The translations under genes were made by a program, and so were the position numbers. The notes beneath the pieces were generated by a model that worked only from the letters and a program-made list of their open reading frames with translations, searched no databases and was not told the DNA's origin. Positions 1-64,000 of a stretch of DNA of 64,000 nucleotides are shown here, piece after piece. Origin of the DNA: an uncultured Pirellulales bacterium (GTDB lineage Bacteria > Planctomycetota > Phycisphaerae > Sedimentisphaerales > Anaerohalosphaeraceae); NCBI GenBank assembly GCA_964386005.1, contig CAYLSB010000015.1, positions 2,986 through 66,985 of the forward strand. The letters run 5' to 3'. Positions within the stretch are counted from its first letter, which is position 1; the number at the start of each line of letters is the position of its first letter.

Positions 1-357
1 TGCCGGCGTTCGAATGGATTTGCCGATGCGTTCCAGAAGGATGAGAACGAGGGCGATATCCCATCGGCCGGCAAGTGCCATCGCGGGAACGGCCAACAGA
101 TTTACGCTGTACCCGATGATTGTGAAGGTCCAGTACCGTTTGGTTTTGTCCGAAAGCACGCCGGAAATGATTCGAAGCCCGTATCCGAACAGTTCGCCAA
201 GACCCGCGACAATGCCGACGGCGGTGGCCGAAGCGCCGAGTATCTTCAAATAAGGTCCATTGATGCCGCGGGCGGCTTCATAGGTGACATCCGCAAAAAG
301 ACTGATCAGTCCCAGGAGGATGACAAACCAGACGGCTTTTTTTCGGGGCAGATCCAT
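1..357 (-). CDS. MFS transporter, N-terminal portion (gene continues beyond the left edge)
   Basis: Absent from the ORF track because no stop lies in the window. My translation of the minus strand from ATG 357-355 gives MDLPRKKAVWFVILLGLISLFADVTYEAARGINGPYLKILGASATAVGIVAGLGELFGYGLRIISGVLSDKTKRYWTFT... It has hydrophobic helices and an MFS-like G-x-L-S-D-K-x-x-R loop motif. Track ORF 14..253 (+) is its antisense. Confidence 0.6.
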   Translation of the reverse strand, partial: MDLPRKKAVWFVILLGLISLFADVTYEAARGINGPYLKILGASATAVGIVAGLGELFGYGLRIISGVLSDKTKRYWTFTIIGYSVNLLAVPAMALAGRWDIALVLILLERIGKSIRTPA

Positions 358-366
358 GATCGTCTC

Positions 367-708
367 TCACGCTTGCTGGGAATGCCGATAGGCGATCACA
401 TTGACCTTTTCGAGGGTTACCAATCCTTCCCCGATCAGGCCGTCCAGTTCCGGAAGCCATGGATGAATCCGTTCCGGTTTATCCACGATTTCGATTACGA
501 TGGGAAGATCTTCGGACAGTCGAAGTATTTTGGATGTATGGATACGGCTGTTGGCGCCAAAACCCAGACAACCCTTGAGGACCGTCGCTCCGGCCAATCC
601 TTTTTTTCGGGCGGATTCGACGATGACTTCGTACAGCGGGCGACCGTGGACTTTGTCACTTTCACCGATGAAGATTCGCAACAAATCCGCTTCCGAAGGC
701 AGTTTCAT
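367..708 (-). CDS. DUF190 (PII-like) protein, typical CrcB neighbour
   Basis: 113-aa track ORF (MKLPSEADLLRIFIGESDKVHGRPLYEVIVESARKKGLAGATVLKG...). The size and sequence pattern fit the small DUF190 family usually encoded next to crcB. It lies 10 nt downstream of the crcB stop on the same strand. Confidence 0.65.
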   Translation of the reverse strand: MKLPSEADLLRIFIGESDKVHGRPLYEVIVESARKKGLAGATVLKGCLGFGANSRIHTSKILRLSEDLPIVIEIVDKPERIHPWLPELDGLIGEGLVTLEKVNVIAYRHSQQA

Positions 709-718
709 AAAATACTCC

Positions 719-1093
719 TTACACCATCCGACCGACCGCCATGCCGCCGATCAACGCCGCGATTCCGACGCCGTTATGGACAAGGAAATTGGCCAAGGCG
801 TATAGCCATTGAGAATCGCCGATCAGATTGGATGTTTCAAACACGAAGGTGGAAAACGTAGTAAAAGCACCGAGAAAACCGATGAACACGACGGTTCGAA
901 TTTCCGGCCGGGTATGAATTCTCGATTCCATCAAAATCCAAAGTAAACCGAATACGAAACATCCGAGAAGATTTACAACAAGAGTTCCCCACGGAAACCC
1001 CGCCCCGGCCAATCGCTGGACCAGTCCCCCCAGTCCATATCGAGCCAACGTTCCCAGCGCGCCGGCGATTGCCAGGTAAATGATTCTATCCAT
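719..1093 (-). CDS. crcB: Fluoride ion channel CrcB/FluC
   Basis: Track ORF 719..1330 trimmed to the internal ATG at 1093-1091 (MDRIIYLAIAGALGTLARYGLGG...GFLGAFTTFSTF...). This gives 124 aa with four hydrophobic helices, the typical CrcB length and motifs. The discarded 79-aa extension is Arg-rich and overlaps trxA. Confidence 0.9.
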   Translation of the reverse strand: MDRIIYLAIAGALGTLARYGLGGLVQRLAGAGFPWGTLVVNLLGCFVFGLLWILMESRIHTRPEIRTVVFIGFLGAFTTFSTFVFETSNLIGDSQWLYALANFLVHNGVGIAALIGGMAVGRMV

Positions 1094-1095
1094 TG

Positions 1096-1428
1096 TTATT
1101 TGAGGAGTTCGTCGATTTTGGCGGCGATTTCTTTTTTGGCGGTCAGTCCGGTCCATCGGAAGACTACCTGTCCCTTGTGGAAGAGGATCATGGTGGGAAT
1201 AGCGGAGATGGAATGCTCGATGGCGGCGTCGCGATGGTCGTCGGTGTTGACCTTGGCGATGACGGCCCGTCCGGCGTAATCCTTGGAAAGTTCTTCGACG
1301 ATGGGGGCCATCATACGGCAGGGGCCGCACCAGGGCGCCCAGAAATCCACCAGTACGGGCTGCTCGGCTTCCACGGTTTGCTTAAAGTTCGCATCGGTTA
1401 GTTCAACGACATTCCCTGCCATGGGCAA
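1096..1428 (-). CDS. trxA: Thioredoxin
   Basis: 110 aa with the canonical WCGPC active site (VDFWAPWCGPCRMMAP) and thioredoxin length. Its stop lies 2 nt before the crcB start. Confidence 0.9.
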   Translation of the reverse strand: MPMAGNVVELTDANFKQTVEAEQPVLVDFWAPWCGPCRMMAPIVEELSKDYAGRAVIAKVNTDDHRDAAIEHSISAIPTMILFHKGQVVFRWTGLTAKKEIAAKIDELLK

Positions 1429-1470
1429 TCCTTTCGTTCAGTAAATATTACCAAATCCTGTTCGTAAAGC

Positions 1471-1498
1471 ATTATACTCGTCCGAGGCGGTCGGTCAA
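1471..1498 (-). promoter_or_regulatory. Candidate sigma-70-type promoter for the trxA-crcB-DUF190-MFS array
   Basis: Minus strand reads TTGACC (1498-1493), a 16-nt spacer, then TATAAT (1476-1471). It sits about 45 nt upstream of the trxA ATG. Confidence 0.5.
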
Positions 1499-1530
1499 AT
1501 GGAAATCGGCAAACTGTTGGCATGCTGTGA

Positions 1531-2604
1531 TTACGTCATGGCTTCATCGGAAGCCAAGGGGCAAGAGGACTCGGGTTTGGGAGATTCGGATGAATTCGGT
1601 TGGGCCGGCAATTCGATGATGGGAATTCGCGGGTGGATTTCCGCAACGGGAGTTTCGACGGCGGACTTGGTTTCGTCGATAGGAGTGAATATTACGGCGA
1701 CATCCGGTGACGAATCATCATCGAAGATCGGTTCCTCCGGGAGATCTTCTTCGTCATTGGGCTCGGCGAGGGCTTCGGCGGATGTCGAGTCCGGTTCGAT
1801 CCGAAGCGACGATTCGTGTGCCGATTCCGCCTCGGCGGCATAGATCGCTTTTGGAACAGCTTGTTCGGCGGGTTCGTCGGTCAAGGCGCGAACATGGATC
1901 GATCCCAGCGGCTCGGGCTGTTCGATCCAGATCAGGTGCAGGCGGATCAATTCGAGCATGCCGAGAAACAAACCAATCATGACCAGCCGGTTGCCACGAT
2001 CTTTGAAGATCTGTTCCATGGTCATGGGGCCTTCGGTCTGGAGGCGATGAAGGATTTCTATCTGGTAGAGGTCGATGGGCGTGTCGTCGGAAATATGTTC
2101 ATAGCTCTGGTAATTGCCAACGCTCTTGAGAATGCCCTCGAAGACCTCCAACAAGGTCCATAGACTGACCTGGTCGAGATCGACTTCCGGTTCGACATTC
2201 CCCTTTAAGCCGGCGAGAATGAGGTCGGGCCGGGTGAACCGATCTCCGCGAATTTCGGCCGAAGACTCGAGCCGATTGGCGGCGTCTTTGAATTTCTTAT
2301 ATTCGAGAAGCTGGCGGACCAGTTCCGCTCTGGGATCGAGCATTGGGGTATCGCCCTCTTCGTCGGCGGAAACGGCCGGCAGAAGCATGGCCGACTTGAT
2401 TTCCATCAGCGTTGCGGCCATCACGAGAAAATCGCCGGCCAGATCGATATCGAGATCCTTGAGAATCTCGATATATTTGATGTATTGTTCGGTGATCCGG
2501 GCGATGGGGATATCGTAAATATCCACTTCTTCCTTGCGGACCAGATACAACAGGAGATCCAGCGGTCCCGAAAACACATCCAGATTGACGCGATATTCGC
2601 TCAC
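1531..2604 (-). CDS. scpA: Segregation and condensation protein A (kleisin ScpA) with a long acidic C-terminal tail
   Basis: The N-terminus MSEYRVNLDVFSGPLDLLLYLVRKEEVDIYDIPIARITEQYIKYI...GDFLVMAATLMEIKSAMLLP is typical ScpA. The GTG start overlaps the upstream stop (GTGA at 2604-2601). At 357 aa it is about 100 aa longer than usual because of an Asp/Glu/Ser/Pro-rich tail. Confidence 0.85.
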   Translation of the reverse strand: MSEYRVNLDVFSGPLDLLLYLVRKEEVDIYDIPIARITEQYIKYIEILKDLDIDLAGDFLVMAATLMEIKSAMLLPAVSADEEGDTPMLDPRAELVRQLLEYKKFKDAANRLESSAEIRGDRFTRPDLILAGLKGNVEPEVDLDQVSLWTLLEVFEGILKSVGNYQSYEHISDDTPIDLYQIEILHRLQTEGPMTMEQIFKDRGNRLVMIGLFLGMLELIRLHLIWIEQPEPLGSIHVRALTDEPAEQAVPKAIYAAEAESAHESSLRIEPDSTSAEALAEPNDEEDLPEEPIFDDDSSPDVAVIFTPIDETKSAVETPVAEIHPRIPIIELPAQPNSSESPKPESSCPLASDEAMT

Positions 2605-2876
2605 GTCGGCTCTCCTGGTTCGCTGTCGAACAGACCGTCAACATCGACGGGGGGCTGCCGATCCATCTCGGCCAGGATGGATTTGGCTTTCTCGAAATCA
2701 CCGGCCAGAACCTGTAATTGGATGCGAACTTCCTGAATGGGGGGCATATTCGCGATCAGATCGCCCCCGACAACGGCCACTTTCAATCCGGCCGATTCCA
2801 GCGCCAGCTTGGCGATTTCGGCGTCGAAATCGTTTTCATATTCCGCAACGGTTATTAACGACTCGTTCTCTCTCAT
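2601..2876 (-). CDS. Small DUF2007-like (putative signal-transducing) protein
   Basis: Track ORF 2601..3104 trimmed to ATG 2876-2874 (MRENESLITVAEYENDFDAEIAKLALESAGLKVAVVGGD...). The 91-aa product resembles the DUF2007 fold pattern. The discarded extension overlaps trpS and is Arg-rich. Confidence 0.5.
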   Translation of the reverse strand: MRENESLITVAEYENDFDAEIAKLALESAGLKVAVVGGDLIANMPPIQEVRIQLQVLAGDFEKAKSILAEMDRQPPVDVDGLFDSEPGEPT

Positions 2877-2878
2877 GG

Positions 2879-3922
2879 TTAAAATCCTAATCCTGTAACC
2901 TGTCGTACCCTGTCGATGGTTTTTCGGGCCACGACACGGGCCCGTTTTCCCCCGTCGTCGAGTACGTGTAAAACCGCATCGCGATCCTTTTCCAGATCGG
3001 CGCGTTTTTCCCGATAAGGTCGGAAGTACTGCAGCATCAGTTCGGCGACGCGCTTCTTGACGGTGCCATAGCCGGTTCCGCCCTTGCGATATTTTTCTTC
3101 CCATTCCCGGAGTTCTTCGGCCGTTGCTACCAGCTTTAACAGAGCGAAAATATTACATTTGTCGGGATCTTTCGGTTGTTCGACCGGAGTCGAATCGGTC
3201 ACGATCTTCATGATCTTGCTTTTAACGGAATTCTCCGGTTCAAATAGCTCGATGGTGTTGCCGTAACTTTTACTCATCTTGCGGCCGTCAAGGCCCGGAA
3301 CCACTGCCACGGAATCGAGGATGTAGTCCTTTGGAAGGGTCAGCGTTTCACCATAGATCGAGTTGAATTTCATCGCAATATCGCGGGTAACCTCAATATG
3401 CTGTTTCTGGTCGGCTCCGACGGGGACCAGCTCGCTGTGATAGATCAGGATGTCGGCGGCTTGCAGGACCGGGTAGGCAAAGAGGCCGTGATTGGCCGAC
3501 AAGCCCTGATCGACCTTGTCCTTGTAGGACGTACACCGCTGCAACAAACCCATCGGAGTAACACACGACAAAATCCACGAGAGCTCAGTGACCTCCGGAA
3601 CATCTGACTGACGCCAGAATATCGTTTTTTTCGTGTCCAAACCAAGGGCCAGATAATCCATAGTGACATCCAGGCATCGCTGACGAAGATCATCAGGGGC
3701 CGGATTGTTCGTCATGGCGTGATAGTCGGCGATGAAATAAAAACCTTCATTTTCAGACTGCAATTGAAGATGCTGACGCATTGCGCCGAAAAAGTTGCCT
3801 ATATGTAACTTTCCGGACGGTTGAATACCCGATAGTACTCTCAATTCTGTCTCCCGTGATCCGATAGGATCGTATTCGATTGCCAAATCATTCCATTTCA
3901 TCCGAATACATAAGCTAACCAT
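2879..3922 (-). CDS. trpS: Tryptophan--tRNA ligase
   Basis: Class I aaRS motifs are present: SGIQPSGKLHIGNFFGA (HIGH-type) and KMSKSYGN (KMSKS). The 347-aa length fits TrpS. An alternative start exists at 3901. Confidence 0.9.
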   Translation of the reverse strand: MVSLCIRMKWNDLAIEYDPIGSRETELRVLSGIQPSGKLHIGNFFGAMRQHLQLQSENEGFYFIADYHAMTNNPAPDDLRQRCLDVTMDYLALGLDTKKTIFWRQSDVPEVTELSWILSCVTPMGLLQRCTSYKDKVDQGLSANHGLFAYPVLQAADILIYHSELVPVGADQKQHIEVTRDIAMKFNSIYGETLTLPKDYILDSVAVVPGLDGRKMSKSYGNTIELFEPENSVKSKIMKIVTDSTPVEQPKDPDKCNIFALLKLVATAEELREWEEKYRKGGTGYGTVKKRVAELMLQYFRPYREKRADLEKDRDAVLHVLDDGGKRARVVARKTIDRVRQVTGLGF

Positions 3923-4226
3923 TTCCCCGGCCTTCCGTCAAGGCGGAACTGGCCAAAGAGGAAATAATCGAATGATTGGCCCCCTCGTTTTCGGCAATTC
4001 GTATTTGTATTCCCAATAGCAAGCCCAGGATACATCGAATGGTTGTCTATGTTCGAATTATACGTTTGAATACAACCATGAAAGTAAATATCAAACGAAA
4101 TTTATAGCCACGATTATTTGCGCGAATAGCCGCATGAATCTGTTCTGTTGTCACATAATTAATGTACGATTTGCGCTCACTTTGGTAATGATTGACAATA
4201 AAACATAACAATATTCCTTTTTCAAG

Positions 4227-4254
4227 TTGACAGATTCATTCAATTAGGTAGCAT
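4227..4254 (+). promoter_or_regulatory. Candidate promoter for acs
   Basis: TTGACA (4227-4232), a 16-nt spacer, then TAGCAT (4249-4254) in a 400-nt AT-rich divergent intergenic region. A 7-bp hairpin (4269-4291) lies in the putative 5' UTR. Confidence 0.35.
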
Positions 4255-4327
4255 TGAGAGAAATGGGTGCCTTGAAAGCGAGAATCAAGGCATAAAGTTC
4301 TTTTAACAATATTTGCGAGGAGAACAC

Positions 4328-6307
4328 ATGGCAGAGCAAAAGAAGAGCATGGCTTCCCTGATGGTTGAAACCAGGAGATTTCCTCCTCCGGAACCGATCA
4401 AAAACAATGCATGGGTGAGCAGCGAAAAGCAGTATCAGCAATTATGGGAGCAGTCGATCAATGATCCCGATGGTTTTTGGCTCGAACAGGCCAAGATGCT
4501 TTCGTGGTACAAAGAACCTACCGTTAGTTTGAGATATACCTGGGATACGAAAGCTCGTAAAATCGAGCATTCCTGGTTTGAAGACGGCCTGATCAATGTA
4601 TCCTACAATTGCCTGGACCGACATATGGGTACGCCAACGGCCAAGAAAGTAGCCATTCTCTGGCAGGGCGAGGCGGATGCGGCCGTTAAAAAGATCACCT
4701 ATGAACAACTTTATCAGGAAGTCTGCAAATTTGCCAATGTAATGAAAAGCCACGGAATCAAGCGAGGCGATCGCGTGGCGATTTATATGCCGATGGTTCC
4801 GGAGCTGTCTGTGGCCATGCTGGCTTGCACGAGAATCGGCGCAATCCATTCGATTATTTTCGGGGGATTCAGTTCCGATGCCATCAAAGGCCGGGTGACC
4901 GATTCCACCTGTAAGATGCTGGTGACCGCCAATGTGTCGTTGCGGGCGGGCAAACATATCCAACTCAAGCAGATTGCCGATGAGGCCTTAGGAGGATGTC
5001 CAAGCATTGAAACGTGTGTCGTGGTTAAGGTGACGGACGATCCGTGCAATATGAAAGCCGGAAGAGATGTCTGGTACCACGAGGAGATGGCCAAGGCGTC
5101 CGACCAATGCCCGCCGGAACAAATGAAGGCCGAAGATCCGCTATTCATTCTTTATACGTCCGGTTCGACGGGAAGGCCGAAGGGCGTCGTACACACGACG
5201 GCCGGCTATCTGATGCACTGCGCAATTACACATAAGATCGTCTTTAATATCCATGAAGATGACATCTACTGGTGTACGGCCGACATCGGCTGGGTTACCG
5301 GGCACAGCTATATCGTCTATGGCCCGCTAACCAACGGCGCCACCTCGTTGATGTTCGAGGGAGTTCCAACCTATCCCGATGCCGGGCGTTTCTGGCAGAT
5401 CTGCGACAAGTTCGGTGTGACGGTGTTCTATACGGCCCCGACGGCGATTCGCTCCCTGATGCGTTTGGGCGATGAGTGGGTTACAAAATACAAGCTCGAC
5501 AAACTCCGGATTCTGGGGACGGTAGGCGAACCCATCAACCCCGAGGCATGGATCTGGTACTATGAAAAAGTCGGTCACAGTCGTTGCCCGATTGTCGATA
5601 CCTGGTGGCAAACGGAAACCGGCGGATTTATGATTACCCCATTGCCGGGCGCCCACACCCTGAAACCCGGCAGCGCCTGCAAACCCTTCTTCGGAATCGA
5701 TACGGTGGTTCTCCGCGACGACGGATCGGTCTGTAACGTCAACGAAGGCGGCAAGCTGTGCATTCGCAAGCCGTGGCCGGGAATGATGAGAACCATGTAT
5801 GGCGACCATGATCGCTTCATCGACACCTACTTTACCATGTTCAACGATTTGTACTTCACAGGCGACGGCTGCCGCGTGGATGAAGATGGTGATCACTGGC
5901 TGATGGGTCGTATTGACGATGTAGTCAATGTGTCCGGCCACCGAATCGGTACCGCCGAAGTCGAAAGCGCTCTGGTCAGTCATCCTAAGGTGGCCGAGGC
6001 CGCCGTAACCCCGATTCCCCATGAGATCAAGGGCCAGGGCCTGTATGCGTATGTCACGCTGAAAGAAGGAATTCATGAAAGCGATGAGCTGAAGAAGGAA
6101 CTGATGAATCACGTTCGCAAGGAGATCGGTCCGATCGCACAGCCCGAAGCGATACAGTTTGCACCGGCTTTGCCCAAGACGCGATCGGGCAAGATCATGC
6201 GACGGATTCTTCGAAAGATCGCCGAACGTGACACGGGGAGTCTCGGTGATATTACCACGTTGGCCGATCCGAGCGTCGTCGAACATCTGATTAAGGGACG
6301 CGGATAA
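4328..6307 (+). CDS. acs: Acetyl-CoA synthetase (AMP-forming)
   Basis: Full-length similarity pattern to Acs: YTSGSTGRPKGV AMP-binding motif, WWQTETGG, and C-terminal PKTRSGKIMRRILRKIA. The start is moved to ATG 4328, which is preceded by GAGGAG. Confidence 0.95.
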   Translation: MAEQKKSMASLMVETRRFPPPEPIKNNAWVSSEKQYQQLWEQSINDPDGFWLEQAKMLSWYKEPTVSLRYTWDTKARKIEHSWFEDGLINVSYNCLDRHMGTPTAKKVAILWQGEADAAVKKITYEQLYQEVCKFANVMKSHGIKRGDRVAIYMPMVPELSVAMLACTRIGAIHSIIFGGFSSDAIKGRVTDSTCKMLVTANVSLRAGKHIQLKQIADEALGGCPSIETCVVVKVTDDPCNMKAGRDVWYHEEMAKASDQCPPEQMKAEDPLFILYTSGSTGRPKGVVHTTAGYLMHCAITHKIVFNIHEDDIYWCTADIGWVTGHSYIVYGPLTNGATSLMFEGVPTYPDAGRFWQICDKFGVTVFYTAPTAIRSLMRLGDEWVTKYKLDKLRILGTVGEPINPEAWIWYYEKVGHSRCPIVDTWWQTETGGFMITPLPGAHTLKPGSACKPFFGIDTVVLRDDGSVCNVNEGGKLCIRKPWPGMMRTMYGDHDRFIDTYFTMFNDLYFTGDGCRVDEDGDHWLMGRIDDVVNVSGHRIGTAEVESALVSHPKVAEAAVTPIPHEIKGQGLYAYVTLKEGIHESDELKKELMNHVRKEIGPIAQPEAIQFAPALPKTRSGKIMRRILRKIAERDTGSLGDITTLADPSVVEHLIKGRG

Positions 6308-6330
6308 TCGGTTGTCTGATAACCAATAGA

Positions 6331-6363
6331 GGCCGGATACAGAAAACCGTATCCGGCCTTTTT
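6331..6363 (+). terminator. Rho-independent terminator after acs
   Basis: A 10-bp perfect stem GGCCGGATAC / GTATCCGGCC with an 8-nt loop, followed by TTTTT. Confidence 0.7.
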
Positions 6364-6394
6364 GTAGCACGCATTGTGGCGGAAAGGAGCGATT

Positions 6395-7645
6395 ATGAAT
6401 CAACAAACCGTAACGACCGGCCCAAAAAATTACGGGTGGCAGGTTACCTTTGCGGGCATGGGAATCAATCTGGCTTTGGGAATTCTCTACACATGGAGTG
6501 TTATCAGCAAGGGGATTCCGGCCGAGTGGGGCTGGAACGAAACCCAAAAATCGTTGCCCTATATGTTCGCTTGCCTTCTGTTCTCTCTGATGATGGTTCC
6601 GGCGGGGCGGATGCAGGATAAGATCAGTCCCCGGATCGTTGCGGCCATTGGTGGCGTATTGGTTGGGATCGGTTTTATCGTCGCCAGTCTGAACACATCG
6701 CCGATCGGTTTTATTATCGGTTTCGGTATTCTTGCGGGAACCGGCATCGGTTTTGGGTATGCCTCGGCGACTCCCCCGGCCGTCAAGTGGTTTCCCGCAT
6801 CGAAGACGGGCTTGATTGCGGGTATCGTCGTTTCAGGATTTGGCCTTGCTTCCGTCTATACGTCCCCGCTTTCCAATTATCTGATCGGTCATTTTGGAGT
6901 GCAGACAACCGTTCTGATTTTGGGGATCGCCTTTTTGCTGGTTGTGGTTCTTCTGGCCCAGCTTCTGCGAATTCCTCCGGCGGGTTATGTACCGATGGGC
7001 ACTTCCCCGGCGAAACCGTCCTCCGCTCCGACGTCGATGGTCAAAGAAAATTTTACCCCTATGGAAATGCTTCGAACGATTCAATTTCCGATGATTTGGT
7101 TTATGTACGCCTGCGGATCGGGAGCCGGTTTGATGATCATCGCCAAGTTGGCTGCGATTGTGAAAGGATTGGTCGGCCGAGATATCGGTTTTGCCCTTGT
7201 AGCGATTATGGCGATTGGAAACGGTGCCGGACGAATTGTCGCCGGTATGATCAGCGACCGGATTGGACGTAAAAACACGCTGTTCATCTGTTTTCTCGTT
7301 CAAGCGGCGATGATCATGCTCCTTTCGTCGGCCCAAAGCGATGGTGTTCTGGCTTCCATCCCCGTGTTATCCTTGCTTTCCGCTTTGATCGGGGCCAACT
7401 ATGGTGCGAACCTGGCCTTGTTTCCATCCTTGACGAAGGACTATTACGGTTTAAAAAACTTCGGGGTAAATTATGGATTGGTATTTACCTCATGGGGCGT
7501 CGGCGGATTCATGCTGGCCTATCTTGCCGGAAAGATGTACGATATTCATCAAACGTATGCGATTGCTTATTATGGCGCCTGTGTCCTTCTGGTTCTGGCG
7601 GCAGTGATGGTTTATTTTGTCAATCCGCCGCGCAAAACGACCTAG
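6395..7645 (+). CDS. MFS transporter, oxalate/formate antiporter (OFA)-like family
   Basis: About 12 hydrophobic segments, starting MNQQTVTTGPKNYGWQVTFAGMGINLALGILYTWSV. The start is moved to ATG 6395, which follows AAAGGAG. It sits directly downstream of acs, so a monocarboxylate substrate is plausible but unproven. Confidence 0.75.
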   Translation: MNQQTVTTGPKNYGWQVTFAGMGINLALGILYTWSVISKGIPAEWGWNETQKSLPYMFACLLFSLMMVPAGRMQDKISPRIVAAIGGVLVGIGFIVASLNTSPIGFIIGFGILAGTGIGFGYASATPPAVKWFPASKTGLIAGIVVSGFGLASVYTSPLSNYLIGHFGVQTTVLILGIAFLLVVVLLAQLLRIPPAGYVPMGTSPAKPSSAPTSMVKENFTPMEMLRTIQFPMIWFMYACGSGAGLMIIAKLAAIVKGLVGRDIGFALVAIMAIGNGAGRIVAGMISDRIGRKNTLFICFLVQAAMIMLLSSAQSDGVLASIPVLSLLSALIGANYGANLALFPSLTKDYYGLKNFGVNYGLVFTSWGVGGFMLAYLAGKMYDIHQTYAIAYYGACVLLVLAAVMVYFVNPPRKTT

Positions 7646-7707
7646 AGTGCGGCGTAATCGATAGGGGATAGTGCAACTCGGTAACAAGCCTTGCCCAGGC
7701 TTGGAGG

Positions 7708-7746
7708 AACGACCCGGAGGCCATTGGCGTTCGGGTCGTTTATTTT
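7708..7746. terminator. Hairpin terminator between the convergent MFS and deacetylase genes
   Basis: A 9-bp stem AACGACCCG / CGGGTCGTT (7708-7716 / 7732-7740) followed by TATTTT. Confidence 0.55.
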
Positions 7747-8872
7747 ACAGACCGTGCAAAGGGAAAATCATTTTTCGAATCTGATCAATAGTTTGGCCGA
7801 GGATCTCATTGACGGTATCTTTCTGTGTCTGGTCGGGGGCGAGCTGACGATCGCGAAGGCCACCGGACCAGTCGGTTGTTTCCAATAAAACCCCTCCCAT
7901 TCCCGCAAGATCATCCTGTCGGTCCTCGCCGCAAAGGGCTATCCAGACCAACGCCCAGGCCCGGACGGTATTCTCGACGTTATATCCGCCGCCTCCTGTG
8001 GCCAGGATGGGTTTTCCAAAGGCCAGCAAGAGTTCAATCACATCGGCCATGGTATTGTTCGTCAAACTCAGATTGGCCAGAGGATCATTGGCCAGCGTGT
8101 CGGCGCCGGCCTCGAGGACGATCACATCCGGATTGTAGGCATGGAGAAGCGGGAGTACGACCTTGCGGATCGCCGCCAAATAGGCCGTATCGTATATTCC
8201 CATCGGCAGTGGAACATTCACCGCATATCCCCGCCCTTCGCCCTCGCCGAGATCTTCGACAAAACCCGTGCCGGGAAACAAGGTTCGGCCGTCCTGATGC
8301 AAAGAGATGGTCATCACGTCTTTGCGATTATAAAACGCCGCTTGAACCCCATCGCAGTGGTGAACGTCAATGTCAATAAACACTACCCGTTTCCCCGCTT
8401 TGGCCAATGTCATACAGGCCAGCACAATATCGTTCACATAGCAAAAGCCGGCCGCCCGGTCGGCAAAGGCGTGGTGATATCCGCCGGAAGGGTTGAAGGC
8501 CACAGTTGCACGGCCGTCGAGGATCATCTGAGCCGCCGTGACGGAGGCCCCGGCGGCCCACGTAGCGTAAGGGTACATTCCCCCAAAGACCGGGCAATCC
8601 GAAGTACCCAGGCCGTAGCGGAGCATGGCGTAATCGAATTGTCCCGAATCAGCGGCTTCAAGAGCATCCAGATAGGACGGGGTATGATACCATTCGAACT
8701 GTTTTCGACCCAGTGGAATTGGGATGACTTCGGCTTTGTCCGGTCCGGTCAGCAGTCCCATAGAGGCCAGAAGCTGCCGGGTTTTTCCGGCCCGGGACGT
8801 ATTGAAGGGGCAGCTTTCCGGATATGGATACTGTTCCAGTTGGGGACAGTGGACAAATAGTTTTGATCCCAT
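7745..8872 (-). CDS. Zn-dependent histone deacetylase family protein (AcuC / acetoin-utilisation-type lysine deacetylase)
   Basis: Catalytic motifs SGGYHHAFADRAAGFCYVNDIV, IDIDVHHCDGVQ and ATGGGGYN are all present. The start is trimmed to ATG 8872 (MGSKLFVHCPQ...), preceded by GGGGAGAG. Confidence 0.85.
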   Translation of the reverse strand: MGSKLFVHCPQLEQYPYPESCPFNTSRAGKTRQLLASMGLLTGPDKAEVIPIPLGRKQFEWYHTPSYLDALEAADSGQFDYAMLRYGLGTSDCPVFGGMYPYATWAAGASVTAAQMILDGRATVAFNPSGGYHHAFADRAAGFCYVNDIVLACMTLAKAGKRVVFIDIDVHHCDGVQAAFYNRKDVMTISLHQDGRTLFPGTGFVEDLGEGEGRGYAVNVPLPMGIYDTAYLAAIRKVVLPLLHAYNPDVIVLEAGADTLANDPLANLSLTNNTMADVIELLLAFGKPILATGGGGYNVENTVRAWALVWIALCGEDRQDDLAGMGGVLLETTDWSGGLRDRQLAPDQTQKDTVNEILGQTIDQIRKMIFPLHGL

Positions 8873-8886
8873 TGTGCTCTCCCCAA

Positions 8887-10140
8887 TTATCCGGCTGAAC
8901 TGATTTGCCGCTGGGCCGATTCCAGCCATGACTTATTGATTGAAACGCCCCAGCCCGGTCCGTTGGGAATCGCCACTTTGCCATCCTGAACCTTCAGGAC
9001 CGGCTCATACAGGCCGTCCGTCCAGTCGTTGTTCTCGATGGTGTATTCGATGAATGGCGCTGGATTGGGGATTGCTCCCATCAGGTGAAGGGCGAAGACA
9101 GTCACCATCGACAAGTTAGCCGAGTGCGGCACGACGGTGAGACCGGAACGACGGGCCATCTCAACAACGCGCAATGTCCGAGTCAGGCCGCCGATATAAC
9201 AGACGTCCGGCTGGGCGATATCCATCGCCGGGATCGCGATCATCCGTCGCCACTGGGCCAGATCGTTGTCCTGCTCGCCGCCGGCGATGGGAACCTTCAG
9301 AGCTTTGGTCACCTCGGCGGTCCATTCAAATTCCCAATAGGGACAGGGTTCCTCGAAATGCACGACATGATTCTGTTCGAGCATCCGTCCGACTTCAATG
9401 GCTTTGTCGGGCGTGTAGCAACTGTTGGCATCGACCATCAGCGCTGTGTCGGGGCCGATTGCTTTCCGGACGGCCGGTACGATCTGGTCCGTACGACCCG
9501 GCCAGGGATCGCGGTTGTGCCCGGCTTCGGAGCCGATGCGGATTTTAAAGGCGGCGAATCCATGGGAATCCCGCAGGGCGGCCAGCCGTTTGGCTTCCTC
9601 TTCGGCGGTGATCGTCCGACTCATACTCGAACCATAAACGGCCATCACGCGAGGTTTTCCGCCGAGCAGATCGCATACGCTTTTGTTCTCGATCCTGCCG
9701 CGAAGGTCCCACAAGGCCGTATCCACGCCCGCCAGCGCCCGGCAGACAAAGGACCAGGGAAACTTCAGGTTTTTGTCGATACAGATGTCGCAAATATCGG
9801 CGACATCGTATGGGTCTTTTCCCAAAGCATGCGGAGCGATCTTGCGATGGAGGATCGTCGCGGAGATGTCGGCGTCGAATGGGGCGATCTGTCCGTATCC
9901 TTCGGCGCCGCTATCGGTGGTTACACGGACAACACTCAGGGAACCCTTCGTGAAGGTTTCGATGGTCTTGATCTTGGTGCCGCTTTTGCCGGTAACCAGC
10001 GAATCCATCGACCAGCTTTTCATGTCGCTTGTCCGGATCGGGACGGGTTTTCCCAGTCCGAAGGTCCGGTCGGACAAAAACGGTACGACAATCGTTGCCG
10101 CTGCCGCGGCTTTCATAAAATCTCGACGGGATGTGTTCAT
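8887..10140 (-). CDS. Enolase-superfamily enzyme (mandelate racemase / muconate lactonizing family) with a twin-arginine signal
   Basis: Start trimmed to MNTSRRDFMKAAAAATIVVPFLS (Tat-type RRxFxK followed by a hydrophobic stretch). Metal-ligand context: MVDANS, FEEPC, AGGEQD. Confidence 0.8.
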   Translation of the reverse strand: MNTSRRDFMKAAAAATIVVPFLSDRTFGLGKPVPIRTSDMKSWSMDSLVTGKSGTKIKTIETFTKGSLSVVRVTTDSGAEGYGQIAPFDADISATILHRKIAPHALGKDPYDVADICDICIDKNLKFPWSFVCRALAGVDTALWDLRGRIENKSVCDLLGGKPRVMAVYGSSMSRTITAEEEAKRLAALRDSHGFAAFKIRIGSEAGHNRDPWPGRTDQIVPAVRKAIGPDTALMVDANSCYTPDKAIEVGRMLEQNHVVHFEEPCPYWEFEWTAEVTKALKVPIAGGEQDNDLAQWRRMIAIPAMDIAQPDVCYIGGLTRTLRVVEMARRSGLTVVPHSANLSMVTVFALHLMGAIPNPAPFIEYTIENNDWTDGLYEPVLKVQDGKVAIPNGPGWGVSINKSWLESAQRQISSAG

Positions 10141-10168
10141 CGGACACCTGCCTGTTTTGAAGTTCGTT

Positions 10169-11005
10169 TCAGACCTGTGATTGATTCCCACCGATTGGAA
10201 TCGTTACAATACGAATATCCCGGTCACGATCGGCGGCGATGGCCAGCGTATTACCCTTGGCATCCACAGCGATACTCTGGCCGCCATAGACCTGCCCCGT
10301 CCAGGGTCCGTGAGAGATTTGGCCGACCAGATCCGTTCCGACAACCGGAGCACCGATAGACTCGGCTGTTCTTTTCACGACGCGATGAAGTTCCATTCCA
10401 TGCCGCGGCCATTTTTTTTCTTCGGCGGCCCAGCCGTAGGGGACCAGCAGGAGATCGACCCCCAGACGTTTGATCTTCTGCAAAACGGCCTCCTCAAACG
10501 TATCAGCGCAGATCACAAGTCCGATCTTTCCCAGCGGTGTCGATGCCGGGGTAATATCCCTTACGGTCCCGGCCATGTACGGCGGATACATCAGTTCAGG
10601 CAGGGTGTTGACCTTACGATGTTTCAACACAATCCGTCCGTCCGGATCGACAAGGATCGCTGAATCATAGAGGCATTCGTTATCCAGCTCGTCGATCCCG
10701 ATACACAGGTACAATCCGTGATCTTTGGCCAGACGACACAACCGATCGGTGTCTTGCCCGGGTATTGGAGCGGCTCGTTTATGGGCATCCGGATTGACCC
10801 AGCCGAGAATCGCCGATTCAGGAAAACAGGCAATCTGAGCCGAGGCCTGTTTCGCTTCGGTCAGGGCATGTTCGATCCGTGCGAAGTTGCCCTCACGATC
10901 TCCGTCCAGGCAGACAATCTGACACATCGCCACTCGGATGGAACGACGGTATTTTTTTTCTCCATCAGTGAATTTCGATCCGGCCATGTTGTTCTCCGTA
11001 ATCAT
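10169..11005 (-). CDS. Carbon-nitrogen hydrolase (nitrilase superfamily)
   Basis: A Glu-Lys-Cys triad context is present (IACFPESA, LKHRKVN, LVICADTF) in about 275 aa. An alternative start exists at 10987. Confidence 0.8.
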   Translation of the reverse strand: MITENNMAGSKFTDGEKKYRRSIRVAMCQIVCLDGDREGNFARIEHALTEAKQASAQIACFPESAILGWVNPDAHKRAAPIPGQDTDRLCRLAKDHGLYLCIGIDELDNECLYDSAILVDPDGRIVLKHRKVNTLPELMYPPYMAGTVRDITPASTPLGKIGLVICADTFEEAVLQKIKRLGVDLLLVPYGWAAEEKKWPRHGMELHRVVKRTAESIGAPVVGTDLVGQISHGPWTGQVYGGQSIAVDAKGNTLAIAADRDRDIRIVTIPIGGNQSQV

Positions 11006-11035
11006 TAACCGATCGAAAACCGATTCTCCGGCCGT

Positions 11036-12949
11036 TTACGTTCCAGCGGGATTGGACGGGTTCACCGGCCCGGCCGGGCGGCTCTTTCGCTTGCTCAAGT
11101 CATAGGTGATGGAATAGGCCTCGCCGTCGAATTCAGTTTTAATCTCATAGCCGCTATTATAGAAGATCTGCAGCATGGCTTTGTTGATCGGCAACACCGT
11201 CGCATAAAACGATCTGACTCCGCGGCCGCGAGCGATCTTGGTGATGTATTCCAGCAGAAAACTGCCCATTCCCTTGTCCTGCCATTCATCCTGTACGATA
11301 AACGCCACCTCCGCCACGCCCGTTTTGGGATCGAGGAAGTATTGGGCGATCGCGACGATCTCATCGCCCGCGGGGCTGGGAACCACCGCCACAATCGCCA
11401 GGTTCTGCTGGTAATCCACATTGGTGAGTTTCTGTACATCTTTGTGCGGAAATGTCTTGGTATGGGAGAAGTATCTCCGCTTGATCGACTGGCTGCTCAG
11501 GGAATACAGCATGTCGGAAAGCGTCTCTTCGTCGGTGGGCTTGACCGGCCGGAAAAAGATCTCGGTGCCATCCCGGAGCGTTTCGAAATGTTCCAGTTCG
11601 TCGGGATAGCGGACCTTTTCCCATTCCAGCTCGATCTGGTCGGCCTGGACATACTGTTGGGCCTTGGCGGCCTGGATCAGTTCCTTGCGGAATTTCGGAT
11701 GAGCGATGTTGATCAACGACATGGCTCGCTCGCGAATGCTCTTGCCGTGCAGGTATGCAATCCCGAATTCGGTTACCACATAATGCACATCGCCCCGTGT
11801 GGTCACTACACCGGCGCCATCGGCAAGTTTGGGGACGATTCGACTGATGGACTCGTCCCTGGCCGTTGAGGGCATCGCGATAATGGGCTTGCCTTCCCGG
11901 CTGCGGGCGCAACCCCGAATGAAATCGACCTGGCCCCCGATGCCGCTGTAGAATTTGTAACCAAGCGAATCGGCACAAACCTGGCCGGTCAGATCGATCT
12001 CCAGGCCGACGTTGATGCCGACCATCTTGTCATGCTGAGCGATGATGAATGGGTCGTTGACGTATTCGGTCGGGTGAAACTCGAACATCGGGTTGTTGTT
12101 AATGTAATCATAGAGCCGCTGTGAACCCATGCAGAAACTGGCAACGACTTTTCCGTGATTGATGGTCTTCTTCGTACACGTTACAGCTCCACACTCGATC
12201 AATTCAAGAATCCAGTCGCCGAACATCTCGGTATGAATTCCCAGTTCTTTCTTGTCGTGCAGAAATTCCGCCATGGCCTGGGGAATTCGCCCGATGCCGC
12301 ATTCGATGGTGCTGCCATCCCCCACGAGCCGCGCCAGATTCTGCCCGATTCTCCGCAAGACTTCCGTCGGTTCGGCCGATTCAACGGCGACGATCGGTTC
12401 ATCGAACGGGACCATCCAGTCGATCGCATTGATATGGATAAAGCTGTTCCCGAACGTTCGCGGCATGTGCGAATTCACCTGGGCGATCACGAGCTTGGCG
12501 TTGGCCGCGGCCGACTTGACAATATCCACCGATACGCCCAGACTGCACAGCCCGTTGACATCCGGAGGGGTAACGCTGATCAGCGCCACATCCACCGGCA
12601 TCCGTCCGCTGGCAAACAGCCGCGGAATATCCGATAAAAAGATCGGCGTATAATCCCCCACGCCCCGCTCCAGAGCGCCGCGGACGTTGTCGGCGATGAA
12701 GAAACAGTTCATCTTGAATTTGTCCGCCAGCTTTTCGCTGGCGTACGGGGCCGACCCCATGGTCAACAGATGGATGATATGGGCGTCATAGATATGCCCC
12801 GAATGTTCCACCAGGGCATGGACCAGATGCTGCGGCTGGCCGCATCCGGTGCCGATGAAAATATTATCGCCCGATTTGACCTGACGAATCGCTTCCGGAG
12901 CCGTGCAAACCTGCCGGGCATACTTTTGTTTCCAATCGAAGTTTGGCAT
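11036..12949 (-). CDS. Acetyl-CoA hydrolase/transferase domain fused to a C-terminal Pat-type GNAT acetyltransferase domain
   Basis: The N-terminal 440 aa or so resemble 4-hydroxybutyrate/acetyl-CoA CoA-transferases (SGDNIFIGTGCGQPQHLVHAL..., GIGGQVDFIRG). The C-terminal 170 aa or so match the GNAT of protein lysine acetyltransferase Pat (FFRPVKPTDEE...SIKRRYFS...LTNVDYQQNLAIVAV...AEVAFIVQDEWQDKGMGSFLL). Confidence 0.85.
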   Translation of the reverse strand: MPNFDWKQKYARQVCTAPEAIRQVKSGDNIFIGTGCGQPQHLVHALVEHSGHIYDAHIIHLLTMGSAPYASEKLADKFKMNCFFIADNVRGALERGVGDYTPIFLSDIPRLFASGRMPVDVALISVTPPDVNGLCSLGVSVDIVKSAAANAKLVIAQVNSHMPRTFGNSFIHINAIDWMVPFDEPIVAVESAEPTEVLRRIGQNLARLVGDGSTIECGIGRIPQAMAEFLHDKKELGIHTEMFGDWILELIECGAVTCTKKTINHGKVVASFCMGSQRLYDYINNNPMFEFHPTEYVNDPFIIAQHDKMVGINVGLEIDLTGQVCADSLGYKFYSGIGGQVDFIRGCARSREGKPIIAMPSTARDESISRIVPKLADGAGVVTTRGDVHYVVTEFGIAYLHGKSIRERAMSLINIAHPKFRKELIQAAKAQQYVQADQIELEWEKVRYPDELEHFETLRDGTEIFFRPVKPTDEETLSDMLYSLSSQSIKRRYFSHTKTFPHKDVQKLTNVDYQQNLAIVAVVPSPAGDEIVAIAQYFLDPKTGVAEVAFIVQDEWQDKGMGSFLLEYITKIARGRGVRSFYATVLPINKAMLQIFYNSGYEIKTEFDGEAYSITYDLSKRKSRPAGPVNPSNPAGT

Positions 12950-12984
12950 CTTAAACCCTCTCTATGTCAGGGTTTGTTATCATT

Positions 12985-13638
12985 TTAGGTATTATCCTGA
13001 ACCTCTAATACGCTCGGAAGGACCCTTCGGATATCAACTTCAAGTTTCTGAAATGCTCTAAGTTGTCTTAGGGAGCTGAAGTCTTCAATGAAATCCGGAA
13101 TCCGCCGAATGGCCTGTGATGTATTGAATTGCTTTTTTCTTCGTCCATGTAAACCGCTTGCGGTTTTTAATGCCTCGTGCAAAAGACTCTTGGGGTCAGA
13201 AAGTTGTTCTATATCGCTACATCTTGGTAGATTCAAAGAATCATCCCCATTTGGATTTCCCGATGCCTTACGAATCGCAGTCTCGTTAGTTAAGAGCCAT
13301 GCTTCCATCATCCGAACAGGGACAATGCCGACATAACGAGGATAATTCTGGAATTGAATCTGTTGGATTGCTTTCTCGATCTCAAAATATCTCTGTTCTG
13401 CGGCTTGCCCTTCGCTATCTCGATGGACAAACAAAAGATTACACGGATACAACCGAACGGCTTTTTCGATTCGTTCCGGCAACTCCTTCGGCGGTTTTGG
13501 AATTCTTCGAAGGTCGGCACATATAGACTGGATGGGAACCATCGGAGGAAGCTGAAGGCGAAGAATCCATGTCAGAATCGGGATCAACACCTGATCTGAA
13601 GAACCATCGCTTAATAGACTAAATCGAATTTCCATCAT
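12985..13638 (-). CDS. Small Toprim-like / DUF4276-like protein, partner of the upstream ATPase (family assignment tentative)
   Basis: Track ORF trimmed to ATG 13638 or 13635 (MMEIRFSLLSDGSSDQVLIPIL...). It has a hydrophobic strand plus an acidic patch (LLSDGSSD), then LLFVHRDSEG and VPVRMMEAWLL, a pattern reminiscent of Toprim-type nuclease partners. It overlaps the ATPase stop by about 17-20 nt and lies in AT-rich DNA. Confidence 0.5.
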   Translation of the reverse strand: MMEIRFSLLSDGSSDQVLIPILTWILRLQLPPMVPIQSICADLRRIPKPPKELPERIEKAVRLYPCNLLFVHRDSEGQAAEQRYFEIEKAIQQIQFQNYPRYVGIVPVRMMEAWLLTNETAIRKASGNPNGDDSLNLPRCSDIEQLSDPKSLLHEALKTASGLHGRRKKQFNTSQAIRRIPDFIEDFSSLRQLRAFQKLEVDIRRVLPSVLEVQDNT

Positions 13639-15115
13639 TTGCCATAAAAGGTAAATAAGGTTGGATGTCTGTCCGATCAATTACACGGATCCTTCGTGTT
13701 TTCAGCTTATTCTGTTGACTGTCTTTACCGCCATCTTCTTTCATGACCGGGTTTAGATATTCCATCAATTTCCCTATCGGACAAGAAGGAAACTCGTGAC
13801 CCTCGGGCGTTTTCATTTTTGTACGCCATGTATCGGCCAAACAACTCAGGGACATACCGCGAATGATTGATTTCTCATATAGCATTTCGTTCCATTCCGC
13901 TATCAGAAGACAATCCTCGGGTACTTGTTGAACCACGGAAGGGGAATGTGTATTGATAATCACTTGTCTTGAAGGATTATCCGGACCAATTGGGTCATCG
14001 GAATCCGAGGCGATATCCTGCAATAACTGAAGCATTGCTGGAATTCGGCCCGGATGAATCCCGTTTTCCGGCTCTTCCAGACATAGCAATCCGTGAAATT
14101 CCGGATCGTTCACCAGAACGGCTAAAGCCAGAAATCGAAGGGAACCATCCGAGAGTGACCGGGCTGCCAAAGGATTCCCATCGCGACTTCTGACGGTTAA
14201 GGTGAGAAGTTCTCGTTTGTTATCGCGATCTACATCCAATTCATGGACCTCGTCGATCAATTGAGCCAGCCGATTCCCGACTTGGGATAATATCTGACTT
14301 CCGGAGGGAACCGATTTTCCATTCCCCTTGGGATGAGCCAACCGATACAAAGTCGCCGGAAGGTGGGAACCATTCGATCCAAGACGGGAGGACGCCGAAA
14401 ATCCATCCGGGCTTCGTAACGCTGACGGTTCCAGTTGAAACAATTGCCAGGATTGCATTTCCTTCTTCACCAAAGCGGCGGTGGGAGTTTCCGCAGTTGT
14501 TGCTGACAAGACCGTCCGAGGCATATCGGATGCGATTCGGGGGCTCGGTTTGCCAGATCGGCCATCCTGATGCAATTGGATACGGCCGTTGTCAGTGGAA
14601 ATAAATTTTCCACCGGCTCGTTTCCCTTTTACGACGGATTTACGCCATTCATCACTGTGACTGAACAATAAATGTTTTTTAGCGTCGGTTTGGGTAATGT
14701 GAACTAATTCTTCTTTGAGAAGTTCCAGATTTCCTGACGATCGGTTTTCCTCGTCCCGATATCCCAACTCGATGGAATAACGGACAAATGTTGTGGTTGC
14801 TTTTGCTTCTTGCCCCAAATCATCGACTCCATTATAGGGAATAATCATTTCGGCTTCAAAACTCATTTTGGGGGCGATATTGTCTCCGGATTTTGAGAAT
14901 AGACTCTTGATGTCAGTGGTTTTCCCATCCTCATCCCGGACTGAGAGTGCCGCCTCCATTAAGCTGCTGTGAGACAAGGAACTCAAAAAACAGATTGCAT
15001 CGAAAAGATTCGATTTTCCGACACCGTTTGCTCCCGCAATACAGGTAAATGGGCCGAATCGAACATCGACATTCCACAAATTTTTAAATCCGGAAACTTT
15101 GAGTTTTGTTAACAT
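13619..15115 (-). CDS. ABC-type (AAA_15/AAA_21-like, RecF/SMC-head-like) ATPase
   Basis: N-terminal MLTKLKVSGFKNLWNVDVRFGPFTCIAGANGVGKSNLFDAICF (Walker A). It has a long insert, then the signature-like LSDGSLRFLALAVL, Walker B LLCLEEPENGIHP and H-loop IINTHSP. Confidence 0.8.
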   Translation of the reverse strand: MLTKLKVSGFKNLWNVDVRFGPFTCIAGANGVGKSNLFDAICFLSSLSHSSLMEAALSVRDEDGKTTDIKSLFSKSGDNIAPKMSFEAEMIIPYNGVDDLGQEAKATTTFVRYSIELGYRDEENRSSGNLELLKEELVHITQTDAKKHLLFSHSDEWRKSVVKGKRAGGKFISTDNGRIQLHQDGRSGKPSPRIASDMPRTVLSATTAETPTAALVKKEMQSWQLFQLEPSALRSPDGFSASSRLGSNGSHLPATLYRLAHPKGNGKSVPSGSQILSQVGNRLAQLIDEVHELDVDRDNKRELLTLTVRSRDGNPLAARSLSDGSLRFLALAVLVNDPEFHGLLCLEEPENGIHPGRIPAMLQLLQDIASDSDDPIGPDNPSRQVIINTHSPSVVQQVPEDCLLIAEWNEMLYEKSIIRGMSLSCLADTWRTKMKTPEGHEFPSCPIGKLMEYLNPVMKEDGGKDSQQNKLKTRRIRVIDRTDIQPYLPFMANDGNSI

Positions 15116-15233
15116 GTTTCACTCCTATGGTATGAACCACAGGTTGTTGATTCAACCGAATATGATTGACTATATATCGTCAGACATTTCTTTTCTGATG
15201 TTATACCATACCCAATAAAAATCGAACACAAAA

Positions 15234-17351
15234 TCATCCCGTTTTCGTTCCGATCAGGGACATCATGGCATCGACGGCGATGGGGGTCATTCCTTCCCGG
15301 CCGACGATAAACGGATTGATATCCATCTCCTTGATCTGCGGGAATTCCGTCACCAGTTGCGATAGTCTCTGTAATGCCTCTGCAATGGCGTCAATATCCA
15401 CTCCCTCATCGCCGCGAACGCCGCGCAGGATGTCATACGTCCGCGTCCGTACCAGCATTTCCTTGGCCTCCGACGAGGTCAGCGGCGCCGGGTAGAACGC
15501 CACGTCTTCCAGCACTTCGACGAGTTTGCCGCCCATACCGAACATCATCAGCGGACCGAATCGCGGATCCCGCGTCATCCCGAGGATCACCTCGCGGCCG
15601 TGTTGGTACATTTTCTCAACCGTAATACCCAGAATATTCACATTGGCGATTTTCTTGGGTATCCGATACATCATCAGATCGAAGGTATCCATCACCTCCT
15701 GATCATTCTTGACATCCGTCTTGACCCCGCCGACATCGCTTTTGTGCACGATATCCGGCGACCACACCTTGAGTACCACCGGATAGCCGATCTGATTGGC
15801 GATATTGGCCGCCTGTTCCGCCGAATTGGCCAGACCTCCCGGCGGGGTAACAAAGCCATAGGCCTGCAGAATCTCCTTGGTGTCCATCTCTCCGAGTTCA
15901 AGCTGGTGATTGCGAAGGTGCCGTTCGAGAATCCGCTCGACCTTGCGCCGGTTGACGGGAAACAGTTTGACAATCCGCTTGGGTTTCGATCGCCACTTGG
16001 CATACTGAACCATCGTCCGGAGCGCCGCCACAGCGCTTTCGGGAGAATCGTAACTGGGTATCCCGCCATGACGAAGAGCCAGAATCGCTTCGGCGGTACG
16101 GTCGGCTCCGAGGAAGCAGGCCAGGATGGGCTTTTCCTTCCGATCTCCGGCCACGCGGATAACGGCTTCGGCCGTCGCCATGCATTCGGTCATAGCGTGG
16201 GGGCTGAGCAACACCAGCAGCGACTGAACGTTTGGATCATCCAGAACCGCCCTCATCGCATATTCGTATCGATCGGACAAGGCGTCTCCCAGGAGATCCA
16301 GGGGATTACTGATATTGGAAACCGCGGCCGTTTCCATAATCAGCGATATTCGTGCGATGGTTTCCGGCGTGAATTTCGCCAACTCCAGACCTTCTCTCTC
16401 AATGGCGTCGGTCGCCATAATTCCCGCGCCGCCGGCATTGGCGATCACCCCCACGGCCGGACCGGTCGGCAACGGCTGGTTGGCAAATGCACGTGCATAA
16501 TCGAACTGTGCCTTGATGGATTCGCACCGAATTACGCCGGCCCGTTCAAATACGCACTCATACGCATTTTCCGAACCGGCCAGCCGCCCGGTATGCGAAG
16601 TCGCCGCTCGCGCACCGGCCTCCGTTCCCCCGGCTTTCAGCAACAGGATCGGCTTGCGACGGCTGATCCGCTCCGACTGCCGGATGAATTCGTCACCGTC
16701 GGTGATCGTCTCCAGATAACCGGCGATCACATGTGTGTTCGGATCGTCGCCCAGATAGCGAATCAGTTCCATCTCATCAATATCCGCCTTATTTCCGATG
16801 CTGGCCAGCTTACTGAATCCAATGTCCATCGAACGGGACATATCCACCATCGCCGCCAGGATGGATCCCGATTGTGAAAGGTATCCCAGATGCCCCGGCT
16901 TCGGCAGGTCGCCGCCGAAACTCGCATTCAGTTTGGTTTCCGGACACATGACCCCGATGCAATTGGGACCGATCATCCGAATGCCGCCCGTCCGGGCGAT
17001 TTTTACCACCGCTTGTTCCAACTCGGCTCCCTCAGGTCCCGATTCCTTGAATCCGGAAGAAATGACAATGACCGCCTTAACCCCCAGATCGACACACGAT
17101 TGCATGGCCGCGGGGACTTGTTTGGCCGCTACAACGATGACCACCAGATCCAGAGGTTTTTGAATAGACTTGAGATCCGGATACGATTGGAGACCCTGGA
17201 CCTCGTCACAGGTGGGATTGACCGGGAAAATATCCCCGGAAAATCCTCCCCGCTTCATCGCGGCAAGGATCTCATAGCCGACTTTCCCCGGCTTGCGGGA
17301 TGCGCCCATGATGGCTACGCTTTGTGGGGCGAAAAACAGGTCCAGACTCAT
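15234..17351 (-). CDS. Acetate--CoA ligase (ADP-forming), fused alpha/beta type (Acd)
   Basis: CoA-binding N-terminus (FFAPQSVAIMGASRKPGKVGYEI), a succinyl-CoA-synthetase-like flavodoxin domain with ATSHTGRLAGS (phosphohistidine loop), and a C-terminal ATP-grasp (GYPVVLKVWSPDIVHKSDVGGV). At 705 aa it carries no GNAT domain. Confidence 0.85.
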   Translation of the reverse strand: MSLDLFFAPQSVAIMGASRKPGKVGYEILAAMKRGGFSGDIFPVNPTCDEVQGLQSYPDLKSIQKPLDLVVIVVAAKQVPAAMQSCVDLGVKAVIVISSGFKESGPEGAELEQAVVKIARTGGIRMIGPNCIGVMCPETKLNASFGGDLPKPGHLGYLSQSGSILAAMVDMSRSMDIGFSKLASIGNKADIDEMELIRYLGDDPNTHVIAGYLETITDGDEFIRQSERISRRKPILLLKAGGTEAGARAATSHTGRLAGSENAYECVFERAGVIRCESIKAQFDYARAFANQPLPTGPAVGVIANAGGAGIMATDAIEREGLELAKFTPETIARISLIMETAAVSNISNPLDLLGDALSDRYEYAMRAVLDDPNVQSLLVLLSPHAMTECMATAEAVIRVAGDRKEKPILACFLGADRTAEAILALRHGGIPSYDSPESAVAALRTMVQYAKWRSKPKRIVKLFPVNRRKVERILERHLRNHQLELGEMDTKEILQAYGFVTPPGGLANSAEQAANIANQIGYPVVLKVWSPDIVHKSDVGGVKTDVKNDQEVMDTFDLMMYRIPKKIANVNILGITVEKMYQHGREVILGMTRDPRFGPLMMFGMGGKLVEVLEDVAFYPAPLTSSEAKEMLVRTRTYDILRGVRGDEGVDIDAIAEALQRLSQLVTEFPQIKEMDINPFIVGREGMTPIAVDAMMSLIGTKTG

Positions 17352-17601
17352 TATCTCCTCGAGTTGGAATCCGTGAGTCTATCTGTCAGGCATTCCCTAT
17401 TAAAAGACCATTATACCCGTTCTTCATCATTCCGCAATAGGTGTCTTATCTGATTGTCCTTCGGATAACGAAATCGTTGACAGACGGGTTCGAACGAAAG
17501 AGGGAAGGGATTATCGTTGCCGATTTTACATTTTTGAATTACCATCGGGATCCGTTGGATGACCATGACCCTATCAATACGATAAGAGTAAGGAGTTGAC
17601 G

Positions 17602-17862
17602 ATGAAATCGAGTGGAAAAACACTGGTAATCGGGATCATTCTTGGATTATGCGCGGCGCTATTATTGGCGGCGGCCGGGACCCCCACGACGGGGAGATAT
17701 CATGTATCCGCCAGCGGAACGAATGTGTGGGTTCTGGATTCCGAGACCGGGCAAATCTGGAGCACGGAAAAACGTGCCGATGACTCCAAGCCCAATTGGA
17801 TGAGTACCGAGCCGATTCATTGGATCGATTATGGATTTCCCATGAAGGGGCAGGGGCGGTGA
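17602..17862 (+). CDS. Small hypothetical exported/membrane-anchored protein
   Basis: ATG 17602 lies 6 nt after AAGGAG. The N-terminal hydrophobic segment is KTLVIGIILGLCAALLLAAAG. I recognise no family. Confidence 0.45.
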   Translation: MKSSGKTLVIGIILGLCAALLLAAAGTPTTGRYHVSASGTNVWVLDSETGQIWSTEKRADDSKPNWMSTEPIHWIDYGFPMKGQGR

Positions 17863-17865
17863 CGA

Positions 17866-18693
17866 TCAGATGCCGGAGACATTGTCGCGTCGGAGGGTGA
17901 TCCCGGTGTATCTCCATTGTTCGCAGAACTGCTCGATCGGAATGTTGAGTTTGCCCAGAGATGGATCGGCGACGACGACCTGTCGATCATTCATTGCCAG
18001 AACGACAACACAATGATTGGTTAACGGACCCCCTCGAACCATTACCAGAGTGAGCCCGGCCGATTTGAGTTCATGGAGAGTATTGAATCGGCGGAATTCA
18101 CAACGGAGCCCCTGATCGGCGTATTGTTGATCGAGCGCGGAACATAAATCCCATGGCAGAGTCCCGATAATCGGACCCGTGGAGGCGGAGACGGCGATTT
18201 GTCCCTCATGGGCCGGAAGGCGAAGCTGATGCAACGCAGTGACGGCGGCGGCTGGGCCGCATGTGTACGGCCGTGTTTGCAGACAGATACCCTGCTGATC
18301 CGTGAGGTTGGGTGTATTCAGTAACTCATTGCGGACCAGGACGGGCGCTGCAAATGGAAATATCGAAAACGACAGGATAAAGATCAGAAGAAGGATTCGA
18401 ACAACAATTCGTTCCCATCGCTTCGGTAAGAAGGGTTCCAAAGTCAGAATCCCAACGGGGATAGCAAATGAAAGAACGACAAATCGCAAGCGCCCGTGGA
18501 AAATCCCGCCGAGCCATCCTTCGGGGGAGCCAAAGAATCCGGATCGGCCCAAGGAAAGGGCAACAAGGATCATCAGAGGGATTGCGTAGCCCATGGTTTG
18601 TCGAATACGATTCCCGGCCGCACAGAAACGTCCCAGCCGGACGGCTGAAAGTGCTATTGTGACCACGAAAATGATTTCCCGCCACGGATTCAT
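17866..18693 (-). CDS. Membrane-anchored peptidase C39-like (papain-fold cysteine peptidase) protein
   Basis: About 4 N-terminal TM helices followed by a C39-like domain with Cys (QTRPYTCGPAAAVTAL), His (LTNHCVVVLA) and Asp (VVVADP). Confidence 0.65.
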   Translation of the reverse strand: MNPWREIIFVVTIALSAVRLGRFCAAGNRIRQTMGYAIPLMILVALSLGRSGFFGSPEGWLGGIFHGRLRFVVLSFAIPVGILTLEPFLPKRWERIVVRILLLIFILSFSIFPFAAPVLVRNELLNTPNLTDQQGICLQTRPYTCGPAAAVTALHQLRLPAHEGQIAVSASTGPIIGTLPWDLCSALDQQYADQGLRCEFRRFNTLHELKSAGLTLVMVRGGPLTNHCVVVLAMNDRQVVVADPSLGKLNIPIEQFCEQWRYTGITLRRDNVSGI

Positions 18694-18898
18694 GGTACGT
18701 TGATACCCCCACAGGACATTGATATCTCATTTCTGACGACCTTATTATACCATAAACACCCCGAAGAAGCAACCATCTTATCGGACAGAAGGCGGAGACG
18801 GGGAAGATTCCGTCGATCGGATATTCTCAAACGATAGATCATGATCTCCATATCGGAGGATTTATCGGACGCTACCCAATCTGTATTTCCCATGAAAG

Positions 18899-20311
18899 TT
18901 GGAACCAAGAGGACCGTGGATTTCGACGAAAAGGAAGCGGGTGACTACGATGCCGAGCGAGCAACCGATGTTGTCATCGTGGAGAATCGGCATCCGGGAA
19001 AGAGCGGATAAAGGAAAACAGGCCATGAAGCCAAAACGAATTGAACAGATTCTGGAGCAGCCGCAGGATTTGACGGCGGTGCCGTCGGAAGCGCAAACCA
19101 GCGAACAAAAAGATGCGGTGATCCAGTCCAAGAGCAAGTTCATTGACAACATGGCGTTCCAGATACGCACGTTGTCCAATGCGATTCTGGGTTTCAGCGA
19201 ACTGCTGCTGAACGAGGAAATTACCCAGACGCAACGGGAATATGTCAACGAAATCTTTCAAGCCGGTCAGGGTATGGTTTCGCTGGTGAATGACGTGCTG
19301 GACATGACGCGGTTGGAAAATGGACAGCTTCAAGCGCAATTGGAAGACTGCTCCCTGGCATGGCTTCTGGATGAGATTGACATCCTCGTCCGACCGGCCG
19401 CCGTGGAAAAGGGCCTGGCATTTGAGATCAAAACCGGCGCCGATCTCCCGGCGAATATCCGTACGGATCCGCGTCGATTACGTCAGTGTCTGATCATCAT
19501 GGCGGGGAATGCCGTAAAGTTTACCCGGAAAGGGCATGTTCATATCGATGCATCTCTGGCTTGGCATCAGGACCACGCCTACGTTCGATTTGATGTGATT
19601 GATTCGGGAATGGGAATCCCGAAAGACAAACAGGCGACGATCTTTCAACCCTATTCACAGTATGAGCAAGTCAGCGAAAGCATGTTGACCAGCCTGGAGC
19701 TGGGATTAACGGCGAATAGCGGTTTGGCGGCGACAACTCAGTTGGTTCAATTGCTGGGGGGCCGAATCGCCGTCACCAGCGAGATGGGCAAGGGATCCGT
19801 TTTTTCTCTGGTGATTCCGGCCGGACTGGATGTTCGTAATCAGGCGGCGCTGCCGGAGTTCCACGAGGGGCAGCACGTCTCGAGCAATCCAATCAATGAA
19901 CCGGCGCCGGTTTCGGCACCCTCTCAATGTTGCGGTCATGTCCTGTTGGTGGAGGACCTCCCGTCGAACCAGACGGTCGTTAGTCTGTTGCTGGAAACGA
20001 TGGGATTGAAGGTTTCGCTGGCGGAAAATGGTCAACAAGCGATCGAGAAGGCGATGGCGAATGCCTACGATTTGATCCTGATGGATATCAAGATGCCGGT
20101 GATGGATGGAATCGTAACGACGAAAATCCTCAGGCAAAACGGGCTTGCAACCCCGATTATCGCTTTGTCGGCGGCCAATGAACCGACCAGCAGGGACTTC
20201 GACGGTTTTTTGGCCAAACCGGTGGATAGCCAGGGATTATTCGGCGCGATCAGCCGTTACCTTCCGGTGACCAATCTGGCATCAAATGCGTTGCCCGACG
20301 ATAGGAAATAG
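18899..20311 (+). CDS. Hybrid histidine-kinase-like protein (degenerate HisKA/HATPase) with a C-terminal receiver domain
   Basis: The DHp-like segment KSKFIDNMAFQIRTLSNAILGFSELL has Phe where the phospho-His normally sits. N-box AGNAVKFT and G1 DSGMGI are present, but the G2 box is degenerate (TSLELGLTA). The receiver reads VLLVEDLPSNQ...DLILMDIKMPVMDG...FLAKP. The start is uncertain (TTG 18899, ATG 18950 or ATG 19025). Confidence 0.8.
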   Translation: MEPRGPWISTKRKRVTTMPSEQPMLSSWRIGIRERADKGKQAMKPKRIEQILEQPQDLTAVPSEAQTSEQKDAVIQSKSKFIDNMAFQIRTLSNAILGFSELLLNEEITQTQREYVNEIFQAGQGMVSLVNDVLDMTRLENGQLQAQLEDCSLAWLLDEIDILVRPAAVEKGLAFEIKTGADLPANIRTDPRRLRQCLIIMAGNAVKFTRKGHVHIDASLAWHQDHAYVRFDVIDSGMGIPKDKQATIFQPYSQYEQVSESMLTSLELGLTANSGLAATTQLVQLLGGRIAVTSEMGKGSVFSLVIPAGLDVRNQAALPEFHEGQHVSSNPINEPAPVSAPSQCCGHVLLVEDLPSNQTVVSLLLETMGLKVSLAENGQQAIEKAMANAYDLILMDIKMPVMDGIVTTKILRQNGLATPIIALSAANEPTSRDFDGFLAKPVDSQGLFGAISRYLPVTNLASNALPDDRK

Positions 20312-20332
20312 GAACAAGAGGATACGAGGAAA

Positions 20333-22096
20333 ATGGGATCGCCAATGCCGGTTACTTCGGAAAAGACAATCAGTTCAGCTCAAGGTAAAGACAATGCCCT
20401 GTTCGGGGATTGGCTGGTGAAAAATCAGCGATTGTCTGCGAATGATTTGCATGATGCTCTGCAGGAACAGTCGCGAACGGGGGGAAGGTTAGGCGAGGTT
20501 CTGGTTCGGATCGGAAAGCTGACGGACCATGATGCATCCAAGTCCCTGGCGGATTATCTGGGAATCGAATTTATTCAATTGGACGACTTGGGGATCATCC
20601 AGACCGATGTCGCTCGGAAGGTTCCTGAGACAATCGCCAAGCGATTCTCGCTTGTGGCGCTGGGAGAGACCGAGGGGAAAGTCAAAATCGCGATTACCGA
20701 TCCGCTGAACGTGGTAGCCATCGATACCATCACCGTCAAATTGAAAAAGCAGGTCAAGATGGTGTTGGCCTCGGCCAAGGATATTCAAAGAGCCATCGAG
20801 GTCATCTACCACGGTACCGATATCCAGGAACAGAAGCTGCGGGACCTGGTGGACCTGGAGGTCAGCACGGAAGAGGATGAGGAGGATGTTCAGGAATCAT
20901 CCGGTGCGATCGAAGCGGAAGATGCTCCGGTTATCCGATTCGTCGATTTGCTGCTCAGTCACGCCGTCAAGAGCCGGGCCAGTGATATCCATATTGAGCC
21001 GCAGGAAAAAGGGATGAATATCCGCATGAGAATCGATGGAATGCTGACGGATATGGTTCCTCCCGCCCGAAAGATGCAGGCCGCGGTGATCGCGCGGATC
21101 AAGATCATCTCCGAACTGGACATCGCCGAACGTCGGTTGCCGCAGGATGGACGATTCAAGATCAGGGCGGGGGAGCGGGATATCGATGTTCGCGTGTCGG
21201 TCCTGCCGACGATTTACGGAGAAAAGGTTGTGATGCGTATTCTGGACAAGAATGCCGTTAATCACGATCTGGACAAGATGGGATTCGATCCGAACCTGCT
21301 CGATCAATTCAAACGAATCCTCAAACAGCCGTATGGCATCATCATCGTGACCGGACCCACGGGCAGCGGAAAAAGTACGACCCTGTATTCGGCGCTGAAT
21401 TATCTGCGCGATCCGAAGAAGAACATTACGACGGTGGAAGATCCGGTCGAGTATCGGATGGCGGGCATTAATCAGACACAAGTCAAACCGGAAATCGGAA
21501 TGACTTTCGAGGCGAGTTTACGGGCGATTTTGAGACAGGATCCGAACATTATCCTATTAGGGGAAATTCGCGATAAGGAAACCATGGAGATCGCGATGAA
21601 GGCGTCTCTGACGGGGCATTTGGTGCTCAGCACGTTTCATACCAATGATGCGCCGAGTGCGATCAGTCGATTTGTATATATGGGATTGGAACCGTATCTG
21701 TTGGCCTCGAGCTTGAATCTGATCCTGGCGCAGCGGCTGATGCGGAAAATCTGCGAGCAGTGCAAAGAACCGATCCAGATCGACGATGATGTTCTCAAGC
21801 GGCTTCGATTTGATGCCCAGGAGGCCAAGTCGGTAATTCTGTATCACGGTAAGGGCTGTCCGGCATGCCATAACAGCGGTTATTCAGGACGAGTGCCGAT
21901 CTTTGAGTTTCTGCCGATGACACGGGAAATGCGCGACAAGATCGCCACCGGCGCCGGTGAGGTGGAGATCCGGAAGATGGCCCATGAAAAAGGATTCTGC
22001 GATCTTCTGGATAGCGGAGTTCAGCGGATGAAGGCCGGCCTGACCACGGCCGAGGAAGTCCTGCGAGTAACCTTTACACAGGATGTCGAGGCGTAA
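20333..22096 (+). CDS. GspE/PilB-family secretion ATPase (type II secretion / type IV pilus) with an MshEN-like N-terminal domain
   Basis: Walker A GPTGSGKSTT, Asp box, Walker B, His box and a tetracysteine motif (CEQC...CPAC) are present. The N-terminal T2SSE_N-like repeats are LFGDWLVKNQRLSANDLHDALQEQ and RLGEVLVRIGKLTDHD. Confidence 0.9.
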   Translation: MGSPMPVTSEKTISSAQGKDNALFGDWLVKNQRLSANDLHDALQEQSRTGGRLGEVLVRIGKLTDHDASKSLADYLGIEFIQLDDLGIIQTDVARKVPETIAKRFSLVALGETEGKVKIAITDPLNVVAIDTITVKLKKQVKMVLASAKDIQRAIEVIYHGTDIQEQKLRDLVDLEVSTEEDEEDVQESSGAIEAEDAPVIRFVDLLLSHAVKSRASDIHIEPQEKGMNIRMRIDGMLTDMVPPARKMQAAVIARIKIISELDIAERRLPQDGRFKIRAGERDIDVRVSVLPTIYGEKVVMRILDKNAVNHDLDKMGFDPNLLDQFKRILKQPYGIIIVTGPTGSGKSTTLYSALNYLRDPKKNITTVEDPVEYRMAGINQTQVKPEIGMTFEASLRAILRQDPNIILLGEIRDKETMEIAMKASLTGHLVLSTFHTNDAPSAISRFVYMGLEPYLLASSLNLILAQRLMRKICEQCKEPIQIDDDVLKRLRFDAQEAKSVILYHGKGCPACHNSGYSGRVPIFEFLPMTREMRDKIATGAGEVEIRKMAHEKGFCDLLDSGVQRMKAGLTTAEEVLRVTFTQDVEA

Positions 22097-22272
22097 GTCC
22101 TTTCAATGTAATATTATGCATTCGATCAATCCATTCTCGTTCCAACATATTCCCTCACTGAAATGTCGTTCGGTTTTTTATTGGACTTCATTCTTTTTTG
22201 AAGTATAGTAATTCATGCGGGATGGAAAAATCAATCAGGCGAGAAAGCTATTTGTGATTCATGGAGGCGAAA

Positions 22273-22977
22273 ATGTTCCGATGGACTGGAATGGCAACGT
22301 TCGTATTTGCTGTGGCGATAGGATTGTATGTACCTTCCGCGGAAGCGGGAATAATGAATGGGGATTTTGAAGCTCCGGAAGGGTGGGATTATGCATGGTC
22401 CCATAGTGACAATGTCGAAGATTCGGATCCATACCCTGTTCCCAATGGTGCGATTATTCATGAAACAGACGGGGGGATCAGTTATCTGAGTCAGGCATTC
22501 ACCATCGATCCGGGTGAAACTTCGTTGCGATTCAATCTGCGGTTTGAATACGAGGGCATCAGCGAGACGGAATATTTCTATGCATTCCTTTTCCAGAAAC
22601 CCGGTTTTAATCCGGAGACGACCCCCGATGCATTGCTGTTGGACGGACATGAACCGTTTTATACGGTTGGCAGCAACGAACTTGAAACGGTTCAATCCGG
22701 CGTTCAGGTATCCAGCGTGGAGGGTTGGCAGTGGGAGTGGATGGATGAGTCTGAGAAACTGGGTCATGGATGGAAAGACATGATCATCTCCATACCCGTT
22801 TCAAGCGGCGACGATTTCGTACTGTGGTTTGCGTTAACCAGTACGGATCCGGATATTTTTGCCAATGCCACTTTGGATACCATCGAATTACATCATAACG
22901 TTCCCGAACCGACCTCGATGATATTGGGTGCATTGGGTGTAGGATTGGTCGGCGTTTTCCGGAGGCGGAAATCGTAG
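22273..22977 (+). CDS. PEP-CTERM-anchored secreted protein
   Basis: Signal peptide MFRWTGMATFVFAVAIGLYVPSAEAG and C-terminal VPEPTSMILGALGVGLVGVFRRRKS (PEP motif, TM helix, basic tail). ATG 22273 follows GGAGG. Confidence 0.75.
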   Translation: MFRWTGMATFVFAVAIGLYVPSAEAGIMNGDFEAPEGWDYAWSHSDNVEDSDPYPVPNGAIIHETDGGISYLSQAFTIDPGETSLRFNLRFEYEGISETEYFYAFLFQKPGFNPETTPDALLLDGHEPFYTVGSNELETVQSGVQVSSVEGWQWEWMDESEKLGHGWKDMIISIPVSSGDDFVLWFALTSTDPDIFANATLDTIELHHNVPEPTSMILGALGVGLVGVFRRRKS

Positions 22978-23002
22978 ATAATGGACAGAGGGGTGATGAA
23001 AA

Positions 23003-23037
23003 AAGGCCCAGTCGATTCCGCTGGGCCTTGTTTTTTT
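23003..23037. terminator. Bidirectional intrinsic terminator
   Basis: A 9-bp stem AAGGCCCAG / CTGGGCCTT flanked by AAAA on the left and GTTTTTTT on the right. It lies between convergent genes. Confidence 0.7.
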
Positions 23038-23787
23038 CTATTGTGGTTTTGGTTCGGCCGGAGGTTGTTGAACTGGGACATCCGGGGAAGATGGTTTCGG
23101 CGTTTCAGTGACCGATCCCGCTGGAGCAGATGGTTCAAAGGGTTTTTCCCCGCCGGGTGGAGGCGGCATTGAACCTCCAGGCGGTGTCATCGATCCTGGG
23201 CCGGTTGGGGGTTGGAATTGTCCGTCGGGTGGGGGACCTTGGGGAATACGATCGTCGGTTGAGGGTCTTTGTCCGCCTCGTCGGCCGTCACCGCGATCGG
23301 GACCGCTGCGGTAATCGGGACCGCCTCTGCCTTCCGGACCTGTACGACCAGGCCCCCCTGGACGAGGGCCTCTTTCTCGATCCCATTGCCGACGGCTTTT
23401 TTTCACGTCATTTTCCCAGTCAGCGAATTGTTTCTCATCGAGGATATTCTTCATGCCGGCAACAATCTTTGCCCAATTCTCCTTTTGCTTTTCGCCAACA
23501 CTCCTGAAGACCTCTCCCATTACCCTGGCCTGCTCTTCAAACAGAGCATGGAGTTTTTTTTCCTGTTGTTCCGTTAGACCGTATTTTCCCTTCATGTCCG
23601 CGACAACCTGTTTTGGGTCAAAACCTGGCGGTATGATAATCAGCCGGCCCTTTAAGTTGAGAAACATGCCCCCCGCGCCGATAATGATTCCGAACCCAAG
23701 AATCATTAAACCGAATACTATGGCGACCATTCGCTGGCGATGACGGCCGGGTAAACAGACAGGATTTGTGAACGGTGTTTCTACCAT
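23038..23787 (-). CDS. Membrane-anchored LTXXQ-motif (Spy/CpxP-like) protein with a Gly/Pro-rich tail
   Basis: Trimmed to MVETPFTNP..., with one TM helix (MVAIVFGLMILGFGIIIGAGGMF), an LTEQQEKKL motif and a low-complexity RGGP/PPG C-terminus. The ATG overlaps the stop of the upstream gene by 7 nt. Confidence 0.55.
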   Translation of the reverse strand: MVETPFTNPVCLPGRHRQRMVAIVFGLMILGFGIIIGAGGMFLNLKGRLIIIPPGFDPKQVVADMKGKYGLTEQQEKKLHALFEEQARVMGEVFRSVGEKQKENWAKIVAGMKNILDEKQFADWENDVKKSRRQWDRERGPRPGGPGRTGPEGRGGPDYRSGPDRGDGRRGGQRPSTDDRIPQGPPPDGQFQPPTGPGSMTPPGGSMPPPPGGEKPFEPSAPAGSVTETPKPSSPDVPVQQPPAEPKPQ

Positions 23788-24041
23788 AGCCAGGCCACCT
23801 GAATCGGAGCGAAGAAGTTCATATACGGATCCTGGATTGCCTGCAAGGCATAAAACGACAGGAACAAGATGATCGATGCCGCCACGGCCGACAAGCCTGC
23901 CACCCACGAGACCGGCATTACGTCAATGGCCGGCCGACTGTAGCGGAAGGTCTTGATGTGCGCCATGACCGACGCTCCAACCGAGATGGCCGGAGGCGAT
24001 TCCTGCTTGGCCGCTTGCACCAGTTTGTCAATTGTGTTCAT
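23781..24041 (-). CDS. Putative anti-sigma factor (small single-pass membrane protein)
   Basis: ATGA overlap with the ECF sigma stop (24041-24038). About 86 aa with a C-terminal TM helix (VSWVAGLSAVAASIILFLSFYAL). The call rests on position, not on homology. Confidence 0.45.
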   Translation of the reverse strand: MNTIDKLVQAAKQESPPAISVGASVMAHIKTFRYSRPAIDVMPVSWVAGLSAVAASIILFLSFYALQAIQDPYMNFFAPIQVAWLW

Positions 24042-24721
24042 TGTATCCATCCGAGTTTCTCCAATAGGCCGAGTTTATCGGCGATGGCCTTGAGCTTTCT
24101 ACGCGATCGCAAGGCCCTCATTTTTACCATGCCCCGCGTCCATCCCATCCGCTGGGCAATCTGCTCGGTCGAGCAGTCTTCAAAATACATCAGGGTCAGC
24201 ACCAATCGGTCCGGTGGCGATAGGTGCGAGAGTAATCCGTGCAGGATCTCGGCGGCGACGGACGGATCAATCGTATCCGGATCTTCCGAAACCGGCGCAT
24301 CAATCTCCTGCAGTGACCAGGTCGATGGCGATCGCTTCTGCTGTTTCCAGAAGTGATAACCCACCCGCGTCGCGATCCGGTGTAGCCAGGCCGGAAATGG
24401 CCCGTCTCCGCGATACCGCGACAAGCTGAAATACGCCTGCACGAAGACTTCCTGTACCAGTTCCTCGCAGATCGTCTTGTCGCGACTGAACCGCCACATC
24501 AAACGGGCGATGTCCGCCTGATGCCGCATCAGAATCCGCTGGTATCCCTGGTCGTCTCCGCTAAGGCACGCCTGGATGTCGAGTAAGTCAAGGTTTTGCA
24601 CGCAGTCATTGTATCCGGACGACCGGGTATCGTCAAATGCCACAGAGCGATTCACAAGAGCGGGGCCTGACCGCTCGAGGCGGAACAGGCCCCGAACAGG
24701 ATGATTCAATTCGGCGATCAC
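24038..24721 (-). CDS. ECF-type RNA polymerase sigma-70 family factor
   Basis: Region 2 (ELVQEVFVQAYFSLSRYRGDGPFPAWLHRIATRV) and region 4 (LSPPDRLVLTLMYFEDCSTEQIAQRMGWTRGMVKMRALRSRRKL). The GTG start overlaps the upstream stop (GTGA). The true start may lie further in. Confidence 0.85.
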   Translation of the reverse strand: MIAELNHPVRGLFRLERSGPALVNRSVAFDDTRSSGYNDCVQNLDLLDIQACLSGDDQGYQRILMRHQADIARLMWRFSRDKTICEELVQEVFVQAYFSLSRYRGDGPFPAWLHRIATRVGYHFWKQQKRSPSTWSLQEIDAPVSEDPDTIDPSVAAEILHGLLSHLSPPDRLVLTLMYFEDCSTEQIAQRMGWTRGMVKMRALRSRRKLKAIADKLGLLEKLGWIQ

Positions 24722-25431
24722 TGGCGACGGGTTCGCCCTTCACGAGCCGGACGTGCAGGAGTCGCTGCGGGTTTTTCCGCTTCTTTCGGCGCTTCCGGTT
24801 TGGGTTGTGTCGCGGCGGCTGGAGCGGCAAGAGGAGTCTGGCTGCGGAGTTGTTCCAGTTCCTTGCGCTGCTCGGGGGTCAGAACCTTCTCGCGAATATC
24901 ATTGAAAAGTTTCTCAATGGCTTCCCGTTGCATTTGGGTAACTTTGGCCTTCTGTTCATCGGTCAGTTTGATTCGATCCAGGAGCGGCTGGAAGGGGAAC
25001 ACCGATCCGCGTCCGGCACCGGGTTGTCCGGGCTGGCCGCCAAATCCAGCAAAACCGCCACCCATTCGATTGCCGCGTTCGGAGCGAAGCTGTTCCATCT
25101 TGGCCTTCTGTTCTTCCGTCAAAATGGAATTCATATCCTCCCGCATCTTGGTAAACATGTCTCGGCGGGCTTCCGGGGTGGCTTCGTTCATATTTTGCAT
25201 CATCTTGGTGCGAAGCTCTTCCATTTTCTTCTTCTGTTCCTCGGTGAGGTTCAGTTGGTCCATCGATTCGGGACCCATGAACATACCGCCACCCATTCCT
25301 CCCCGCATTCCCTGACCTCTCTGTTGATCGCCGCCGGGGCCGCCCTGACCCCCCGGCTGAGCCATAACCAACCCGCTCATGCAGATAACCAAGCCGATTA
25401 CCAGGGTCAATACTACCAAATTCCTTTTCAT
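24718..25431 (-). CDS. Secreted LTXXQ-repeat (Spy/CpxP family-like) protein
   Basis: Trimmed to MKRNLVVLTLVIGLVICMSGLVMA (signal peptide) after AAAGGAG. It has four LT(E/D/P)EQ(K/R) repeats (LTEEQKKKM, LTEEQKAKM, LTDEQKAKV, LTPEQRKEL) and Gly-rich linkers. Confidence 0.65.
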   Translation of the reverse strand: MKRNLVVLTLVIGLVICMSGLVMAQPGGQGGPGGDQQRGQGMRGGMGGGMFMGPESMDQLNLTEEQKKKMEELRTKMMQNMNEATPEARRDMFTKMREDMNSILTEEQKAKMEQLRSERGNRMGGGFAGFGGQPGQPGAGRGSVFPFQPLLDRIKLTDEQKAKVTQMQREAIEKLFNDIREKVLTPEQRKELEQLRSQTPLAAPAAATQPKPEAPKEAEKPAATPARPAREGRTRRQ

Positions 25432-25693
25432 ACATGTCTCCTTTCTTGATACTGTTTTTATCGTCATTTTGGAACATTTGCGTTCCCCAATCCGCAATGA
25501 TTGTGTAAAAAATGGGGGTTGGGTAACTTGGATTCGTGAAATAAATTGGATTTTTAGCGATATTTTCAATTGATTGAGATCAAATGTAATAACAAGTAAG
25601 GAATTGACAGGACTAACCATACCGTTATTATAGGTCAATGTTTGGGTCATAGAGGGCTTTGGCTCTTGGTCCGGTTGGTCGGGAGGTTTGAAT

Positions 25694-26770
25694 ATGATCA
25701 AATTCCGGTGCGTGAAATGCAACCAGAAGCTGGGTGTGCCGGATGAATGGTCGGGCAAGCGGATCCGGTGTAGCCGGTGCAGCGAACCGAACCAGGTTCC
25801 TCGACCACAGCCTTCGGCTGAGACAACTCACGTTTCGATAACGCCATCGGCGCCAGTCGCCGGCGATGAGGGGACGCAGGATATCGGAGCGATGAATCTA
25901 TTGGATGTTCAGGGGAAGGATCTCCCACGTTCGGACGATCTCGGCGATCCCATCCTTTCCCAGGAGCATATCCCGATTTCAGAGTATCGAATGGCCGGGA
26001 GGGTCGAAGATACGTCCTTTCGCAGGTTGTCCTTGCCCAAAGGGGTGCTATTGATTCCGTTCAGTGTTTTGACATCCTTGATCTGTGCCGTAGCGGCGGC
26101 GCTGTTGTGGGCGTATCTGTCTTCAATACTCGGATGGAGATTGAATGGTCTTGCCGTTTTGGTCGCCGCATCCGCTGGATTTGGACTTGTGGCGGTACAG
26201 AGAAAGCAACATTTCGGGATCGGACTGGTATCGGTCTGTATTGGCTTGGTTGGGATCGTATGCGGAAAGTATTTTGTCAGTCGATGGACCCTCATGCCGC
26301 AATTTCAAAAAACCATGCAGCAAGGTTTGGATATTCTGGATTCACAAACTATTCCTCCCCGGCAGATGAGCAGGATGGTGAATGAACCGGATATTGTGTA
26401 CGATAGCGTATGTATGCAGTTGTCCAAAGAGGGGCATTATTCGCATGAAATTGCGATCCAGATTGTCAAGCAGAATCGTCAGGGAACGATTCCGACCGCA
26501 GATTCGGCCGAGATTGCCAGTGCTCAGGAACGGATTCAGGCGGCGATCAAAGAATGGCCGGATCCAAACAAAGTCGATGCGATCCGGACGTATTATTATC
26601 CTCTTCAACGGGAAATGGTGGAACAGGCCCTGGAGAGTAAAGCGGGTAAGGCATTAACAAAAACCGCGGCATTTCTCCGATCGTTTTCTCTATTCGATTT
26701 GATCTGGCTGCCGATGTCGATCTGGGTGGCCTTTCGCATTGGCGCCGTTACGGAAGGGATACCCGCGTGA
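25694..26770 (+). CDS. Hypothetical membrane protein with an N-terminal zinc-ribbon
   Basis: ATG 25694 lies 7 nt after GGGAGG. It begins MIKFRCVKCNQKLGVPDEWSGKRIRCSRCSE (CxxC...CxxC) and has several TM helices. Confidence 0.55.
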   Translation: MIKFRCVKCNQKLGVPDEWSGKRIRCSRCSEPNQVPRPQPSAETTHVSITPSAPVAGDEGTQDIGAMNLLDVQGKDLPRSDDLGDPILSQEHIPISEYRMAGRVEDTSFRRLSLPKGVLLIPFSVLTSLICAVAAALLWAYLSSILGWRLNGLAVLVAASAGFGLVAVQRKQHFGIGLVSVCIGLVGIVCGKYFVSRWTLMPQFQKTMQQGLDILDSQTIPPRQMSRMVNEPDIVYDSVCMQLSKEGHYSHEIAIQIVKQNRQGTIPTADSAEIASAQERIQAAIKEWPDPNKVDAIRTYYYPLQREMVEQALESKAGKALTKTAAFLRSFSLFDLIWLPMSIWVAFRIGAVTEGIPA

Positions 26771-26910
26771 GAGGCGAATCTCAAAATCGATCGCATCGCA
26801 TACGGAAAACATAAGAGTCAAAAGAACGCCTTGACGGGTCTCCATTGGATGGGGGGCCGTCTGGTTATGGGGGTCATTGCTGCGATTTTATGGATCGGGA
26901 GGGTTTGAGA

Positions 26911-26938
26911 TTGACAGGAGAGAGGATTTCGCTATACT
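26911..26938 (+). promoter_or_regulatory. Candidate promoter for the etfBA / acyl-CoA dehydrogenase operon
   Basis: TTGACA (26911-26916), a 16-nt spacer, then TATACT (26933-26938), about 55 nt upstream of the etfB GTG. Confidence 0.45.
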
Positions 26939-26993
26939 CACGAAACCCAGCGGAAGTTAGTAAATCCTGTATGCATGACACCGGGAGGCAGAT

Positions 26994-27860
26994 GTGTCCT
27001 ACAATTGCGTTGTTTTAATCAAACAAGTGCCTGATACCAAACGAATTACAGGTCAGGCCATGAATGAAGACGGGACGGTGAATCGAGCGGCGTTGCCGGC
27101 GATTTTCAACCCGGAGGATCTCCATGCGCTGGAATTGGCGCTTCAAATCAAGGATCAATACGGCGGCAAAGTTACGGTGATTACCATGGGTCTTCCCGCG
27201 GCAGGCGATGTATTGCGCCAGGCCTTGTATCGAGGAGCCGACGAAGCGATTCTGATTACGGATCCGCGTTGTGCCGCCAGCGATACGCTGGCGACCAGTT
27301 ACATCCTCCATTGTGCGGTCCGACGGTTACCGTTCGATATCGTTCTGTGCGGTCGACAGGCGATTGACGGGGACACCGCCCAGGTGGGTCCGCAGACGGC
27401 CGAGAAACTGGGGATTCCGCAGATCAGTTATGTCGAAAATCTGCTGGGGATCGAGGACCAAACAATTACGCTCCGCCGGAACCTCGGAAACGGATTCCAG
27501 GAGGTGCGTGGCGCGTTGCCGATCCTTCTGACCGTCCTGGATACGGCCAACGAACCTCGTGTGCCCAGCGCCAAGCGTCTGATGAAATACAAGAAGAGCC
27601 GATCGCGAGCCGAATTACCCAAAGATACCGCCGACCGGGATTATGCCGATCTGACGGCGAAGGGATTGGCCATTCGTCAATGGGATTTGGACGTATTAGC
27701 GGCCGATCTGACCTGGTGCGGTCGCGACGGTTCTCCGACAAAAGTACATCGGATTCAGAGTGTGGTCCTGACCGCCAAGGAGACCAAACAGGTACCTCCG
27801 ACGGAAGGGGGAATACGCACGATGATTCATGAACTGATCGAAGACCATACCCTTGGATAA
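26994..27860 (+). CDS. etfB: Electron transfer flavoprotein beta subunit (clostridial / group-2-like)
   Basis: VVLIKQVPDTKRI..., NPEDLHALELALQIKD, GADEAILITD, ASDTLATSYIL and CGRQAIDGDTAQVGPQTAEKLGIPQ. GTG start after GGGAGG. Confidence 0.9.
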   Translation: MSYNCVVLIKQVPDTKRITGQAMNEDGTVNRAALPAIFNPEDLHALELALQIKDQYGGKVTVITMGLPAAGDVLRQALYRGADEAILITDPRCAASDTLATSYILHCAVRRLPFDIVLCGRQAIDGDTAQVGPQTAEKLGIPQISYVENLLGIEDQTITLRRNLGNGFQEVRGALPILLTVLDTANEPRVPSAKRLMKYKKSRSRAELPKDTADRDYADLTAKGLAIRQWDLDVLAADLTWCGRDGSPTKVHRIQSVVLTAKETKQVPPTEGGIRTMIHELIEDHTLG

Positions 27861-27906
27861 GAATCCGGCCGAATCGGTTCGGACGGAACAAAGAAAGGAA
27901 CAGGAA

Positions 27907-28935
27907 ATGATCGAAGTCAATCCCGCCGGAGAACTATGGATTTTCGCCGAGCAGCATCGCGGTAAGCTCGAAGAGACTCCGCTGGAGTTGATGAGCAAAG
28001 GACGTCAACTGGCCGACGCGCTGAACGTCAAATTGGCGGCGGTGTTACTGGGGCAGCGTTGTGAAGGATTCATCGATCGGCTAAGCCATTACGGCGCCGA
28101 CAAGGTCTATCTGGCCGAGCATCCGTTGCTGGAACACTACCAGACGAATTCCTATGCCCGCGTGATCAGCGATTTGATTCACAAGCATAAACCTCAGATC
28201 GTGTTATATGGGGCGACCCCGTGCGGGCGCGATCTCGCTCCGCGGATTGCCAGCGCGGTCAAGGCCGGCCTGACGGCGGACTGTACCGACCTTCAGATCG
28301 GCGATCACGAAGTAAAGAAAACAGGTCAGGTTTATAAAAATCTGCTCTTCCAGGTCCGCCCGGCGTTCGGCGGCAACATCATAGCGACGATCATTAATTT
28401 CGACCGCTGGCCGCAGATGGCCACCGTTCGGGAAGGCGTGATGCCGATGCCGACGCCCAACACGGCCAACAAGGCGCAGGTGGTTCGCGAAACGGTCCAT
28501 CTGACGCAGGAGGATTTGCCCATCCGGATTCTTCGCGAACAGATCGAAGAACGAAAGATCAACCTCAAGGCGTCGCGTGTGATTGTCGCCGGCGGCGCCG
28601 GCGTGGGCAGTAAGGAAAATTTCCGGCTCGTGTGGGACTTGGCGCATTGTCTGGGTGCGGCGGCTGCCGGTACGCGGGCGGCCGTCGATTTGGGATTTAT
28701 CGACCGGGATCACCAGGTCGGCCAGACGGGGACGACCGTTCGTCCAAGTCTGTATGTGGCGGTGGGAATCAGCGGGGCGATTCAGCATCAGGCCGGTATG
28801 AGCGAAAGCCAAAAGATTGTGGCCGTAAATAATGATCCCGAAGCGCCGATCTTCAACATCGCCCACTACAAGATCGTCGGCGATCTCAACGAAGTCGTCC
28901 CGATGATGATCAAAGCTTTGAAAGAAAAGAGATAG
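27907..28935 (+). CDS. etfA: Electron transfer flavoprotein alpha subunit
   Basis: Start trimmed to MIEVNPAGELWIFAEQHRGKL. The FAD-binding C-terminal half reads VIVAGGAGVGSKENF...GTRAAVDLGF...QVGQTGTTVRPSLYVAVGISGAIQH. Confidence 0.9.
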   Translation: MIEVNPAGELWIFAEQHRGKLEETPLELMSKGRQLADALNVKLAAVLLGQRCEGFIDRLSHYGADKVYLAEHPLLEHYQTNSYARVISDLIHKHKPQIVLYGATPCGRDLAPRIASAVKAGLTADCTDLQIGDHEVKKTGQVYKNLLFQVRPAFGGNIIATIINFDRWPQMATVREGVMPMPTPNTANKAQVVRETVHLTQEDLPIRILREQIEERKINLKASRVIVAGGAGVGSKENFRLVWDLAHCLGAAAAGTRAAVDLGFIDRDHQVGQTGTTVRPSLYVAVGISGAIQHQAGMSESQKIVAVNNDPEAPIFNIAHYKIVGDLNEVVPMMIKALKEKR

Positions 28936-28955
28936 ATCCTGGACAAGGATGAGAG

Positions 28956-30761
28956 ATGGCAAATTTCTACAAGGATAATGATGATATTCAATTTCTGATA
29001 CGGCATCTCGATTTGGCCGAATTGGCCCGCTATCAGGAAGAGGGATTCCGTTTTGCCCGGGAATGTGATTATGCTCCTGCCGATGCCTCGGAAGCGATTC
29101 AGAACTATCAACTGGTTCTGGATACCATGGGCCAGCTCAGTGGAGACTTTATCGCGCCGCGAAGCGAAGAGATCGACCGCGAAGGCAATACCCTCAACGA
29201 AGACGGCTCCGTCACCTATGCCAAAGGAATCCGTGAATCTCTCGACGCATTGGCGAAGGCGGACGTGATGGGTTTCACGCTGCCTTATCGTTTTGGCGGG
29301 TTGAATTGTCCAAACCTGATTTATACGGCGGCGACGGAAATGGTTTCGCGGGCGGATGCCCCCCTGATGAATATTTTCGGCCTGCAGGGGATTGCCGAAA
29401 CGATTAATGCGTTTGCGGATGAGGCGATCAAACAGCAATATCTTCCAGCGTTTTCGGCCGGAAAAGTAACCGGCGCGATGGTGTTGACCGAGCCGGATGC
29501 CGGTTCCGATTTGCAATCGGTGAAACTGCGGGCCTTTCAGGATCAGGATGGAAACTGGTATCTGCACGGCGTCAAACGGTTCATCACAAACGGCTGCGGC
29601 GAAGTCCTTTTGGTGATGGCGCGCAGCGAACCGGACCGCAGCGGCGGGCTCGGCCTGAGTTTGTTTGTCTGCGATCGCGGGCCGACCGTGCATGTCCGGC
29701 GGTTGGAAGACAAGCTGGGAATTCATGGTTCGCCGACGTGCGAGCTGTTTTTCGATAATACGCCCTGCAAACTGATCGGCGAACGGCAGCGGGGCCTGGT
29801 GACGTATGTGATGGCTCTGATGAACGGCGCTCGGATTGGGATTGCCGCACAATCGATGGGTATCGCCGAAGCGGCATGGCGCGTGGCGCGGGATTATGCG
29901 GCCAGCCGGGAACAGTTCGGAGTGGCGATTGAACGGTTGCCTGCGGTTCGGGAACTGGTGACCCATATGAAGATCGAGATGGAGGCCGGGCGGGCTCTGT
30001 TGTATGAAACATGCCGCGCGGTCGATATCGAGATCGGCATTCTGAAAGCCATGGAAAATCCGGCGACGGACAAGGACACGATCATGGAATTAAAAAATCA
30101 GAGTCGCAAGTACAAACGGTTGACCGCGATGCTGACGCCGATGAGCAAATATTATTGTTCGGAAATGAGCAATCGCGTGACCTACGATTCGATCCAGGTT
30201 CTCGGCGGCAGCGGTTATATGCGCGATTATCCGTGCGAGCGTTTGGCGCGGGATGCGAGGATCACGACGATCTATGAAGGCACCAGCCAGTTGCAGGTGG
30301 TTGCCGCGGTTCGCGGGGTATGCGGCGGTACGGCGGAAAAGTTTCTGGAAGAACTAGCCGGAAAAACGTACGATCCGCAAGTACAGGATCTTGTGGGAAT
30401 CTTGTCGCGGGGGACGGAAGAACTCAAGCGGGCCATCGCTTTTGTGAAAGAAGCGGGCATCGATTACATGGATCTGTACGGTCGGGAGATTGTGGATATC
30501 GCGATCCATCTGATCGTCGGGTATCTGTTCTGCGATCAGGCCGGTACGAAGATTGCGATGGATGTCCCCGTGGCCGGTGGCGGTACCAACGGTTCGCCCA
30601 CGATGATCTCCATGAAGGAACGCAAGGCAAGAATCGCCAGACGTTTCATTTCACGAAATGTTCCTAAGATCAAAGCCCGGGCGGACCGCGTATGCAGCGG
30701 CGATCGATCGACATTCAACGAATACGAGTCCATCGTCGGGCCCGTCCCCGAGTTGATTTAA
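28956..30761 (+). CDS. Acyl-CoA dehydrogenase (long, about 600-aa form)
   Basis: ACAD motifs are present: GAMVLTEPDAGSDL, VKRFITNG, QVLGGSGYMRDYPCERLARDARITTIYEGTSQLQ. It lies immediately downstream of etfBA. Confidence 0.9.
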   Translation: MANFYKDNDDIQFLIRHLDLAELARYQEEGFRFARECDYAPADASEAIQNYQLVLDTMGQLSGDFIAPRSEEIDREGNTLNEDGSVTYAKGIRESLDALAKADVMGFTLPYRFGGLNCPNLIYTAATEMVSRADAPLMNIFGLQGIAETINAFADEAIKQQYLPAFSAGKVTGAMVLTEPDAGSDLQSVKLRAFQDQDGNWYLHGVKRFITNGCGEVLLVMARSEPDRSGGLGLSLFVCDRGPTVHVRRLEDKLGIHGSPTCELFFDNTPCKLIGERQRGLVTYVMALMNGARIGIAAQSMGIAEAAWRVARDYAASREQFGVAIERLPAVRELVTHMKIEMEAGRALLYETCRAVDIEIGILKAMENPATDKDTIMELKNQSRKYKRLTAMLTPMSKYYCSEMSNRVTYDSIQVLGGSGYMRDYPCERLARDARITTIYEGTSQLQVVAAVRGVCGGTAEKFLEELAGKTYDPQVQDLVGILSRGTEELKRAIAFVKEAGIDYMDLYGREIVDIAIHLIVGYLFCDQAGTKIAMDVPVAGGGTNGSPTMISMKERKARIARRFISRNVPKIKARADRVCSGDRSTFNEYESIVGPVPELI

Positions 30762-30787
30762 TTGTATGGCGATCCAAAAGGGATTCA

Positions 30788-31471
30788 ATGCTTCAAGCGG
30801 TGATATTCGATTTTGACGGCGTGATCGCCGATTCTGAACCGATTCATTGTCAGGCGTTTCTGGACGTGTTGCCGCGATACGGTATCCCCCTGACGGAAGA
30901 ATTATACTATCGAGATTATCTTGGCTATACGGATGCCGATATGATCGCCGCTCTTTGCGAGGATTTTCACATCCGACTGGAGGATCAAACCCGAGTGGAG
31001 GCGTTGGCCGAAAAAGCCGACAAGTTTGCGGAATTCATTCGTCAAAAAGACCCGCTGATTGCGGGAGTGCCGGCTTTTGTAATGATGCTCAAGGAAAACG
31101 GATTGCCGCTGGGGATTTGTTCGGGAGCTCTGAAAAGCGATATCGAGATGATTCTTGACGGGGGAGATTTCTCCCGAGCGTTTGATGTTATCGTAACCGC
31201 CGACGATGTCGCCAAGGGCAAGCCCGACCCGGAGGGATTCTTGATCGCACTTGATCGTCTCAATGAAACAACCGGTAGATGCATCGATCCGGCCGGATGT
31301 GTCGTCATCGAGGATTCATTTTGGGGACTTCAGGCGGCACAGGCGGCCGGAATGAAGAGGGTGGCCGTCACGCATACCTATCCGAGAGAACAACTGCAAG
31401 CATTTGCGGATTGCGTTGTGGATGATGTAAAACAAATCCGTTTGTCGGATCTTCAGGTCTTGTGCAGATAA
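30788..31471 (+). CDS. HAD-superfamily hydrolase (beta-phosphoglucomutase-like subfamily)
   Basis: Start trimmed to MLQAVIFDFDGVIADSE (DxDG motif I), with later SGA and GKPDP...EDS motifs. Confidence 0.8.
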   Translation: MLQAVIFDFDGVIADSEPIHCQAFLDVLPRYGIPLTEELYYRDYLGYTDADMIAALCEDFHIRLEDQTRVEALAEKADKFAEFIRQKDPLIAGVPAFVMMLKENGLPLGICSGALKSDIEMILDGGDFSRAFDVIVTADDVAKGKPDPEGFLIALDRLNETTGRCIDPAGCVVIEDSFWGLQAAQAAGMKRVAVTHTYPREQLQAFADCVVDDVKQIRLSDLQVLCR

Positions 31472-31554
31472 GTGTTTTGTCTTATTCAACCAGATGTCGA
31501 ACGATATCCAAAATGATGATTATCCTATTGGAATAGGGGTTTGTACGGTCTGAC

Positions 31555-31582
31555 TTGACTTTTTGATCTTTCCGACTATACT
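31555..31582 (+). promoter_or_regulatory. Candidate promoter for dnaG-rpoD
   Basis: TTGACT (31555-31560), a 16-nt spacer, then TATACT (31577-31582), about 155 nt upstream of the dnaG GTG. Confidence 0.45.
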
Positions 31583-31739
31583 TTAGTATCCTTTTAGCCA
31601 GCCAAGAAACCGCCGGAGGCAGGGCGGATTGGGATATCGTAAATGAATGGGCGGGATTGATCAGATCGGTCTGTAAAAAACGCGAAAATGATCGGATGCG
31701 AATCAAGGCGAGCCGGGTTGGATTCAAAACGAGGTAGAT

Positions 31740-33548
31740 GTGCCGGGAAAGTTTGATCAGAATCTGGTCAGCCGAATTCAGCAGGCCAGCGATATTGTTG
31801 AGGTGATTTCCGAACACCTGACTCTTCAGCGGAAGGGCAGGGATTTTGTCGGATTATGCCCGTTTCATTCGGACCATCGACCCAGCATGTATGTCAGTTC
31901 ATCCAAGCAAATCTTCAAATGTTTTGCCTGCGGGGCGGGGGGAGATGTTTTCAAGTTTGTGCAGCTTCGCGAAAATCTGGATTTCCCTCGGGCGATCCAG
32001 CGATTGGCCGAGCGGGCGGGGATTCGCTTTGAACCGATTCAGCGGGGTTCCGTCGGTGAATCGGGAACCGTGGCTGATCCGAAACAACTGGCGCGCGTCA
32101 ACTCGTGGGCGATGAAGATATTTCAGGGCAATCTGAATGATCCGCAGAAGGGGCAGGTTGCTCGGGACTATATTCGCAAGCGGCAGATCAACGAAGAATC
32201 GGCTCAACGATGGGGATTGGGAGTCGCGTTGGAAGGGTGGGATTCGCTGGTTTCCGCGGCGGTAAACCAGAAAATCAGCGAGAAACTCCTGGTCGCTTCG
32301 GGTCTGGCGGTTTTGGCCGATACCGGCCGATGTTATGACAAGTTTCGAAACCGGTTGATGTTTCCGATTCTGGATGTGACCGGCCGGGTCATTGGTTTCG
32401 GTGGACGGACTCTTGGCGATGATCCGGCCAAGTACATGAATTCTCCGACGACACCGCTGTTTGATAAGAGCAATAATGTATATGGCCTGGATCAGGCCCG
32501 TATCGAGATCGGTTCGAGCGAAACGGCGGTTGTGGTAGAAGGTTATACGGATGTGATGATGGCTCATCAGTTCGGTTGTCGGAACGTTGTGGCGGCGCTG
32601 GGCACGAGTTTTACCGAAGGTCATGCCCGATTGTTACGTCGATATGCCAAGAAGATCGTGTTGGTATTCGACAGCGATGTGGCCGGCCGCGAAGCGGCCA
32701 ATCGGGCCCTGGAAGTGTGCCTGTCGCAGAAAATCGATATCCAACTGGCCTTTGTCACAGAGGGAAAGGATCCGTGCGATTTTCTCCTTGCCGCCGGAGC
32801 CGATGCCTTTCGAAGGATCGTTGAACAAGCGGTGGATGTGATGGATTACAAATGGAAGCGGCTGATGGAAGGCCTTTCGGGCAAGGATACATTCATGGAT
32901 CGACAAGCCGCCATTGAAGAATACCTCCGTCCCGCAGCGACCGCGATTCGATCCGGCCGAATCGATCCGGTGGCGATGGGGCTGGTTATCGCCAGATTGT
33001 CGGAACGAATCGGGATGTCCAAAGATCAAGTCCGCCAAGAGTTACTTCGGCTTTCCGAACGTTCGGCCGGAAATGCGGTGATCGCTCAGCCGAACCAGCA
33101 GGTGGTGAGCATCAATCTCGGATCGGATATCCGAGCGAAGGTTCAGGCGGAGATTCTGAGTTTTCTTCTGAATGAACCGAAGTTGTACCCCGCAGTCCGG
33201 GGTCGGCTCAAGCTCGACTATTTTACCGATCCCTCCTGTCGGCAGATTGCCGAAGGATTGTTGGAATGCCTGGAAAACGGACGGGAAGTCACCGAGGCGG
33301 GTTTGTTGGCCGGAATCGAAGAAACGTCCACTGCGGCGACGCTGGTTCATCTGGCCGATCGGGGCCGAAATATCCAGCTCAATGCCCAACGGTTGGAACA
33401 ATCAATCGAGGCGTTGGAGACCCTGCAACGAGATGAACATCGCAGACAGATTCGTAGCGCCCTCACGGATGAAGATCGGCGATTACGCGACTATAGCAAG
33501 ATGCTGACGAAGAAAAACGTGAGGAATCCGGGTTTACTTCCCCGGTAA
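31740..33548 (+). CDS. dnaG: DNA primase
   Basis: Zinc-binding [35 protein letters not shown] and a Toprim core ([14 protein letters not shown]..., [14 protein letters not shown]). Confidence 0.9.
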
Positions 33549-35521
33549 TGGCTCGTTTGGATGAAAGGATGATCATGGCAGACCAACGAAACAAGGCACG
33601 AGCGGAAAAGGCCAAACGACCTGTGTCCGGGACGCCGCGTTCGGCCGGAAAAGATTCGGCGGCTCGGCTCCCAAAACGGAAAGCGAAATCCAATCGGAAA
33701 GAACGTGACAAACATCAGGTGGATATTGTGGACATGAATACATCTTCGGAAGCAACGGAAATCCAATCTCCCGCGTCGTCGGACAAGAAGAATCGTCGAA
33801 AATCTGAAACCGCCAAAGCCATCGCCGCGGTCGGAACGGGTAAACCGGTCGATGAGATCGAGGCGAAGATCCGCGTGATCATCGAAAAAGGTAAAAAAAA
33901 CGGATTTCTGACCTATGAACAAATCAACGACGAACTGCCCGACGAGGCCATTACACCGGCTCGGCTCGATAGCTTATTGATGACTCTGGATGAGATGGGG
34001 GTTCAGATCCGTGATGAGGGGGATGCTCTTAAAGTCGGCGATGAGGATTTTGGCGACGCGGAAACGGTCGGAGTCGAGGAAGACGAAATGGCCGTTAAGG
34101 AAGACGAAGAACTGGAACGGGTCGTCGTGGAAGGCGAAGGTCGGAGGATCGACGATCCGGTCCGTATGTATTTGACGCAAATGGGCGAAATACCCCTGTT
34201 GTCGCGCGAAGAGGAAATCGCTCTGGCCAAGAAAATTGAGCTGACGCGGTTGGCCTTCCGGCGTCGAGTACTGGAAAACGACTATTGTGCCCGCAGCGCC
34301 GTGGAAATCCTGCAACAGGTCTGCGATGGGACGCTTCCATTCGACCGTACCATGAAGATGAGCACGACGGAAAATCTGATTCGATCCGTCGTCAAAAACC
34401 GTATGCCGCTGAATCTGCGTACGATTCATAAGCTTCTGGAGCGGAATATCGGGATCTTTCAACGGTCGCTTCATGCGATGTCGCTCGATGAGGCCAAGGG
34501 CGATCTGAAACAATTGCGACGCAACCGTCGCAAGGTGGCCACGCTGCTGGAGGAACTGAGCCTGCGGACCAGCCGGATTCAACCGATGATGAAGAAACTT
34601 CAGGGGATCCGACAGAAGATGCATCAACTGGAACAGATCATCCAGGCCGGTCCCAATCGTGAATACTCTCAGGACGATCTCAACTCCATGAAGCAGGAAC
34701 TGCGGGGACTTCAGGAACTGGTCTTTGAAACTCCCCGGCAGGTCGATAAGCGTCTGCGTTCCATCGAAGCGGTCTATAAGCAGTACGAGCAGGCCAAGCG
34801 GGATCTGTCCGGCGGGAACCTGCGTCTGGTCGTTTCCATCGCCAAGAAATACCGTAATCGCGGATTGAGTTTTCTCGATATTATCCAGGAAGGCAACACC
34901 GGCCTGATGCGCGCGGTGGATAAATACGAGTACCGACGAGGATACAAGTTCAGTACGTATGCGACGTGGTGGATCCGCCAGGCGATTACGCGGGCGATCG
35001 CCGATCATGCCCGCACCATCCGAATTCCCGTGCATATGATCGAAACGATGAGCAAACTGCGAACGATCAGCAAAAATCTGCACCAGGAGTTGGGTCGGGA
35101 ACCCACGATTGAAGAAATCGCTCATGGAGCCGAAATGAGCGTGGCCGAGGCCCGGCGCGTCATGAAGATTTCCAAGCACCCGTTCAGTCTGGATCGTCCG
35201 ATCGGCGAAAGCGAGGACAGCTACTTCGGGGATTTCATCGAAGACGAAAGCGTCGAATCCCCCGTGCAGTCGGCCACGCAGGAAATGCTCAAGGAACGGA
35301 TCGAAGATGTTCTCAATACGTTGACCTATCGCGAGAGGGAAATCATCAAACTTCGATATGGGATCGGTGACGGATACACGTACACCCTTGAAGAAGTCGG
35401 ACGAATTTTTAAAGTTACCCGCGAACGAGTTCGACAGGTCGAAGCCAAGGCGATTCGCAAGCTTCAACATCCGGTACGGGCAAGGAAACTGGAAGGTTTT
35501 CTGGATCACAAAGTCGTCTGA
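33548..35521 (+). CDS. rpoD: Primary RNA polymerase sigma factor RpoD with a basic N-terminal extension
   Basis: Regions 1.2-4.2 are clear ([113 protein letters not shown]). The ATG overlaps the dnaG stop (TAATG). An alternative start exists at 33575. Confidence 0.95.
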
Positions 35522-35648
35522 TCCGTTATCGATCGTTGTTCGAAGCGCAATGGAAAAACGTTCGGGAGCCCTGCTGGAACTCTTCGAAACCAATCCTCCG
35601 AACGAGGGATGACCGGCGAGAATAGCGGGGGGCAATTCTCTGTCTGGT

Positions 35649-35981
35649 TCAAAGCTTGACGAAACCGGCCAGTCCGCCTTTGCCTTTGGCCGCTTCGAAT
35701 TTTCCGCACCAGTCCACGTCGTACGTGATCGGCCAGATGCCCTCAAAACATTGCTTGCCTTCTTCGGAATAACAGGCCAGTTGCGGTTCTTTGACCCGGC
35801 ATTCGCCGACATTTCGACCGGGTACCTTACTGCAATGTCGGGCGTTGTCCCCGAACGGGATTGACTCTTCGTCGAGGGAATGCCACCAGCGACAGTCGGT
35901 ACATCGACCGTGGTCGTCCGCCGGGGGTGCGCTTTTTAAATGATCTAACTTGTGAATTTCCTGATGTGGTGTTGGTTCCAT
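35649..35981 (-). CDS. Hypothetical Cys-rich small protein
   Basis: 110 aa containing 8 Cys (CTDCRWWH..., HCSKVP..., GECRV..., LACY..., KQCF..., DWCGKFE). I recognise no family. Confidence 0.4.
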   Translation of the reverse strand: MEPTPHQEIHKLDHLKSAPPADDHGRCTDCRWWHSLDEESIPFGDNARHCSKVPGRNVGECRVKEPQLACYSEEGKQCFEGIWPITYDVDWCGKFEAAKGKGGLAGFVKL

Positions 35982-36063
35982 ACTCCTGCTTTACCTCCAA
36001 TAGTCGTTCCTGGCCAAGTGGATTTGACTCTACGCCCTTTCGCTTCCTATCGTATAGAGCGGA

Positions 36064-37005
36064 TTACGATTCGATCAGGGGTCGATAAAAATCCGACGGT
36101 CTGGGGCCGAGCGTGTTGGTCAGGGTGCCGAGCTTGTCAATGGTGCATTCCATCGTATCGCCGGGTTGGAGAAATCGTCCTGTGGCCATCGCGACTCCGG
36201 CCGGTGTCCCTGTGGAAATCACGTCACCGGGTTCGAGCGTCATCAAGTGGCTGATAAACGAGACGATCTGGTCAACCGTAAAGATCATCTGGGATGTATT
36301 GGCCTTCTGGCGTGTTTCGCCGTTCACCTTCAATTCCATGGTGAGATTTTGGGGATCGGGAATTTCATCCCGGGTGACCAGCCAGGGGCCGAGAGGAAGA
36401 AATCCATCGGACCATTTTCCATTGAGCCAGTCATAGAACTCATCCCAGGGTCGCGGAGTCCTTCCCGCCGAAAAAGTGACGCTGCGGGCCGAAATGTCAT
36501 TGGCGATGAGATAACCCGCGATACAAGAACGCGCATCTTCCGGGGCGATCTGGTGGGCATGACGACCGATCATAACGGCCAACTCGATCTCGTAATCCAC
36601 TTGTTCGCTGTAGGAGGGCCATGGAATCGTCGTCAGCGTTCCCGTCGCTGCGGTCGAGGGCATCAGAAACGGCCTTGGAACTGTGGTTTTATCCGGGCTG
36701 TCTGTGAGTCCAAGGGATCGGCCCGCTTCGCGAATGTGTTCGCTGTAATTTCCCGCCAGGGCAATCAACTTACCCGGCCGGGGGACCGGAGCCATGAATT
36801 TCAATTCGGCGGGATCGAGAAATTCAGCGGCTGTATAAGGCAATTCGGATATAAGATCAAGACAATTCTGGCCTCGGATGAGGATTTCTTTGACACTGTG
36901 AGGATGAAGAGACCCTTTACAGTTGGATGGAATATCGATGATCCCTCGGTCCGTTGCCAGACCGCATGAAATTCGGGGTTCCTTCATATATGATACCAAT
37001 TTCAT
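36064..37005 (-). CDS. Fumarylacetoacetate hydrolase (FAH) family protein
   Basis: Trimmed to MKLVSYMKE... after GGGAGA. FAH-family pattern: KLIALAGNYSEH, VDYEIELAVMIG, ANDISARS and GDVISTGTPAGV. Confidence 0.85.
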   Translation of the reverse strand: MKLVSYMKEPRISCGLATDRGIIDIPSNCKGSLHPHSVKEILIRGQNCLDLISELPYTAAEFLDPAELKFMAPVPRPGKLIALAGNYSEHIREAGRSLGLTDSPDKTTVPRPFLMPSTAATGTLTTIPWPSYSEQVDYEIELAVMIGRHAHQIAPEDARSCIAGYLIANDISARSVTFSAGRTPRPWDEFYDWLNGKWSDGFLPLGPWLVTRDEIPDPQNLTMELKVNGETRQKANTSQMIFTVDQIVSFISHLMTLEPGDVISTGTPAGVAMATGRFLQPGDTMECTIDKLGTLTNTLGPRPSDFYRPLIES

Positions 37006-37139
37006 GTCCACGTCTCCCGGTTGGGTTTCGTACATGATCATACCCGGATTCGATTCTGAAGGAAAGATGCTCCGGAAAAATTTCAAGATTTTTATTGCCC
37101 TCCCTGATTCCTTCGGTTAGATATCCTTTTGTTCTTTGG

Positions 37140-37360
37140 AAATGGGTGTTCGATTTCGGGTCCGGGACCGCTGGGTTTCGGATTTCAAAAGGGAATACGG
37201 TGAAATACCGTAACGGTCGCGCCGCTGTGAGCGTCCCATGTGATCCGCCTTGGCGGATGGCAAGTCCCGACGGCATGAGTCCCACTGTCCGAGTTTTTGG
37301 ATGGGAAGGGCGTCGTCGGGTAGGATGCGAGTCAGAAAACCTGCCTGAAATTGTGAGCAC
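37140..37360 (+). promoter_or_regulatory. Cobalamin (B12) riboswitch aptamer
   Basis: Core strings: AAAAGGGAAUACGGUGAAAUACCGUAACGGUCGCGCCGCUGUGAGC (37187-37232), CCCACUGUCC...GGAUGGGAAGGGCG (37281-37312) and the B12 box GAGUCAGAAAACCUGCC (37329-37345). A weak candidate promoter lies upstream: TTGCCC (37095-37100), a 17-nt spacer, then TAGATA (37118-37123). The boundaries are approximate. Confidence 0.85.
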
Positions 37361-37444
37361 AGAGATTGTTCTCGCGTGTGGAACAACGGTGCAAGTCCAT
37401 AGGCATTTCTCGGCGATCCATCGTCGCCTCGGCTTGAAATAGAA

Positions 37445-37478
37445 ACCGTCGTTCTCCTCGTGGGAACGACGGTTTTTT
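37445..37478 (+). terminator. Intrinsic terminator of the riboswitch expression platform
   Basis: A 10-bp stem ACCGTCGTTC / GAACGACGGT with a 9-nt loop, followed by TTTTTT. No plus-strand gene lies upstream, so it belongs to the leader. Confidence 0.75.
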
Positions 37479-37746
37479 ATTGGCCTTGATTACGACGTCT
37501 GCGCACGACAGGCGGACCACGAAAGGGAGGGTGTTGATCATGATGAAACAATAAGACGGAATTGAGGAATAACGAAGGTTTGGATGGATACCATCCGGGA
37601 ATCTTGTCCGAACGAAATATCCAGAAGCCATTTCTATTTCCACAAGAAGCCCGAAAGGGCTGCGGAAGGCGAGCGAGCGTTGCGGCCGAATTTCTGCCGC
37701 GGCCGTGACGCCCTCGCTGTGGGTAGAGAACAATAAGGAAAACATC

Positions 37747-38505
37747 ATGAAATACGGAATTATGATTGCAGGCATTGTATTTGTATGTTATGGACAAATG
37801 ATTGCAAGTATTGAAACAATAGCCGACTTCGACGATCTTGTATTGCCCGCTGAATCGTATTGGAACGGATCGGAGGGTTCCGGGAGCTTTGCGTGTGGCA
37901 AGGCCGTGTTCAATAACCTGTTTACCGACTGGGGAGGCGGGATTACTTCATGGGAAGGTTTCGCCTATTCCAATCGGACGGATACATCCATCACCGGATT
38001 CGACGGTCAATATACGGCCGCTGTCGGTTCCGCTCACAATGGATCGAATTATGCCGTCGGATATGCGGGTTTCACGATCGTACCGACCTTGACGTTGAAT
38101 CATCCGAGTACTCTGTCGGGATTGTATGTGAGCAACAATATGTATGTGGATTCCATTCTTCGTCAGGGCGATCCAATGTTTGGAATCGAGCCATTTTCCG
38201 ATGGGGACTGGTTTCTTCTGACGATCACCGGCAAAAATGGTTCTGGAGATGCCACAGGAATACGGCAGGTGTATCTGGCGGATTTCCGCGATGGCAAACA
38301 AACCATCCTTGGCGATTGGCAGTATGTCGATCTGTCTTGTCTGGGAATGGTGGTGTCTCTGGAATTTACATTGTCATCGTCGGATATGGCCCCGTGGGGA
38401 ATGAATACCCCGGCTTATTTTGTGATGGACACCATTCTTCCTGAACCGGCGACGATCGTATTGTTTGCGTTGGGAAGCTGGTGTTTCATCGGGCGGAAAA
38501 AGTAA
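37747..38505 (+). CDS. DUF4465-like secreted protein with a PEP-CTERM anchor (candidate B12-binding surface protein)
   Basis: Trimmed to MKYGIMIAGIVFVCYG after AAGGAAA. DUF4465-like strings: FDDLVLPAESYWNGSEGSGSF, WEGFAYSNRTD, GSNYAVGY, DWFLLTITG, VYLADFRDG, WQYVDLS, MNTPAYFVMD. It ends in LPEPATIVLFALGSWCFIGRKK. Confidence 0.75.
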   Translation: MKYGIMIAGIVFVCYGQMIASIETIADFDDLVLPAESYWNGSEGSGSFACGKAVFNNLFTDWGGGITSWEGFAYSNRTDTSITGFDGQYTAAVGSAHNGSNYAVGYAGFTIVPTLTLNHPSTLSGLYVSNNMYVDSILRQGDPMFGIEPFSDGDWFLLTITGKNGSGDATGIRQVYLADFRDGKQTILGDWQYVDLSCLGMVVSLEFTLSSSDMAPWGMNTPAYFVMDTILPEPATIVLFALGSWCFIGRKK

Positions 38506-38506
38506 T

Positions 38507-39670
38507 ATGAAGCGGACGGTTGTTCTTCTATTCCTGGGCACGGCCGTTTGGGCTGGGCCCTATAATGAACCGGGAGTGTCCGGATGGGTTGACGCGGGTT
38601 TCCATCCGGCCCCGCCGCCCGGTACGCCCGGATACCTTCGACATCCCGATCCCAACTCGATTCGTATTCATCCCGTCTATCGGGGATGGGTTACCGCGTG
38701 GTCGGATTACCAGCCCAGCGATACGGAATGGTATCCGTCATTCGGATGGGATGATCCCTCCGATGTGATCGGGCCGGCAACGGGTAACCATTTCGATATT
38801 GTCAGTCTTGGGGATTTGGATGATCAGGAACTCGCCGCGGGAAAGTCTCCGGGGCGGATCACCTTGTGTTTCGGCGATCCAAACAATCCGAATGATGAAG
38901 CGAGGATACGAAATGGTCGGGGATACGATTTTGCCGTATTTGAAAACGGTTTTTTGTCGGACTATAGTACCCCGGGTGGTTCGATTGCCGGACGAATGCT
39001 CGCGGAGCTTGCGTTTGTCGAAGTGTCCACGGACGGAATCCTCTTTGCTCGTTTTCCTTCCGTGTCGCTTACAGACGGCCCTATCGGACCGTATGGGACA
39101 ATCGATATTACCAATCTATACAATCTTGCCGGGAAACATCCCAACGCCGGGGGGCGGTGCGTCGGAACACCGTTTGACCTGGATGACCTGACTACCCACC
39201 CATTGGTTCAGGACGGCCTTGTCGATCTGAATCATATTCGGTTCGTGCGGCTGGTGGATATTCCCGGTAACGGTTCGTTTTCGGATGCCGCGACATGCCA
39301 GATGGATCCCCTTTCGTATGATCCCAATCAGGATCCCCATTACAGACCGTATGTCGCCGATCATGCTGTGTATGACGCATGGTTAACGGTCGGTTCCGGC
39401 GGCTTTGATCTGGAGGCCGTGGGTGTTTTGAATGAACAACAGTACAGCGCCGATATCGACCTGAACGGCCAGGTGGATATGGAAGATTTGGCTTCGCTGG
39501 CTTCGTCATGGAACACGAGGTTCGGTCAAGCCGGATATATTCTCCGATGCGACCTGAGCCGTCCGAGGGATTGGGTGGTGAATTTGGACGACGTATGGCT
39601 GTTTGCCGAACAGTGGTTATCCATCGAAGAATGGCGGATATCCGCAGTGCGTTCCGGAGACAAATCATGA
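38507..39670 (+). CDS. Secreted hypothetical protein with a C-terminal dockerin/EF-hand-like tag
   Basis: ATG 38507 lies 1 nt after the upstream stop. Signal peptide MKRTVVLLFLGTAVWAG. A conserved-looking core (GYDFAVFENGF, AELAFVEVSTDG, GTPFDLDDL, IRFVRLVDIPG, GGFDLEAVGV) is followed by DIDLNGQVDMEDLASLASSW. Confidence 0.6.
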   Translation: MKRTVVLLFLGTAVWAGPYNEPGVSGWVDAGFHPAPPPGTPGYLRHPDPNSIRIHPVYRGWVTAWSDYQPSDTEWYPSFGWDDPSDVIGPATGNHFDIVSLGDLDDQELAAGKSPGRITLCFGDPNNPNDEARIRNGRGYDFAVFENGFLSDYSTPGGSIAGRMLAELAFVEVSTDGILFARFPSVSLTDGPIGPYGTIDITNLYNLAGKHPNAGGRCVGTPFDLDDLTTHPLVQDGLVDLNHIRFVRLVDIPGNGSFSDAATCQMDPLSYDPNQDPHYRPYVADHAVYDAWLTVGSGGFDLEAVGVLNEQQYSADIDLNGQVDMEDLASLASSWNTRFGQAGYILRCDLSRPRDWVVNLDDVWLFAEQWLSIEEWRISAVRSGDKS

Positions 39671-40464
39671 GACGGCCTGGTTTTTCTCTGATTGAAATGG
39701 TCGTCACCATGATGCTTCTGGCGATTGTAGCGGCGCTTCTTGTTCCCGCTCTTCAGGCGGCCCGACGGCAGACGCGGAGCGTCATGTGTCGAAGCAACCT
39801 TCATCAGTTGGTGTACGCAAACATGTCTTACACGGTAGATAATGATGGTTACTATGTTCCCGCGGCCAGGGATCTGTGGGATCAGGCCGGATTGTATCGG
39901 TGGCACGGGGCTCGACGGAATTTGGAGGAACCGTTTAATCCGTTGCGAGGTCCTTTGGCGGCATATCTGGATGGCGGCCGAGTCAACGAATGTCCGGAAA
40001 AAATCCGGTTTCGGCGGGGCGGACTCTGGGAAGAGAATTTTGAGCAGGGCTGCGGCGGATACGGCTACAATATGACCTATCTGGGCAGCCGCCTGTGGGA
40101 AGGCGATCCCGATCCGGACCGCTGTTACGGGCGGACGACCCGATCAACCGAGGTGAATTCCCCAGGGCAAACGCTGATGTTCGCCGATTGTGCCCTGAGC
40201 CGCGAGGGGGGGGGCTTTATCGAATACTCCTTTGCCGAACCGCCCTATACCGTGATTCGCGGCAAGGTCATGACCGGATTCTACATGTCGCCGACGCTTC
40301 ATTTCCGTCATCAGGACCGGGCCAATATCGGATGGACCGACGGGCATATCGAATCGCGACCGATGGCTTCCGTCGAACAATACAATGTCTATGGCGTCGA
40401 TTCGGCGGCCATGTCCCTCGGGTGGTTCGATCCGGTGGATAACAGCTTGTTTGACCTGCGGTGA
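39667..40464 (+). CDS. Prepilin-type N-terminal cleavage/methylation protein of the H-X9-DG (DUF1559-like) family
   Basis: ATGA overlap with the upstream stop. MRRPG/FSLIEMVVTMMLLAIVAALLVPALQAARR is a class III signal with Glu at +5. C-terminal HQDRANIGWTDGH fits H-X9-DG. Confidence 0.8.
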   Translation: MRRPGFSLIEMVVTMMLLAIVAALLVPALQAARRQTRSVMCRSNLHQLVYANMSYTVDNDGYYVPAARDLWDQAGLYRWHGARRNLEEPFNPLRGPLAAYLDGGRVNECPEKIRFRRGGLWEENFEQGCGGYGYNMTYLGSRLWEGDPDPDRCYGRTTRSTEVNSPGQTLMFADCALSREGGGFIEYSFAEPPYTVIRGKVMTGFYMSPTLHFRHQDRANIGWTDGHIESRPMASVEQYNVYGVDSAAMSLGWFDPVDNSLFDLR

Positions 40465-40512
40465 AATATCGTGTAAGGTTCTCATGTCAAGATCACAAAA
40501 GGCGTTGGTTCG

Positions 40513-41283
40513 ATGATCGCAATCCATTCAATCCGAAATATTTTTGAACCCATCCGATGGGGTATGCGGGGAATCAATCATCTTCTCTGGCCGACAATAT
40601 GTTTCGGATGCCGACGCCGCGCCGATGAGTTGGAACGATTGCTATGTCAGGCGTGTTGGCAGGATCTCATCGCTTCCTGCGGAGGAGATTATTGTCCTGC
40701 CTGCGGACGTCAGGCGAGTCGGTTTGGTTTGATTGCCGGGCGATGCGGCGATTGCACGGGTCGGGAATTGATTTTTGACGGCATTGCGCGGGCCGGGGTC
40801 TATCAAGGAACGTTACGGCGGCTCATTCTGGCCATGAAATTTCAGGATGGCGGCGAATTGATTCTGCCTTTGAAGAACCTGTTGAACGCGGCTTTCGAAG
40901 CGGCCGTCTTCTACGATCAAATCGATTATTGGGTTCCCGTCCCGCTTCATTGGCGAAGACGGTTTTCCCGTGGTTTCAATCAGGCGCGCCTCTTGGCCGG
41001 AGCGATGAATCATCCATCTGCCAGGATCAGCGATGATCTGGTTCGTATTCGGAATACCCCGACTCAGTGGAGTCTCGATCCCGCGCAACGGAGACGGAAT
41101 GTTCGCGGAGCATTTGCCGTTCGAGACGGGCACAATTTTTCAAACAAACGGGTCTGTTTGGTCGATGATATCACTACGTCCAATGCAACAATCAATGAGT
41201 GCTCGCTGACGCTGAAGCAAGCCGGAGCGACAAAGGTCTTTGTCCTCGTTGCCGCTGTCGCCATGCAGGATCGGGACGAGTAA
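40513..41283 (+). CDS. comF: ComF family protein (phosphoribosyltransferase-like)
   Basis: N-terminal Cys pairs (CFGC...CQAC, CPACG...CGDC) and a C-terminal PRTase loop (VCLVDDITTSNATI). Confidence 0.8.
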   Translation: MIAIHSIRNIFEPIRWGMRGINHLLWPTICFGCRRRADELERLLCQACWQDLIASCGGDYCPACGRQASRFGLIAGRCGDCTGRELIFDGIARAGVYQGTLRRLILAMKFQDGGELILPLKNLLNAAFEAAVFYDQIDYWVPVPLHWRRRFSRGFNQARLLAGAMNHPSARISDDLVRIRNTPTQWSLDPAQRRRNVRGAFAVRDGHNFSNKRVCLVDDITTSNATINECSLTLKQAGATKVFVLVAAVAMQDRDE

Positions 41284-41392
41284 ATTCTTGCCGATCGTTG
41301 AACGATTCGGTTGTTCGGCGTGGCAATCCCATGCCGAAAATCTCCGTACGATCGTGTGACGATAGGATTCTCCACGGAAAGCGAATCATGAC

Positions 41393-42991
41393 ATGATACG
41401 GGGTTTTCGACAGATCGCCTCTTTGACGGCGTTGAGCCGGGTCTTCGGCATGGTGCGGGATATCGCCTTCGCTCACTATTTCGGCGCGGACTGGCTCATG
41501 ACGGCCTGGACGGTGGGTTTTAAGATTCCCAATTTGTCCCGCCGAATCTTCGGCGAAGGTGCGGCATCGGCCTCGTTGATTCCCGTCTATAGCGAACAAC
41601 TTCATCAAGATCCCCAGAAGGCCTATCGCCTGGTCGGAACGGTGATGTCCGTCTTTTTTGTTTTGCTCTCGGTTATCGCCCTGATCGGCGAGGTGATCAT
41701 TATTTTTTTCGGCGGGGTTCTGGCCGAAAAAACCGGTACGCGGATGGGCCTGGCTTTAACGGGGATCATGTTGCCCTACATGGTGATGGTCTGCCTGACG
41801 GCTATTCTTGGAGGCGTGCTCAATGTCCATCGCCATTTCGCCGCGCCTGCGGCGGCTCCCATCCTTTTAAATCTCGTTCTCATCGGCGGGCTGTTTGCCA
41901 CCGGTTCCATCTTGAAGATTCGACCCGAGACCCAGATCTATATGATTGCATTCGGCGTCCTGGTTGCCGGTGCGGCTCAGTTAGCCATCCAGATTCCACC
42001 GCTTCGGGCCAACGGCGTCCTCTTGGCGCCGGCCTGGGATATCCGATCGGAGGGTTTCAAGAAAATTCTCCTGCTCATGGGACCGATGATTCTCGGTCTT
42101 ACAGTCACGCAGATCAATACGTTATTGGATGACGTAATCGCGTTGTCCTTCATGAATGAAAAGGCCTATCCGCTCGGGTATGGTGCTCCGTCGTATTTGT
42201 ATTATGCTCAGCGAATGTATCAGTTGCCTTTGGGTGTTTTCGGGATATCGCTGGCCACGGCGATTTTCCCCGTCATGAGCGGTGAAGCCGCAAAAAAAGA
42301 TTTTGCCGCTCTCCGTTCGACGGTTTCGCGGGGATTACAGGCCGCGTTGTTTATCGCGGTTCCCGCCACAGCCGGCCTTATCCTTGTCGCACGGCCTGCG
42401 ATTGCCGTGATCTTTGAACACGGACGATTTACGCCGGGGGATACGATCGCAACAGCACGGACACTGTCCTTTTATACCCTCGGTCTGACCGGTTTTTTCG
42501 CCCAGCAAATTGTCATCCGAATTTTTTATTCCCTTCAGAATTCGAAGGTTCCCGCCTTGACGGCCGTAATCGCCGTCGTAGCCAACCTGGGTCTGAATTT
42601 GACGTTGATCTGGCCATTGGGTCCGGGAGGATTGGCCATGGCCACTTCGCTGTGTTCCTACCTGCAGGTGTTCATCCTGCTTTGGGTTCTCCGACGAAAA
42701 TATGGACTGACTTTCTGGGACGGATTGACTCCGTCGGCGATCAAGACGTTTGTGGCTTCGGCTTTCATGGTTGCCCTTGGATTGGCGATTCTCCTGGGCA
42801 CAAAGTCCTTCTTGTCGCAGGGTCGTCGCATGCACGAAATCATCCGTCTGGCGCTGGTCGTCTCTGGGTCGGGAGGGATGTATCTGGTTGTGGCATGGCT
42901 GACGAAAAATCCGATGCTTTCGCTGATCCTCTCCCGCCGAAACCGCGTTCAAACACCTCCAATTCCGAACACAGAGGAACCGGCCTCTTGA
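41393..42991 (+). CDS. murJ: Lipid II flippase MurJ/MviN
   Basis: MIRGFRQIASLTALSRVFGMVRDIAFAHYFGA... with about 14 TM segments and 532 aa. Confidence 0.9.
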   Translation: MIRGFRQIASLTALSRVFGMVRDIAFAHYFGADWLMTAWTVGFKIPNLSRRIFGEGAASASLIPVYSEQLHQDPQKAYRLVGTVMSVFFVLLSVIALIGEVIIIFFGGVLAEKTGTRMGLALTGIMLPYMVMVCLTAILGGVLNVHRHFAAPAAAPILLNLVLIGGLFATGSILKIRPETQIYMIAFGVLVAGAAQLAIQIPPLRANGVLLAPAWDIRSEGFKKILLLMGPMILGLTVTQINTLLDDVIALSFMNEKAYPLGYGAPSYLYYAQRMYQLPLGVFGISLATAIFPVMSGEAAKKDFAALRSTVSRGLQAALFIAVPATAGLILVARPAIAVIFEHGRFTPGDTIATARTLSFYTLGLTGFFAQQIVIRIFYSLQNSKVPALTAVIAVVANLGLNLTLIWPLGPGGLAMATSLCSYLQVFILLWVLRRKYGLTFWDGLTPSAIKTFVASAFMVALGLAILLGTKSFLSQGRRMHEIIRLALVVSGSGGMYLVVAWLTKNPMLSLILSRRNRVQTPPIPNTEEPAS

Positions 42992-43117
42992 GAATCCGAT
43001 AAGCGGATTCACACGGGGTTTGACGATTCCGTTTCAGGTCGATATAATCACGGCGAATAATCCCGGATCGGAATCCTTTGGATTGTGATCAGACGAAATG
43101 GTTCTCAGGGAACGCCA

Positions 43118-45661
43118 ATGACCATGATACAGTCAATACAACAAGGTGCCTGGTTTCTATGTGGTTTTGTGATTTCCTCTCTGGCGATGGCTCAAACGCC
43201 CAATCCGGACCAGGCGTTGCCAACCTCGTCTCCGGATGTCAAGAAAAGTCCCGTGCGATCCACCGGAATATCTCCGGTCGCCGATCTTCCGCGGGATTTG
43301 TTTTCGCCGCAGGCCGCCATGGCTTTTGCGAAATGTGCCTATGAACTCTATCGTGCCTCCGATGCGACCGATGCCGATGTGCTTCAGGCAAAGGTCTTTC
43401 TCTATGCCGCCCTGGTGTTGGATCCGAGAGCGACGTATGTGATGGCGGATCTGATTCGTGTTTTGACCGGAATCCCGGATCGCGATTTTGGCGGTGAGAT
43501 CCAGTGGGCATTGCACGCCTATGCGGACGATCCGGCTCTGGATATGGAAATCGCCAATCGGGCCGCCCAGTATCTGCATGACCGACTCCAGGATCGTCCG
43601 CGGCGGGAACAGCAATACACCAAGCTGCTGGAAATCGCGTCGACGCGCAATCGCATGTTCTCGGCCGAAATCGCTCGACGAATCGGCCTATTGATGGCCG
43701 AAAAACCAGACTTTGAAGGCGCTGAAAAGACTCTATTGTTTGCCTATGCCAATAATCCCTATAGTTCGGAAATCTTTTCGACGATACAATCGATCATGGC
43801 CAAACAGAACATGGCGTTGCGCTCGGAGGTGGTCCTGCAATTTATGCGTCGCAGCATTCAAGCCGATCCGGTGGATGTACAAACGGCGGTGAATTTCGCC
43901 GCCTTGGCGCAGCGAATCGGAGTCGTCGATCACGCGGCGGCCGGATTTGACTATGCCGCCGCGGCGTACCGGTATTGGAATCCGCAAACGCCGCTTCCCG
44001 CCGAATTGAACCGAACCCTGGCCCTCGCTCACTACAACGATCCCAACACGCGAAATCAGTGTCTTGTGGTCGCCGAGGACGTGCGCAAATCGGGCGAGTT
44101 GGATCTTCTGGTCGAGGCCTATGCGGGACGGGCCGCTGAAAAACTCGGGCGCTCGAACCAAGCCCGCGAAATTCTTTCTGTCGCGGCGGCCCGTGCCGAG
44201 AAAGCATTGGCTGAGGATCCCGCGACGGCTCCAGCCGGTCCCGAACTCATGGCGTGGTTTTATGCGTTTGCCGATCCCAGTCCCGAAAAAGCTCTTGCCT
44301 GGGCGAATAGAGCCCGTGGAACCTCGCCTCAGTCGGAAACCGTCAAGGCCCTCTTTGGATACGTCCTGGCCATGAATTCTCAACCGGATTTGACCGCCGA
44401 ATTTGCGAAGGATCTTTCCGATAGGATTCCGGTCGCCGCGATGGCGATGGCTCTGGTCAAATTGTCCGAGGGTGAGAAAGACTCCGCGATCAACCTGTTC
44501 AAAAATGCGATCCGGATGGATGGCTCAACCCTGGTTGCCGACCATGCCCGTCAGTGGCTGAAGGAACAGGGCAGCGAATTCGTTTCTCCGGAGGATGTCG
44601 AAAAATGCCGGAATGCCATCCAATTGGAGTTTCATGAATCGGCTTTGCCGGTTTTTTCACCGGCATCCAAACGATTGGTCGCCGAATTCAAATTGCGGGG
44701 TTCCGATTTATCCTACGGCCGCCCGATCGAAATGAACCTAATCATTCGAAATCCTTCTTCGGAGCCGTTGATCATTTCAGAGGATGGAATCCTTAAGGGA
44801 CGATACCGTATCGATGCGGTCGTCCGGGGCGACCTATCCGTTGAAATCCCTCGCTTAATTGAACGTCGGATTCAACCGTCACGTCTGATCATGGGCCCGT
44901 CCAAAGAGTATCCCGATGGCCGTTTCATGGCGATTCCGCTTGACGTCGATACCGGCCGGCTGCATCCAATCCTTTGGGGCCATCCTCAGGCGAGTCTCGA
45001 TATCGAACTGATCGCCTACCTGGATCCGGTATCGGATGATGCGGGACATGTTCGCAATTCCCTGCCGGATATTCCTCCGGTTCGAATCCGCTTCAAACGA
45101 CCGGGAATCAAACTAACCCGCGATTTCCTGATGCAGCGGCTGGAATCCGTGGCCAGAGGGCAGTCTTCCCAGAAGATTCTCGCAGCCGAAGTATGTACAG
45201 GCCTGTTGTATGAGCAAATGGATAGGGATCGTTCCGGTGCCCAGTATCGTTTTATCCAGGTAGCGCCTGATGTGTATTATGACGCCATCCGTCGGTGTCT
45301 GATGGATGACGATTGGAAGGTTGTTTTTCAGACCCTCATGGCCCTGAATCTGATTTCCTCTCCGATCCCGTTTGAACTGACACAGGCCGTTTCCCCGTTA
45401 TTGCAGAATACCAATTGGCCGGTTCGAATGATGGCGTTGAAGATTTTATCCCGGTCTTCCGGCCAGAGCTTCCAGCAGGTACTTGACTGGTCGGCCTCTT
45501 CCGATGAGCATCTTCTGGTCCGGGATTTGGCCGTCTCTCTTGGAGGAAAGGTCACCGAGAAGGCCCCGATCCTTCCATTGTCCGATCCGGCAATCTTACC
45601 CCCGAGTTCCGACGTGACAATATCCGCACCAGGTACGGATACTTCAAAGCCAATTCAATGA
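43118..45661 (+). CDS. Large secreted hypothetical protein (TPR-like N-terminal half, HEAT-like C-terminal end)
   Basis: Signal peptide MTMIQSIQQGAWFLCGFVISSLAMA. The sequence looks helical and repeat-like. I recognise no specific family. Start trimmed from GTG 43085. Confidence 0.5.
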   Translation: MTMIQSIQQGAWFLCGFVISSLAMAQTPNPDQALPTSSPDVKKSPVRSTGISPVADLPRDLFSPQAAMAFAKCAYELYRASDATDADVLQAKVFLYAALVLDPRATYVMADLIRVLTGIPDRDFGGEIQWALHAYADDPALDMEIANRAAQYLHDRLQDRPRREQQYTKLLEIASTRNRMFSAEIARRIGLLMAEKPDFEGAEKTLLFAYANNPYSSEIFSTIQSIMAKQNMALRSEVVLQFMRRSIQADPVDVQTAVNFAALAQRIGVVDHAAAGFDYAAAAYRYWNPQTPLPAELNRTLALAHYNDPNTRNQCLVVAEDVRKSGELDLLVEAYAGRAAEKLGRSNQAREILSVAAARAEKALAEDPATAPAGPELMAWFYAFADPSPEKALAWANRARGTSPQSETVKALFGYVLAMNSQPDLTAEFAKDLSDRIPVAAMAMALVKLSEGEKDSAINLFKNAIRMDGSTLVADHARQWLKEQGSEFVSPEDVEKCRNAIQLEFHESALPVFSPASKRLVAEFKLRGSDLSYGRPIEMNLIIRNPSSEPLIISEDGILKGRYRIDAVVRGDLSVEIPRLIERRIQPSRLIMGPSKEYPDGRFMAIPLDVDTGRLHPILWGHPQASLDIELIAYLDPVSDDAGHVRNSLPDIPPVRIRFKRPGIKLTRDFLMQRLESVARGQSSQKILAAEVCTGLLYEQMDRDRSGAQYRFIQVAPDVYYDAIRRCLMDDDWKVVFQTLMALNLISSPIPFELTQAVSPLLQNTNWPVRMMALKILSRSSGQSFQQVLDWSASSDEHLLVRDLAVSLGGKVTEKAPILPLSDPAILPPSSDVTISAPGTDTSKPIQ

Positions 45662-45739
45662 TCTTTCTTCCGGGGGGTGTGGATCGTTCTGGATAAAGGG
45701 GGGCTGAAGAAGAGTACCGGGTTTTTTTGAACTTCCCTA

Positions 45740-45768
45740 TTGTCAACGAGAGCGAATTACTATATACT
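45740..45768 (+). promoter_or_regulatory. Candidate promoter for ferredoxin and tRNA-Glu
   Basis: TTGTCA (45740-45745), a 17-nt spacer, then TATACT (45763-45768). Confidence 0.4.
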
Positions 45769-45819
45769 CTTCGTTTCTATTGGTTGCCGAATTTGGATTC
45801 TAATACGAAAGGATACACT

Positions 45820-45993
45820 ATGCCAGCAAAAGTCGATGTCGATAAATGTACCGGCTGCGAATCTTGTATTGAGGCCTGTCCCAGCGAGGCCATCAAAATG
45901 GAACGCGGCAAAGCCAAAGTGGATGTCAATAAATGCGTGGATTGCGGGGTTTGTGTGGATGAGTGCCCCGTGGAAGCCATAAGCATGGAGTAA
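45820..45993 (+). CDS. 2x[4Fe-4S] ferredoxin
   Basis: 57 aa with two CxxCxxCxxxCP motifs (CTGCESCIEACP, CVDCGVCVDECP). ATG 45820 follows AAAGGA. Confidence 0.85.
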   Translation: MPAKVDVDKCTGCESCIEACPSEAIKMERGKAKVDVNKCVDCGVCVDECPVEAISME

Positions 45994-46003
45994 TTCTCCG
46001 GTG

Positions 46004-46078
46004 GGCCCCATCGTCTAGGCAGGCCTAGGACACCGGGTTTTCAACCCGGCGACAGGGGTTCAAATCCCCTTGGGGCTA
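46004..46078 (+). tRNA. tRNA-Glu (anticodon UUC)
   Basis: Hand-folded cloverleaf. Acceptor GGCCCCA/TGGGGCT (G1-U72 wobble), D arm GTCT...AGGAC, anticodon stem CCGGG/CCCGG with loop TTTTCAA (UUC), T arm AGGGG TTCAAAT CCCCT, discriminator A. It closely parallels E. coli tRNA-Glu. CCA is not encoded. Confidence 0.9.
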
Positions 46079-46100
46079 TAAAGGATCCTGAACGATTATG

Positions 46101-46140
46101 AAACAAATGACCACCGGTTTTACCCGGTGGTCATTTGTTT
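46101..46140. terminator. Bidirectional intrinsic terminator
   Basis: A perfect 17-bp stem AAACAAATGACCACCGG / CCGGTGGTCATTTGTTT with a 6-nt loop. Either strand ends in UUUGUUU. It lies between tRNA-Glu (+) and the LamG gene (-). Confidence 0.75.
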
Positions 46141-46167
46141 GATCGTTATCCGTTTTGTTCAGGCATA

Positions 46168-48267
46168 TCACAAGCAGAATTTCTCCGGCAAGAGGTTACA
46201 CTCCAGCCACTGTCCGGCCAGAGCGGCCAGATCATGCAGATTGACCTTACAGTCCGGCGTTCCCTCCGGACCGGAGAAGTCGTATAATGGATTCGTGACG
46301 CAGATCGGCGCATCTGATACGATATCCGTGTACATACCCGCGATGTCAAACGCATTCAGGGCGTAGTTGTAATACTGTACCTCATCAATCTGGCCGTTCA
46401 GGAAGAAATCGTATCCGGCCGTCTCGTTGGCGCCGGCTCCGATCAACAGAGTTCTCCGCGAATTGGTCAGCAGAGTCGCCTCTGCCGTTGCCGCTCGGAC
46501 ACCGTTTAGATATAGGATTTTGACGCCGGAAATGACTCCGTCGGAGGCGATGTCCGTGGCATGAAAGGTAATCGCCACATGGCTCCATTGATCGAAGGTC
46601 ACTGCGGGCGAACCCAAAGCGGTGAATGTGCCGTTGGCCGTCCAGAAGGACCACTGATCGGACGGAGTAATGTACAGGATGTAACCCGTCCATGGAGCAT
46701 TGTCTCGCGAACTGACCACCGCCTGGTAATTGCCGGTCCGGGTCGGTTTGACCCATGCGGTTACGGTGAAACTATCAGTATTAAGTTTATCCGTAAAGGG
46801 AACTTCAACGGCGCTAACGCCGTTCAGTAACAGGGCCTTGCCGCCGGCGATGCTGCCGTCGATAAAGTTGGGCTCGTTGAAGGAATACCCATTGTAGTTT
46901 CCGACCGGTTCGAGGAGGTTTTCCTCAAACGGCCAGCGGGCCGCCAGTTTTTGAATCGCCAGAATCGCGATCTTCGATGTAGCCGATCCCGCCGCGTTGG
47001 AAAGGACGCAGAAGTAGTACCCCTCATTCTCCAATGCGGCATTGTCCACGGTCAACGTATCGGAATTTGTCCCAACCATCTTATCGTCTGCGGGTGTGTC
47101 GATTGCGGCATCCAGTGACTTGTACCACGTGTAGGTCGTCTGATTTTCACCAGCCACAGTAAAGACGGCCTGGCTGCCGGCCGGCACGGTCCGATTTTTT
47201 GGATCCATCGTCAGAAAGGGGGTATCCGGAGAGGACCGGAATGTCCACACCTCGCCCTGGTGGATGATGTCCGCGTCCGGCGCATTGGGTTCACGGCAAT
47301 CTACCCGCCAGTAATACTGCGTATCCGCCGACAGGGGTGAACCGAACGTATAGGATGTTTCGGTCTGATTCTCTGCCACGCGCACGGACGCATCGCCGGC
47401 GGCTACCTTCGATTCATTGGGATCAAAGTAGATGTCATAACCCGATACTTCATACACGTCACGGACCTTCCAACTCAATGTATGGCTGCTTACGAGAATC
47501 TGATGATCCATCGGCCGAGGGTCCATCGCCGCGGAATCCGAAACCCCGAGATACACGGCCGGATTGAATATTCTTCCCTGGTTCCAGTCTCCGCCCCCGC
47601 CGGCCCAGCGGTTAATTCCGATCGGCCGATTCAGGCCGTCGCCAAAATTGGTTTTGGTCATTTCTCGCGAAGCGACCAGTTGCAGCCCCGCCCCGGAAAG
47701 ATCGTCAATCCATAGTCGTGCGGTACCCGTGATCGATCCATTGACAACCGTGTTACCGCGGGTATCAAACTCGGCGATGCAGTGGTACCATTTCTGTCCG
47801 ACGATGGGATGGGCCAGGGATTGATTGGGAACATCCGAGTTGAACACAAACAAGATTCGGCTGGCGTTGGTTTGCAGATTCTCGGTCCCGGCATAATCAA
47901 TTAATTTGCGAACATTCGTATATGTGCCTTCCCACTGAAACCATACCTCCATCGTAAATCCACCGGCCGCCTCGATCACGGAATTGACAAGCAACGCGGT
48001 CGCATTCGTTCGTCCGTGGCCCCCCGATGCCCCCGTAAGGGAACCGCCCGAAAAGCCCGGAGGAACCTGCCCGTTCAGATAGCCGCCCATACTGTCCATG
48101 GCCCCGTCATTGTGTGCCGAACTGAGGTCGAGGATCGAAGTGGACGAGCCGTCGTAGGACGCCGGGAACGAATATCGGAATACCGGCTCCAATTGTCCCC
48201 ATCCAGCGCGGGTCACTGCCAGTACCGCCAAAACGATCCCCATGAAGTACTCTTCTCGCATCTTCAT
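46168..48267 (-). CDS. Large secreted LamG/concanavalin-A-like lectin-domain protein with an Ig-like domain and a dockerin-like C-terminal tag
   Basis: Trimmed to MKMREEYFMGIVLAVLAVTRAGWG after AAGGAAAGGG. It has two LamG-like blocks (FTMEVWFQWEG..., FTVTAWVKPT...), an Ig I-set-like NEGYYFCVLSNAAGSATS, and C-terminal CKVNLHDLAALAGQWLEC. Confidence 0.65.
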   Translation of the reverse strand: MKMREEYFMGIVLAVLAVTRAGWGQLEPVFRYSFPASYDGSSTSILDLSSAHNDGAMDSMGGYLNGQVPPGFSGGSLTGASGGHGRTNATALLVNSVIEAAGGFTMEVWFQWEGTYTNVRKLIDYAGTENLQTNASRILFVFNSDVPNQSLAHPIVGQKWYHCIAEFDTRGNTVVNGSITGTARLWIDDLSGAGLQLVASREMTKTNFGDGLNRPIGINRWAGGGGDWNQGRIFNPAVYLGVSDSAAMDPRPMDHQILVSSHTLSWKVRDVYEVSGYDIYFDPNESKVAAGDASVRVAENQTETSYTFGSPLSADTQYYWRVDCREPNAPDADIIHQGEVWTFRSSPDTPFLTMDPKNRTVPAGSQAVFTVAGENQTTYTWYKSLDAAIDTPADDKMVGTNSDTLTVDNAALENEGYYFCVLSNAAGSATSKIAILAIQKLAARWPFEENLLEPVGNYNGYSFNEPNFIDGSIAGGKALLLNGVSAVEVPFTDKLNTDSFTVTAWVKPTRTGNYQAVVSSRDNAPWTGYILYITPSDQWSFWTANGTFTALGSPAVTFDQWSHVAITFHATDIASDGVISGVKILYLNGVRAATAEATLLTNSRRTLLIGAGANETAGYDFFLNGQIDEVQYYNYALNAFDIAGMYTDIVSDAPICVTNPLYDFSGPEGTPDCKVNLHDLAALAGQWLECNLLPEKFCL

Positions 48268-48557
48268 ACAACACCCTTTCCTTGATTGAATGTTAGACTG
48301 TCGCAATGAACGATGTAATGCAATGGCGTGGTAATTCCGATTTGATTATTTCCATATTCCATCCTCCGCGTTTCTCGAAGTTACAGTTTGTTATGAGCCG
48401 GGCTACGAAAAGGATAATAACGGCCATATGAATTTTCAACAATCAATATTGTACGAAAAGGCGATAGATGGGACAAGAACTTATTGGGATAAATATCAGG
48501 AATGGATTCTTGTGGTGAATTTCGTGGCTGTTTCAAATCGCTGTGCGGAGCGGAACT

Positions 48558-49787
48558 TCAGATGCCGGGTTCAACGTCATTTTTCTCTTTCAATTGTCGG
48601 GAGCTGAATGGGTCCGGTTTTGTCGCTTCAGGATCCGCCGGCCGTCCGACGGTTTCATGAATCAACTCCGGTTCGGGAAGACCCGTGCGGCAATCCCACC
48701 AAAATCCCGGCGGGTGGCTACGAAACAGAAAAGAGCTTACAAGGGAAAGAGAATCTGCGATTTCAAGATCAGTCCGTTGTTCGAGGTGCGAGGGAATTTC
48801 CGTTGAAAGGATGGATTGTGCCTGATGAAGCATTGTCGAAACCGTCTCCGGTTCAAAATCATCCAGCGAATAAATCAATCCTTTGTAAATCAAATAAGCC
48901 GAAAAAGTCTGGAATTTTTTCTTCTCCGGTGGCTTGAGGATACGGAAGGATCGATCTACATGCAGAATCGACATCTCCGATACATCCGTCATCCATCGAA
49001 ACCAGTCCGGTTGAAATTCCCGGAGTTGATCCATGCATCGTTTGGTTCGTGCCGCCTGCTCAAATCGCATAGCCGTGGCGTCGCATTTCATCGTCTCATT
49101 CAGGATATTCATCACGGCATCCGTCTTTCCCGAAGCCATTTCAACCGCCAGATTGAGTTGTCGGATGTACTCCTCGCGCGGGATACCCCCGACGCACGGA
49201 GCCGGACAGGTTTCCATTTGCAGGTAGGGACAGCTTCGTGCCTGTTCGGACGAATCGATCAAGTCCGGCCTCTGGCAAAGCCCAAACGCGCGAACCAAAA
49301 CGTCAATCGTGCGTACGGCCGCTTTTCGTCCGGGAAAGAGCCCCATCGTTTTCCGCGAGAGGGAATCCCGGCTCGTCGCCGGGTGGGAGGCGAGAGAAAA
49401 CTGCGGCCACCGGTGTGAAAGATCGATTTGAATCAGATACGTTTTCGGTAACGATATTCTCTTGCGATATCGCCGGCCGTACAGACGCTTGGCAATAGGC
49501 AAAAAATCCACATGACAGCCGAACTCGCATCCGCATCGCCGAAAATAGACCGACCGCACGACCGGATTCAGACGGGCTTTACGGGTTTTCGGCTGGTTGG
49601 GGTCCGCGGCAAGTTTGGCCAAAGTCGTCCGTCGCAGATGGCTCGCCATCAGCAACTGGACCGGTACGCCATCTCCATCCGTAAATAAAACGACGCCTCG
49701 TTCGGAAGGAATCTCCGCGGATCTTGTCTGGAGCTCTTCCGGAGATCCGTCCCATTCAAGATGACCGTCGAACAGATCCGAAAACAT
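48558..49787 (-). CDS. UvrC N-terminal-half paralogue with a degenerate GIY-YIG motif
   Basis: Collinear with the UvrC N-half: GVVLFTDGDGVPVQLLMASHLRRT (compare GVYxxxDxxGxxIYVGKAxxLxxR), GLFPGRKAAVRTIDVLVRAFGL, and RSCPYLQMETCPAPCVGGIPREEYIRQLNLAVEMASGK...MRFEQAARTKRCMDQL (Cys-rich and UVR-like segments). It has no C-terminal RNase-H-like/HhH half. Confidence 0.6.
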   Translation of the reverse strand: MFSDLFDGHLEWDGSPEELQTRSAEIPSERGVVLFTDGDGVPVQLLMASHLRRTTLAKLAADPNQPKTRKARLNPVVRSVYFRRCGCEFGCHVDFLPIAKRLYGRRYRKRISLPKTYLIQIDLSHRWPQFSLASHPATSRDSLSRKTMGLFPGRKAAVRTIDVLVRAFGLCQRPDLIDSSEQARSCPYLQMETCPAPCVGGIPREEYIRQLNLAVEMASGKTDAVMNILNETMKCDATAMRFEQAARTKRCMDQLREFQPDWFRWMTDVSEMSILHVDRSFRILKPPEKKKFQTFSAYLIYKGLIYSLDDFEPETVSTMLHQAQSILSTEIPSHLEQRTDLEIADSLSLVSSFLFRSHPPGFWWDCRTGLPEPELIHETVGRPADPEATKPDPFSSRQLKEKNDVEPGI

Positions 49788-49793
49788 CGGATG

Positions 49794-50267
49794 TCAAACC
49801 CGCATCCCTGAAACGATGGTATGGAATACCAGTTGGCCGTTCACGACGCCTTGTACTTCCGCGCTGAACTGACGGCTGCGTACTTTGCAGATGTGGCTGA
49901 GGAGATACAAACGACATCCGGGCTGAACCGTGCCGCGAAATTGTGTATCTTCAATGCCTGAAAATCCGATAAATCCTTCCAGTCCATAAATCCGCTTCAT
50001 GAAAAAGCTGGCCAGTTGAGCCGCCGATTCGACCATGATCACCCCCGGCATCAACGGACGTTCGGGGATATGTCCGCGAATCCAAAATTCATGGTCCGTC
50101 ACATCCTTAAAGCCCAGGCACAGGAGTTTTTCCCGGTCATGCCAGATAATCCCGTCGAGCTGAGACATCTCGTAGGATTGGGGATTGACTTCGGCGATCG
50201 CCGCCCGGTCGAATGCAACCTGGTCGAGACGGATCCCCGATAAATCGAATAACAGGGTAGGGGGCAT
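49794..50267 (-). CDS. FabZ/FabA-like 3-hydroxyacyl-ACP dehydratase family protein
   Basis: Hotdog-fold motif HEFWIRGHIPERPLMPGVIMVESAAQL in 157 aa. Confidence 0.75.
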   Translation of the reverse strand: MPPTLLFDLSGIRLDQVAFDRAAIAEVNPQSYEMSQLDGIIWHDREKLLCLGFKDVTDHEFWIRGHIPERPLMPGVIMVESAAQLASFFMKRIYGLEGFIGFSGIEDTQFRGTVQPGCRLYLLSHICKVRSRQFSAEVQGVVNGQLVFHTIVSGMRV

Positions 50268-50386
50268 ATCTATCCTCTCTGGCGATCAAACTCCCCGACA
50301 CCCCAGCCGGTTCATTCCGGAACGGGCGCACCCTCGAAAGTCGTCGCGCGGCGCGGGAGCCGTGAGATGATCGAAATGGAACCGCA

Positions 50387-50560
50387 TTATTCCGTTGCGC
50401 GGATTTCGAGAATCCGATTTCGGACCGCCTGCGAGGCCTGCTTAATCATCTGCATCTGTTTGCGCACGCGGGTACCTGCCGCTTTGTTGCCGCCTTCGGC
50501 CTTGCTGATATCTGATTCGATTTCCGCGACCAGCTTTTTCAGATTTTCGTATTCCTGCAT
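50387..50560 (-). CDS. Small basic histone H1-like / nucleoid-associated-type protein (tentative)
   Basis: Not in the ORF track because it is under 60 aa. My translation gives MQEYENLKKLVAEIESDISKAEGGNKAAGTRVRKQMQMIKQASQAVRNRILEIRATE (57 aa). GGAGG lies 9 nt upstream of the ATG. The GNKAAGTR(V/A)RK core recalls bacterial proteins annotated as histone H1. Confidence 0.6.
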   Translation of the reverse strand: MQEYENLKKLVAEIESDISKAEGGNKAAGTRVRKQMQMIKQASQAVRNRILEIRATE

Positions 50561-50676
50561 TGTATCGAACCTCCAATGAAGATGTATTCGATCGTATTAA
50601 AGAAAAAAATATACGCTTTTTGACCGTTTGTCAAAGGAAATCCCCGTGCCTTGTTTGACGCCGGCCGGGCGTTGGA

Positions 50677-51153
50677 TCAGGGTCGTAATCGAAGGGTCAG
50701 CTCGGCGATACGTTTTCCACGCCGACGACACTGATTCAGGACCCGATCATCGGGTTTGCCAACCGATACGGGGCCAAAATGATCGCCTTGGGGATCGCCC
50801 TGGAGGATCATCCCATGTACCATCAGCGTAACGAGAATATTGATGATGGTGAATTCGTTGCCCCCGCCGGTATTGGCCGAAGAGCTGAACGCCGCGCCGA
50901 TCTTGCCGTCCAGTTTGCCGTGTTTGCTGACCGATTCGTCGAACAACTCGGCAATCTTGGAACACATCCGTCCGTAATACGTCGGCGATCCGACCACGAT
51001 CGCATCGGCGTCAAGCAGATCGTTGATTTTGACATCTTCGACCGCCTTGCACTTGGTGGGCAATTGCGCCTCGTTCATGGACTCGGCAAACACCTGAGCC
51101 ATTTGTTTGGTATTACCGCTCCGCGAATAATAGATCACCAATCCTGTGGCCAT
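50677..51153 (-). CDS. Flavodoxin-like FMN-dependent oxidoreductase (WrbA/NAD(P)H dehydrogenase-like)
   Basis: MATGLVIYYSRSGNTKQMA (FMN phosphate loop), VVGSPTYYG and a Gly-rich loop ANTGGGNE. Confidence 0.8.
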   Translation of the reverse strand: MATGLVIYYSRSGNTKQMAQVFAESMNEAQLPTKCKAVEDVKINDLLDADAIVVGSPTYYGRMCSKIAELFDESVSKHGKLDGKIGAAFSSSANTGGGNEFTIINILVTLMVHGMILQGDPQGDHFGPVSVGKPDDRVLNQCRRRGKRIAELTLRLRP

Positions 51154-51174
51154 ACGCATCCTCGACAATCGAGA

Positions 51175-52059
51175 TTACTTGGGGGATTTCAGTGTTGTCC
51201 TATCCCGTTCCGGAACCTCTTCGTCCAACGGATGCTTATTTTGCGAGAAATGGGCGGGGATTTCAATGGTAAAAATGGCCTTTTCGATTTTTTTATTCGC
51301 AACCGGTTCAAGAAAGGATATGTCGTAAATATCTCCCTCCGTGGAGGTGGTGAGAATCCGCCGGGGTAAATACTGTTTGGGATCCATCCAAAAATCAATC
51401 CTCGAATACTGTTCCTTGAAACGGGATTGGGGTTTTGTGGTCAAAAGCAAATGGACCGGCCGATTGGGATCGGTGGATTCTTCCTTCACACGAACGATCT
51501 CAAAATCCTTCGACAGGTTTTCGGTTCGAGTAAATCCGATGATCGGAAAATTCCCGCTGAGAAACTCGAACACATCCATGGCTTTTCCGGGTCGGGCCTT
51601 CTGATAAAAATCCGCCTTCTCCAGTGAATAATCGATTCGTGTCAACCAGAATCCGTCGAAGAAGAATTGCTCGATGCGTTTTTCTTCCGGAGCGTCTTCC
51701 TGCTGAAAGGTGTCGAACTGGATTCGAAGCCGCGACCCGTCTGTATCCTTTTGATAATAGAGACGTCCGTTCCGCAGCGTTTTGGAATCCAGCAGTTCGG
51801 GATCCTGGATAAACAGGTATTTTATTTTGGCCTGATAACTGCCCATCGTTGTGGTCCGTTTGTGCAGTTCCTCCAGAATTCCCTGAAGGATGGGATCGCT
51901 TTCCGTCGAGGGACCGGGGGATTTGGATTCCGGTGAATGGCTCGGTGCGCAACACGGGGGGGAAACAGCCGATTCCTCCACGGATTGCGTGCCCGCAGAT
52001 TGAACCCGACTTACATTCCAGGTCAGACAAGCGAGTACAATGATCCATCGTAATTTCAC
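51175..52059 (-). CDS. Secreted LolA-like / outer-membrane lipoprotein-sorting family protein (tentative)
   Basis: Signal peptide MKLRWIIVLACLTWNVSRVQSA. The beta-rich body has a LolA-like pattern (YQAKIKYLFIQ..., GRLYYQKD..., RIDFWMD...). The assignment is weak. Confidence 0.4.
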   Translation of the reverse strand: MKLRWIIVLACLTWNVSRVQSAGTQSVEESAVSPPCCAPSHSPESKSPGPSTESDPILQGILEELHKRTTTMGSYQAKIKYLFIQDPELLDSKTLRNGRLYYQKDTDGSRLRIQFDTFQQEDAPEEKRIEQFFFDGFWLTRIDYSLEKADFYQKARPGKAMDVFEFLSGNFPIIGFTRTENLSKDFEIVRVKEESTDPNRPVHLLLTTKPQSRFKEQYSRIDFWMDPKQYLPRRILTTSTEGDIYDISFLEPVANKKIEKAIFTIEIPAHFSQNKHPLDEEVPERDRTTLKSPK

Positions 52060-52140
52060 GAGTTATTCCCTTTCGATTTTCAGATTACATCGATCGAATC
52101 CATTTCCGGCGACAAGAGACCAGACGGTTTGGAATACCAT

Positions 52141-52734
52141 CTATTCCATCAAATTCCCATTTTCAACGATTGGGATCAATTCGTCAAGTCGATGGATGAC
52201 GTGATCGGAGTACGGTAAAAACAAATCGGCATCTTTGTGGCTTTTCAGCAGTACGGTAATCGCTCCGGCCGCACGTCCGCTAAGCATATCCTGCAAAAAG
52301 TCCCCGACTACCAGAGTCTCCTCCGGTCGTACTCCGAACCGACGACACAACTCAAGAACACCGAACGCATCCGGTTTGACGGGCCCGTCCGTTCGATCAA
52401 CGATGGCATCAAACACAAGGCCGTGGCGCTCGGCCACTACGATCGCGTTTTCGCGCGTATTCCGGGTCAGAATCCCAACGGGATATCCATGATTACGAAA
52501 CCAGGCAAGGATGTCTTTGGCCCCTTCATTCAACGTGGATTGAAGGGCGGCTCGCTTTTCGTGTTCATCCAGTATTCGAAGGATTTCCCGTTGTCTTGCC
52601 TCATCCTGATCCTTCAGTAATTCCAGAATCGGCCCGGCATCCCGGGCAAATCCGATCTCCTCCCGAATCGCATCAAAGTCCAGCAACGGCTCGGTAAGGG
52701 TTCCGTCCAAATCAAATATAACAGCCCGGATCAT
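52141..52734 (-). CDS. HAD-superfamily hydrolase
   Basis: MIRAVIFDLDGTLTEP (motif I), LTRNT (motif II) and VVGDFLQD (motif IV). The ATG overlaps the LysR gene stop. Confidence 0.8.
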   Translation of the reverse strand: MIRAVIFDLDGTLTEPLLDFDAIREEIGFARDAGPILELLKDQDEARQREILRILDEHEKRAALQSTLNEGAKDILAWFRNHGYPVGILTRNTRENAIVVAERHGLVFDAIVDRTDGPVKPDAFGVLELCRRFGVRPEETLVVGDFLQDMLSGRAAGAITVLLKSHKDADLFLPYSDHVIHRLDELIPIVENGNLME

Positions 52735-53627
52735 CGGTCCTCAAACGATTTCTGTTTTCCGAGAAGTTCCAATAAATATCGCCCCGCTTGCGGCAGTCGC
52801 TTGTCCTTGCGAACCAGGATCCCGGTCGGTCGAAAGAATCGGTCGTTGACGAACGACAGGGACCGAAGGGTATTGTTGGATCGTTCGGCCTGAATCGTCG
52901 GTTCCGGCAAAATGCTGATGGCTGTCGTGTTGATTTCCACCGCCCGCTTGATCGTCTCGATATTGTCGAATTCCAGCGACATCCGTACCGTCACTCCATA
53001 TTGCCTCAGAATCGAATCAATCAGGATGCGAGTCGGCACATCTGTATCGAAACCGATAAACTCGGTTCCGGCCAATTCATGAATATCCACCTGAGAAAAT
53101 GCCGCCAGGGGATGAGAAGGGCTGCATACAAGAACCAGCGGCTCATCCTCGAACGGAAGTACATCGATGTTACGCATTTTTTTCGGGACCGCCACCATTC
53201 CAATATCGATATCTCCCTTTAAAAGCCGGTCATAAATCTGTGAGGCGTCGCAATACTCTACATGCAAATACACATTGGGATACTTGCCCATGAATCTCTT
53301 GACATAGGGCTGTAAAGTGTGCATTCCAATGCTGAAAATGGCGGCCAGGTTGATCCGCGATGTCGATTTGTTCTGGTTGGCCAGTTCGCTGACCATCCGG
53401 TCGTAACGGTCCAGGATCTCCTTGCCCGCCAGAAAAAAAATCTCCCCAGCGCTGGTCAAAGCGGGGGGGCGTTTCTTACGATTGATAAGCTGACATTTAT
53501 GCGTCAGTTCGAGTTGAGCGATCTGTTGCGATACGGCCGACTGGCTAACCCCATGTTTGTCAGCCGTCCGAGAAAAGTTCTGCAACTCAACCAAATCACA
53601 AAATATTCGCATTGTTTCGATATTCAT
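52731..53627 (-). CDS. LysR-family transcriptional regulator
   Basis: N-terminal wHTH (MRIFCDLVELQNFSRTADKHGVSQSAVSQQIAQLE) plus a LysR substrate-binding domain. It is divergent from gdhA. A T-N11-A palindrome TAAGTAATTCTTA sits at 53630-53642. Confidence 0.9.
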   Translation of the reverse strand: MNIETMRIFCDLVELQNFSRTADKHGVSQSAVSQQIAQLELTHKCQLINRKKRPPALTSAGEIFFLAGKEILDRYDRMVSELANQNKSTSRINLAAIFSIGMHTLQPYVKRFMGKYPNVYLHVEYCDASQIYDRLLKGDIDIGMVAVPKKMRNIDVLPFEDEPLVLVCSPSHPLAAFSQVDIHELAGTEFIGFDTDVPTRILIDSILRQYGVTVRMSLEFDNIETIKRAVEINTTAISILPEPTIQAERSNNTLRSLSFVNDRFFRPTGILVRKDKRLPQAGRYLLELLGKQKSFEDR

Positions 53628-53759
53628 GATAAGTAATTCTTATTATAACTATCACTAAAGTTTTCTTGAATTACACTGATAAAGACCATAGTATAAGAAC
53701 GATTAATTATTTGTAAAGTAAAACTTTTCAATAGTGGAATCAAGCCGACAGGTTAATGA

Positions 53760-55184
<1,425 letters not shown>

Positions 55185-55238
55185 GATTTCAATGCGTATG
55201 AACGGCCGCGCGTTGCGGCCGTTGGAGCCGATACGATG

Positions 55239-55272
55239 GATCCCCTTACCTCCTGTAAGGGGATCTTTTTTT
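55239..55272 (+). terminator. Rho-independent terminator after gdhA
   Basis: A 10-bp stem GATCCCCTTA / TAAGGGGATC with a 7-nt loop and seven T. It is preceded by a second GC-rich hairpin at 55201-55223. Confidence 0.8.
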
Positions 55273-55314
55273 GCCGTCCGTTTCATGATACACTGATATG
55301 TAAAACCATGTTCA

Positions 55315-57912
55315 ATGAGGGAAACCATGGAACGATATCCCAGTACCGGCATAAATCCTCTGGATGAAGTCCTCGGCCGCCTCCAATACGGCGACAACGT
55401 CGTCTGGCAGGTCGATGATATCTCCCACTACAAAGAGCTGGTGATCCCTTACGTCAAACGGGCCCTGGCCGAGAAACGAAAGATGGTGTATGTCCGCTTC
55501 GCCAACCATGAGCCGCTCCTGGAACCGTGCGAGGGATTGTCCATCGTCCATCTGGATGCCGATGTGGGTTTCGAATCCTTTTCCACCCAAATCCACAACC
55601 TCATTACCGATAGGGGGATCGGCGCCTATTATGTGTTCGATTCCCTTTCCGAATTATTGTCCGCCTGGGCCACCGATCTGATGGTCGGCAATTTTTTCAT
55701 GGTCACCTGTCCCTACCTTTACGAACTCGATACCATCGCCTACTTCGCGCTGCTGCGCGACTACCACGCCTATCAGACCGTCGCGCGCATTCGAAGCACG
55801 ACCCAGCTTCTTCTCGATGTGTATAAGCTGGAGGGACAACGGTACATCCATCCCCTCAAGGTCTGGAACCGATATTCCCCCACGATGTTTCTGCCGCATC
55901 GAGATGAGGGTATGCAACTGGAACCCGTGACCAACAGCGTCGATGCGGCCCGCTTGTTCTCGTATATCTCCGATCGTGCCCGTGCCAGCACCCGCCGCAA
56001 AATCGACTTCTGGGATCGTCTCTTTCTCAACGCCGAAGAAATGCTGGACCAGTCCGCCGCCGATCCCCAGGTCGAACGGACCGTCGATCAGATGTGTCGC
56101 GTCATGATCGGCCGCGAAGACCGCATGGTCTCACTGGCCAAACAGTATTTCTCTCTCCGCGATCTCCTGGATATCAAGGCCCGTCTGATCGGGACCGGCT
56201 ACATCGGCGGCAAGGCCGTCGGCATGCTTCTGGCACGCAAGATCCTCGCCGTCGATTCCGATTTCGACTGGAAAGAGGTTCTCGAAAAACACGACTCGTT
56301 CTACATCGGTTCGGATATCTTCCATACCTACATTGTGCAAAATGGCCTCTGGAAAATCCGGATGGAACAGAAAACCAAAGAGGGCTACTTTGCCCGTGCC
56401 GGCGAGCTGGCGGCGGCCATCCTCAAAGGGAAATTCCCGACCGAGATCAAGGAACAGTTCATGGAGATGATCGAATATTACGGCCAGTCCCCGATCATCG
56501 TCCGTTCCAGCAGTCTCCTGGAGGACAGTTTTGGAAACGCCTTCGCCGGAAAATACGAAAGTATATTTCTGGTCAATCAGGGCAGTCCCGAAGACCGCTA
56601 CCAGCAATTCGAAAACGTTGTCCGCAAGATCTATTCCAGCACGGTCAATGAGGATGCGCTCACCTATCGGCTGCAACGGGGACTGGATCAGGCCGACGAG
56701 CAGATGTCGCTTCTCGTTCAGCGCGTTTCCGGCACCCATCACGGCCGGTACTTTTTCCCCGATGTCGCCGGCGTGGGCGTATCGTTCAATACGTTTGTCT
56801 GGAACCGCTCGATGGATCCCGAAGCCGGCATGGCCCGCATCGTCATGGGTCTCGGTACCCGCGCTGTCAACCGCGTTGAGGATGATTACCCGCGGATCGT
56901 CGCGATGGATGCCCCGCTGGTTCGCCCGCACTCGGCCGTGGATAACCTCCGACAGTTTTCCCAGCGGTACATGGATGTGCTGGATCTGGCCGCAAACAAG
57001 CTGGATGCGATCCCCGTCAAAAAAATTCTCAGCGCCGAACAGAATCCTCTGAACAGTCGGATCGCCATTCGCGATGCCGAGGCCGAAAACCGCATGCGGC
57101 AATTGGGCCTTCCATTTGAACCGCAGTGGATCCTTACCTTCGATGACCTGTTGTCCCAAACGGAAATCGTCCCGATGCTTCGTCGCCTTATGGAAACCCT
57201 GGAATATCGCTACCAATATCCCGTCGATATTGAATTCACGATCAACTTCGCCGAAGATCAATCCCCCCATATCAACTTGCTGCAATGTCGTCCGCTTCAG
57301 ACACGAGGCCTGGGTCGCCCGGTCCAGATCCCGCAAAACCTTCCATCCTCTCAGGTGCTGTTCCGGACCACAGGCAGTTTCATGGGCGGATCAATTTCCG
57401 AGTCCATCCGCCGGATTGTGTATATCGATCCGGCCGGATACCTTGCCTTGCCCCTCCAGGATAAATACGCGATCGCTCGGCTCGTCGGCAAACTCAATCA
57501 CCTCATCGAAGGTCCCCTTGAACAAACTACGATGTTGATGGGTCCCGGCCGATGGGGTACCACCACGCCCTCTCTTGGTGTTCCAGCCCACTTCGCGGAA
57601 ATCAATCGTTTCGCGGTCCTTTGCGAGTTGTCCTACCCCTCCGGCAATCTGATGCCCGAACTGTCCTACGGAAGTCACTTTTTCCAGGATCTTGTCGAGA
57701 GCGGAATTTTTTACGTGGCCCTGTTCTGCGAAAAATCCGATGTGGTCTTCAATCGTCAGCACCTCCTGCTGTGCCCCAACCAACTCGCTGATTTGATTCC
57801 GGAAGCGCATCCCTATGCGCCCGTGGTTCGAGTCTGCGATACCGAAAAATTCAATCTGCAATTGATGGCCGACATCTTGACCCAGACGATGGTTTGCTTT
57901 AAAAGTATCTGA
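55315..57912 (+). CDS. PEP/pyruvate-binding (PPDK N-terminal-type ATP-grasp) protein with an N-terminal P-loop-less KaiC/RecA-like domain
   Basis: The N-terminus STGINPLDEVLGRLQYGDNVVWQVDD...MVYVRFANHEP...YYVFDSLSEL is KaiC-like but lacks GxxGxGKT. The centre reads GTGYIGGKAVGMLLARKIL...IVRSSSLLEDSFGNAFAGKYESIFLVN (the PPDK_N / PEP-utilizer nucleotide-binding type). Confidence 0.75.
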   Translation: MRETMERYPSTGINPLDEVLGRLQYGDNVVWQVDDISHYKELVIPYVKRALAEKRKMVYVRFANHEPLLEPCEGLSIVHLDADVGFESFSTQIHNLITDRGIGAYYVFDSLSELLSAWATDLMVGNFFMVTCPYLYELDTIAYFALLRDYHAYQTVARIRSTTQLLLDVYKLEGQRYIHPLKVWNRYSPTMFLPHRDEGMQLEPVTNSVDAARLFSYISDRARASTRRKIDFWDRLFLNAEEMLDQSAADPQVERTVDQMCRVMIGREDRMVSLAKQYFSLRDLLDIKARLIGTGYIGGKAVGMLLARKILAVDSDFDWKEVLEKHDSFYIGSDIFHTYIVQNGLWKIRMEQKTKEGYFARAGELAAAILKGKFPTEIKEQFMEMIEYYGQSPIIVRSSSLLEDSFGNAFAGKYESIFLVNQGSPEDRYQQFENVVRKIYSSTVNEDALTYRLQRGLDQADEQMSLLVQRVSGTHHGRYFFPDVAGVGVSFNTFVWNRSMDPEAGMARIVMGLGTRAVNRVEDDYPRIVAMDAPLVRPHSAVDNLRQFSQRYMDVLDLAANKLDAIPVKKILSAEQNPLNSRIAIRDAEAENRMRQLGLPFEPQWILTFDDLLSQTEIVPMLRRLMETLEYRYQYPVDIEFTINFAEDQSPHINLLQCRPLQTRGLGRPVQIPQNLPSSQVLFRTTGSFMGGSISESIRRIVYIDPAGYLALPLQDKYAIARLVGKLNHLIEGPLEQTTMLMGPGRWGTTTPSLGVPAHFAEINRFAVLCELSYPSGNLMPELSYGSHFFQDLVESGIFYVALFCEKSDVVFNRQHLLLCPNQLADLIPEAHPYAPVVRVCDTEKFNLQLMADILTQTMVCFKSI

Positions 57913-57977
57913 TCGGTGTGAATGCGGATGACTTGAAAGCTTCAAATTTATTGCGAATTATTCCGTTTGGGTTTTTC

Positions 57978-58087
57978 GGGGCACATGACGTATGCCCTTT
58001 GTAGGGGCGGATGGCATCCGCCCAAAATCCTGTGTAGGGCAATCCCCTGTGATTGCCCATTCCTGTCATTCCGGCGAAATCCGGAAT
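57978..58087. repeat. Cluster of four short GC-rich hairpins (REP-like elements)
   Basis: The hairpins are GGGCA...TGCCC (57979-57997), TGTAGGG-GCGGAT-GGC-ATCCGCCC (58000-58023), TGTAGGGCAATC-CCCTGT-GATTGCCC (58033-58058) and ATTCCGG-CGAAAT-CCGGAAT (58068-58087). A degenerate copy of the third lies at 59124-59150. Confidence 0.45.
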
Positions 58088-58175
58088 CCAGATCCTTCAG
58101 ATAGGATAGAATGGTTTATGTTTTTGATTGGGATTCTCCTGGTCTTAGTGTGAATTGAATAAGGAAGATTTTCGG

Positions 58176-58952
58176 ATGACGACTCGCAATCAAAAAGCGG
58201 CCCGGCAATTACTTCAGATCGATCAGTTTTTTACCGGCGACTTTACCGTTCGCGGCAAAGCGCAGCCGCCGGTAAATCCCGCCCCGGCCGTCTCTCCATC
58301 CGCTTCCGCTTCCCAGCCGGCCGAAAAGTCCGATTCGGTTCCTCATCCCGATCCCGAAAAAGCCCTGGCCGAGATCGCCCGCGAGATCGCTCATTGCTCC
58401 AAGTGCCCCCTGGCCCAGACCCGTAAGCACGTCGTTCCCGGCGAAGGCAATCCCCGCCCGCAGATCGTCTTTGTCGGCGAGGCGCCCGGCGAAGACGAAG
58501 ACCTGCAGGGCCGCCCCTTTGTCGGCCGGGCCGGCCAACTCCTCGAAAAAATCATCATCGCCATGGGTCTCAAGCGTCAGGATGTCTTCATCTGCAACAT
58601 ACTCAAGTGCCGTCCGCCGGGCAACCGCGATCCCAAACCCGACGAAGTTGAATGCTGCTCGCCCTATCTTCAGCGTCAACTCGAAATCCTGTCGCCGAAA
58701 ATCATCGTCGCCCTCGGCAGTCATGCCGCCAAAACCCTGCTCGATACCAACCTGGCCATCGGCAAGCTCCGCGGCCGTTTCCACGACTACTACTTCTCGC
58801 CGTTTTCCCCGCCCATCAAGCTCATGCCCACTTACCACCCCGCCTACATCCTGCGCAACTATACCGCCGAAACCCGCGGGCAGGTTTGGAATGACATGCA
58901 ACTGGTCCTCAAGGAACTCGGCCTGCCTATCCCCAAATCCCCCGCCTCATAA
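58176..58952 (+). CDS. Uracil-DNA glycosylase, family 4
   Basis: CSKCPLAQTRKHVVPGEGNPRPQIVFVGEAPGEDEDLQGRPFVGRAGQLL and YHPAYILRN motifs. ATG 58176 follows AAGGAAG. It carries an N-terminal extension of about 60 aa. Confidence 0.85.
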   Translation: MTTRNQKAARQLLQIDQFFTGDFTVRGKAQPPVNPAPAVSPSASASQPAEKSDSVPHPDPEKALAEIAREIAHCSKCPLAQTRKHVVPGEGNPRPQIVFVGEAPGEDEDLQGRPFVGRAGQLLEKIIIAMGLKRQDVFICNILKCRPPGNRDPKPDEVECCSPYLQRQLEILSPKIIVALGSHAAKTLLDTNLAIGKLRGRFHDYYFSPFSPPIKLMPTYHPAYILRNYTAETRGQVWNDMQLVLKELGLPIPKSPAS

Positions 58953-59231
58953 AATCTCCGACTTCGTGGTTCATATTTGAACGCGTGGCAGCCACCGAGC
59001 GTCGCAAGGTGGATGGAGGGCCAAGCTCCGTCGTGGCCGGTAGCCGTAGCACAATCGTCTTGGTTGTGTTGTGGATGGGCCCGCTCCATCGGGTCCTTTA
59101 GACGCAACCGTCTCGGTTGTGTATGTAGGGACAATCCTCCGTGGTTTCCCAGATCGCGCCGCCGAATAAGACAATAAAGATAATCTGCTTCGTAAATTCA
59201 TTTATGGACCCGGCTCGACGAGCCGATCTGT

Positions 59232-59564
59232 ATGATAACGGTATCCGGCGGAGAGGATGCCGCTCGGTATTACTATCATTACGATGGGTTGGGCTCGGGT
59301 GTAGGATTGTCGGATAGCGCAGGTGTGTTTGTGGAGCGATACGCGTACGACGTCTTCGGCGGTTGCGTTGTGCATATCGACGCCGGCAATGACGGCGTGT
59401 GGATGACCGGTGACGACACACCTGACACCCAATCTGCTGTTGACAATCCCTTCCTCTTTACCGGCCGGCAGTACGATCCGGAGACGGGGCTGTATTATTA
59501 CCGCGCCCGGATGTATTCGCCTTCGCTCGGCCGGTTCCTGCAAACCGACCCCATTGAAACCTGA
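59232..59564 (+). pseudogene. Orphan RHS-repeat-associated core fragment
   Basis: 110 aa: YYYHYDGLGSGVGLSDSAGVFVERYAYDVFG...NPFLFTGRQYDPETGLYYYRARMYSPSLGRFLQTDPIET, followed by a stop. This is only the last YD repeats and the start of the core. There is no repeat shell upstream (the frame closes at about 59175) and no toxin tip downstream. Confidence 0.6.
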
Positions 59565-59572
59565 GATTCCGC

Positions 59573-60556
59573 TTATGGTTTACGTCTTATGAACAGACCC
59601 CCAAGACACAGCAGCATCATCGTGGCCGGTTCCGGCACGACTTCCCAGTCCAAGTTCAATCCGTTCACCGAGGATGATACGTCAAAGGCGAAGGTATTAT
59701 TGAAATCCGCCCATGCTATGGCATCGTTGTTGGCGTTCACATAAAGATCCAGGGTCGCGTCGAAATCCAGCGTGTGGCCTACGATCGCCTCGAACAAGAG
59801 TGTCAACTCGCCGGTGTCGAAGTGATCACCCGCCTGGTAATGAAACGATTCGGAAGTTTCGTGGGTTGTCCATGAATTATTATAAGAGTCCTCGGAGCTG
59901 ATGTTGCTCTGGGTTCGCCAATATTCGCTCCAGTCGGCCGAGTAGCTGTATTGCCAGTGGGGCATGGAAACATCAGATGCCTCGATTTCACTGGAAGCGC
60001 CGAACGATGCCTGGGAAGGCGACCAGAAACCTTCACCGGTGTCGATCTGGATGGCGTAGTCATGGACCTCCAGACCTGCGCTCATACCGGCGTGGCTCCA
60101 GCCCTTTCCAGGCCAGGATGTCGCCTCTCCGTGTAGCGAGCCATCCAGCCGGATTGTGATCGCCAACGTGGCGATGTCACCCTCGACAAGTCCCGATGTT
60201 CCCGGCGAAACCGTCAGGCGGTTCGAAACCTCGGTAGAGATCCGGGCATCCGAAAAATGACTGTTCGCCGGCGTGGAATAGACTTGGGCTGAGACGCCCA
60301 TATTCCTGTTGGCCGCGTTGGCATGTCCGCTCGTCAGGCCAAACGATTCGCCGTTTGTCACTGACCAGCCCGATCCCACACCTCCGGAAAAGGATTGATA
60401 ACTGATGTGCGAATCGTCCGTGCCGTCGGCTTCTACGGATATATAGCCGCCATCCTGGTAATAATTGATCGAGCTGTCGTATTCCACTCCCGCAACGGCC
60501 GGTAACGACAGGATCAACAAGGCCAGAACCCACATGCATGCATTTGCACTTTTCAT
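59573..60556 (-). CDS. PEP-CTERM-anchored secreted protein
   Basis: Trimmed to MKSANACMWVLALLILSLPAVAG after GAGGAG. C-terminal VPEPATMMLLCLGGLFIRRKP. Confidence 0.7.
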   Translation of the reverse strand: MKSANACMWVLALLILSLPAVAGVEYDSSINYYQDGGYISVEADGTDDSHISYQSFSGGVGSGWSVTNGESFGLTSGHANAANRNMGVSAQVYSTPANSHFSDARISTEVSNRLTVSPGTSGLVEGDIATLAITIRLDGSLHGEATSWPGKGWSHAGMSAGLEVHDYAIQIDTGEGFWSPSQASFGASSEIEASDVSMPHWQYSYSADWSEYWRTQSNISSEDSYNNSWTTHETSESFHYQAGDHFDTGELTLLFEAIVGHTLDFDATLDLYVNANNDAIAWADFNNTFAFDVSSSVNGLNLDWEVVPEPATMMLLCLGGLFIRRKP

Positions 60557-60920
60557 CGTACTCTCCTCAAGGGTGATTTTTCTTGTCGAAACCGCGTTGA
60601 ACTGGTATCGCCGCCGGTTCACACAACGCATAGAAAACATGAAACCATTCACGAATACAAAAACAATATAAGGGATTTATTCTGATACACAATATCTATT
60701 ATGTTGTACGCTATAGTACGCAAATTGACATTATCCATTTCAACGATTGAAACCAAACCCTGCTCCAAAAGGTACTACGCATTATACCAAAAATCCTAGG
60801 GTGATGTCAAGATTATTTATACCTTGGAAAGGGGTCAAATTTCAAATTGACCCGCTTCCGGGAAAACGATACGATCCCTCTGTCGCGAGTAGAGAAGAAT
60901 ACCGGAAGTCCCTGTTGAAG

Positions 60921-62048
60921 ATGAATAAATTAACCGAAGTAGTCCGCTTGTTTCTCCGATTGGGCGCGGTGGCCTTTGGAGGTCCCGCCGCCCATATCGC
61001 CATGATGCACGACGAAACCGTCAAAAAACGTCAATGGCTCAGCGAGCAGGAATTTCTCGATCTGGTCGGCGCGACGAATCTGATCCCCGGTCCCAACTCC
61101 ACGGAGATGGCGATTCATATCGGTTATTTGCGCGCGGGATGGCGCGGGTTGATCGCCGCCGGCGTTTGCTTTGTTCTGCCCGCCGTGCTGATTGTGCTGG
61201 CGCTGGCCTGGATGTATATGCGATGGGGTACGATGCCGCAGGCCCAGGGATTGCTATATGGAATCAAGCCGGTGATCATCGCGATCATCGTTCAGGCCCT
61301 CTGGGGGCTGGGAAAGAAAGCCGTTAAAGGTCCGCTCACGGCCGGGGCGGGTTTGATTGTGCTGATTCTGTTTTTTGTTGGGATCAATGAAATCGTTCTG
61401 CTGTTTCTCGCGGGCCTGGCCGTCATGTTGATCAAAAATATTCGTCGTCTCCGTTCAACGGCTTTTGGCGTTGGCCTTTTTCCGGCATGCCTTACGACCG
61501 TATCATCGCAGGTTTCCACGATTTTCTCTTTGCCGATATTGTTTCTTACTTTTCTCAAGATTGGCTCGATTCTCTATGGAAGCGGGTATGTGCTGCTGGC
61601 CTTTCTTCGCGCCGATCTGGTCGAGCGGTTCGGCTGGCTGACCGACCAGCAGTTGATCGACGCCATTGCCATCGGCCAGGTCACTCCGGGACCCTTATTC
61701 ACCACCGCCACCTTTATCGGCTATATCCTGGGAGGTCTGCCCGGGGCCTTGGTAGCGACCGCCGGTATCTTTTTGCCCTCGTATATCTTTGTGGCGGTCT
61801 TCAATCCCTGGATTCCCCGGCTGCGAAACTCGGTGTGGCTGAGCGGATTGCTGGATGGCGTCAATGTCGCCTCGCTCAGTTTAATGGCCGCCGTCACGTG
61901 GCAACTCGGCCGTGCCTCCCTGATGGATCCGCCGACGGTCCTGATCGCCCTTGCCTCCTTGGCGATCCTGATCCGCGGTACAATCAATTCAACCTATCTG
62001 ATTTTGGCGGCCGGCGTCATCGGTATGATCATCTCAAGAACGGGATAA
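60921..62048 (+). CDS. chrA: Chromate transporter ChrA (two fused CHR domains)
   Basis: Trimmed to MNKLTEVVRLFLRLGAVAFGGPAAHIAMMHDE...GATNLIPGPNSTEMA, with the second half reading GQVTPGPLFTTATFIGY. Confidence 0.85.
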   Translation: MNKLTEVVRLFLRLGAVAFGGPAAHIAMMHDETVKKRQWLSEQEFLDLVGATNLIPGPNSTEMAIHIGYLRAGWRGLIAAGVCFVLPAVLIVLALAWMYMRWGTMPQAQGLLYGIKPVIIAIIVQALWGLGKKAVKGPLTAGAGLIVLILFFVGINEIVLLFLAGLAVMLIKNIRRLRSTAFGVGLFPACLTTVSSQVSTIFSLPILFLTFLKIGSILYGSGYVLLAFLRADLVERFGWLTDQQLIDAIAIGQVTPGPLFTTATFIGYILGGLPGALVATAGIFLPSYIFVAVFNPWIPRLRNSVWLSGLLDGVNVASLSLMAAVTWQLGRASLMDPPTVLIALASLAILIRGTINSTYLILAAGVIGMIISRTG

Positions 62049-62081
62049 ATGCCAAAGAAACCCTCGACGGAAGGATATTGT

Positions 62082-63500
62082 ATGAAGAAGCGAATAATTC
62101 ACCGAAGAGATTTTCTGAGGATCGTGGCGGTTTCGACCGCATCCGCTTTGTTTCCTTCCGGCTGCAGGAGCGGCGAATTTTCGAGCCATCCACGGAAGAA
62201 TCCGAACATTGTCATCATTTTCCTCGATGATTCGGGATGGTCGGATTTTGAACCCTTCGGCAGGCATCTCTATAAAACGCCGAATGTGGAACGGTTGGCC
62301 GGAGAGGGATGCAGGTTCACGAATTTTTATGTGCCGCAGGCGATCTGTTCGGCATCCCGGGCGGCGCTGTTGAGCGGGTGCTATCCCTGCAGGACCAGGG
62401 TGTTCGGGGCTCATGGACCCGGTGGGGCCGGGCTGGATCCGAAGTTTGCGATTATGTCGGAGGTCTTTCGTGCCAACGAGTATAAAACGGCGATCTTTGG
62501 AAAATGGCATATTGGCGACCAGGATGGCAGGCGGCCGTGGGACAGGGGTTTTGAGGAATCGTGCGGATTACTCTATTCCAATGATATGTGGGAGCATCAT
62601 CCCGAGAATCCCAAGTACTGGGGAAAGTATCCTCTTCAATATTTTCAAAACGGCCAGGTGACAATCGAGCGGGTAACCCAGGACGATCAGACGATGCTGA
62701 CGACGTGGTACACTGAAAAGGCGGTCGATTTTATTCGCCGGAATAAAAACCGGCCGTTCTTTCTGTATGTTCCCCATTCCATGCCGCATGTTCCGTTGTT
62801 TGTCAGCGGGAAATTTGCGGGCAAATCCGGTGCGGGTCTTTATGGCGATGTGATGATGGAACTGGACTGGTCGGTCGGACAAATCATGAAGGCGCTTTCG
62901 GACAGCGGGATCGAGGAGGACACCCTCGTGATCTTCTCCAGCGATAACGGGCCGTGGACTTCGTATGGGAACCATGCCGGCCAAACTCCCTTCCGCGAAG
63001 CCAAAGGAACCGGTTTTGACGGCGGGATCCGGAGCGCCTGTATCATCAAGTATCCGAGGAGGATTCGTCCCGGTACGGTGAGCGATCGAATGTTCTGCTC
63101 GGTCGATCTTTTGCCGACCCTGGCGGAATTGACGGGATCAAGACTGCCTGAAAATGAAATCGATGGCAGAAACGTGTGGGGGCTTGTCAGCGGTGAACGG
63201 GGAGCGAAAAATCCGCACGAATATTATCCCTTTTCCACGGGAAACGTTTTTGAAGGAGTGATTTCCGGAGACGGCCGGTGGAAGCTCCATCTTCCGCACA
63301 GCTATCGTACCCTGGTAGAGCCGGCTAATGATGGAATGGCGGGTAAGTACAAACAGGAAAAGATCGGATTGTCGCTTTTCGATATGACGAATGATCCGTA
63401 TGAGACGGCGGATGTCAAAGAGGAATATGCGGAGATTGCTGCGAGATTACGCGATGATGCGGATCGGCATAAGAAAATGTTTTACTCGGAGCAACGGTGA
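62082..63500 (+). CDS. Arylsulfatase-family sulfatase with a Tat-type signal
   Basis: Trimmed to MKKRIIHRRDFLRIVAVSTASALF. It has NIVIIFLDDSGWSDF and the formylglycine motif CSASRAALLSG (C-x-A-x-R). Confidence 0.9.
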   Translation: MKKRIIHRRDFLRIVAVSTASALFPSGCRSGEFSSHPRKNPNIVIIFLDDSGWSDFEPFGRHLYKTPNVERLAGEGCRFTNFYVPQAICSASRAALLSGCYPCRTRVFGAHGPGGAGLDPKFAIMSEVFRANEYKTAIFGKWHIGDQDGRRPWDRGFEESCGLLYSNDMWEHHPENPKYWGKYPLQYFQNGQVTIERVTQDDQTMLTTWYTEKAVDFIRRNKNRPFFLYVPHSMPHVPLFVSGKFAGKSGAGLYGDVMMELDWSVGQIMKALSDSGIEEDTLVIFSSDNGPWTSYGNHAGQTPFREAKGTGFDGGIRSACIIKYPRRIRPGTVSDRMFCSVDLLPTLAELTGSRLPENEIDGRNVWGLVSGERGAKNPHEYYPFSTGNVFEGVISGDGRWKLHLPHSYRTLVEPANDGMAGKYKQEKIGLSLFDMTNDPYETADVKEEYAEIAARLRDDADRHKKMFYSEQR

Positions 63501-63799
63501 GAGGCCTTCCTGAGCGGGGATATTCTATGGAATACCTTGGGTGGGCCGCCTGTGTCATCGCTTTTGAAGGGCGGACGTATCCATATCCTGTCTTTTATTG
63601 TCTGTTTTATCATGTTCGATTGGTCGGCGAATCGGATTATCCCGCGAACACGACGGGCACGGCCGTCGTTATACAGGAATCAATGTGAGGTAATGAAATT
63701 TTCAGGGCGGGCGCGGCTTCGGGCAATGAACGTGCAAACCGCAGAGCGATGGCGAAATATAAATATCGCAGGAACAAATCTTCGGGCCGGAGATGCCCC

Positions 63800-64000
63800 A
63801 TGAACCAAAAGGAAATTGTGCAATTTATTACAGAAAACCCGGTCTTCTTTTTGGGGACCTGTCATAACCGAATACCTCATGTGCGTGCGATGCGGATATT
63901 ACGAGTCGATGAACACGGAATTTTCTTTTCCACCTCACGGCAGAAAGGATTGTTTCGCCAGTTGATCGCCAATCCGCTTGTTGAATTGTGTTTCTACAGT
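63800..64000 (+). CDS. Pyridoxamine 5'-phosphate oxidase-like FMN-binding protein, N-terminal part (runs off the right edge)
   Basis: My translation from ATG 63800 gives MNQKEIVQFITENPVFFLGTCHNRIPHVRAMRILRVDEHGIFFSTSRQKGLFRQLIANPLVELCFYS. This is a typical PNPOx-like split-barrel N-terminus. Confidence 0.55.
   Translation, partial: MNQKEIVQFITENPVFFLGTCHNRIPHVRAMRILRVDEHGIFFSTSRQKGLFRQLIANPLVELCFYS

Follow-up and report, generated by a model that had tools for sequence, protein, structure and literature searches.

HEC-01, the Hma-embedded candidate 01 of PADLOC-DB v2, was discovered embedded in Hma (helicase-methylase-ATPase) loci, and the metal site of the OLD protein of B. pseudomallei is reported to be common to its small component, HEC-01B (Payne et al., bioRxiv 10.1101/2024.01.29.577857). 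Such embedding in an Hma or defence locus is how the class was discovered; it is no PADLOC rule. Payne et al. saw no defence from their HEC-01 homologue when it was challenged with a panel of phages (bioRxiv 10.1101/2024.01.29.577857), and in another study E. coli B was protected by one HEC-01 representative from at least one of the phages T4, T5 and T7 (PMC12881386). Both published phenotype tests used homologues other than the pair described here, and their results disagree. In MADS, the methylation-associated defence system, Mad3 is an ATPase of the AAA family and Mad4 a DUF4276 protein, and in Menshen the ABC ATPase NsnB is found with NsnC, which carries variable effector domains, DUF4276 among them (PMC12065111). 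DUF4276 has been assigned to the Toprim superfamily (PMC12065111), and in the PARIS paper ATPases with a DUF4276 partner fall within the same AAA15/21 tree (PMC11464382).

The pair studied here lies in a 64 kb window, by which we mean the whole stretch of DNA analysed. It consists of two minus-strand genes, gene A (13619..15115, an ORF of 498 aa with an ATG start) and gene B (12985..13638, an ORF of 217 aa from its ATG), which overlap by 20 nt; the original prediction had put the overlap at about 17-20 nt. Against PADLOC-DB, gene A matched HEC-01A PDLC04184 over residues 1-399 (1.2e-95, 319 bits), with the next other families, PDC-M07A, AriA and mad3, at about 1e-25 to 1e-26. Gene B matched HEC-01B PDLC04210 over nearly its full length (1.3e-27), and all six of its PADLOC matches were HEC-01B models. 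By these profile matches the A-B pair is a member of HEC-01, a candidate anti-phage system already catalogued, which answers a question that the original prediction had to leave aside. We think it probable that the locus is a chromosomal HEC-01-class member, made of an ABC-type ATPase and a DUF4276-related, Toprim-like putative nuclease, with the history and the mechanism proposed below.

Five motifs stand in gene A in the order expected of an ABC ATPase and are invariant in 54 homologues: Walker A GANGVGKSN (residues 28-36), the Q-loop (225-234), the ABC signature-like LSDGSLRFLAL (321-331), Walker B LLCLEEPENGIHP (343-355) and the H-loop NTHSP (388-392). All of them save the Q-loop had been named in the original prediction. 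About 120 columns are invariant in the same 54 homologues, K34, E347/E348 and H390 included. The Pfam matches were AAA_21 (1.1e-26) and AAA_15 (6.4e-17), the two families that had been anticipated. The AF2 model of the protein (mean pLDDT 81.8), in which the conserved C-terminal tail with R477-R481 is disordered, had PtuA, the SMC head and Rad50 as its best Foldseek matches in the PDB (E about 1e-12 to 1e-10). Pfam, the order of the motifs and the modelled fold identify gene A as a predicted ABC-type (SMC/Rad50/PtuA-like) ATPase.

The open frame of gene B reaches a TTG at 13680 (231 aa); the ATG is the first position of both the family alignment and the PADLOC profile. The 217-aa protein contains, as predicted, LLSDGSSD (residues 8-15), LLFVHRDSEG (68-77) and VPVRMMEAWLL (106-116), and the acidic and basic residues conserved in the family alignment are D11-G12, H72-R73-D74-x-E76 and E112. 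Over residues 72-180 it matched Pfam DUF4276 (PF14103) at E 0.0015 with 19.3 bits, which is below the gathering score of 30.2 bits. Among 66 members of the gene B family, 54 matched DUF4276 at E<=0.01 (best 1.4e-8) and no other Pfam family was found at that threshold; at E<=10, other families reached at most 4 of the 66. The DUF4276-like partner of the original prediction is supported, with the gene B protein itself falling short of the gathering score. On these matches gene B is a divergent DUF4276 relative rather than a formal member, and it is likely, by analogy, to be a DUF4276-like putative metal-dependent nuclease.

A Toprim domain is a three-layer alpha/beta sandwich built on a parallel sheet of four strands; a conserved acidic residue comes after beta1, and beta3 is followed by a DxD motif. 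The AF2 model of gene B (pLDDT 92.4) shows a beta-alpha-beta-alpha-beta-alpha-beta core (E4-9, H15-29, E36-40, H53-63, E68-72, H80-93, E101-105) followed by a helical C-terminal half. The order of these elements agrees with Toprim, and the invariant residues fall after beta1 (D11-G12), after beta3 (D74-x-E76) and after beta4 (E112); they depart from the usual Toprim residues in having Asp for Glu (D-G) and DxE for DxD. Foldseek found nothing significant for the model either in the PDB (best E 0.048, no Toprim structure) or in BFVD (best E 0.042). The matches it returned were generic flavodoxin-like or Rossmann-like folds only. The family profile had no match among PDB sequences at E<=10, and hhalign of the family against P2 Old gave a probability of 0.3%, a weak test with its single-sequence template. 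The Toprim fold of gene B is suggested by the weak DUF4276 matches, the topology and the literature, and 'Toprim-like' is used here in a putative sense.

The two genes travel together. Gene A lies directly upstream of gene B in 73 of the 74 metagenome loci with usable upstream sequence, so that the co-occurrence asked about in the original prediction is found well outside this genome, and the genes overlap or abut in several loci. A and B form an obligate pair, and the pair is probably translationally coupled. Identity of about 50-60% is kept across Planctomycetota, Cyanobacteria, Gemmatimonadota and Armatimonadota, and at 90% identity the HEC-01-type ATPases found in this search fall into more than 7,400 clusters and the partners into about 1,280, from several phyla. 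In the window the cassette is surrounded by acetyl-CoA, deacetylase, nitrilase-type, tRNA synthetase and ScpA genes; another Phycisphaerae MAG has the pair close to genes for a deacetylase and a CN_hydrolase, and in Nostoc and many metagenome loci it stands in unrelated contexts. The 112 neighbour ORFs of 25 related loci belong mostly to housekeeping families. Defence matches among them were few (raw counts, with no background set): pAgo, an SNF2/ZorD/DpdE-like helicase and SoFic as single proteins, mad3-like ATPases in three and mad8 in two. Neither the window locus nor most related loci have a defence-island context. Phages and viral contigs (IMG/VR, INPHARED) gave no close relative of the pair: IMG/VR held no relative of gene B, and the 50,697 phage records of INPHARED no gene B match and only distant matches to gene A. 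The plasmid search returned two megaplasmid-sized records. Rfam gave nothing beyond sub-threshold chance matches over 12500-15600.

The cassette sits between two minus-strand genes of acetyl-CoA metabolism. Upstream (15234..17351) is a 705-aa ADP-forming acyl-CoA synthetase-like protein (Pfam CoA_binding_2, Succ_CoA_lig, Ligase_CoA_2, ATP-grasp_5), and downstream (11036..12949) a 637-aa fusion of acetyl-CoA hydrolase/transferase with GNAT (AcetylCoA_hydro, AcetylCoA_hyd_C, Acetyltransf_1). The 5' junction, from the stop of the CoA ligase to the start of gene A, is an AT-rich spacer of 118 nt on the minus strand (15116..15233, G+C 0.34); it is only 14 nt long in both related lineages that carry the cassette (L001 and L170). 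The 3' junction, from the stop of gene B to the start of the hydrolase/GNAT gene on the same strand, is 35 nt long (12950..12984), and contains an inverted repeat, AAACCCT-N9-AGGGTTT, at 12953-12975 and a purine-rich GAGAGGG just 5' of the downstream ATG. Both of the other lineages with the cassette have kept this junction; the spacer of empty sites is G+C-rich and does not resemble it. Since one arm position is mismatched in L170, a hairpin role of the repeat has no support from covariation. Only short, chance-level direct or inverted repeats flank the cassette and no integrase lies near it; the original prediction had likewise reported no integrase and no direct repeats. Promoter and terminator sites were no more frequent than in shuffled sequence, and none fell in the junction spacers.

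The G+C content of the cassette is 0.460, against 0.561 and 0.570 in the flanks, which confirms its AT-richness, and the hand counts first given for single lines (25/60, 26/60, 33/60 and 37/60) were reproduced exactly. It is the most AT-rich 2.1 kb of the window: 0.3% of the 2131-nt windows of the 64 kb have an equally low G+C, and all of these overlap the cassette. The middle of gene A (about 14000-14600) reaches 0.50-0.55. Across related loci, the cassette was AT-rich relative to its own flanks in 22 of 28. Patchy in distribution, AT-rich and shared across phyla, the pair is an accessory module.

In the scan of related genomes, for which the acetyl-CoA hydrolase/GNAT protein served as the query, most of 80 related species had the CoA ligase gene immediately upstream of the hydrolase gene, and genes A and B were absent from all 80. 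The flanking genes, co-oriented and normally adjoining, are indeed an array split by the cassette. The two further lineages, L001 and L170, carry the cassette at the same site, with a dS of 0.42-0.54 for the cassette against 0.36-0.52 for the flanks. Because the same site is occupied in three lineages and the divergence of the cassette equals that of its flanks, the insertion is, on this comparison, old and not recent. A recent import into L001 from a window-like lineage was considered and rejected: there is no recombination tract, and the flanks are L003-like up to the junction. Some relatives with an empty site match a cassette-bearing lineage at about 98% identity in the flanks, and the cassette has been lost from close relatives, e.g. 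L003, L004 and L005. With a dN/dS of 0.05-0.08 for gene A and of 0.13-0.26 for gene B, the cassette is, as judged from substitution patterns, under purifying selection, and it has been resident for a dS of at least 1. Such a long and stable residence is unusual for defence genes. The original prediction of a horizontally acquired defence cassette stands as to its foreignness to the operon and its status as a defence candidate (HEC-01 in PADLOC); the acquisition is ancient, the cassette having co-diverged with the flanks in three lineages. In the history that we propose, the pair would have inserted into the spacer that separates two acetyl-CoA genes of one orientation, in an ancestor of a Phycisphaerae lineage, and would then have been inherited vertically under purifying selection, with later loss from close relatives.

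What was observed at the locus, i.e. its gene structure, its family, the conservation of the catalytic motifs, the obligate pairing, and the insertion and its age, forms the frame for a mechanism drawn by analogy with PARIS, OLD, Menshen and MADS. A likely arrangement, on that analogy, is an ATPase acting as sensor or scaffold and a metal-dependent nuclease acting as effector. The gene A protein would oligomerise through ATP-engaged heads and keep B inactive; a phage-derived cue would alter the state of A; the acidic site of B (D11, D74, E76, E112) would then cut nucleic acid, be it tRNA or the DNA of the host or of the phage, and the infection would be stopped, probably at a cost to the cell. 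It is by this analogy that we infer complex formation, trigger, substrate and defence phenotype.

Several features of the locus could be accommodated by a selfish addiction module of the toxin-antitoxin (TA) type, in which B would be a toxic nuclease and A its ATP-dependent restraint, with no net anti-phage benefit. In several phyla the module stands alone among housekeeping genes, as two tightly coupled genes inserted in intergenic spacers; it has long resided at one site, and one tested HEC-01 gave no defence. Against strong addiction speaks the clean loss from L003, L004 and L005; protection against phage was seen with one HEC-01 representative, and the strong purifying selection on both genes fits a benefit at the level of the host. 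We judge this explanation rather unlikely, noting that abortive-infection systems are often TA-like, so that addiction and defence are not exclusive. Another proposal starts from gene B: its model is confident and has no significant neighbour among solved or viral structures, and it has D-G / H-R-D-x-E / E where Toprim has E / DxD, so that gene B may be no conventional Toprim nuclease and could found an effector family of distinct structure. The A-B subfamily would then be a long-term, vertically kept chromosomal resident, co-transcribed with the acetyl-CoA/protein-acetylation operon and AT-rich despite a dS of at least 1, with a role or regulation away from classical mobile phage defence. We rate this combination as decidedly improbable.

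Two explanations would take the pair out of defence. As a domesticated DNA maintenance or repair system, an SMC/RecF/Rad50-like ATPase and a nuclease would act on host DNA; the SMC head and Rad50 are indeed among the closest folds of gene A, the neighbourhood is a housekeeping one, and the pair has co-diverged with its host at low dN/dS. Against this stand its patchiness (it is absent from 80 related species, near-identical relatives included), its persistent AT-richness, a cross-phylum identity that points to horizontal spread, and best family matches that are all defence-system models, which make such a role very unlikely. Recruitment into the function of the acetyl-CoA/protein-acetylation operon, with which the pair is probably co-transcribed, would account for the shared strand and short spacers (in L001 and L170 the upstream gene is only 14 nt away), for the lack of promoter or terminator signals above chance, and for the deacetylase and CN_hydrolase neighbours in the other Phycisphaerae MAG. 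Yet most of the 80 species that lack the pair have the operon intact and unbroken, the pair occurs in unrelated contexts in Nostoc and many metagenome loci, and its composition is foreign to the operon; we find this account scarcely credible. The reading as a chromosomal HEC-01-class member is the one retained in what follows.

HEC-01-type pairs are very common. The present locus offers a clean natural experiment, with occupied and empty alleles in relatives about 98% identical and an insertion point known to the nucleotide, as well as evidence that the pair was long kept by vertical descent under purifying selection while its composition was ameliorated only in part. It is a reasonable entry point to the question of why some defence-type modules become stable residents, and structural or biochemical studies of the DUF4276-like effector should find the sequence set useful.

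The original prediction had seen in the pair a candidate OLD/PARIS/AbiL-like system and had named Gabija and Septu beside these. None of the five could be upheld: gene B matches none of their partner models, the genes are separate, and there is neither a helicase nor an HNH nuclease. PARIS resembles the pair in having an AAA_15/21-type ABC ATPase and a separate small Toprim-superfamily partner (AriA with AriB, DUF4435; Toprim being putative for gene B), and gene A matches the AriA models of PADLOC at 5e-26. Because of this shared plan, the PARIS scheme of a sensor or scaffold and a released nuclease would be the best mechanistic model. PARIS itself was rejected, the partner being no AriB/DUF4435: gene B had no AriB match in PADLOC at E<=0.1, and DUF4435 was matched by none of the 66 family members in Pfam at E<=10. 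PARIS is moreover often carried by phages and satellites, whereas gene B of the window subfamily was not found in IMG/VR or the 50,697 phage records. For MADS, gene A aligns over its full length to NCBIfam MAD3 (1.6e-39; PADLOC mad3 1.4e-25), but its 136 bits are far from the equivalog cut-off of 420; as gene B had no mad4 match in PADLOC and neither a methyltransferase nor other mad genes lie near the cassette, this system was rejected as well. Menshen likewise combines an ABC ATPase with a DUF4276/Toprim effector, and gene A matches NsnB at 5e-17; the window locus differs in having no NsnA/ParB-like component and no NsnC N-terminal module, gene B being a stand-alone protein of 217 aa.

Class 1 OLD and Gabija GajA share with the pair an ABC ATPase head and Toprim-type nuclease chemistry (putative in gene B), and the N-terminal Walker A region of gene A aligns to P2 Old (hhalign probability 89%). 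In them, however, ATPase and Toprim are fused, whereas two genes are found in the window. Both were rejected for this reason, for the absence of a GajB UvrD-like helicase next to the pair, and for the lack of detectable similarity of gene B to the Toprim region of P2 Old. Septu PtuA is the best PDB structural match of gene A (E 7e-13, TM about 0.4-0.5), with a weak match by sequence (1.7e-13 in PADLOC), but PtuB is an HNH nuclease and gene B is DUF4276-like, so that Septu was rejected; from the retron-associated PtuA-PtuB the locus differs further in having no reverse transcriptase or ncRNA. AbiL was rejected since the partner is not of the AbiLii/RloB type (gene B had no match to either), and gene A matches AbiLi at 1e-15, far more weakly than HEC-01A. 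With respect to HEC-01 there are two differences: the window pair lies outside Hma or any defence system, alone in a metabolic operon, and, the HEC-01A profile ending at residue 399, the C-terminal 100 residues of gene A are unlike the reference. The arrangement is that of HEC-01, i.e. two adjoining genes, HEC-01A for an ABC ATPase and HEC-01B for a small Toprim-like protein, and by its profile matches the window locus is no new kind of system but another HEC-01 member.

As predicted from the sequence, two overlapping ORFs occupy the minus strand: A (13619-15115, 498 aa) and B (12985-13638, 217 aa counted from its ATG), sharing 20 nt; the open frame of B extends upstream to a TTG at 13680. All the motifs quoted for the two proteins were found in the order given, and four hand counts of G+C were reproduced exactly. 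G+C content was 0.460 for the cassette versus 0.56-0.57 for the flanks, and in a 64-kb scan 2131-nt windows this low (0.3% of windows) were found only at the cassette; the bias is milder in the middle of A (0.50-0.55). The PADLOC check proposed in the original prediction recognised both genes as components of HEC-01, a catalogued candidate anti-phage system: A as HEC-01A (1.2e-95, 319 bits) and B as HEC-01B (1.3e-27), the HEC-01B models providing 6 of its 6 matches. It is very likely that the pair belongs to HEC-01, and the kind of feature, an ATPase with a small partner forming a candidate defence pair, had been correctly recognised.

The flanking genes, both on the cassette strand as anticipated, code for an ADP-forming acyl-CoA synthetase-like protein (the CoA ligase, upstream) and an acetyl-CoA hydrolase/transferase-GNAT fusion (downstream). 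Farther out are CN_hydrolase, MR_MLE enolase-type, histone-deacetylase-type and AMP-forming acetyl-CoA synthetase genes. Just past the operon lies a gene for a 275-aa Peptidase_C39 membrane protein (17866-18693, minus strand; 9.7e-7); beyond it come a hybrid histidine kinase gene and a type II/IV secretion ATPase gene. Two plus-strand ORFs of more than 420 aa (15600-16877 and 9085-10359) run antisense within the CoA ligase and MR_MLE genes, both rich in G+C, and are almost certainly artefacts of that composition.

The view that the cassette interrupts an array was borne out by a scan that took a single genome from each species and used the downstream flank gene as query. It gave 80 loci, mostly from Phycisphaerae, Sedimentisphaerales and Anaerohalosphaeraceae MAGs; the ligase gene was directly upstream of the hydrolase/GNAT gene in most of them, and none (0/80) carried A or B. 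The two flank genes (window 7745-17351; L003-L082 in the related loci) are kept in about 80 Planctomycetota-related species, often adjoined by a deacetylase-type gene, and look like an acetate and protein-acetylation module. Two further lineages, L001 (5582-7716) and L170-L173 (L170:1160-3290), have the cassette (window 12985-15115) at this site, and the 3' junction sequence is common to all three. In another species (L034:4032-6128), the ligase-hydrolase/GNAT spacer is occupied by a different insert, about 2.1 kb long, coding for a product of roughly 650 aa with a signal-peptide-like start (MVKFQSAIMAAAPVLL...); the site also takes other cargo.

Divergence of the cassette agreed with that of its flanks in all three pairs compared: identity was 94.9% for A and 95.2-95.5% for the flanks between L001 and L170, 86.8% and 86.5-87.4% between the window and L001, and 86.6% and 87.1-87.6% between the window and L170. 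The dS values for L001 versus L170 were 0.54 (A) and 0.42 (B), with 0.52 and 0.36 for the flanks. Judged from this sequence divergence, the cassette has co-diverged with the genome since before the three lineages split. The predicted horizontal acquisition therefore holds as an old event, not as a recent one. L003, whose flanks are 97.9-98.4% identical to those of L170, has no cassette, nor do L004 and L005; given the old shared insertion, this implies later losses from such relatives. A recombination tract was looked for in the flanks and none was found. The low dN/dS ratios (0.05-0.08 for A, 0.13-0.26 for B) indicate that both genes are maintained. The pair is not a set of core genes at normal G+C, since in each of the three lineages it is an accessory element and rich in AT (GC3 of 0.40-0.51 versus 0.58-0.83 in the flanks). 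This AT-richness persists after a dS of at least 1 between lineages: either compositional amelioration is far slower than expected, or AT-richness is maintained.

Protein A matched the expected Pfam domains AAA_21 and AAA_15, as well as the SMC_N N-terminus. In an alignment of 54 family members about 120 columns were invariant, among them those of the lysine in Walker A, the EE pair in Walker B and the histidine in the H-loop. The AlphaFold model of A (mean pLDDT 81.8) was closest in the PDB to PtuA (known from Septu and from retron systems), to the SMC head and to Rad50 (E 1e-12 to 1e-10). These results place A among the ABC-type ATPases, in the SMC/Rad50-like group, with its catalytic motifs intact. 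Its C-terminal tail (13619-13750, residues about 455-498), whose DNA overlaps the start of B, was modelled as disordered (pLDDT below 50) and has conserved R477, V478, D480 and R481; the tail is a candidate B-docking peptide. One homologue of A elsewhere (P0155, L167:10001-11812, 603 aa, 59% identical) ends in a nucleotidyltransferase domain (NTP_transf_2, residues 541-595, 6e-7). There is no B gene after it, and the gene that comes next is on the opposite strand; the domain may represent a different effector, fused to the ATPase.

The DUF4276-like label given to B stood at the family level, with 54 of 66 homologues matching at E<=0.01 (64 of 66 at E<=10), but B itself scored below the Pfam cut-off (19.3 versus 30.2 bits). 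Other families had no match at E<=0.01 and at most four members each at E<=10. The model of B (pLDDT 92.4) has a beta-alpha-beta-alpha-beta-alpha-beta core, after which the other half is helical. Directly after strands 1, 3 and 4 come the invariant D11-G12, H72-R73-D74-x-E76 and E112, a Toprim-like layout but with Glu replaced by Asp and DxD by DxE. Foldseek against PDB and BFVD gave no significant neighbour, and neither a profile search of PDB sequences nor hhalign against P2 Old found anything; the case for Toprim therefore consists of the weak link to DUF4276, the topology and two papers, one placing DUF4276 in the Toprim class (PMC12065111), the other stating that HEC-01B has the OLD metal site in common (bioRxiv 10.1101/2024.01.29.577857).

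Cluster-level homologues number about 1,280 for B and more than 7,400 for A, typically at 50-60% identity, in Planctomycetota, Nostoc and other cyanobacteria, Gemmatimonadota and Armatimonadota. Of 80 metagenome loci encoding a B relative, upstream sequence was usable in 74, and in 73 of these A came immediately upstream, so the pair does co-occur beyond this genome; in other loci too the genes overlap or abut. The pairing is obligate and translationally coupled. Searches of IMG/VR viral contigs and of 50,697 phage genomes found no B relative, and the phage genomes gave only distant matches to A; plasmid matches came from only two records, both very large. Pair G+C follows host G+C (r = 0.79) and lies below flank G+C in 22 of 28 loci (mean difference 0.039). 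On one metagenome contig (L174:3170-5374) the pair lies ~2.5 kb from two 23S_rRNA_IVP/bAvd-type genes that alternate with fatty-acid synthesis genes. In a different Phycisphaerae MAG (L163:10001-18261) the pair is, as in the window, within a few kb of Hist_deacetyl- and CN_hydrolase-domain genes, which may be coincidence or the same region rearranged; two ORFs without Pfam match (129 aa and 722 aa) come after it.

The analysis thus shows an ATPase whose catalytic motifs are intact, a conserved acidic cluster on the alpha/beta core of B and an accessory distribution. We consider that the pair probably works in defence. On the model of PARIS, OLD, Menshen and MADS, A would be an ATP-dependent sensor or scaffold holding B in check; a phage cue would release or activate B, which would then cut DNA or tRNA and abort infection. 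These scaffold-release details are tentative. Neighbours of the pair elsewhere are mostly housekeeping genes (IlvD, EF-P, Mur ligases, tRNA synthetases), with a few defence genes in single loci, and no defence-island signal was seen in this purely descriptive survey of neighbour families. The pair might instead be a TA-like selfish module or a domesticated DNA-maintenance function. Recruitment into the acetyl-CoA operon that it splits is unlikely, because most of the 80 species have that operon uninterrupted and the pair occupies unrelated contexts elsewhere.

What the locus adds to HEC-01 is an exact insertion site, near-identical relatives with and without the cassette there, evidence that it has long been retained by vertical descent, and a B protein without any solved structural neighbour. 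HEC-01 was defined as an ABC ATPase with a Toprim protein, embedded in Hma systems, by Payne et al., whose homologue did not protect against the phages tested (BASEL subset and classic coliphages; bioRxiv 10.1101/2024.01.29.577857). In a 2026 study, one representative conferred on E. coli B protection from one or more of the phages T4, T5 and T7 (PMC12881386); other authors still handle the system as a candidate. The OLD/PARIS/AbiL-like labels first proposed fail on the defining partner. B had no match to AriB/DUF4435 (PARIS), RloB/AbiLii (AbiL), mad4 (MADS, for which A reached 136 bits against a MAD3 cut-off of 420) or HNH (Septu-type partner), and these were ruled out, as were OLD and Gabija: ATPase and nuclease are fused in OLD and GajA, whereas here they are separate genes. 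The pair matches HEC-01, and the cassette is a further member of that catalogued candidate system rather than a new one.

Follow-up and report, generated by a model that had tools for sequence, protein, structure and literature searches.

A terminator-coupled cobalamin riboswitch precedes genes for a BtuJ-type DUF4465 protein, a dockerin-like surface protein and a pilin-like protein in a probable corrinoid-capture operon

Gene organization of the locus

The window analysed here, a 64-kb stretch of DNA from a Phycisphaerae-type planctomycete, contains a cobalamin riboswitch followed by three genes on the same strand (Table 1). ORF i and ORF ii are separated by a single nucleotide, and ORF iii overlaps the end of ORF ii at an ATGA; independent public gene calls agree on all three products (252, 387 and 265 amino acids), reproducing the tightly coupled layout proposed in an earlier reading of this DNA made without database searches (the sequence-only reading). 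The sole upstream gene, which encodes a FAA-hydrolase-family protein (36064-37086, minus strand), is divergent, as had also been described. No transporter, exosortase or prepilin peptidase is encoded within the cassette.

Table 1. Features of the riboswitch and the downstream cassette (window positions)
Feature	Position	Strand	Basis
Cobalamin riboswitch aptamer	37141-37362	+	RF00174, full model 1-189; B12 box 37329-37345 included
Small hairpin UUGUUCU / GGAACAA, directly 3' of P1	37366-37386	+	Minimum-free-energy fold of 37363-37480
Candidate antiterminator	37380-37456	+	GGAACAACGGU (37380-37390) with terminator 5' arm (37445-37456)
Intrinsic terminator hairpin and T6 (expression platform)	37443-37478	+	Sequence reading; fold energy -22.7 kcal/mol
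268-nt leader, terminator to ORF i start	37479-37746	+	AAGGA 8-12 nt ahead of ATG
ORF i, 252 aa: signal peptide, DUF4465 (BtuJ-type corrinoid-binding beta-jellyroll), PEP-CTERM anchor	37747-38505	+	PF14717, PDB matches
ORF ii, 387 aa: signal peptide, beta-sandwich core (~20-310), dockerin-like C-terminal module (~310-375)	38507-39670	+	AF2 model, profile, Foldseek
ORF iii, 265 aa: prepilin-type leader (MRRPG/FSLIE, cleavage G/F), long N-terminal helix, Cys-/aromatic-rich conserved body, H215-X9-DG226	39667-40464	+	PF07963, TIGR02532

The leader RNA carries a riboswitch with a terminator platform

The leader matched the Rfam covariance model RF00174 over its full length with a score of 82.1 bits (E = 1e-18; gathering score, 31.5 bits), confirming the riboswitch predicted by the sequence-only reading, whose three diagnostic strings lie exactly where it had placed them. 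The proposed terminator with its 10-bp stem and U6 tract (37445-37478) was likewise recovered in all its parts: the arms ACCGTCGTTC (37445-37454) and GAACGACGGT (37464-37473) enclose a loop of 9 nt, and a T6 run occupies 37473-37478. When folded, the hairpin reaches outward to 37443; a consensus terminator scanner missed it solely through its loop limit of 8. The segment GGAACAACGGU nearly duplicates the 3' arm of the terminator and is able to pair with the 5' arm (duplex energy, -12.6 kcal/mol), and this pairing is present in the minimum-free-energy fold of a nascent transcript that lacks the terminator 3' arm. We infer that it is a candidate antiterminator, and that the small hairpin beside P1 may act as an anti-antiterminator.

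An equivalent terminator, defined as a hairpin of -18 kcal/mol or stronger plus T5-9, was present downstream of 41 of 53 related aptamers and in 16 of 400 (4%) random 330-nt stretches. Together these data support reading the leader element as a true cobalamin riboswitch whose terminator platform is conserved. With an intrinsic terminator as its platform, the switch would abort transcription ahead of the genes when B12 is sufficient and permit read-through when it is scarce. The element resembles the classical transcription-terminating RF00174 riboswitches of btuB and cob operons in its full aptamer, B12 box, hairpin with U-tract and alternative antiterminator pairing, but differs from them in the genes under its control and in the unusually long gap of 268 nt between terminator and first start codon. 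The sequence of this gap folds more stably than shuffled sequence (z = -2.95) and matched no Rfam family.

ORF i encodes a predicted BtuJ-type corrinoid binder

ORF i belongs to DUF4465 (PF14717, E = 2e-45), as its conserved strings had suggested. The accompanying assignment of DUF4465 to BtuH was rejected; the literature assigns the family to BtuJ1 and BtuJ2 (PMC13616437, PMC13398666). Matches in the PDB include BtuJ1 (9fct, E = 9e-20) and D5EK51 (9hmu_A, E = 1e-16), and the homology extends to the B12-bound structures 9fct, 9hmu and 9i2l. The NTPAYF motif of the HI loop, which bears the B12-contacting tyrosine, is retained in ORF i, and cassette homologues show no variation at its Tyr and Phe. 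The C-terminal tail scored above the cut-off for the PEP-CTERM model TIGR02595 (17.0 bits; cut-off 16) and slightly below that of the Pfam model (20.4 bits; cut-off 20.7), and 27 of 33 unfused homologues also have a PEP-CTERM end, in keeping with the anchor noted earlier. This homology, together with the signal peptide, strongly supports the prediction that ORF i is an exported BtuJ-type DUF4465 corrinoid binder.

In Bacteroides thetaiotaomicron, BtuJ1 is surface-exposed, riboswitch-repressed and required at low B12 (PMC13616437). ORF i shares with BtuJ1/BtuJ2 (PDB 9FCT, 9I2L) the Pfam family, the NTPAYF HI loop and export, and, as with the riboswitch-controlled btu operons, a cobalamin riboswitch lies ahead and induction at low B12 is to be expected. 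The two systems differ in three respects: the Bacteroides proteins are lipoproteins, whereas ORF i would be held at the cell surface through exosortase processing of its PEP-CTERM tail; the cassette encodes no BtuB, BtuG, BtuH, BtuK or BtuFCD; and its other products, a beta-sandwich/dockerin-like protein and a pilin-like protein, are absent from the Bacteroides relay.

Closer relatives are the DUF4465 proteins of Coraliomargarita akajimensis (D5EK51, PDB 9HMU), Mucisphaera calidilacus (Phycisphaerae; A0A518BTS0) and Haloferula luteola (A0A840VJ45), which bind B12 in vitro (PMC13398666) and share with ORF i a single domain, a signal peptide and the superphylum. Their neighbourhoods were given as Pfam co-occurrence only (ABC transporters, TonB-dependent receptors and a beta-propeller family), with 84 proteins lacking any Pfam-annotated neighbour; that study is silent on a PEP-CTERM anchor, the ORF ii family and a pilin-like partner (PMC13398666).

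ORF ii represents a large family without a Pfam model

ORF ii matched no model in Pfam or NCBIfam, and its family comprises 3228 clusters at 50% identity. In the AF2 model (pLDDT 76.6, pTM 0.81), the core had no significant match among PDB folds, and hhalign indicated that it is unrelated to DUF4465 (probability 0.9%). The C-terminus, which the sequence-only reading had called a dockerin, is dockerin-like both by the family profile (2y3n_B, E = 1e-5) and by Foldseek (2y3n_B, TM 0.82, rmsd 2.0). It resembles cellulosomal dockerins (PDB 2Y3N chain B) in its duplicated pattern of Ca-binding loop (D-x-[DN]-x-[DN]-G) and helix, although Pfam Dockerin_1 does not match it. We know of no cohesin partner for the module. 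Many pilin-containing cassettes lack it, so it is not the obligate docking partner of the pilin. Homologues of ORF ii elsewhere have PEP-CTERM, RTX or dockerin-like ends of their own, and the core domain may be of general surface use rather than B12-specific, because large surface proteins of PKD/Ig/LRR/RTX type contain it too. No recognisable ligand site was found in ORF ii, nor in ORF iii.

ORF iii is a prepilin-type relative of DUF1559

The prepilin-type N-terminus of ORF iii exceeded the cut-offs of PF07963 (26.8 bits) and TIGR02532 (25.7 bits), and the protein has a literal H215-X9-D225G226, so that both traits named by the sequence-only reading were verified. Membership in DUF1559 (PF07596, SBP_bac_10; 12.9 bits against a curated cut-off of 23.3) or in the H-X9-DG family (TIGR04294; 12.8 against 19) was rejected, whereas hhalign aligned the ORF iii family with DUF1559 over 205 columns at a probability of 99.1%. 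By these profile comparisons ORF iii is a remote DUF1559 relative, a sister family rather than a member, because it falls below both curated thresholds. Like the Planctomycetota proteins of those families it combines a prepilin leader, a long N-terminal helix and a C-terminal H-X9-DG in a chain of similar length, and in Rhodopirellula sp. SWK7 and three more Pirellula-type loci the corresponding slot of the cassette is filled by a true member of DUF1559 (E = 1e-46 to 1e-57); the hhalign probability of 99.1% refers to the alignment of the ORF iii family with these proteins. It differs from them in forming a tight orthologous group of its own (55-69% identity) with the invariant motifs RWHG, FEQGCGGYGYN, EYSFAEPP and HFRH. 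The functional handle on the DUF1559/H-X9-DG family that had been proposed thus gains tangible support from the Pirellula-type genes and the profile alignment. The structure model of ORF iii was too low in confidence to interpret (pLDDT 41.8).

The cassette recurs behind the same riboswitch

The riboswitch-to-gene linkage, whose confinement to this genome the sequence-only reading would have counted against itself, extends to dozens of others. Among 80 species-level genomes retrieved via ORF ii alone, 63 have a same-strand cobalamin riboswitch upstream, and Rfam confirmed it at 29 of the 38 loci scanned. In nine related loci with upstream sequence, no cobalamin riboswitch was seen. All three genes occur in order at about 37 loci. 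Where downstream DNA was sufficient (68 loci), ORF ii is followed by a member of the ORF iii family at 41 and by a prepilin-type gene at 46; the latter loci are distributed over Phycisphaerae, Planctomycetia, Verrucomicrobiota, Kiritimatiellia, Lentisphaerales and Sumerlaeota, with differing flanking genes. Within Phycisphaerae, common descent accounts for some of the conserved gene order (FAA hydrolase, comF). In-frame fusions of DUF4465 to ORF ii occur in 15 loci, a short linker replacing the PEP-CTERM anchor of the one and the signal peptide of the other. Conversely, 6 of 6 ORF iii homologues looked up sit directly downstream of an ORF ii-type gene. These data strongly support ORF ii and ORF iii as obligate partners of the DUF4465 binder in PVC bacteria.

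B12-independent isozymes such as metE are likewise under riboswitch control. By analogy, B12 starvation might induce ORF ii and ORF iii as general surface, adhesion or envelope proteins, with ORF i alone touching the vitamin. The occurrence of the ORF ii core in many multidomain adhesin-like proteins would fit this, as would the cyanobacterial ORF ii-type core, which adjoins metE and cobW rather than transporters, and a Desulfospira homologue (one of the nine loci without a cobalamin riboswitch, L037) that has a c-di-GMP-I riboswitch upstream instead. We consider such simple co-regulation very improbable given the 15 fusions, which look independent, an adjacency kept in six lineages of phylum or class rank despite different flanks, and the location of every one of the six retrieved ORF iii homologues in the cassette.

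A probable role in corrinoid capture

We propose, at a probability of about 0.72, that the cassette forms an operon that B12 represses and whose products capture corrinoids outside the cytoplasm. The riboswitch and terminator, the DUF4465 binder and the recurrent linkage uphold the core of the earlier proposal of a cell-surface scavenging module, whereas its label of "unconventional" uptake is unproven. BtuB, BtuG and BtuFCD were indeed absent from the 43 window ORFs scanned, but a 64-kb window is too small to conclude that capture proceeds without BtuB or BtuFCD, and three loci of other phyla are more conventional: one has the riboswitch, ORF ii, a pilin-like gene and BtuF/BtuD-like genes (Peripla_BP_2 and ABC_tran; L049), one the riboswitch, DUF4465, a TonB-dependent receptor and ORF ii with no pilin-like gene (L073), and one a riboswitch, a TonB-dependent receptor, a second riboswitch, a fusion and ORF iii (L055). 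Operons shared with such genes favour a view of the cassette as an accessory front end of an ordinary transport system.

Hoarding of corrinoid at the surface with no dedicated import step, as has been suggested for BtuJ1 on the cells and vesicles of Bacteroides, would instead make the cassette an extracellular reservoir or a means of competitive sequestration. BtuJ1 has been described as such a reservoir (PMC13616437), the cassette has no transporter gene, and ORF ii homologues bear surface anchors or RTX secretion repeats. We nevertheless judge this improbable: repression by intracellular B12 is sensible only if the captured vitamin enters the cytoplasm, the shared operons of other phyla include BtuF/BtuD-like genes and TonB-dependent receptors, and an inner-membrane-anchored pilin-like partner would be left unexplained.

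A further possibility, unlikely but weightier, is that ORF iii serves export rather than import, as a dedicated type II secretion-type pseudopilin whose sole role is to carry ORF i and ORF ii across the outer membrane or to display them; it would never touch the vitamin, which would enter via an ordinary BtuB/BtuFCD system encoded elsewhere. ORF iii shares the G/F-x-x-x-E cleavage/methylation motif and hydrophobic helix with type II secretion pseudopilins and type IV (competence) pilins (GspG/H/I, ComGC-GF), a type II/IV secretion ATPase is encoded in the window (20333-22096), cassettes of other phyla adjoin receptor or BtuF/BtuD-like genes, and cassettes with a TonB-dependent receptor and no pilin-like gene exist (L073). 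The similarity to these pilins is limited to the first ~60 residues, all equivalog models scored far below their cut-offs, and the gene lies outside any secretion or pilus assembly cluster. Against the export reading, general secretion pseudopilins are normally encoded with their machinery, and a separate one for each substrate operon would be unusual. ORF iii is also more strongly conserved than the binder itself (mean column identity, 62% against 49% for ORF i), a large number of its aromatic and Cys positions beyond the pilin helix are invariant, and in L049 the pair of ORF ii and pilin-like gene directly precedes BtuF/BtuD-like genes with no outer-membrane receptor.

Under the corrinoid-capture reading, ORF ii would bind ORF i physically and serve at the surface as its co-receptor or tether, as the recurrent fusions suggest. 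ORF iii, once cut by prepilin peptidase, might provide an envelope-spanning link from the inner membrane or a pseudopilus, and either relay corrinoid inward, to a transporter whose genes lie at another locus, or serve to assemble and present the capture complex; fibre-assisted uptake, which had been suggested earlier, is at this point speculation. In dozens of genomes a B12 binder of known type, a pilin-like protein and a surface protein that is widespread but unnamed recur behind the same switch, and this recurrence gives two uncharacterised families, those of ORF ii and ORF iii, a first testable function.

A predicted cobalamin riboswitch with a terminator platform precedes a three-gene operon

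The Rfam covariance model RF00174 matched window positions 37141-37362 (+) along its whole length (model positions 1-189 of 189) at 82.1 bits (E 1e-18; gathering score, 31.5 bits), which bears out the cobalamin riboswitch proposed in the sequence-only reading; the coordinates under which that reading had quoted three RNA strings, the B12 box among them, proved exact. The remainder of the layout it described was likewise confirmed: a terminator follows the aptamer, the only upstream gene, of the FAA-hydrolase family, is divergent, and the three ORFs downstream are tightly coupled, by a 1-nt gap and then an ATGA overlap. Gene calls on public contigs carrying identical proteins gave the same products of 252, 387 and 265 aa.

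Coordinates of the cassette and its flanking features in the window
Feature	Position	Strand	Remark
FAA-hydrolase-family gene	36064-37086	-	sole gene upstream of the riboswitch; divergent
B12 box	37329-37345	+	read from the sequence
Candidate antiterminator strand, GGAACAACGGU	37380-37390	+	near copy of the terminator 3' arm
Terminator stem, ACCGTCGTTC and GAACGACGGT	37445-37454 and 37464-37473	+	9-nt loop; T6 run to 37478
ORF i	37747-38505	+	first gene of the cassette
ORF ii	38507-39670	+	1-nt gap after ORF i
ORF iii	39667-40464	+	ATGA overlap with ORF ii
ComF-family gene	40513-41283	+	double zinc ribbon and phosphoribosyltransferase-like domain; starts 49 nt past ORF iii
tRNA gene	46004-46078		

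Both the stem and the U6 run of the proposed terminator (37445-37478) were present; when folded, the hairpin reached back to 37443 (37443-37478) with a free energy of -22.7 kcal/mol, and it was missed by a consensus terminator scanner only because the loop limit of the scanner is 8 nt. Folding predicted that GGAACAACGGU forms a duplex of -12.6 kcal/mol with the 5' arm of the terminator while the 3' arm is still untranscribed; once the transcript is complete, a small hairpin beside P1 takes up this strand instead. From these alternative pairings we infer a conventional anti-antiterminator/antiterminator/terminator arrangement for the leader. Within 330 nt 3' of the aptamer, 41 of 53 related leaders had a stable hairpin (-18 kcal/mol or better) with a T5-9 run after it; the same feature was found in 16 of 400 random stretches from the same loci. 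By these comparisons, the placement of a cobalamin riboswitch with a terminator platform ahead of the operon is well supported.

Between the terminator and the start of ORF i lies a leader of 268 nt (37479-37746, +), which folded better than shuffled sequence (z -2.95). The presence here of a further RNA element was considered and set aside; no Rfam family matched at E 1 or better, and the moderate excess of structure was its sole signal. A mini-ORF (ATGATGAAACAATAA) lies at about 37540 in the same leader.

ORF i is a predicted BtuJ-type corrinoid binder with a candidate PEP-CTERM tail

As had been suspected from a few sequence strings, ORF i is DUF4465-like; it matched PF14717 at 155.7 bits (E 2e-45; gathering score, 25) over profile positions 5-176 of 176. 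The accompanying assignment of DUF4465 to BtuH was mistaken. PF14717 corresponds to BtuJ1 (BT1491) and BtuJ2 (BT1957) of Bacteroides thetaiotaomicron, and BtuH is handled as a separate protein (PMC13616437); the BtuH paper mentions no DUF or Pfam family. BtuJ1 is surface-exposed, strongly repressed by B12 and needed for growth at 0.4 nM B12 (PMC13616437). In 2026, B12 binding was reported for six more DUF4465 proteins, three of which come from the PVC superphylum (Mucisphaera calidilacus of the Phycisphaerae, Coraliomargarita akajimensis and Haloferula luteola), and the HI loop (GTPAYF/NTPAY) was described as the most conserved ligand-contacting element of the family (PMC13398666).

This loop (G/N-T-P-A-Y-F, carrying the B12-contacting tyrosine) occurs as MNTPAYF at residues 219-225 of ORF i, and T221, P222, Y224 and F225 were invariant across 25 cassette homologues. 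ORF i also matched the solved DUF4465 structures of BtuJ1 (9fct, E 9e-20), D5EK51 (9hmu, E 1e-16) and BtuJ2 (9i2l). Its membership in a family of demonstrated high-affinity corrinoid binders is thereby well supported at the sequence level.

Unlike BtuJ1 and BtuJ2 of Bacteroides, which are surface lipoproteins, ORF i has an N-terminus (MKYGIMIAGIVFVCYGQMIAS) without a canonical L-x-[GA]-C lipobox. In place of lipid anchoring, it carries at its very C-terminus a candidate PEP-CTERM motif, LPEPATIVLFALGSWCFIGRKK, which scored 17.0 against a cut-off of 16 with TIGR02595 and 20.4 against a cut-off of 20.7 with Pfam PF07589. A tail of this type was present in 27 of the 33 unfused cassette homologues of ORF i.

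ORF ii belongs to a large, unannotated family

ORF ii carries a signal peptide and matched nothing in Pfam or NCBIfam, even at E 10. Nonetheless more than 6500 clusters at 90% identity matched it in a protein search, and a family profile retrieved at least 3228 clusters at 50% identity, 413 of them at E 1e-30 or better. In the AlphaFold2 model (pLDDT 76.6, pTM 0.81) the core is mostly beta; Foldseek returned no PDB match at E 0.001 or better for the model, and the resemblance of the core to a CBM32/discoidin-like beta-sandwich was weak and non-significant (TM about 0.5 on target).

The protein had been called dockerin-tagged. Although the Pfam dockerin model (PF00404 and related) gave no match even at E 10, the last ~65 residues of the model superposed on the type II dockerin 2y3n_B (TM 0.82, rmsd 2.0), and a search of the family profile against all PDB sequences found the same dockerin at E 1e-5; because structure and profile agree, the description is reasonable. 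Two other origins for ORF ii were rejected. A divergent DUF4465 jellyroll was given a probability of 0.9% by hhalign of the family profiles, and a relationship to BtuG, BtuH, BtuK, BtuF or any solved B12 binder found no counterpart in the PDB profile search, which gave the dockerin only.

ORF iii appears to represent a sister family of DUF1559

Planctomycetota have few families as expanded and as poorly understood as the DUF1559/H-X9-DG proteins, and a literature search found no paper assigning a function to DUF1559. ORF iii had been described as an H-X9-DG pseudopilin, and in two respects this holds: it has a prepilin leader, RRPG/FSLIE (PF07963, 26.8 bits against 21.2; TIGR02532, 25.7 against 16.3), and a literal H-X9-DG motif, H215-QDRANIGWT-D225G226. 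The family models, however, remained below their cut-offs, both for DUF1559 (PF07596, SBP_bac_10; 12.9 bits against 23.3, profile positions 1-27 only) and for H-X9-DG (TIGR04294; 12.8 bits against 19, residues 213-229).

PF07596 was found in none of the top 120 homologues of ORF iii; many close homologues are named H-X9-DG proteins by JGI. These homologues form a tight group (55-69% identity) that has many invariant aromatic and cysteine residues in common (RWHG, FEQGCGGYGYN, EYSFAEPP, HFRH). When the family was compared with five bona fide DUF1559 proteins, hhalign gave a probability of 99.1% (E 2e-18) over 205 columns, through the H...DG end. A family that falls below the curated cut-offs yet aligns in this manner is best placed as a sister of DUF1559, and not as a member by the curated tests. 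The AlphaFold2 model of ORF iii was unusable (mean pLDDT 41.8), with a long N-terminal helix as its sole confident part.

The genes are linked to one another and to the riboswitch across genomes

Linkage was assessed in 80 species-level genome loci, which had been retrieved with ORF ii alone. In about 37 loci DUF4465 was followed by ORF ii and then by a full-length homologue of ORF iii (E 1e-40 to 1e-112), and in 15 loci DUF4465 and ORF ii were fused in one polypeptide; fusions of ~600 aa with PF14717 were also encountered in the ORF ii protein search. At the fusion junction, a short linker replaces the PEP-CTERM tail of DUF4465 and the signal peptide of ORF ii, joining ...NTPAYF..D to the mature ...PYTE... 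N-terminus of the latter.

In 68 loci the sequence extended 900 nt or more past ORF ii; a prepilin-type gene lay immediately 3' of ORF ii in 46 of them, and in 41 of these 46 it belonged to the ORF iii family. In the reverse look-up, 6/6 ORF iii homologues sat directly 3' of an ORF ii-type gene; a recognized DUF4465 gene or fusion was upstream in 5/6, and the sixth was cut by an assembly gap. In four Pirellula-type loci (L064, which is Rhodopirellula sp. SWK7, L075, L047 and L069), the pilin-like slot was occupied by a bona fide DUF1559 gene (E 1e-46 to 1e-57), and RF00174 was found ahead of all four cassettes at 48.6-101 bits, the lowest score being that of L075, which is cut by the contig end.

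The divergent FAA-hydrolase gene is also found upstream of the cassette in many relatives (for example L003, L006, L013, L014, L018, L020, L022, L024 and L033), so part of the conservation within Phycisphaerae is inherited gene order. Inherited Phycisphaerae synteny is not the whole explanation, because the adjacency of ORF ii and the pilin-like gene is kept in lineages with different flanks, namely in Verrucomicrobiota (L043, L051, L057, L059, L065, L067), Kiritimatiellia (L053), Lentisphaerales (L055) and Sumerlaeota (L049).

Overall, a cobalamin riboswitch was located upstream on the same strand in 63/80 loci, and its linkage to these genes is therefore not peculiar to this genome. In a first Rfam batch, 9/9 loci had RF00174 in the same orientation as ORF ii and 1.1-1.5 kb upstream of it; an nhmmer profile built from these aptamers matched upstream on the same strand in 50/80, and Rfam then added 13 riboswitches in distant lineages and confirmed seven of the nhmmer matches. 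At the gathering threshold, Rfam scans of 38 loci confirmed the riboswitch in 29. Of the 17 loci that gave no riboswitch match, ten have less than 1 kb of upstream sequence; the element is genuinely absent upstream in a few, such as L045, L051, L059, L060 and L071. Together these comparisons provide good support for ORF ii and ORF iii as conserved partners of ORF i, predicted to be co-regulated with it.

A direct docking of the dockerin-like module onto the pilin-like protein was also considered but was not supported by co-occurrence; 18 loci had a pilin-like gene without the EF-hand-like module, and nine had the module without an adjacent pilin-like gene.

Two loci departed from the common pattern. 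In L037, a Desulfospira MAG, a c-di-GMP-I riboswitch (5925-6016, 45.6 bits) lies ~2 kb upstream of the ORF ii homologue on the same strand and no cobalamin riboswitch was found upstream of that gene; some family members may be under different control. In CP070678.1, a scaffolded MAG "chromosome" (loci L079 and L084, the latter at 4154-5013), a run of N splits the cassette, and ORF iii together with the final 143 aa of ORF ii is found 1.5 Mb away from DUF4465 and ORF ii. Either an assembly artefact or a second copy is the probable cause.

Uptake genes accompany the ORF ii family in other phyla

The sequence-only reading had remarked on the lack of BtuB, BtuG and BtuFCD in the window, and among the window ORFs scanned we likewise found no BtuB, BtuG propeller, BtuF/C/D or TonB-dependent receptor. 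No transporter, exosortase or prepilin peptidase adjoins the cassette in the window, and no exosortase gene was detected among the 43 window ORFs scanned.

In other phyla, genes typical of B12 transport neighbor the same families. The Thermodesulfobacteriota locus L073 contains, in order, a riboswitch (111 bits), DUF4465, a TonB-dependent receptor and ORF ii, and the Lentisphaerales locus L055 (2060-9032) a riboswitch, a TonB-dependent receptor, a second riboswitch, a fusion of 1083 aa with two DUF4465 domains and the ORF ii core, and an ORF iii homologue. In the Sumerlaeota locus L049, a riboswitch (102.6 bits) is followed by ORF ii, the pilin-like gene, Peripla_BP_2 and ABC_tran, with no receptor gene in the operon. 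In the cyanobacterial loci L046 (Okeania), L050 (Microcoleaceae) and L058 (Leptolyngbya JSC-1), RTX calcium-binding repeats are joined to the ORF ii core, a combination suggestive of type I secretion, and the fusions stand behind cobalamin riboswitches with metE, CobW-family GTPases and WD40/PD40 propeller proteins.

ORF ii homologues in many Planctomycetia and in some cyanobacteria end in PEP-CTERM tails of their own, and the core domain also occurs within very large PKD/Ig/LRR/RTX proteins; the core may be a general surface module that was recruited to a B12 role. Taken with the B12 transport operons of other phyla, the tails indicate that in many phyla the family belongs to the B12 regulon as a surface or secreted protein. 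It can now be placed in this regulon in Planctomycetota, Verrucomicrobiota, Kiritimatiellia, Lentisphaerae, Sumerlaeota and Cyanobacteria, as well as in an alphaproteobacterial MAG and in Desulfobacterota-type MAGs.

Proposed function of the cassette

In the mechanism that we propose, low B12 would lead to read-through of the operon, ORF i would be displayed at the surface via exosortase processing and ORF ii would work in complex with it; the DUF4465-ORF ii fusions argue for such physical association, and for attachment being supplied by ORF ii once the PEP-CTERM tail is lost. ORF iii, cut by prepilin peptidase, would tie the complex to the envelope, where it may relay the ligand inward or may merely assemble and display the capture proteins.

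Given the TonB-dependent receptor and BtuF/BtuD-like neighbors in other phyla, the cassette is more likely to be an accessory front end serving a conventional transporter than an unconventional pathway that stands alone. A TonB-independent reading is kept alive by L049, in which the pair stands ahead of BtuF/BtuD-like genes with no receptor in the operon. We consider it improbable, at roughly 0.15, that in PVC bacteria and Sumerlaeota ORF ii and the H-X9-DG/DUF1559-type pilin-like protein form a pilus or pseudopilus route by which corrinoid captured by BtuJ crosses the outer envelope with no need of a TonB-dependent receptor. If so, the hugely expanded DUF1559 family would supply a common pilus-like machine with substrate-specific uptake adaptors.

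Both the riboswitch and the BtuJ-type binder belong to kinds already described. New with respect to the literature searched are the proposed PEP-CTERM anchoring of a BtuJ-type binder, the placement in the B12 regulon of the widespread and unannotated ORF ii family, which fuses to DUF4465, and the systematic pairing, in PVC bacteria, with pilin-like proteins of the H-X9-DG/DUF1559 type; searches on DUF1559, H-X9-DG, pseudopilin plus cobalamin, and cobalamin riboswitch plus Planctomycetes found the cassette nowhere described. DUF1559/H-X9-DG proteins gain a first concrete ligand-linked context. Outside Bacteroidota, the putative anchor (PEP-CTERM) and the partners of BtuJ-type capture differ from those in Bacteroides, which bears on the competition for corrinoids among PVC bacteria of sediments, soils and digesters. 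Two large families without a known function become testable B12-linked candidates, and since some carriers are cultured, the hypothesis is directly testable; Rhodopirellula sp. SWK7 carries the bona fide DUF1559 variant (riboswitch, ORF ii, DUF1559 and DUF4465), and Stieleria magnilauensis TBK1r the riboswitch and ORF ii. Complete genomes with the cassette include CP070806.1, CP070728.1, OY763926.1 and NZ_CP036432.1.

Genomic neighborhood of the cassette

No terminator was detected in the 49-nt gap between ORF iii and the ComF-family gene. About 20 Phycisphaerae-type loci have a ComF-family gene after the pilin-like gene, whereas Verrucomicrobiota do not. ComF proteins act together with competence pseudopili, and co-transcription of this gene with the cassette may or may not be meaningful.

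Three further large ORFs in the window, at 43085-45661 (+, 858 aa), 48558-49787 (-, 409 aa) and 53832-55397 (-, 521 aa), had no Pfam match at E 1e-4. At 18899-22977 (+) lies a row consisting of a hybrid histidine kinase/response regulator, a type II/IV secretion ATPase and a PEP-CTERM protein. The ATPase, about 15 kb from the cassette, matched PF00437 at E 3e-138, and the PEP-CTERM protein of this row is one of two in the window besides ORF i, the other being encoded at 59573-60652 (-). Judging by these genes, pilus/secretion-type ATPases and exosortase sorting are probably both in use in this organism.
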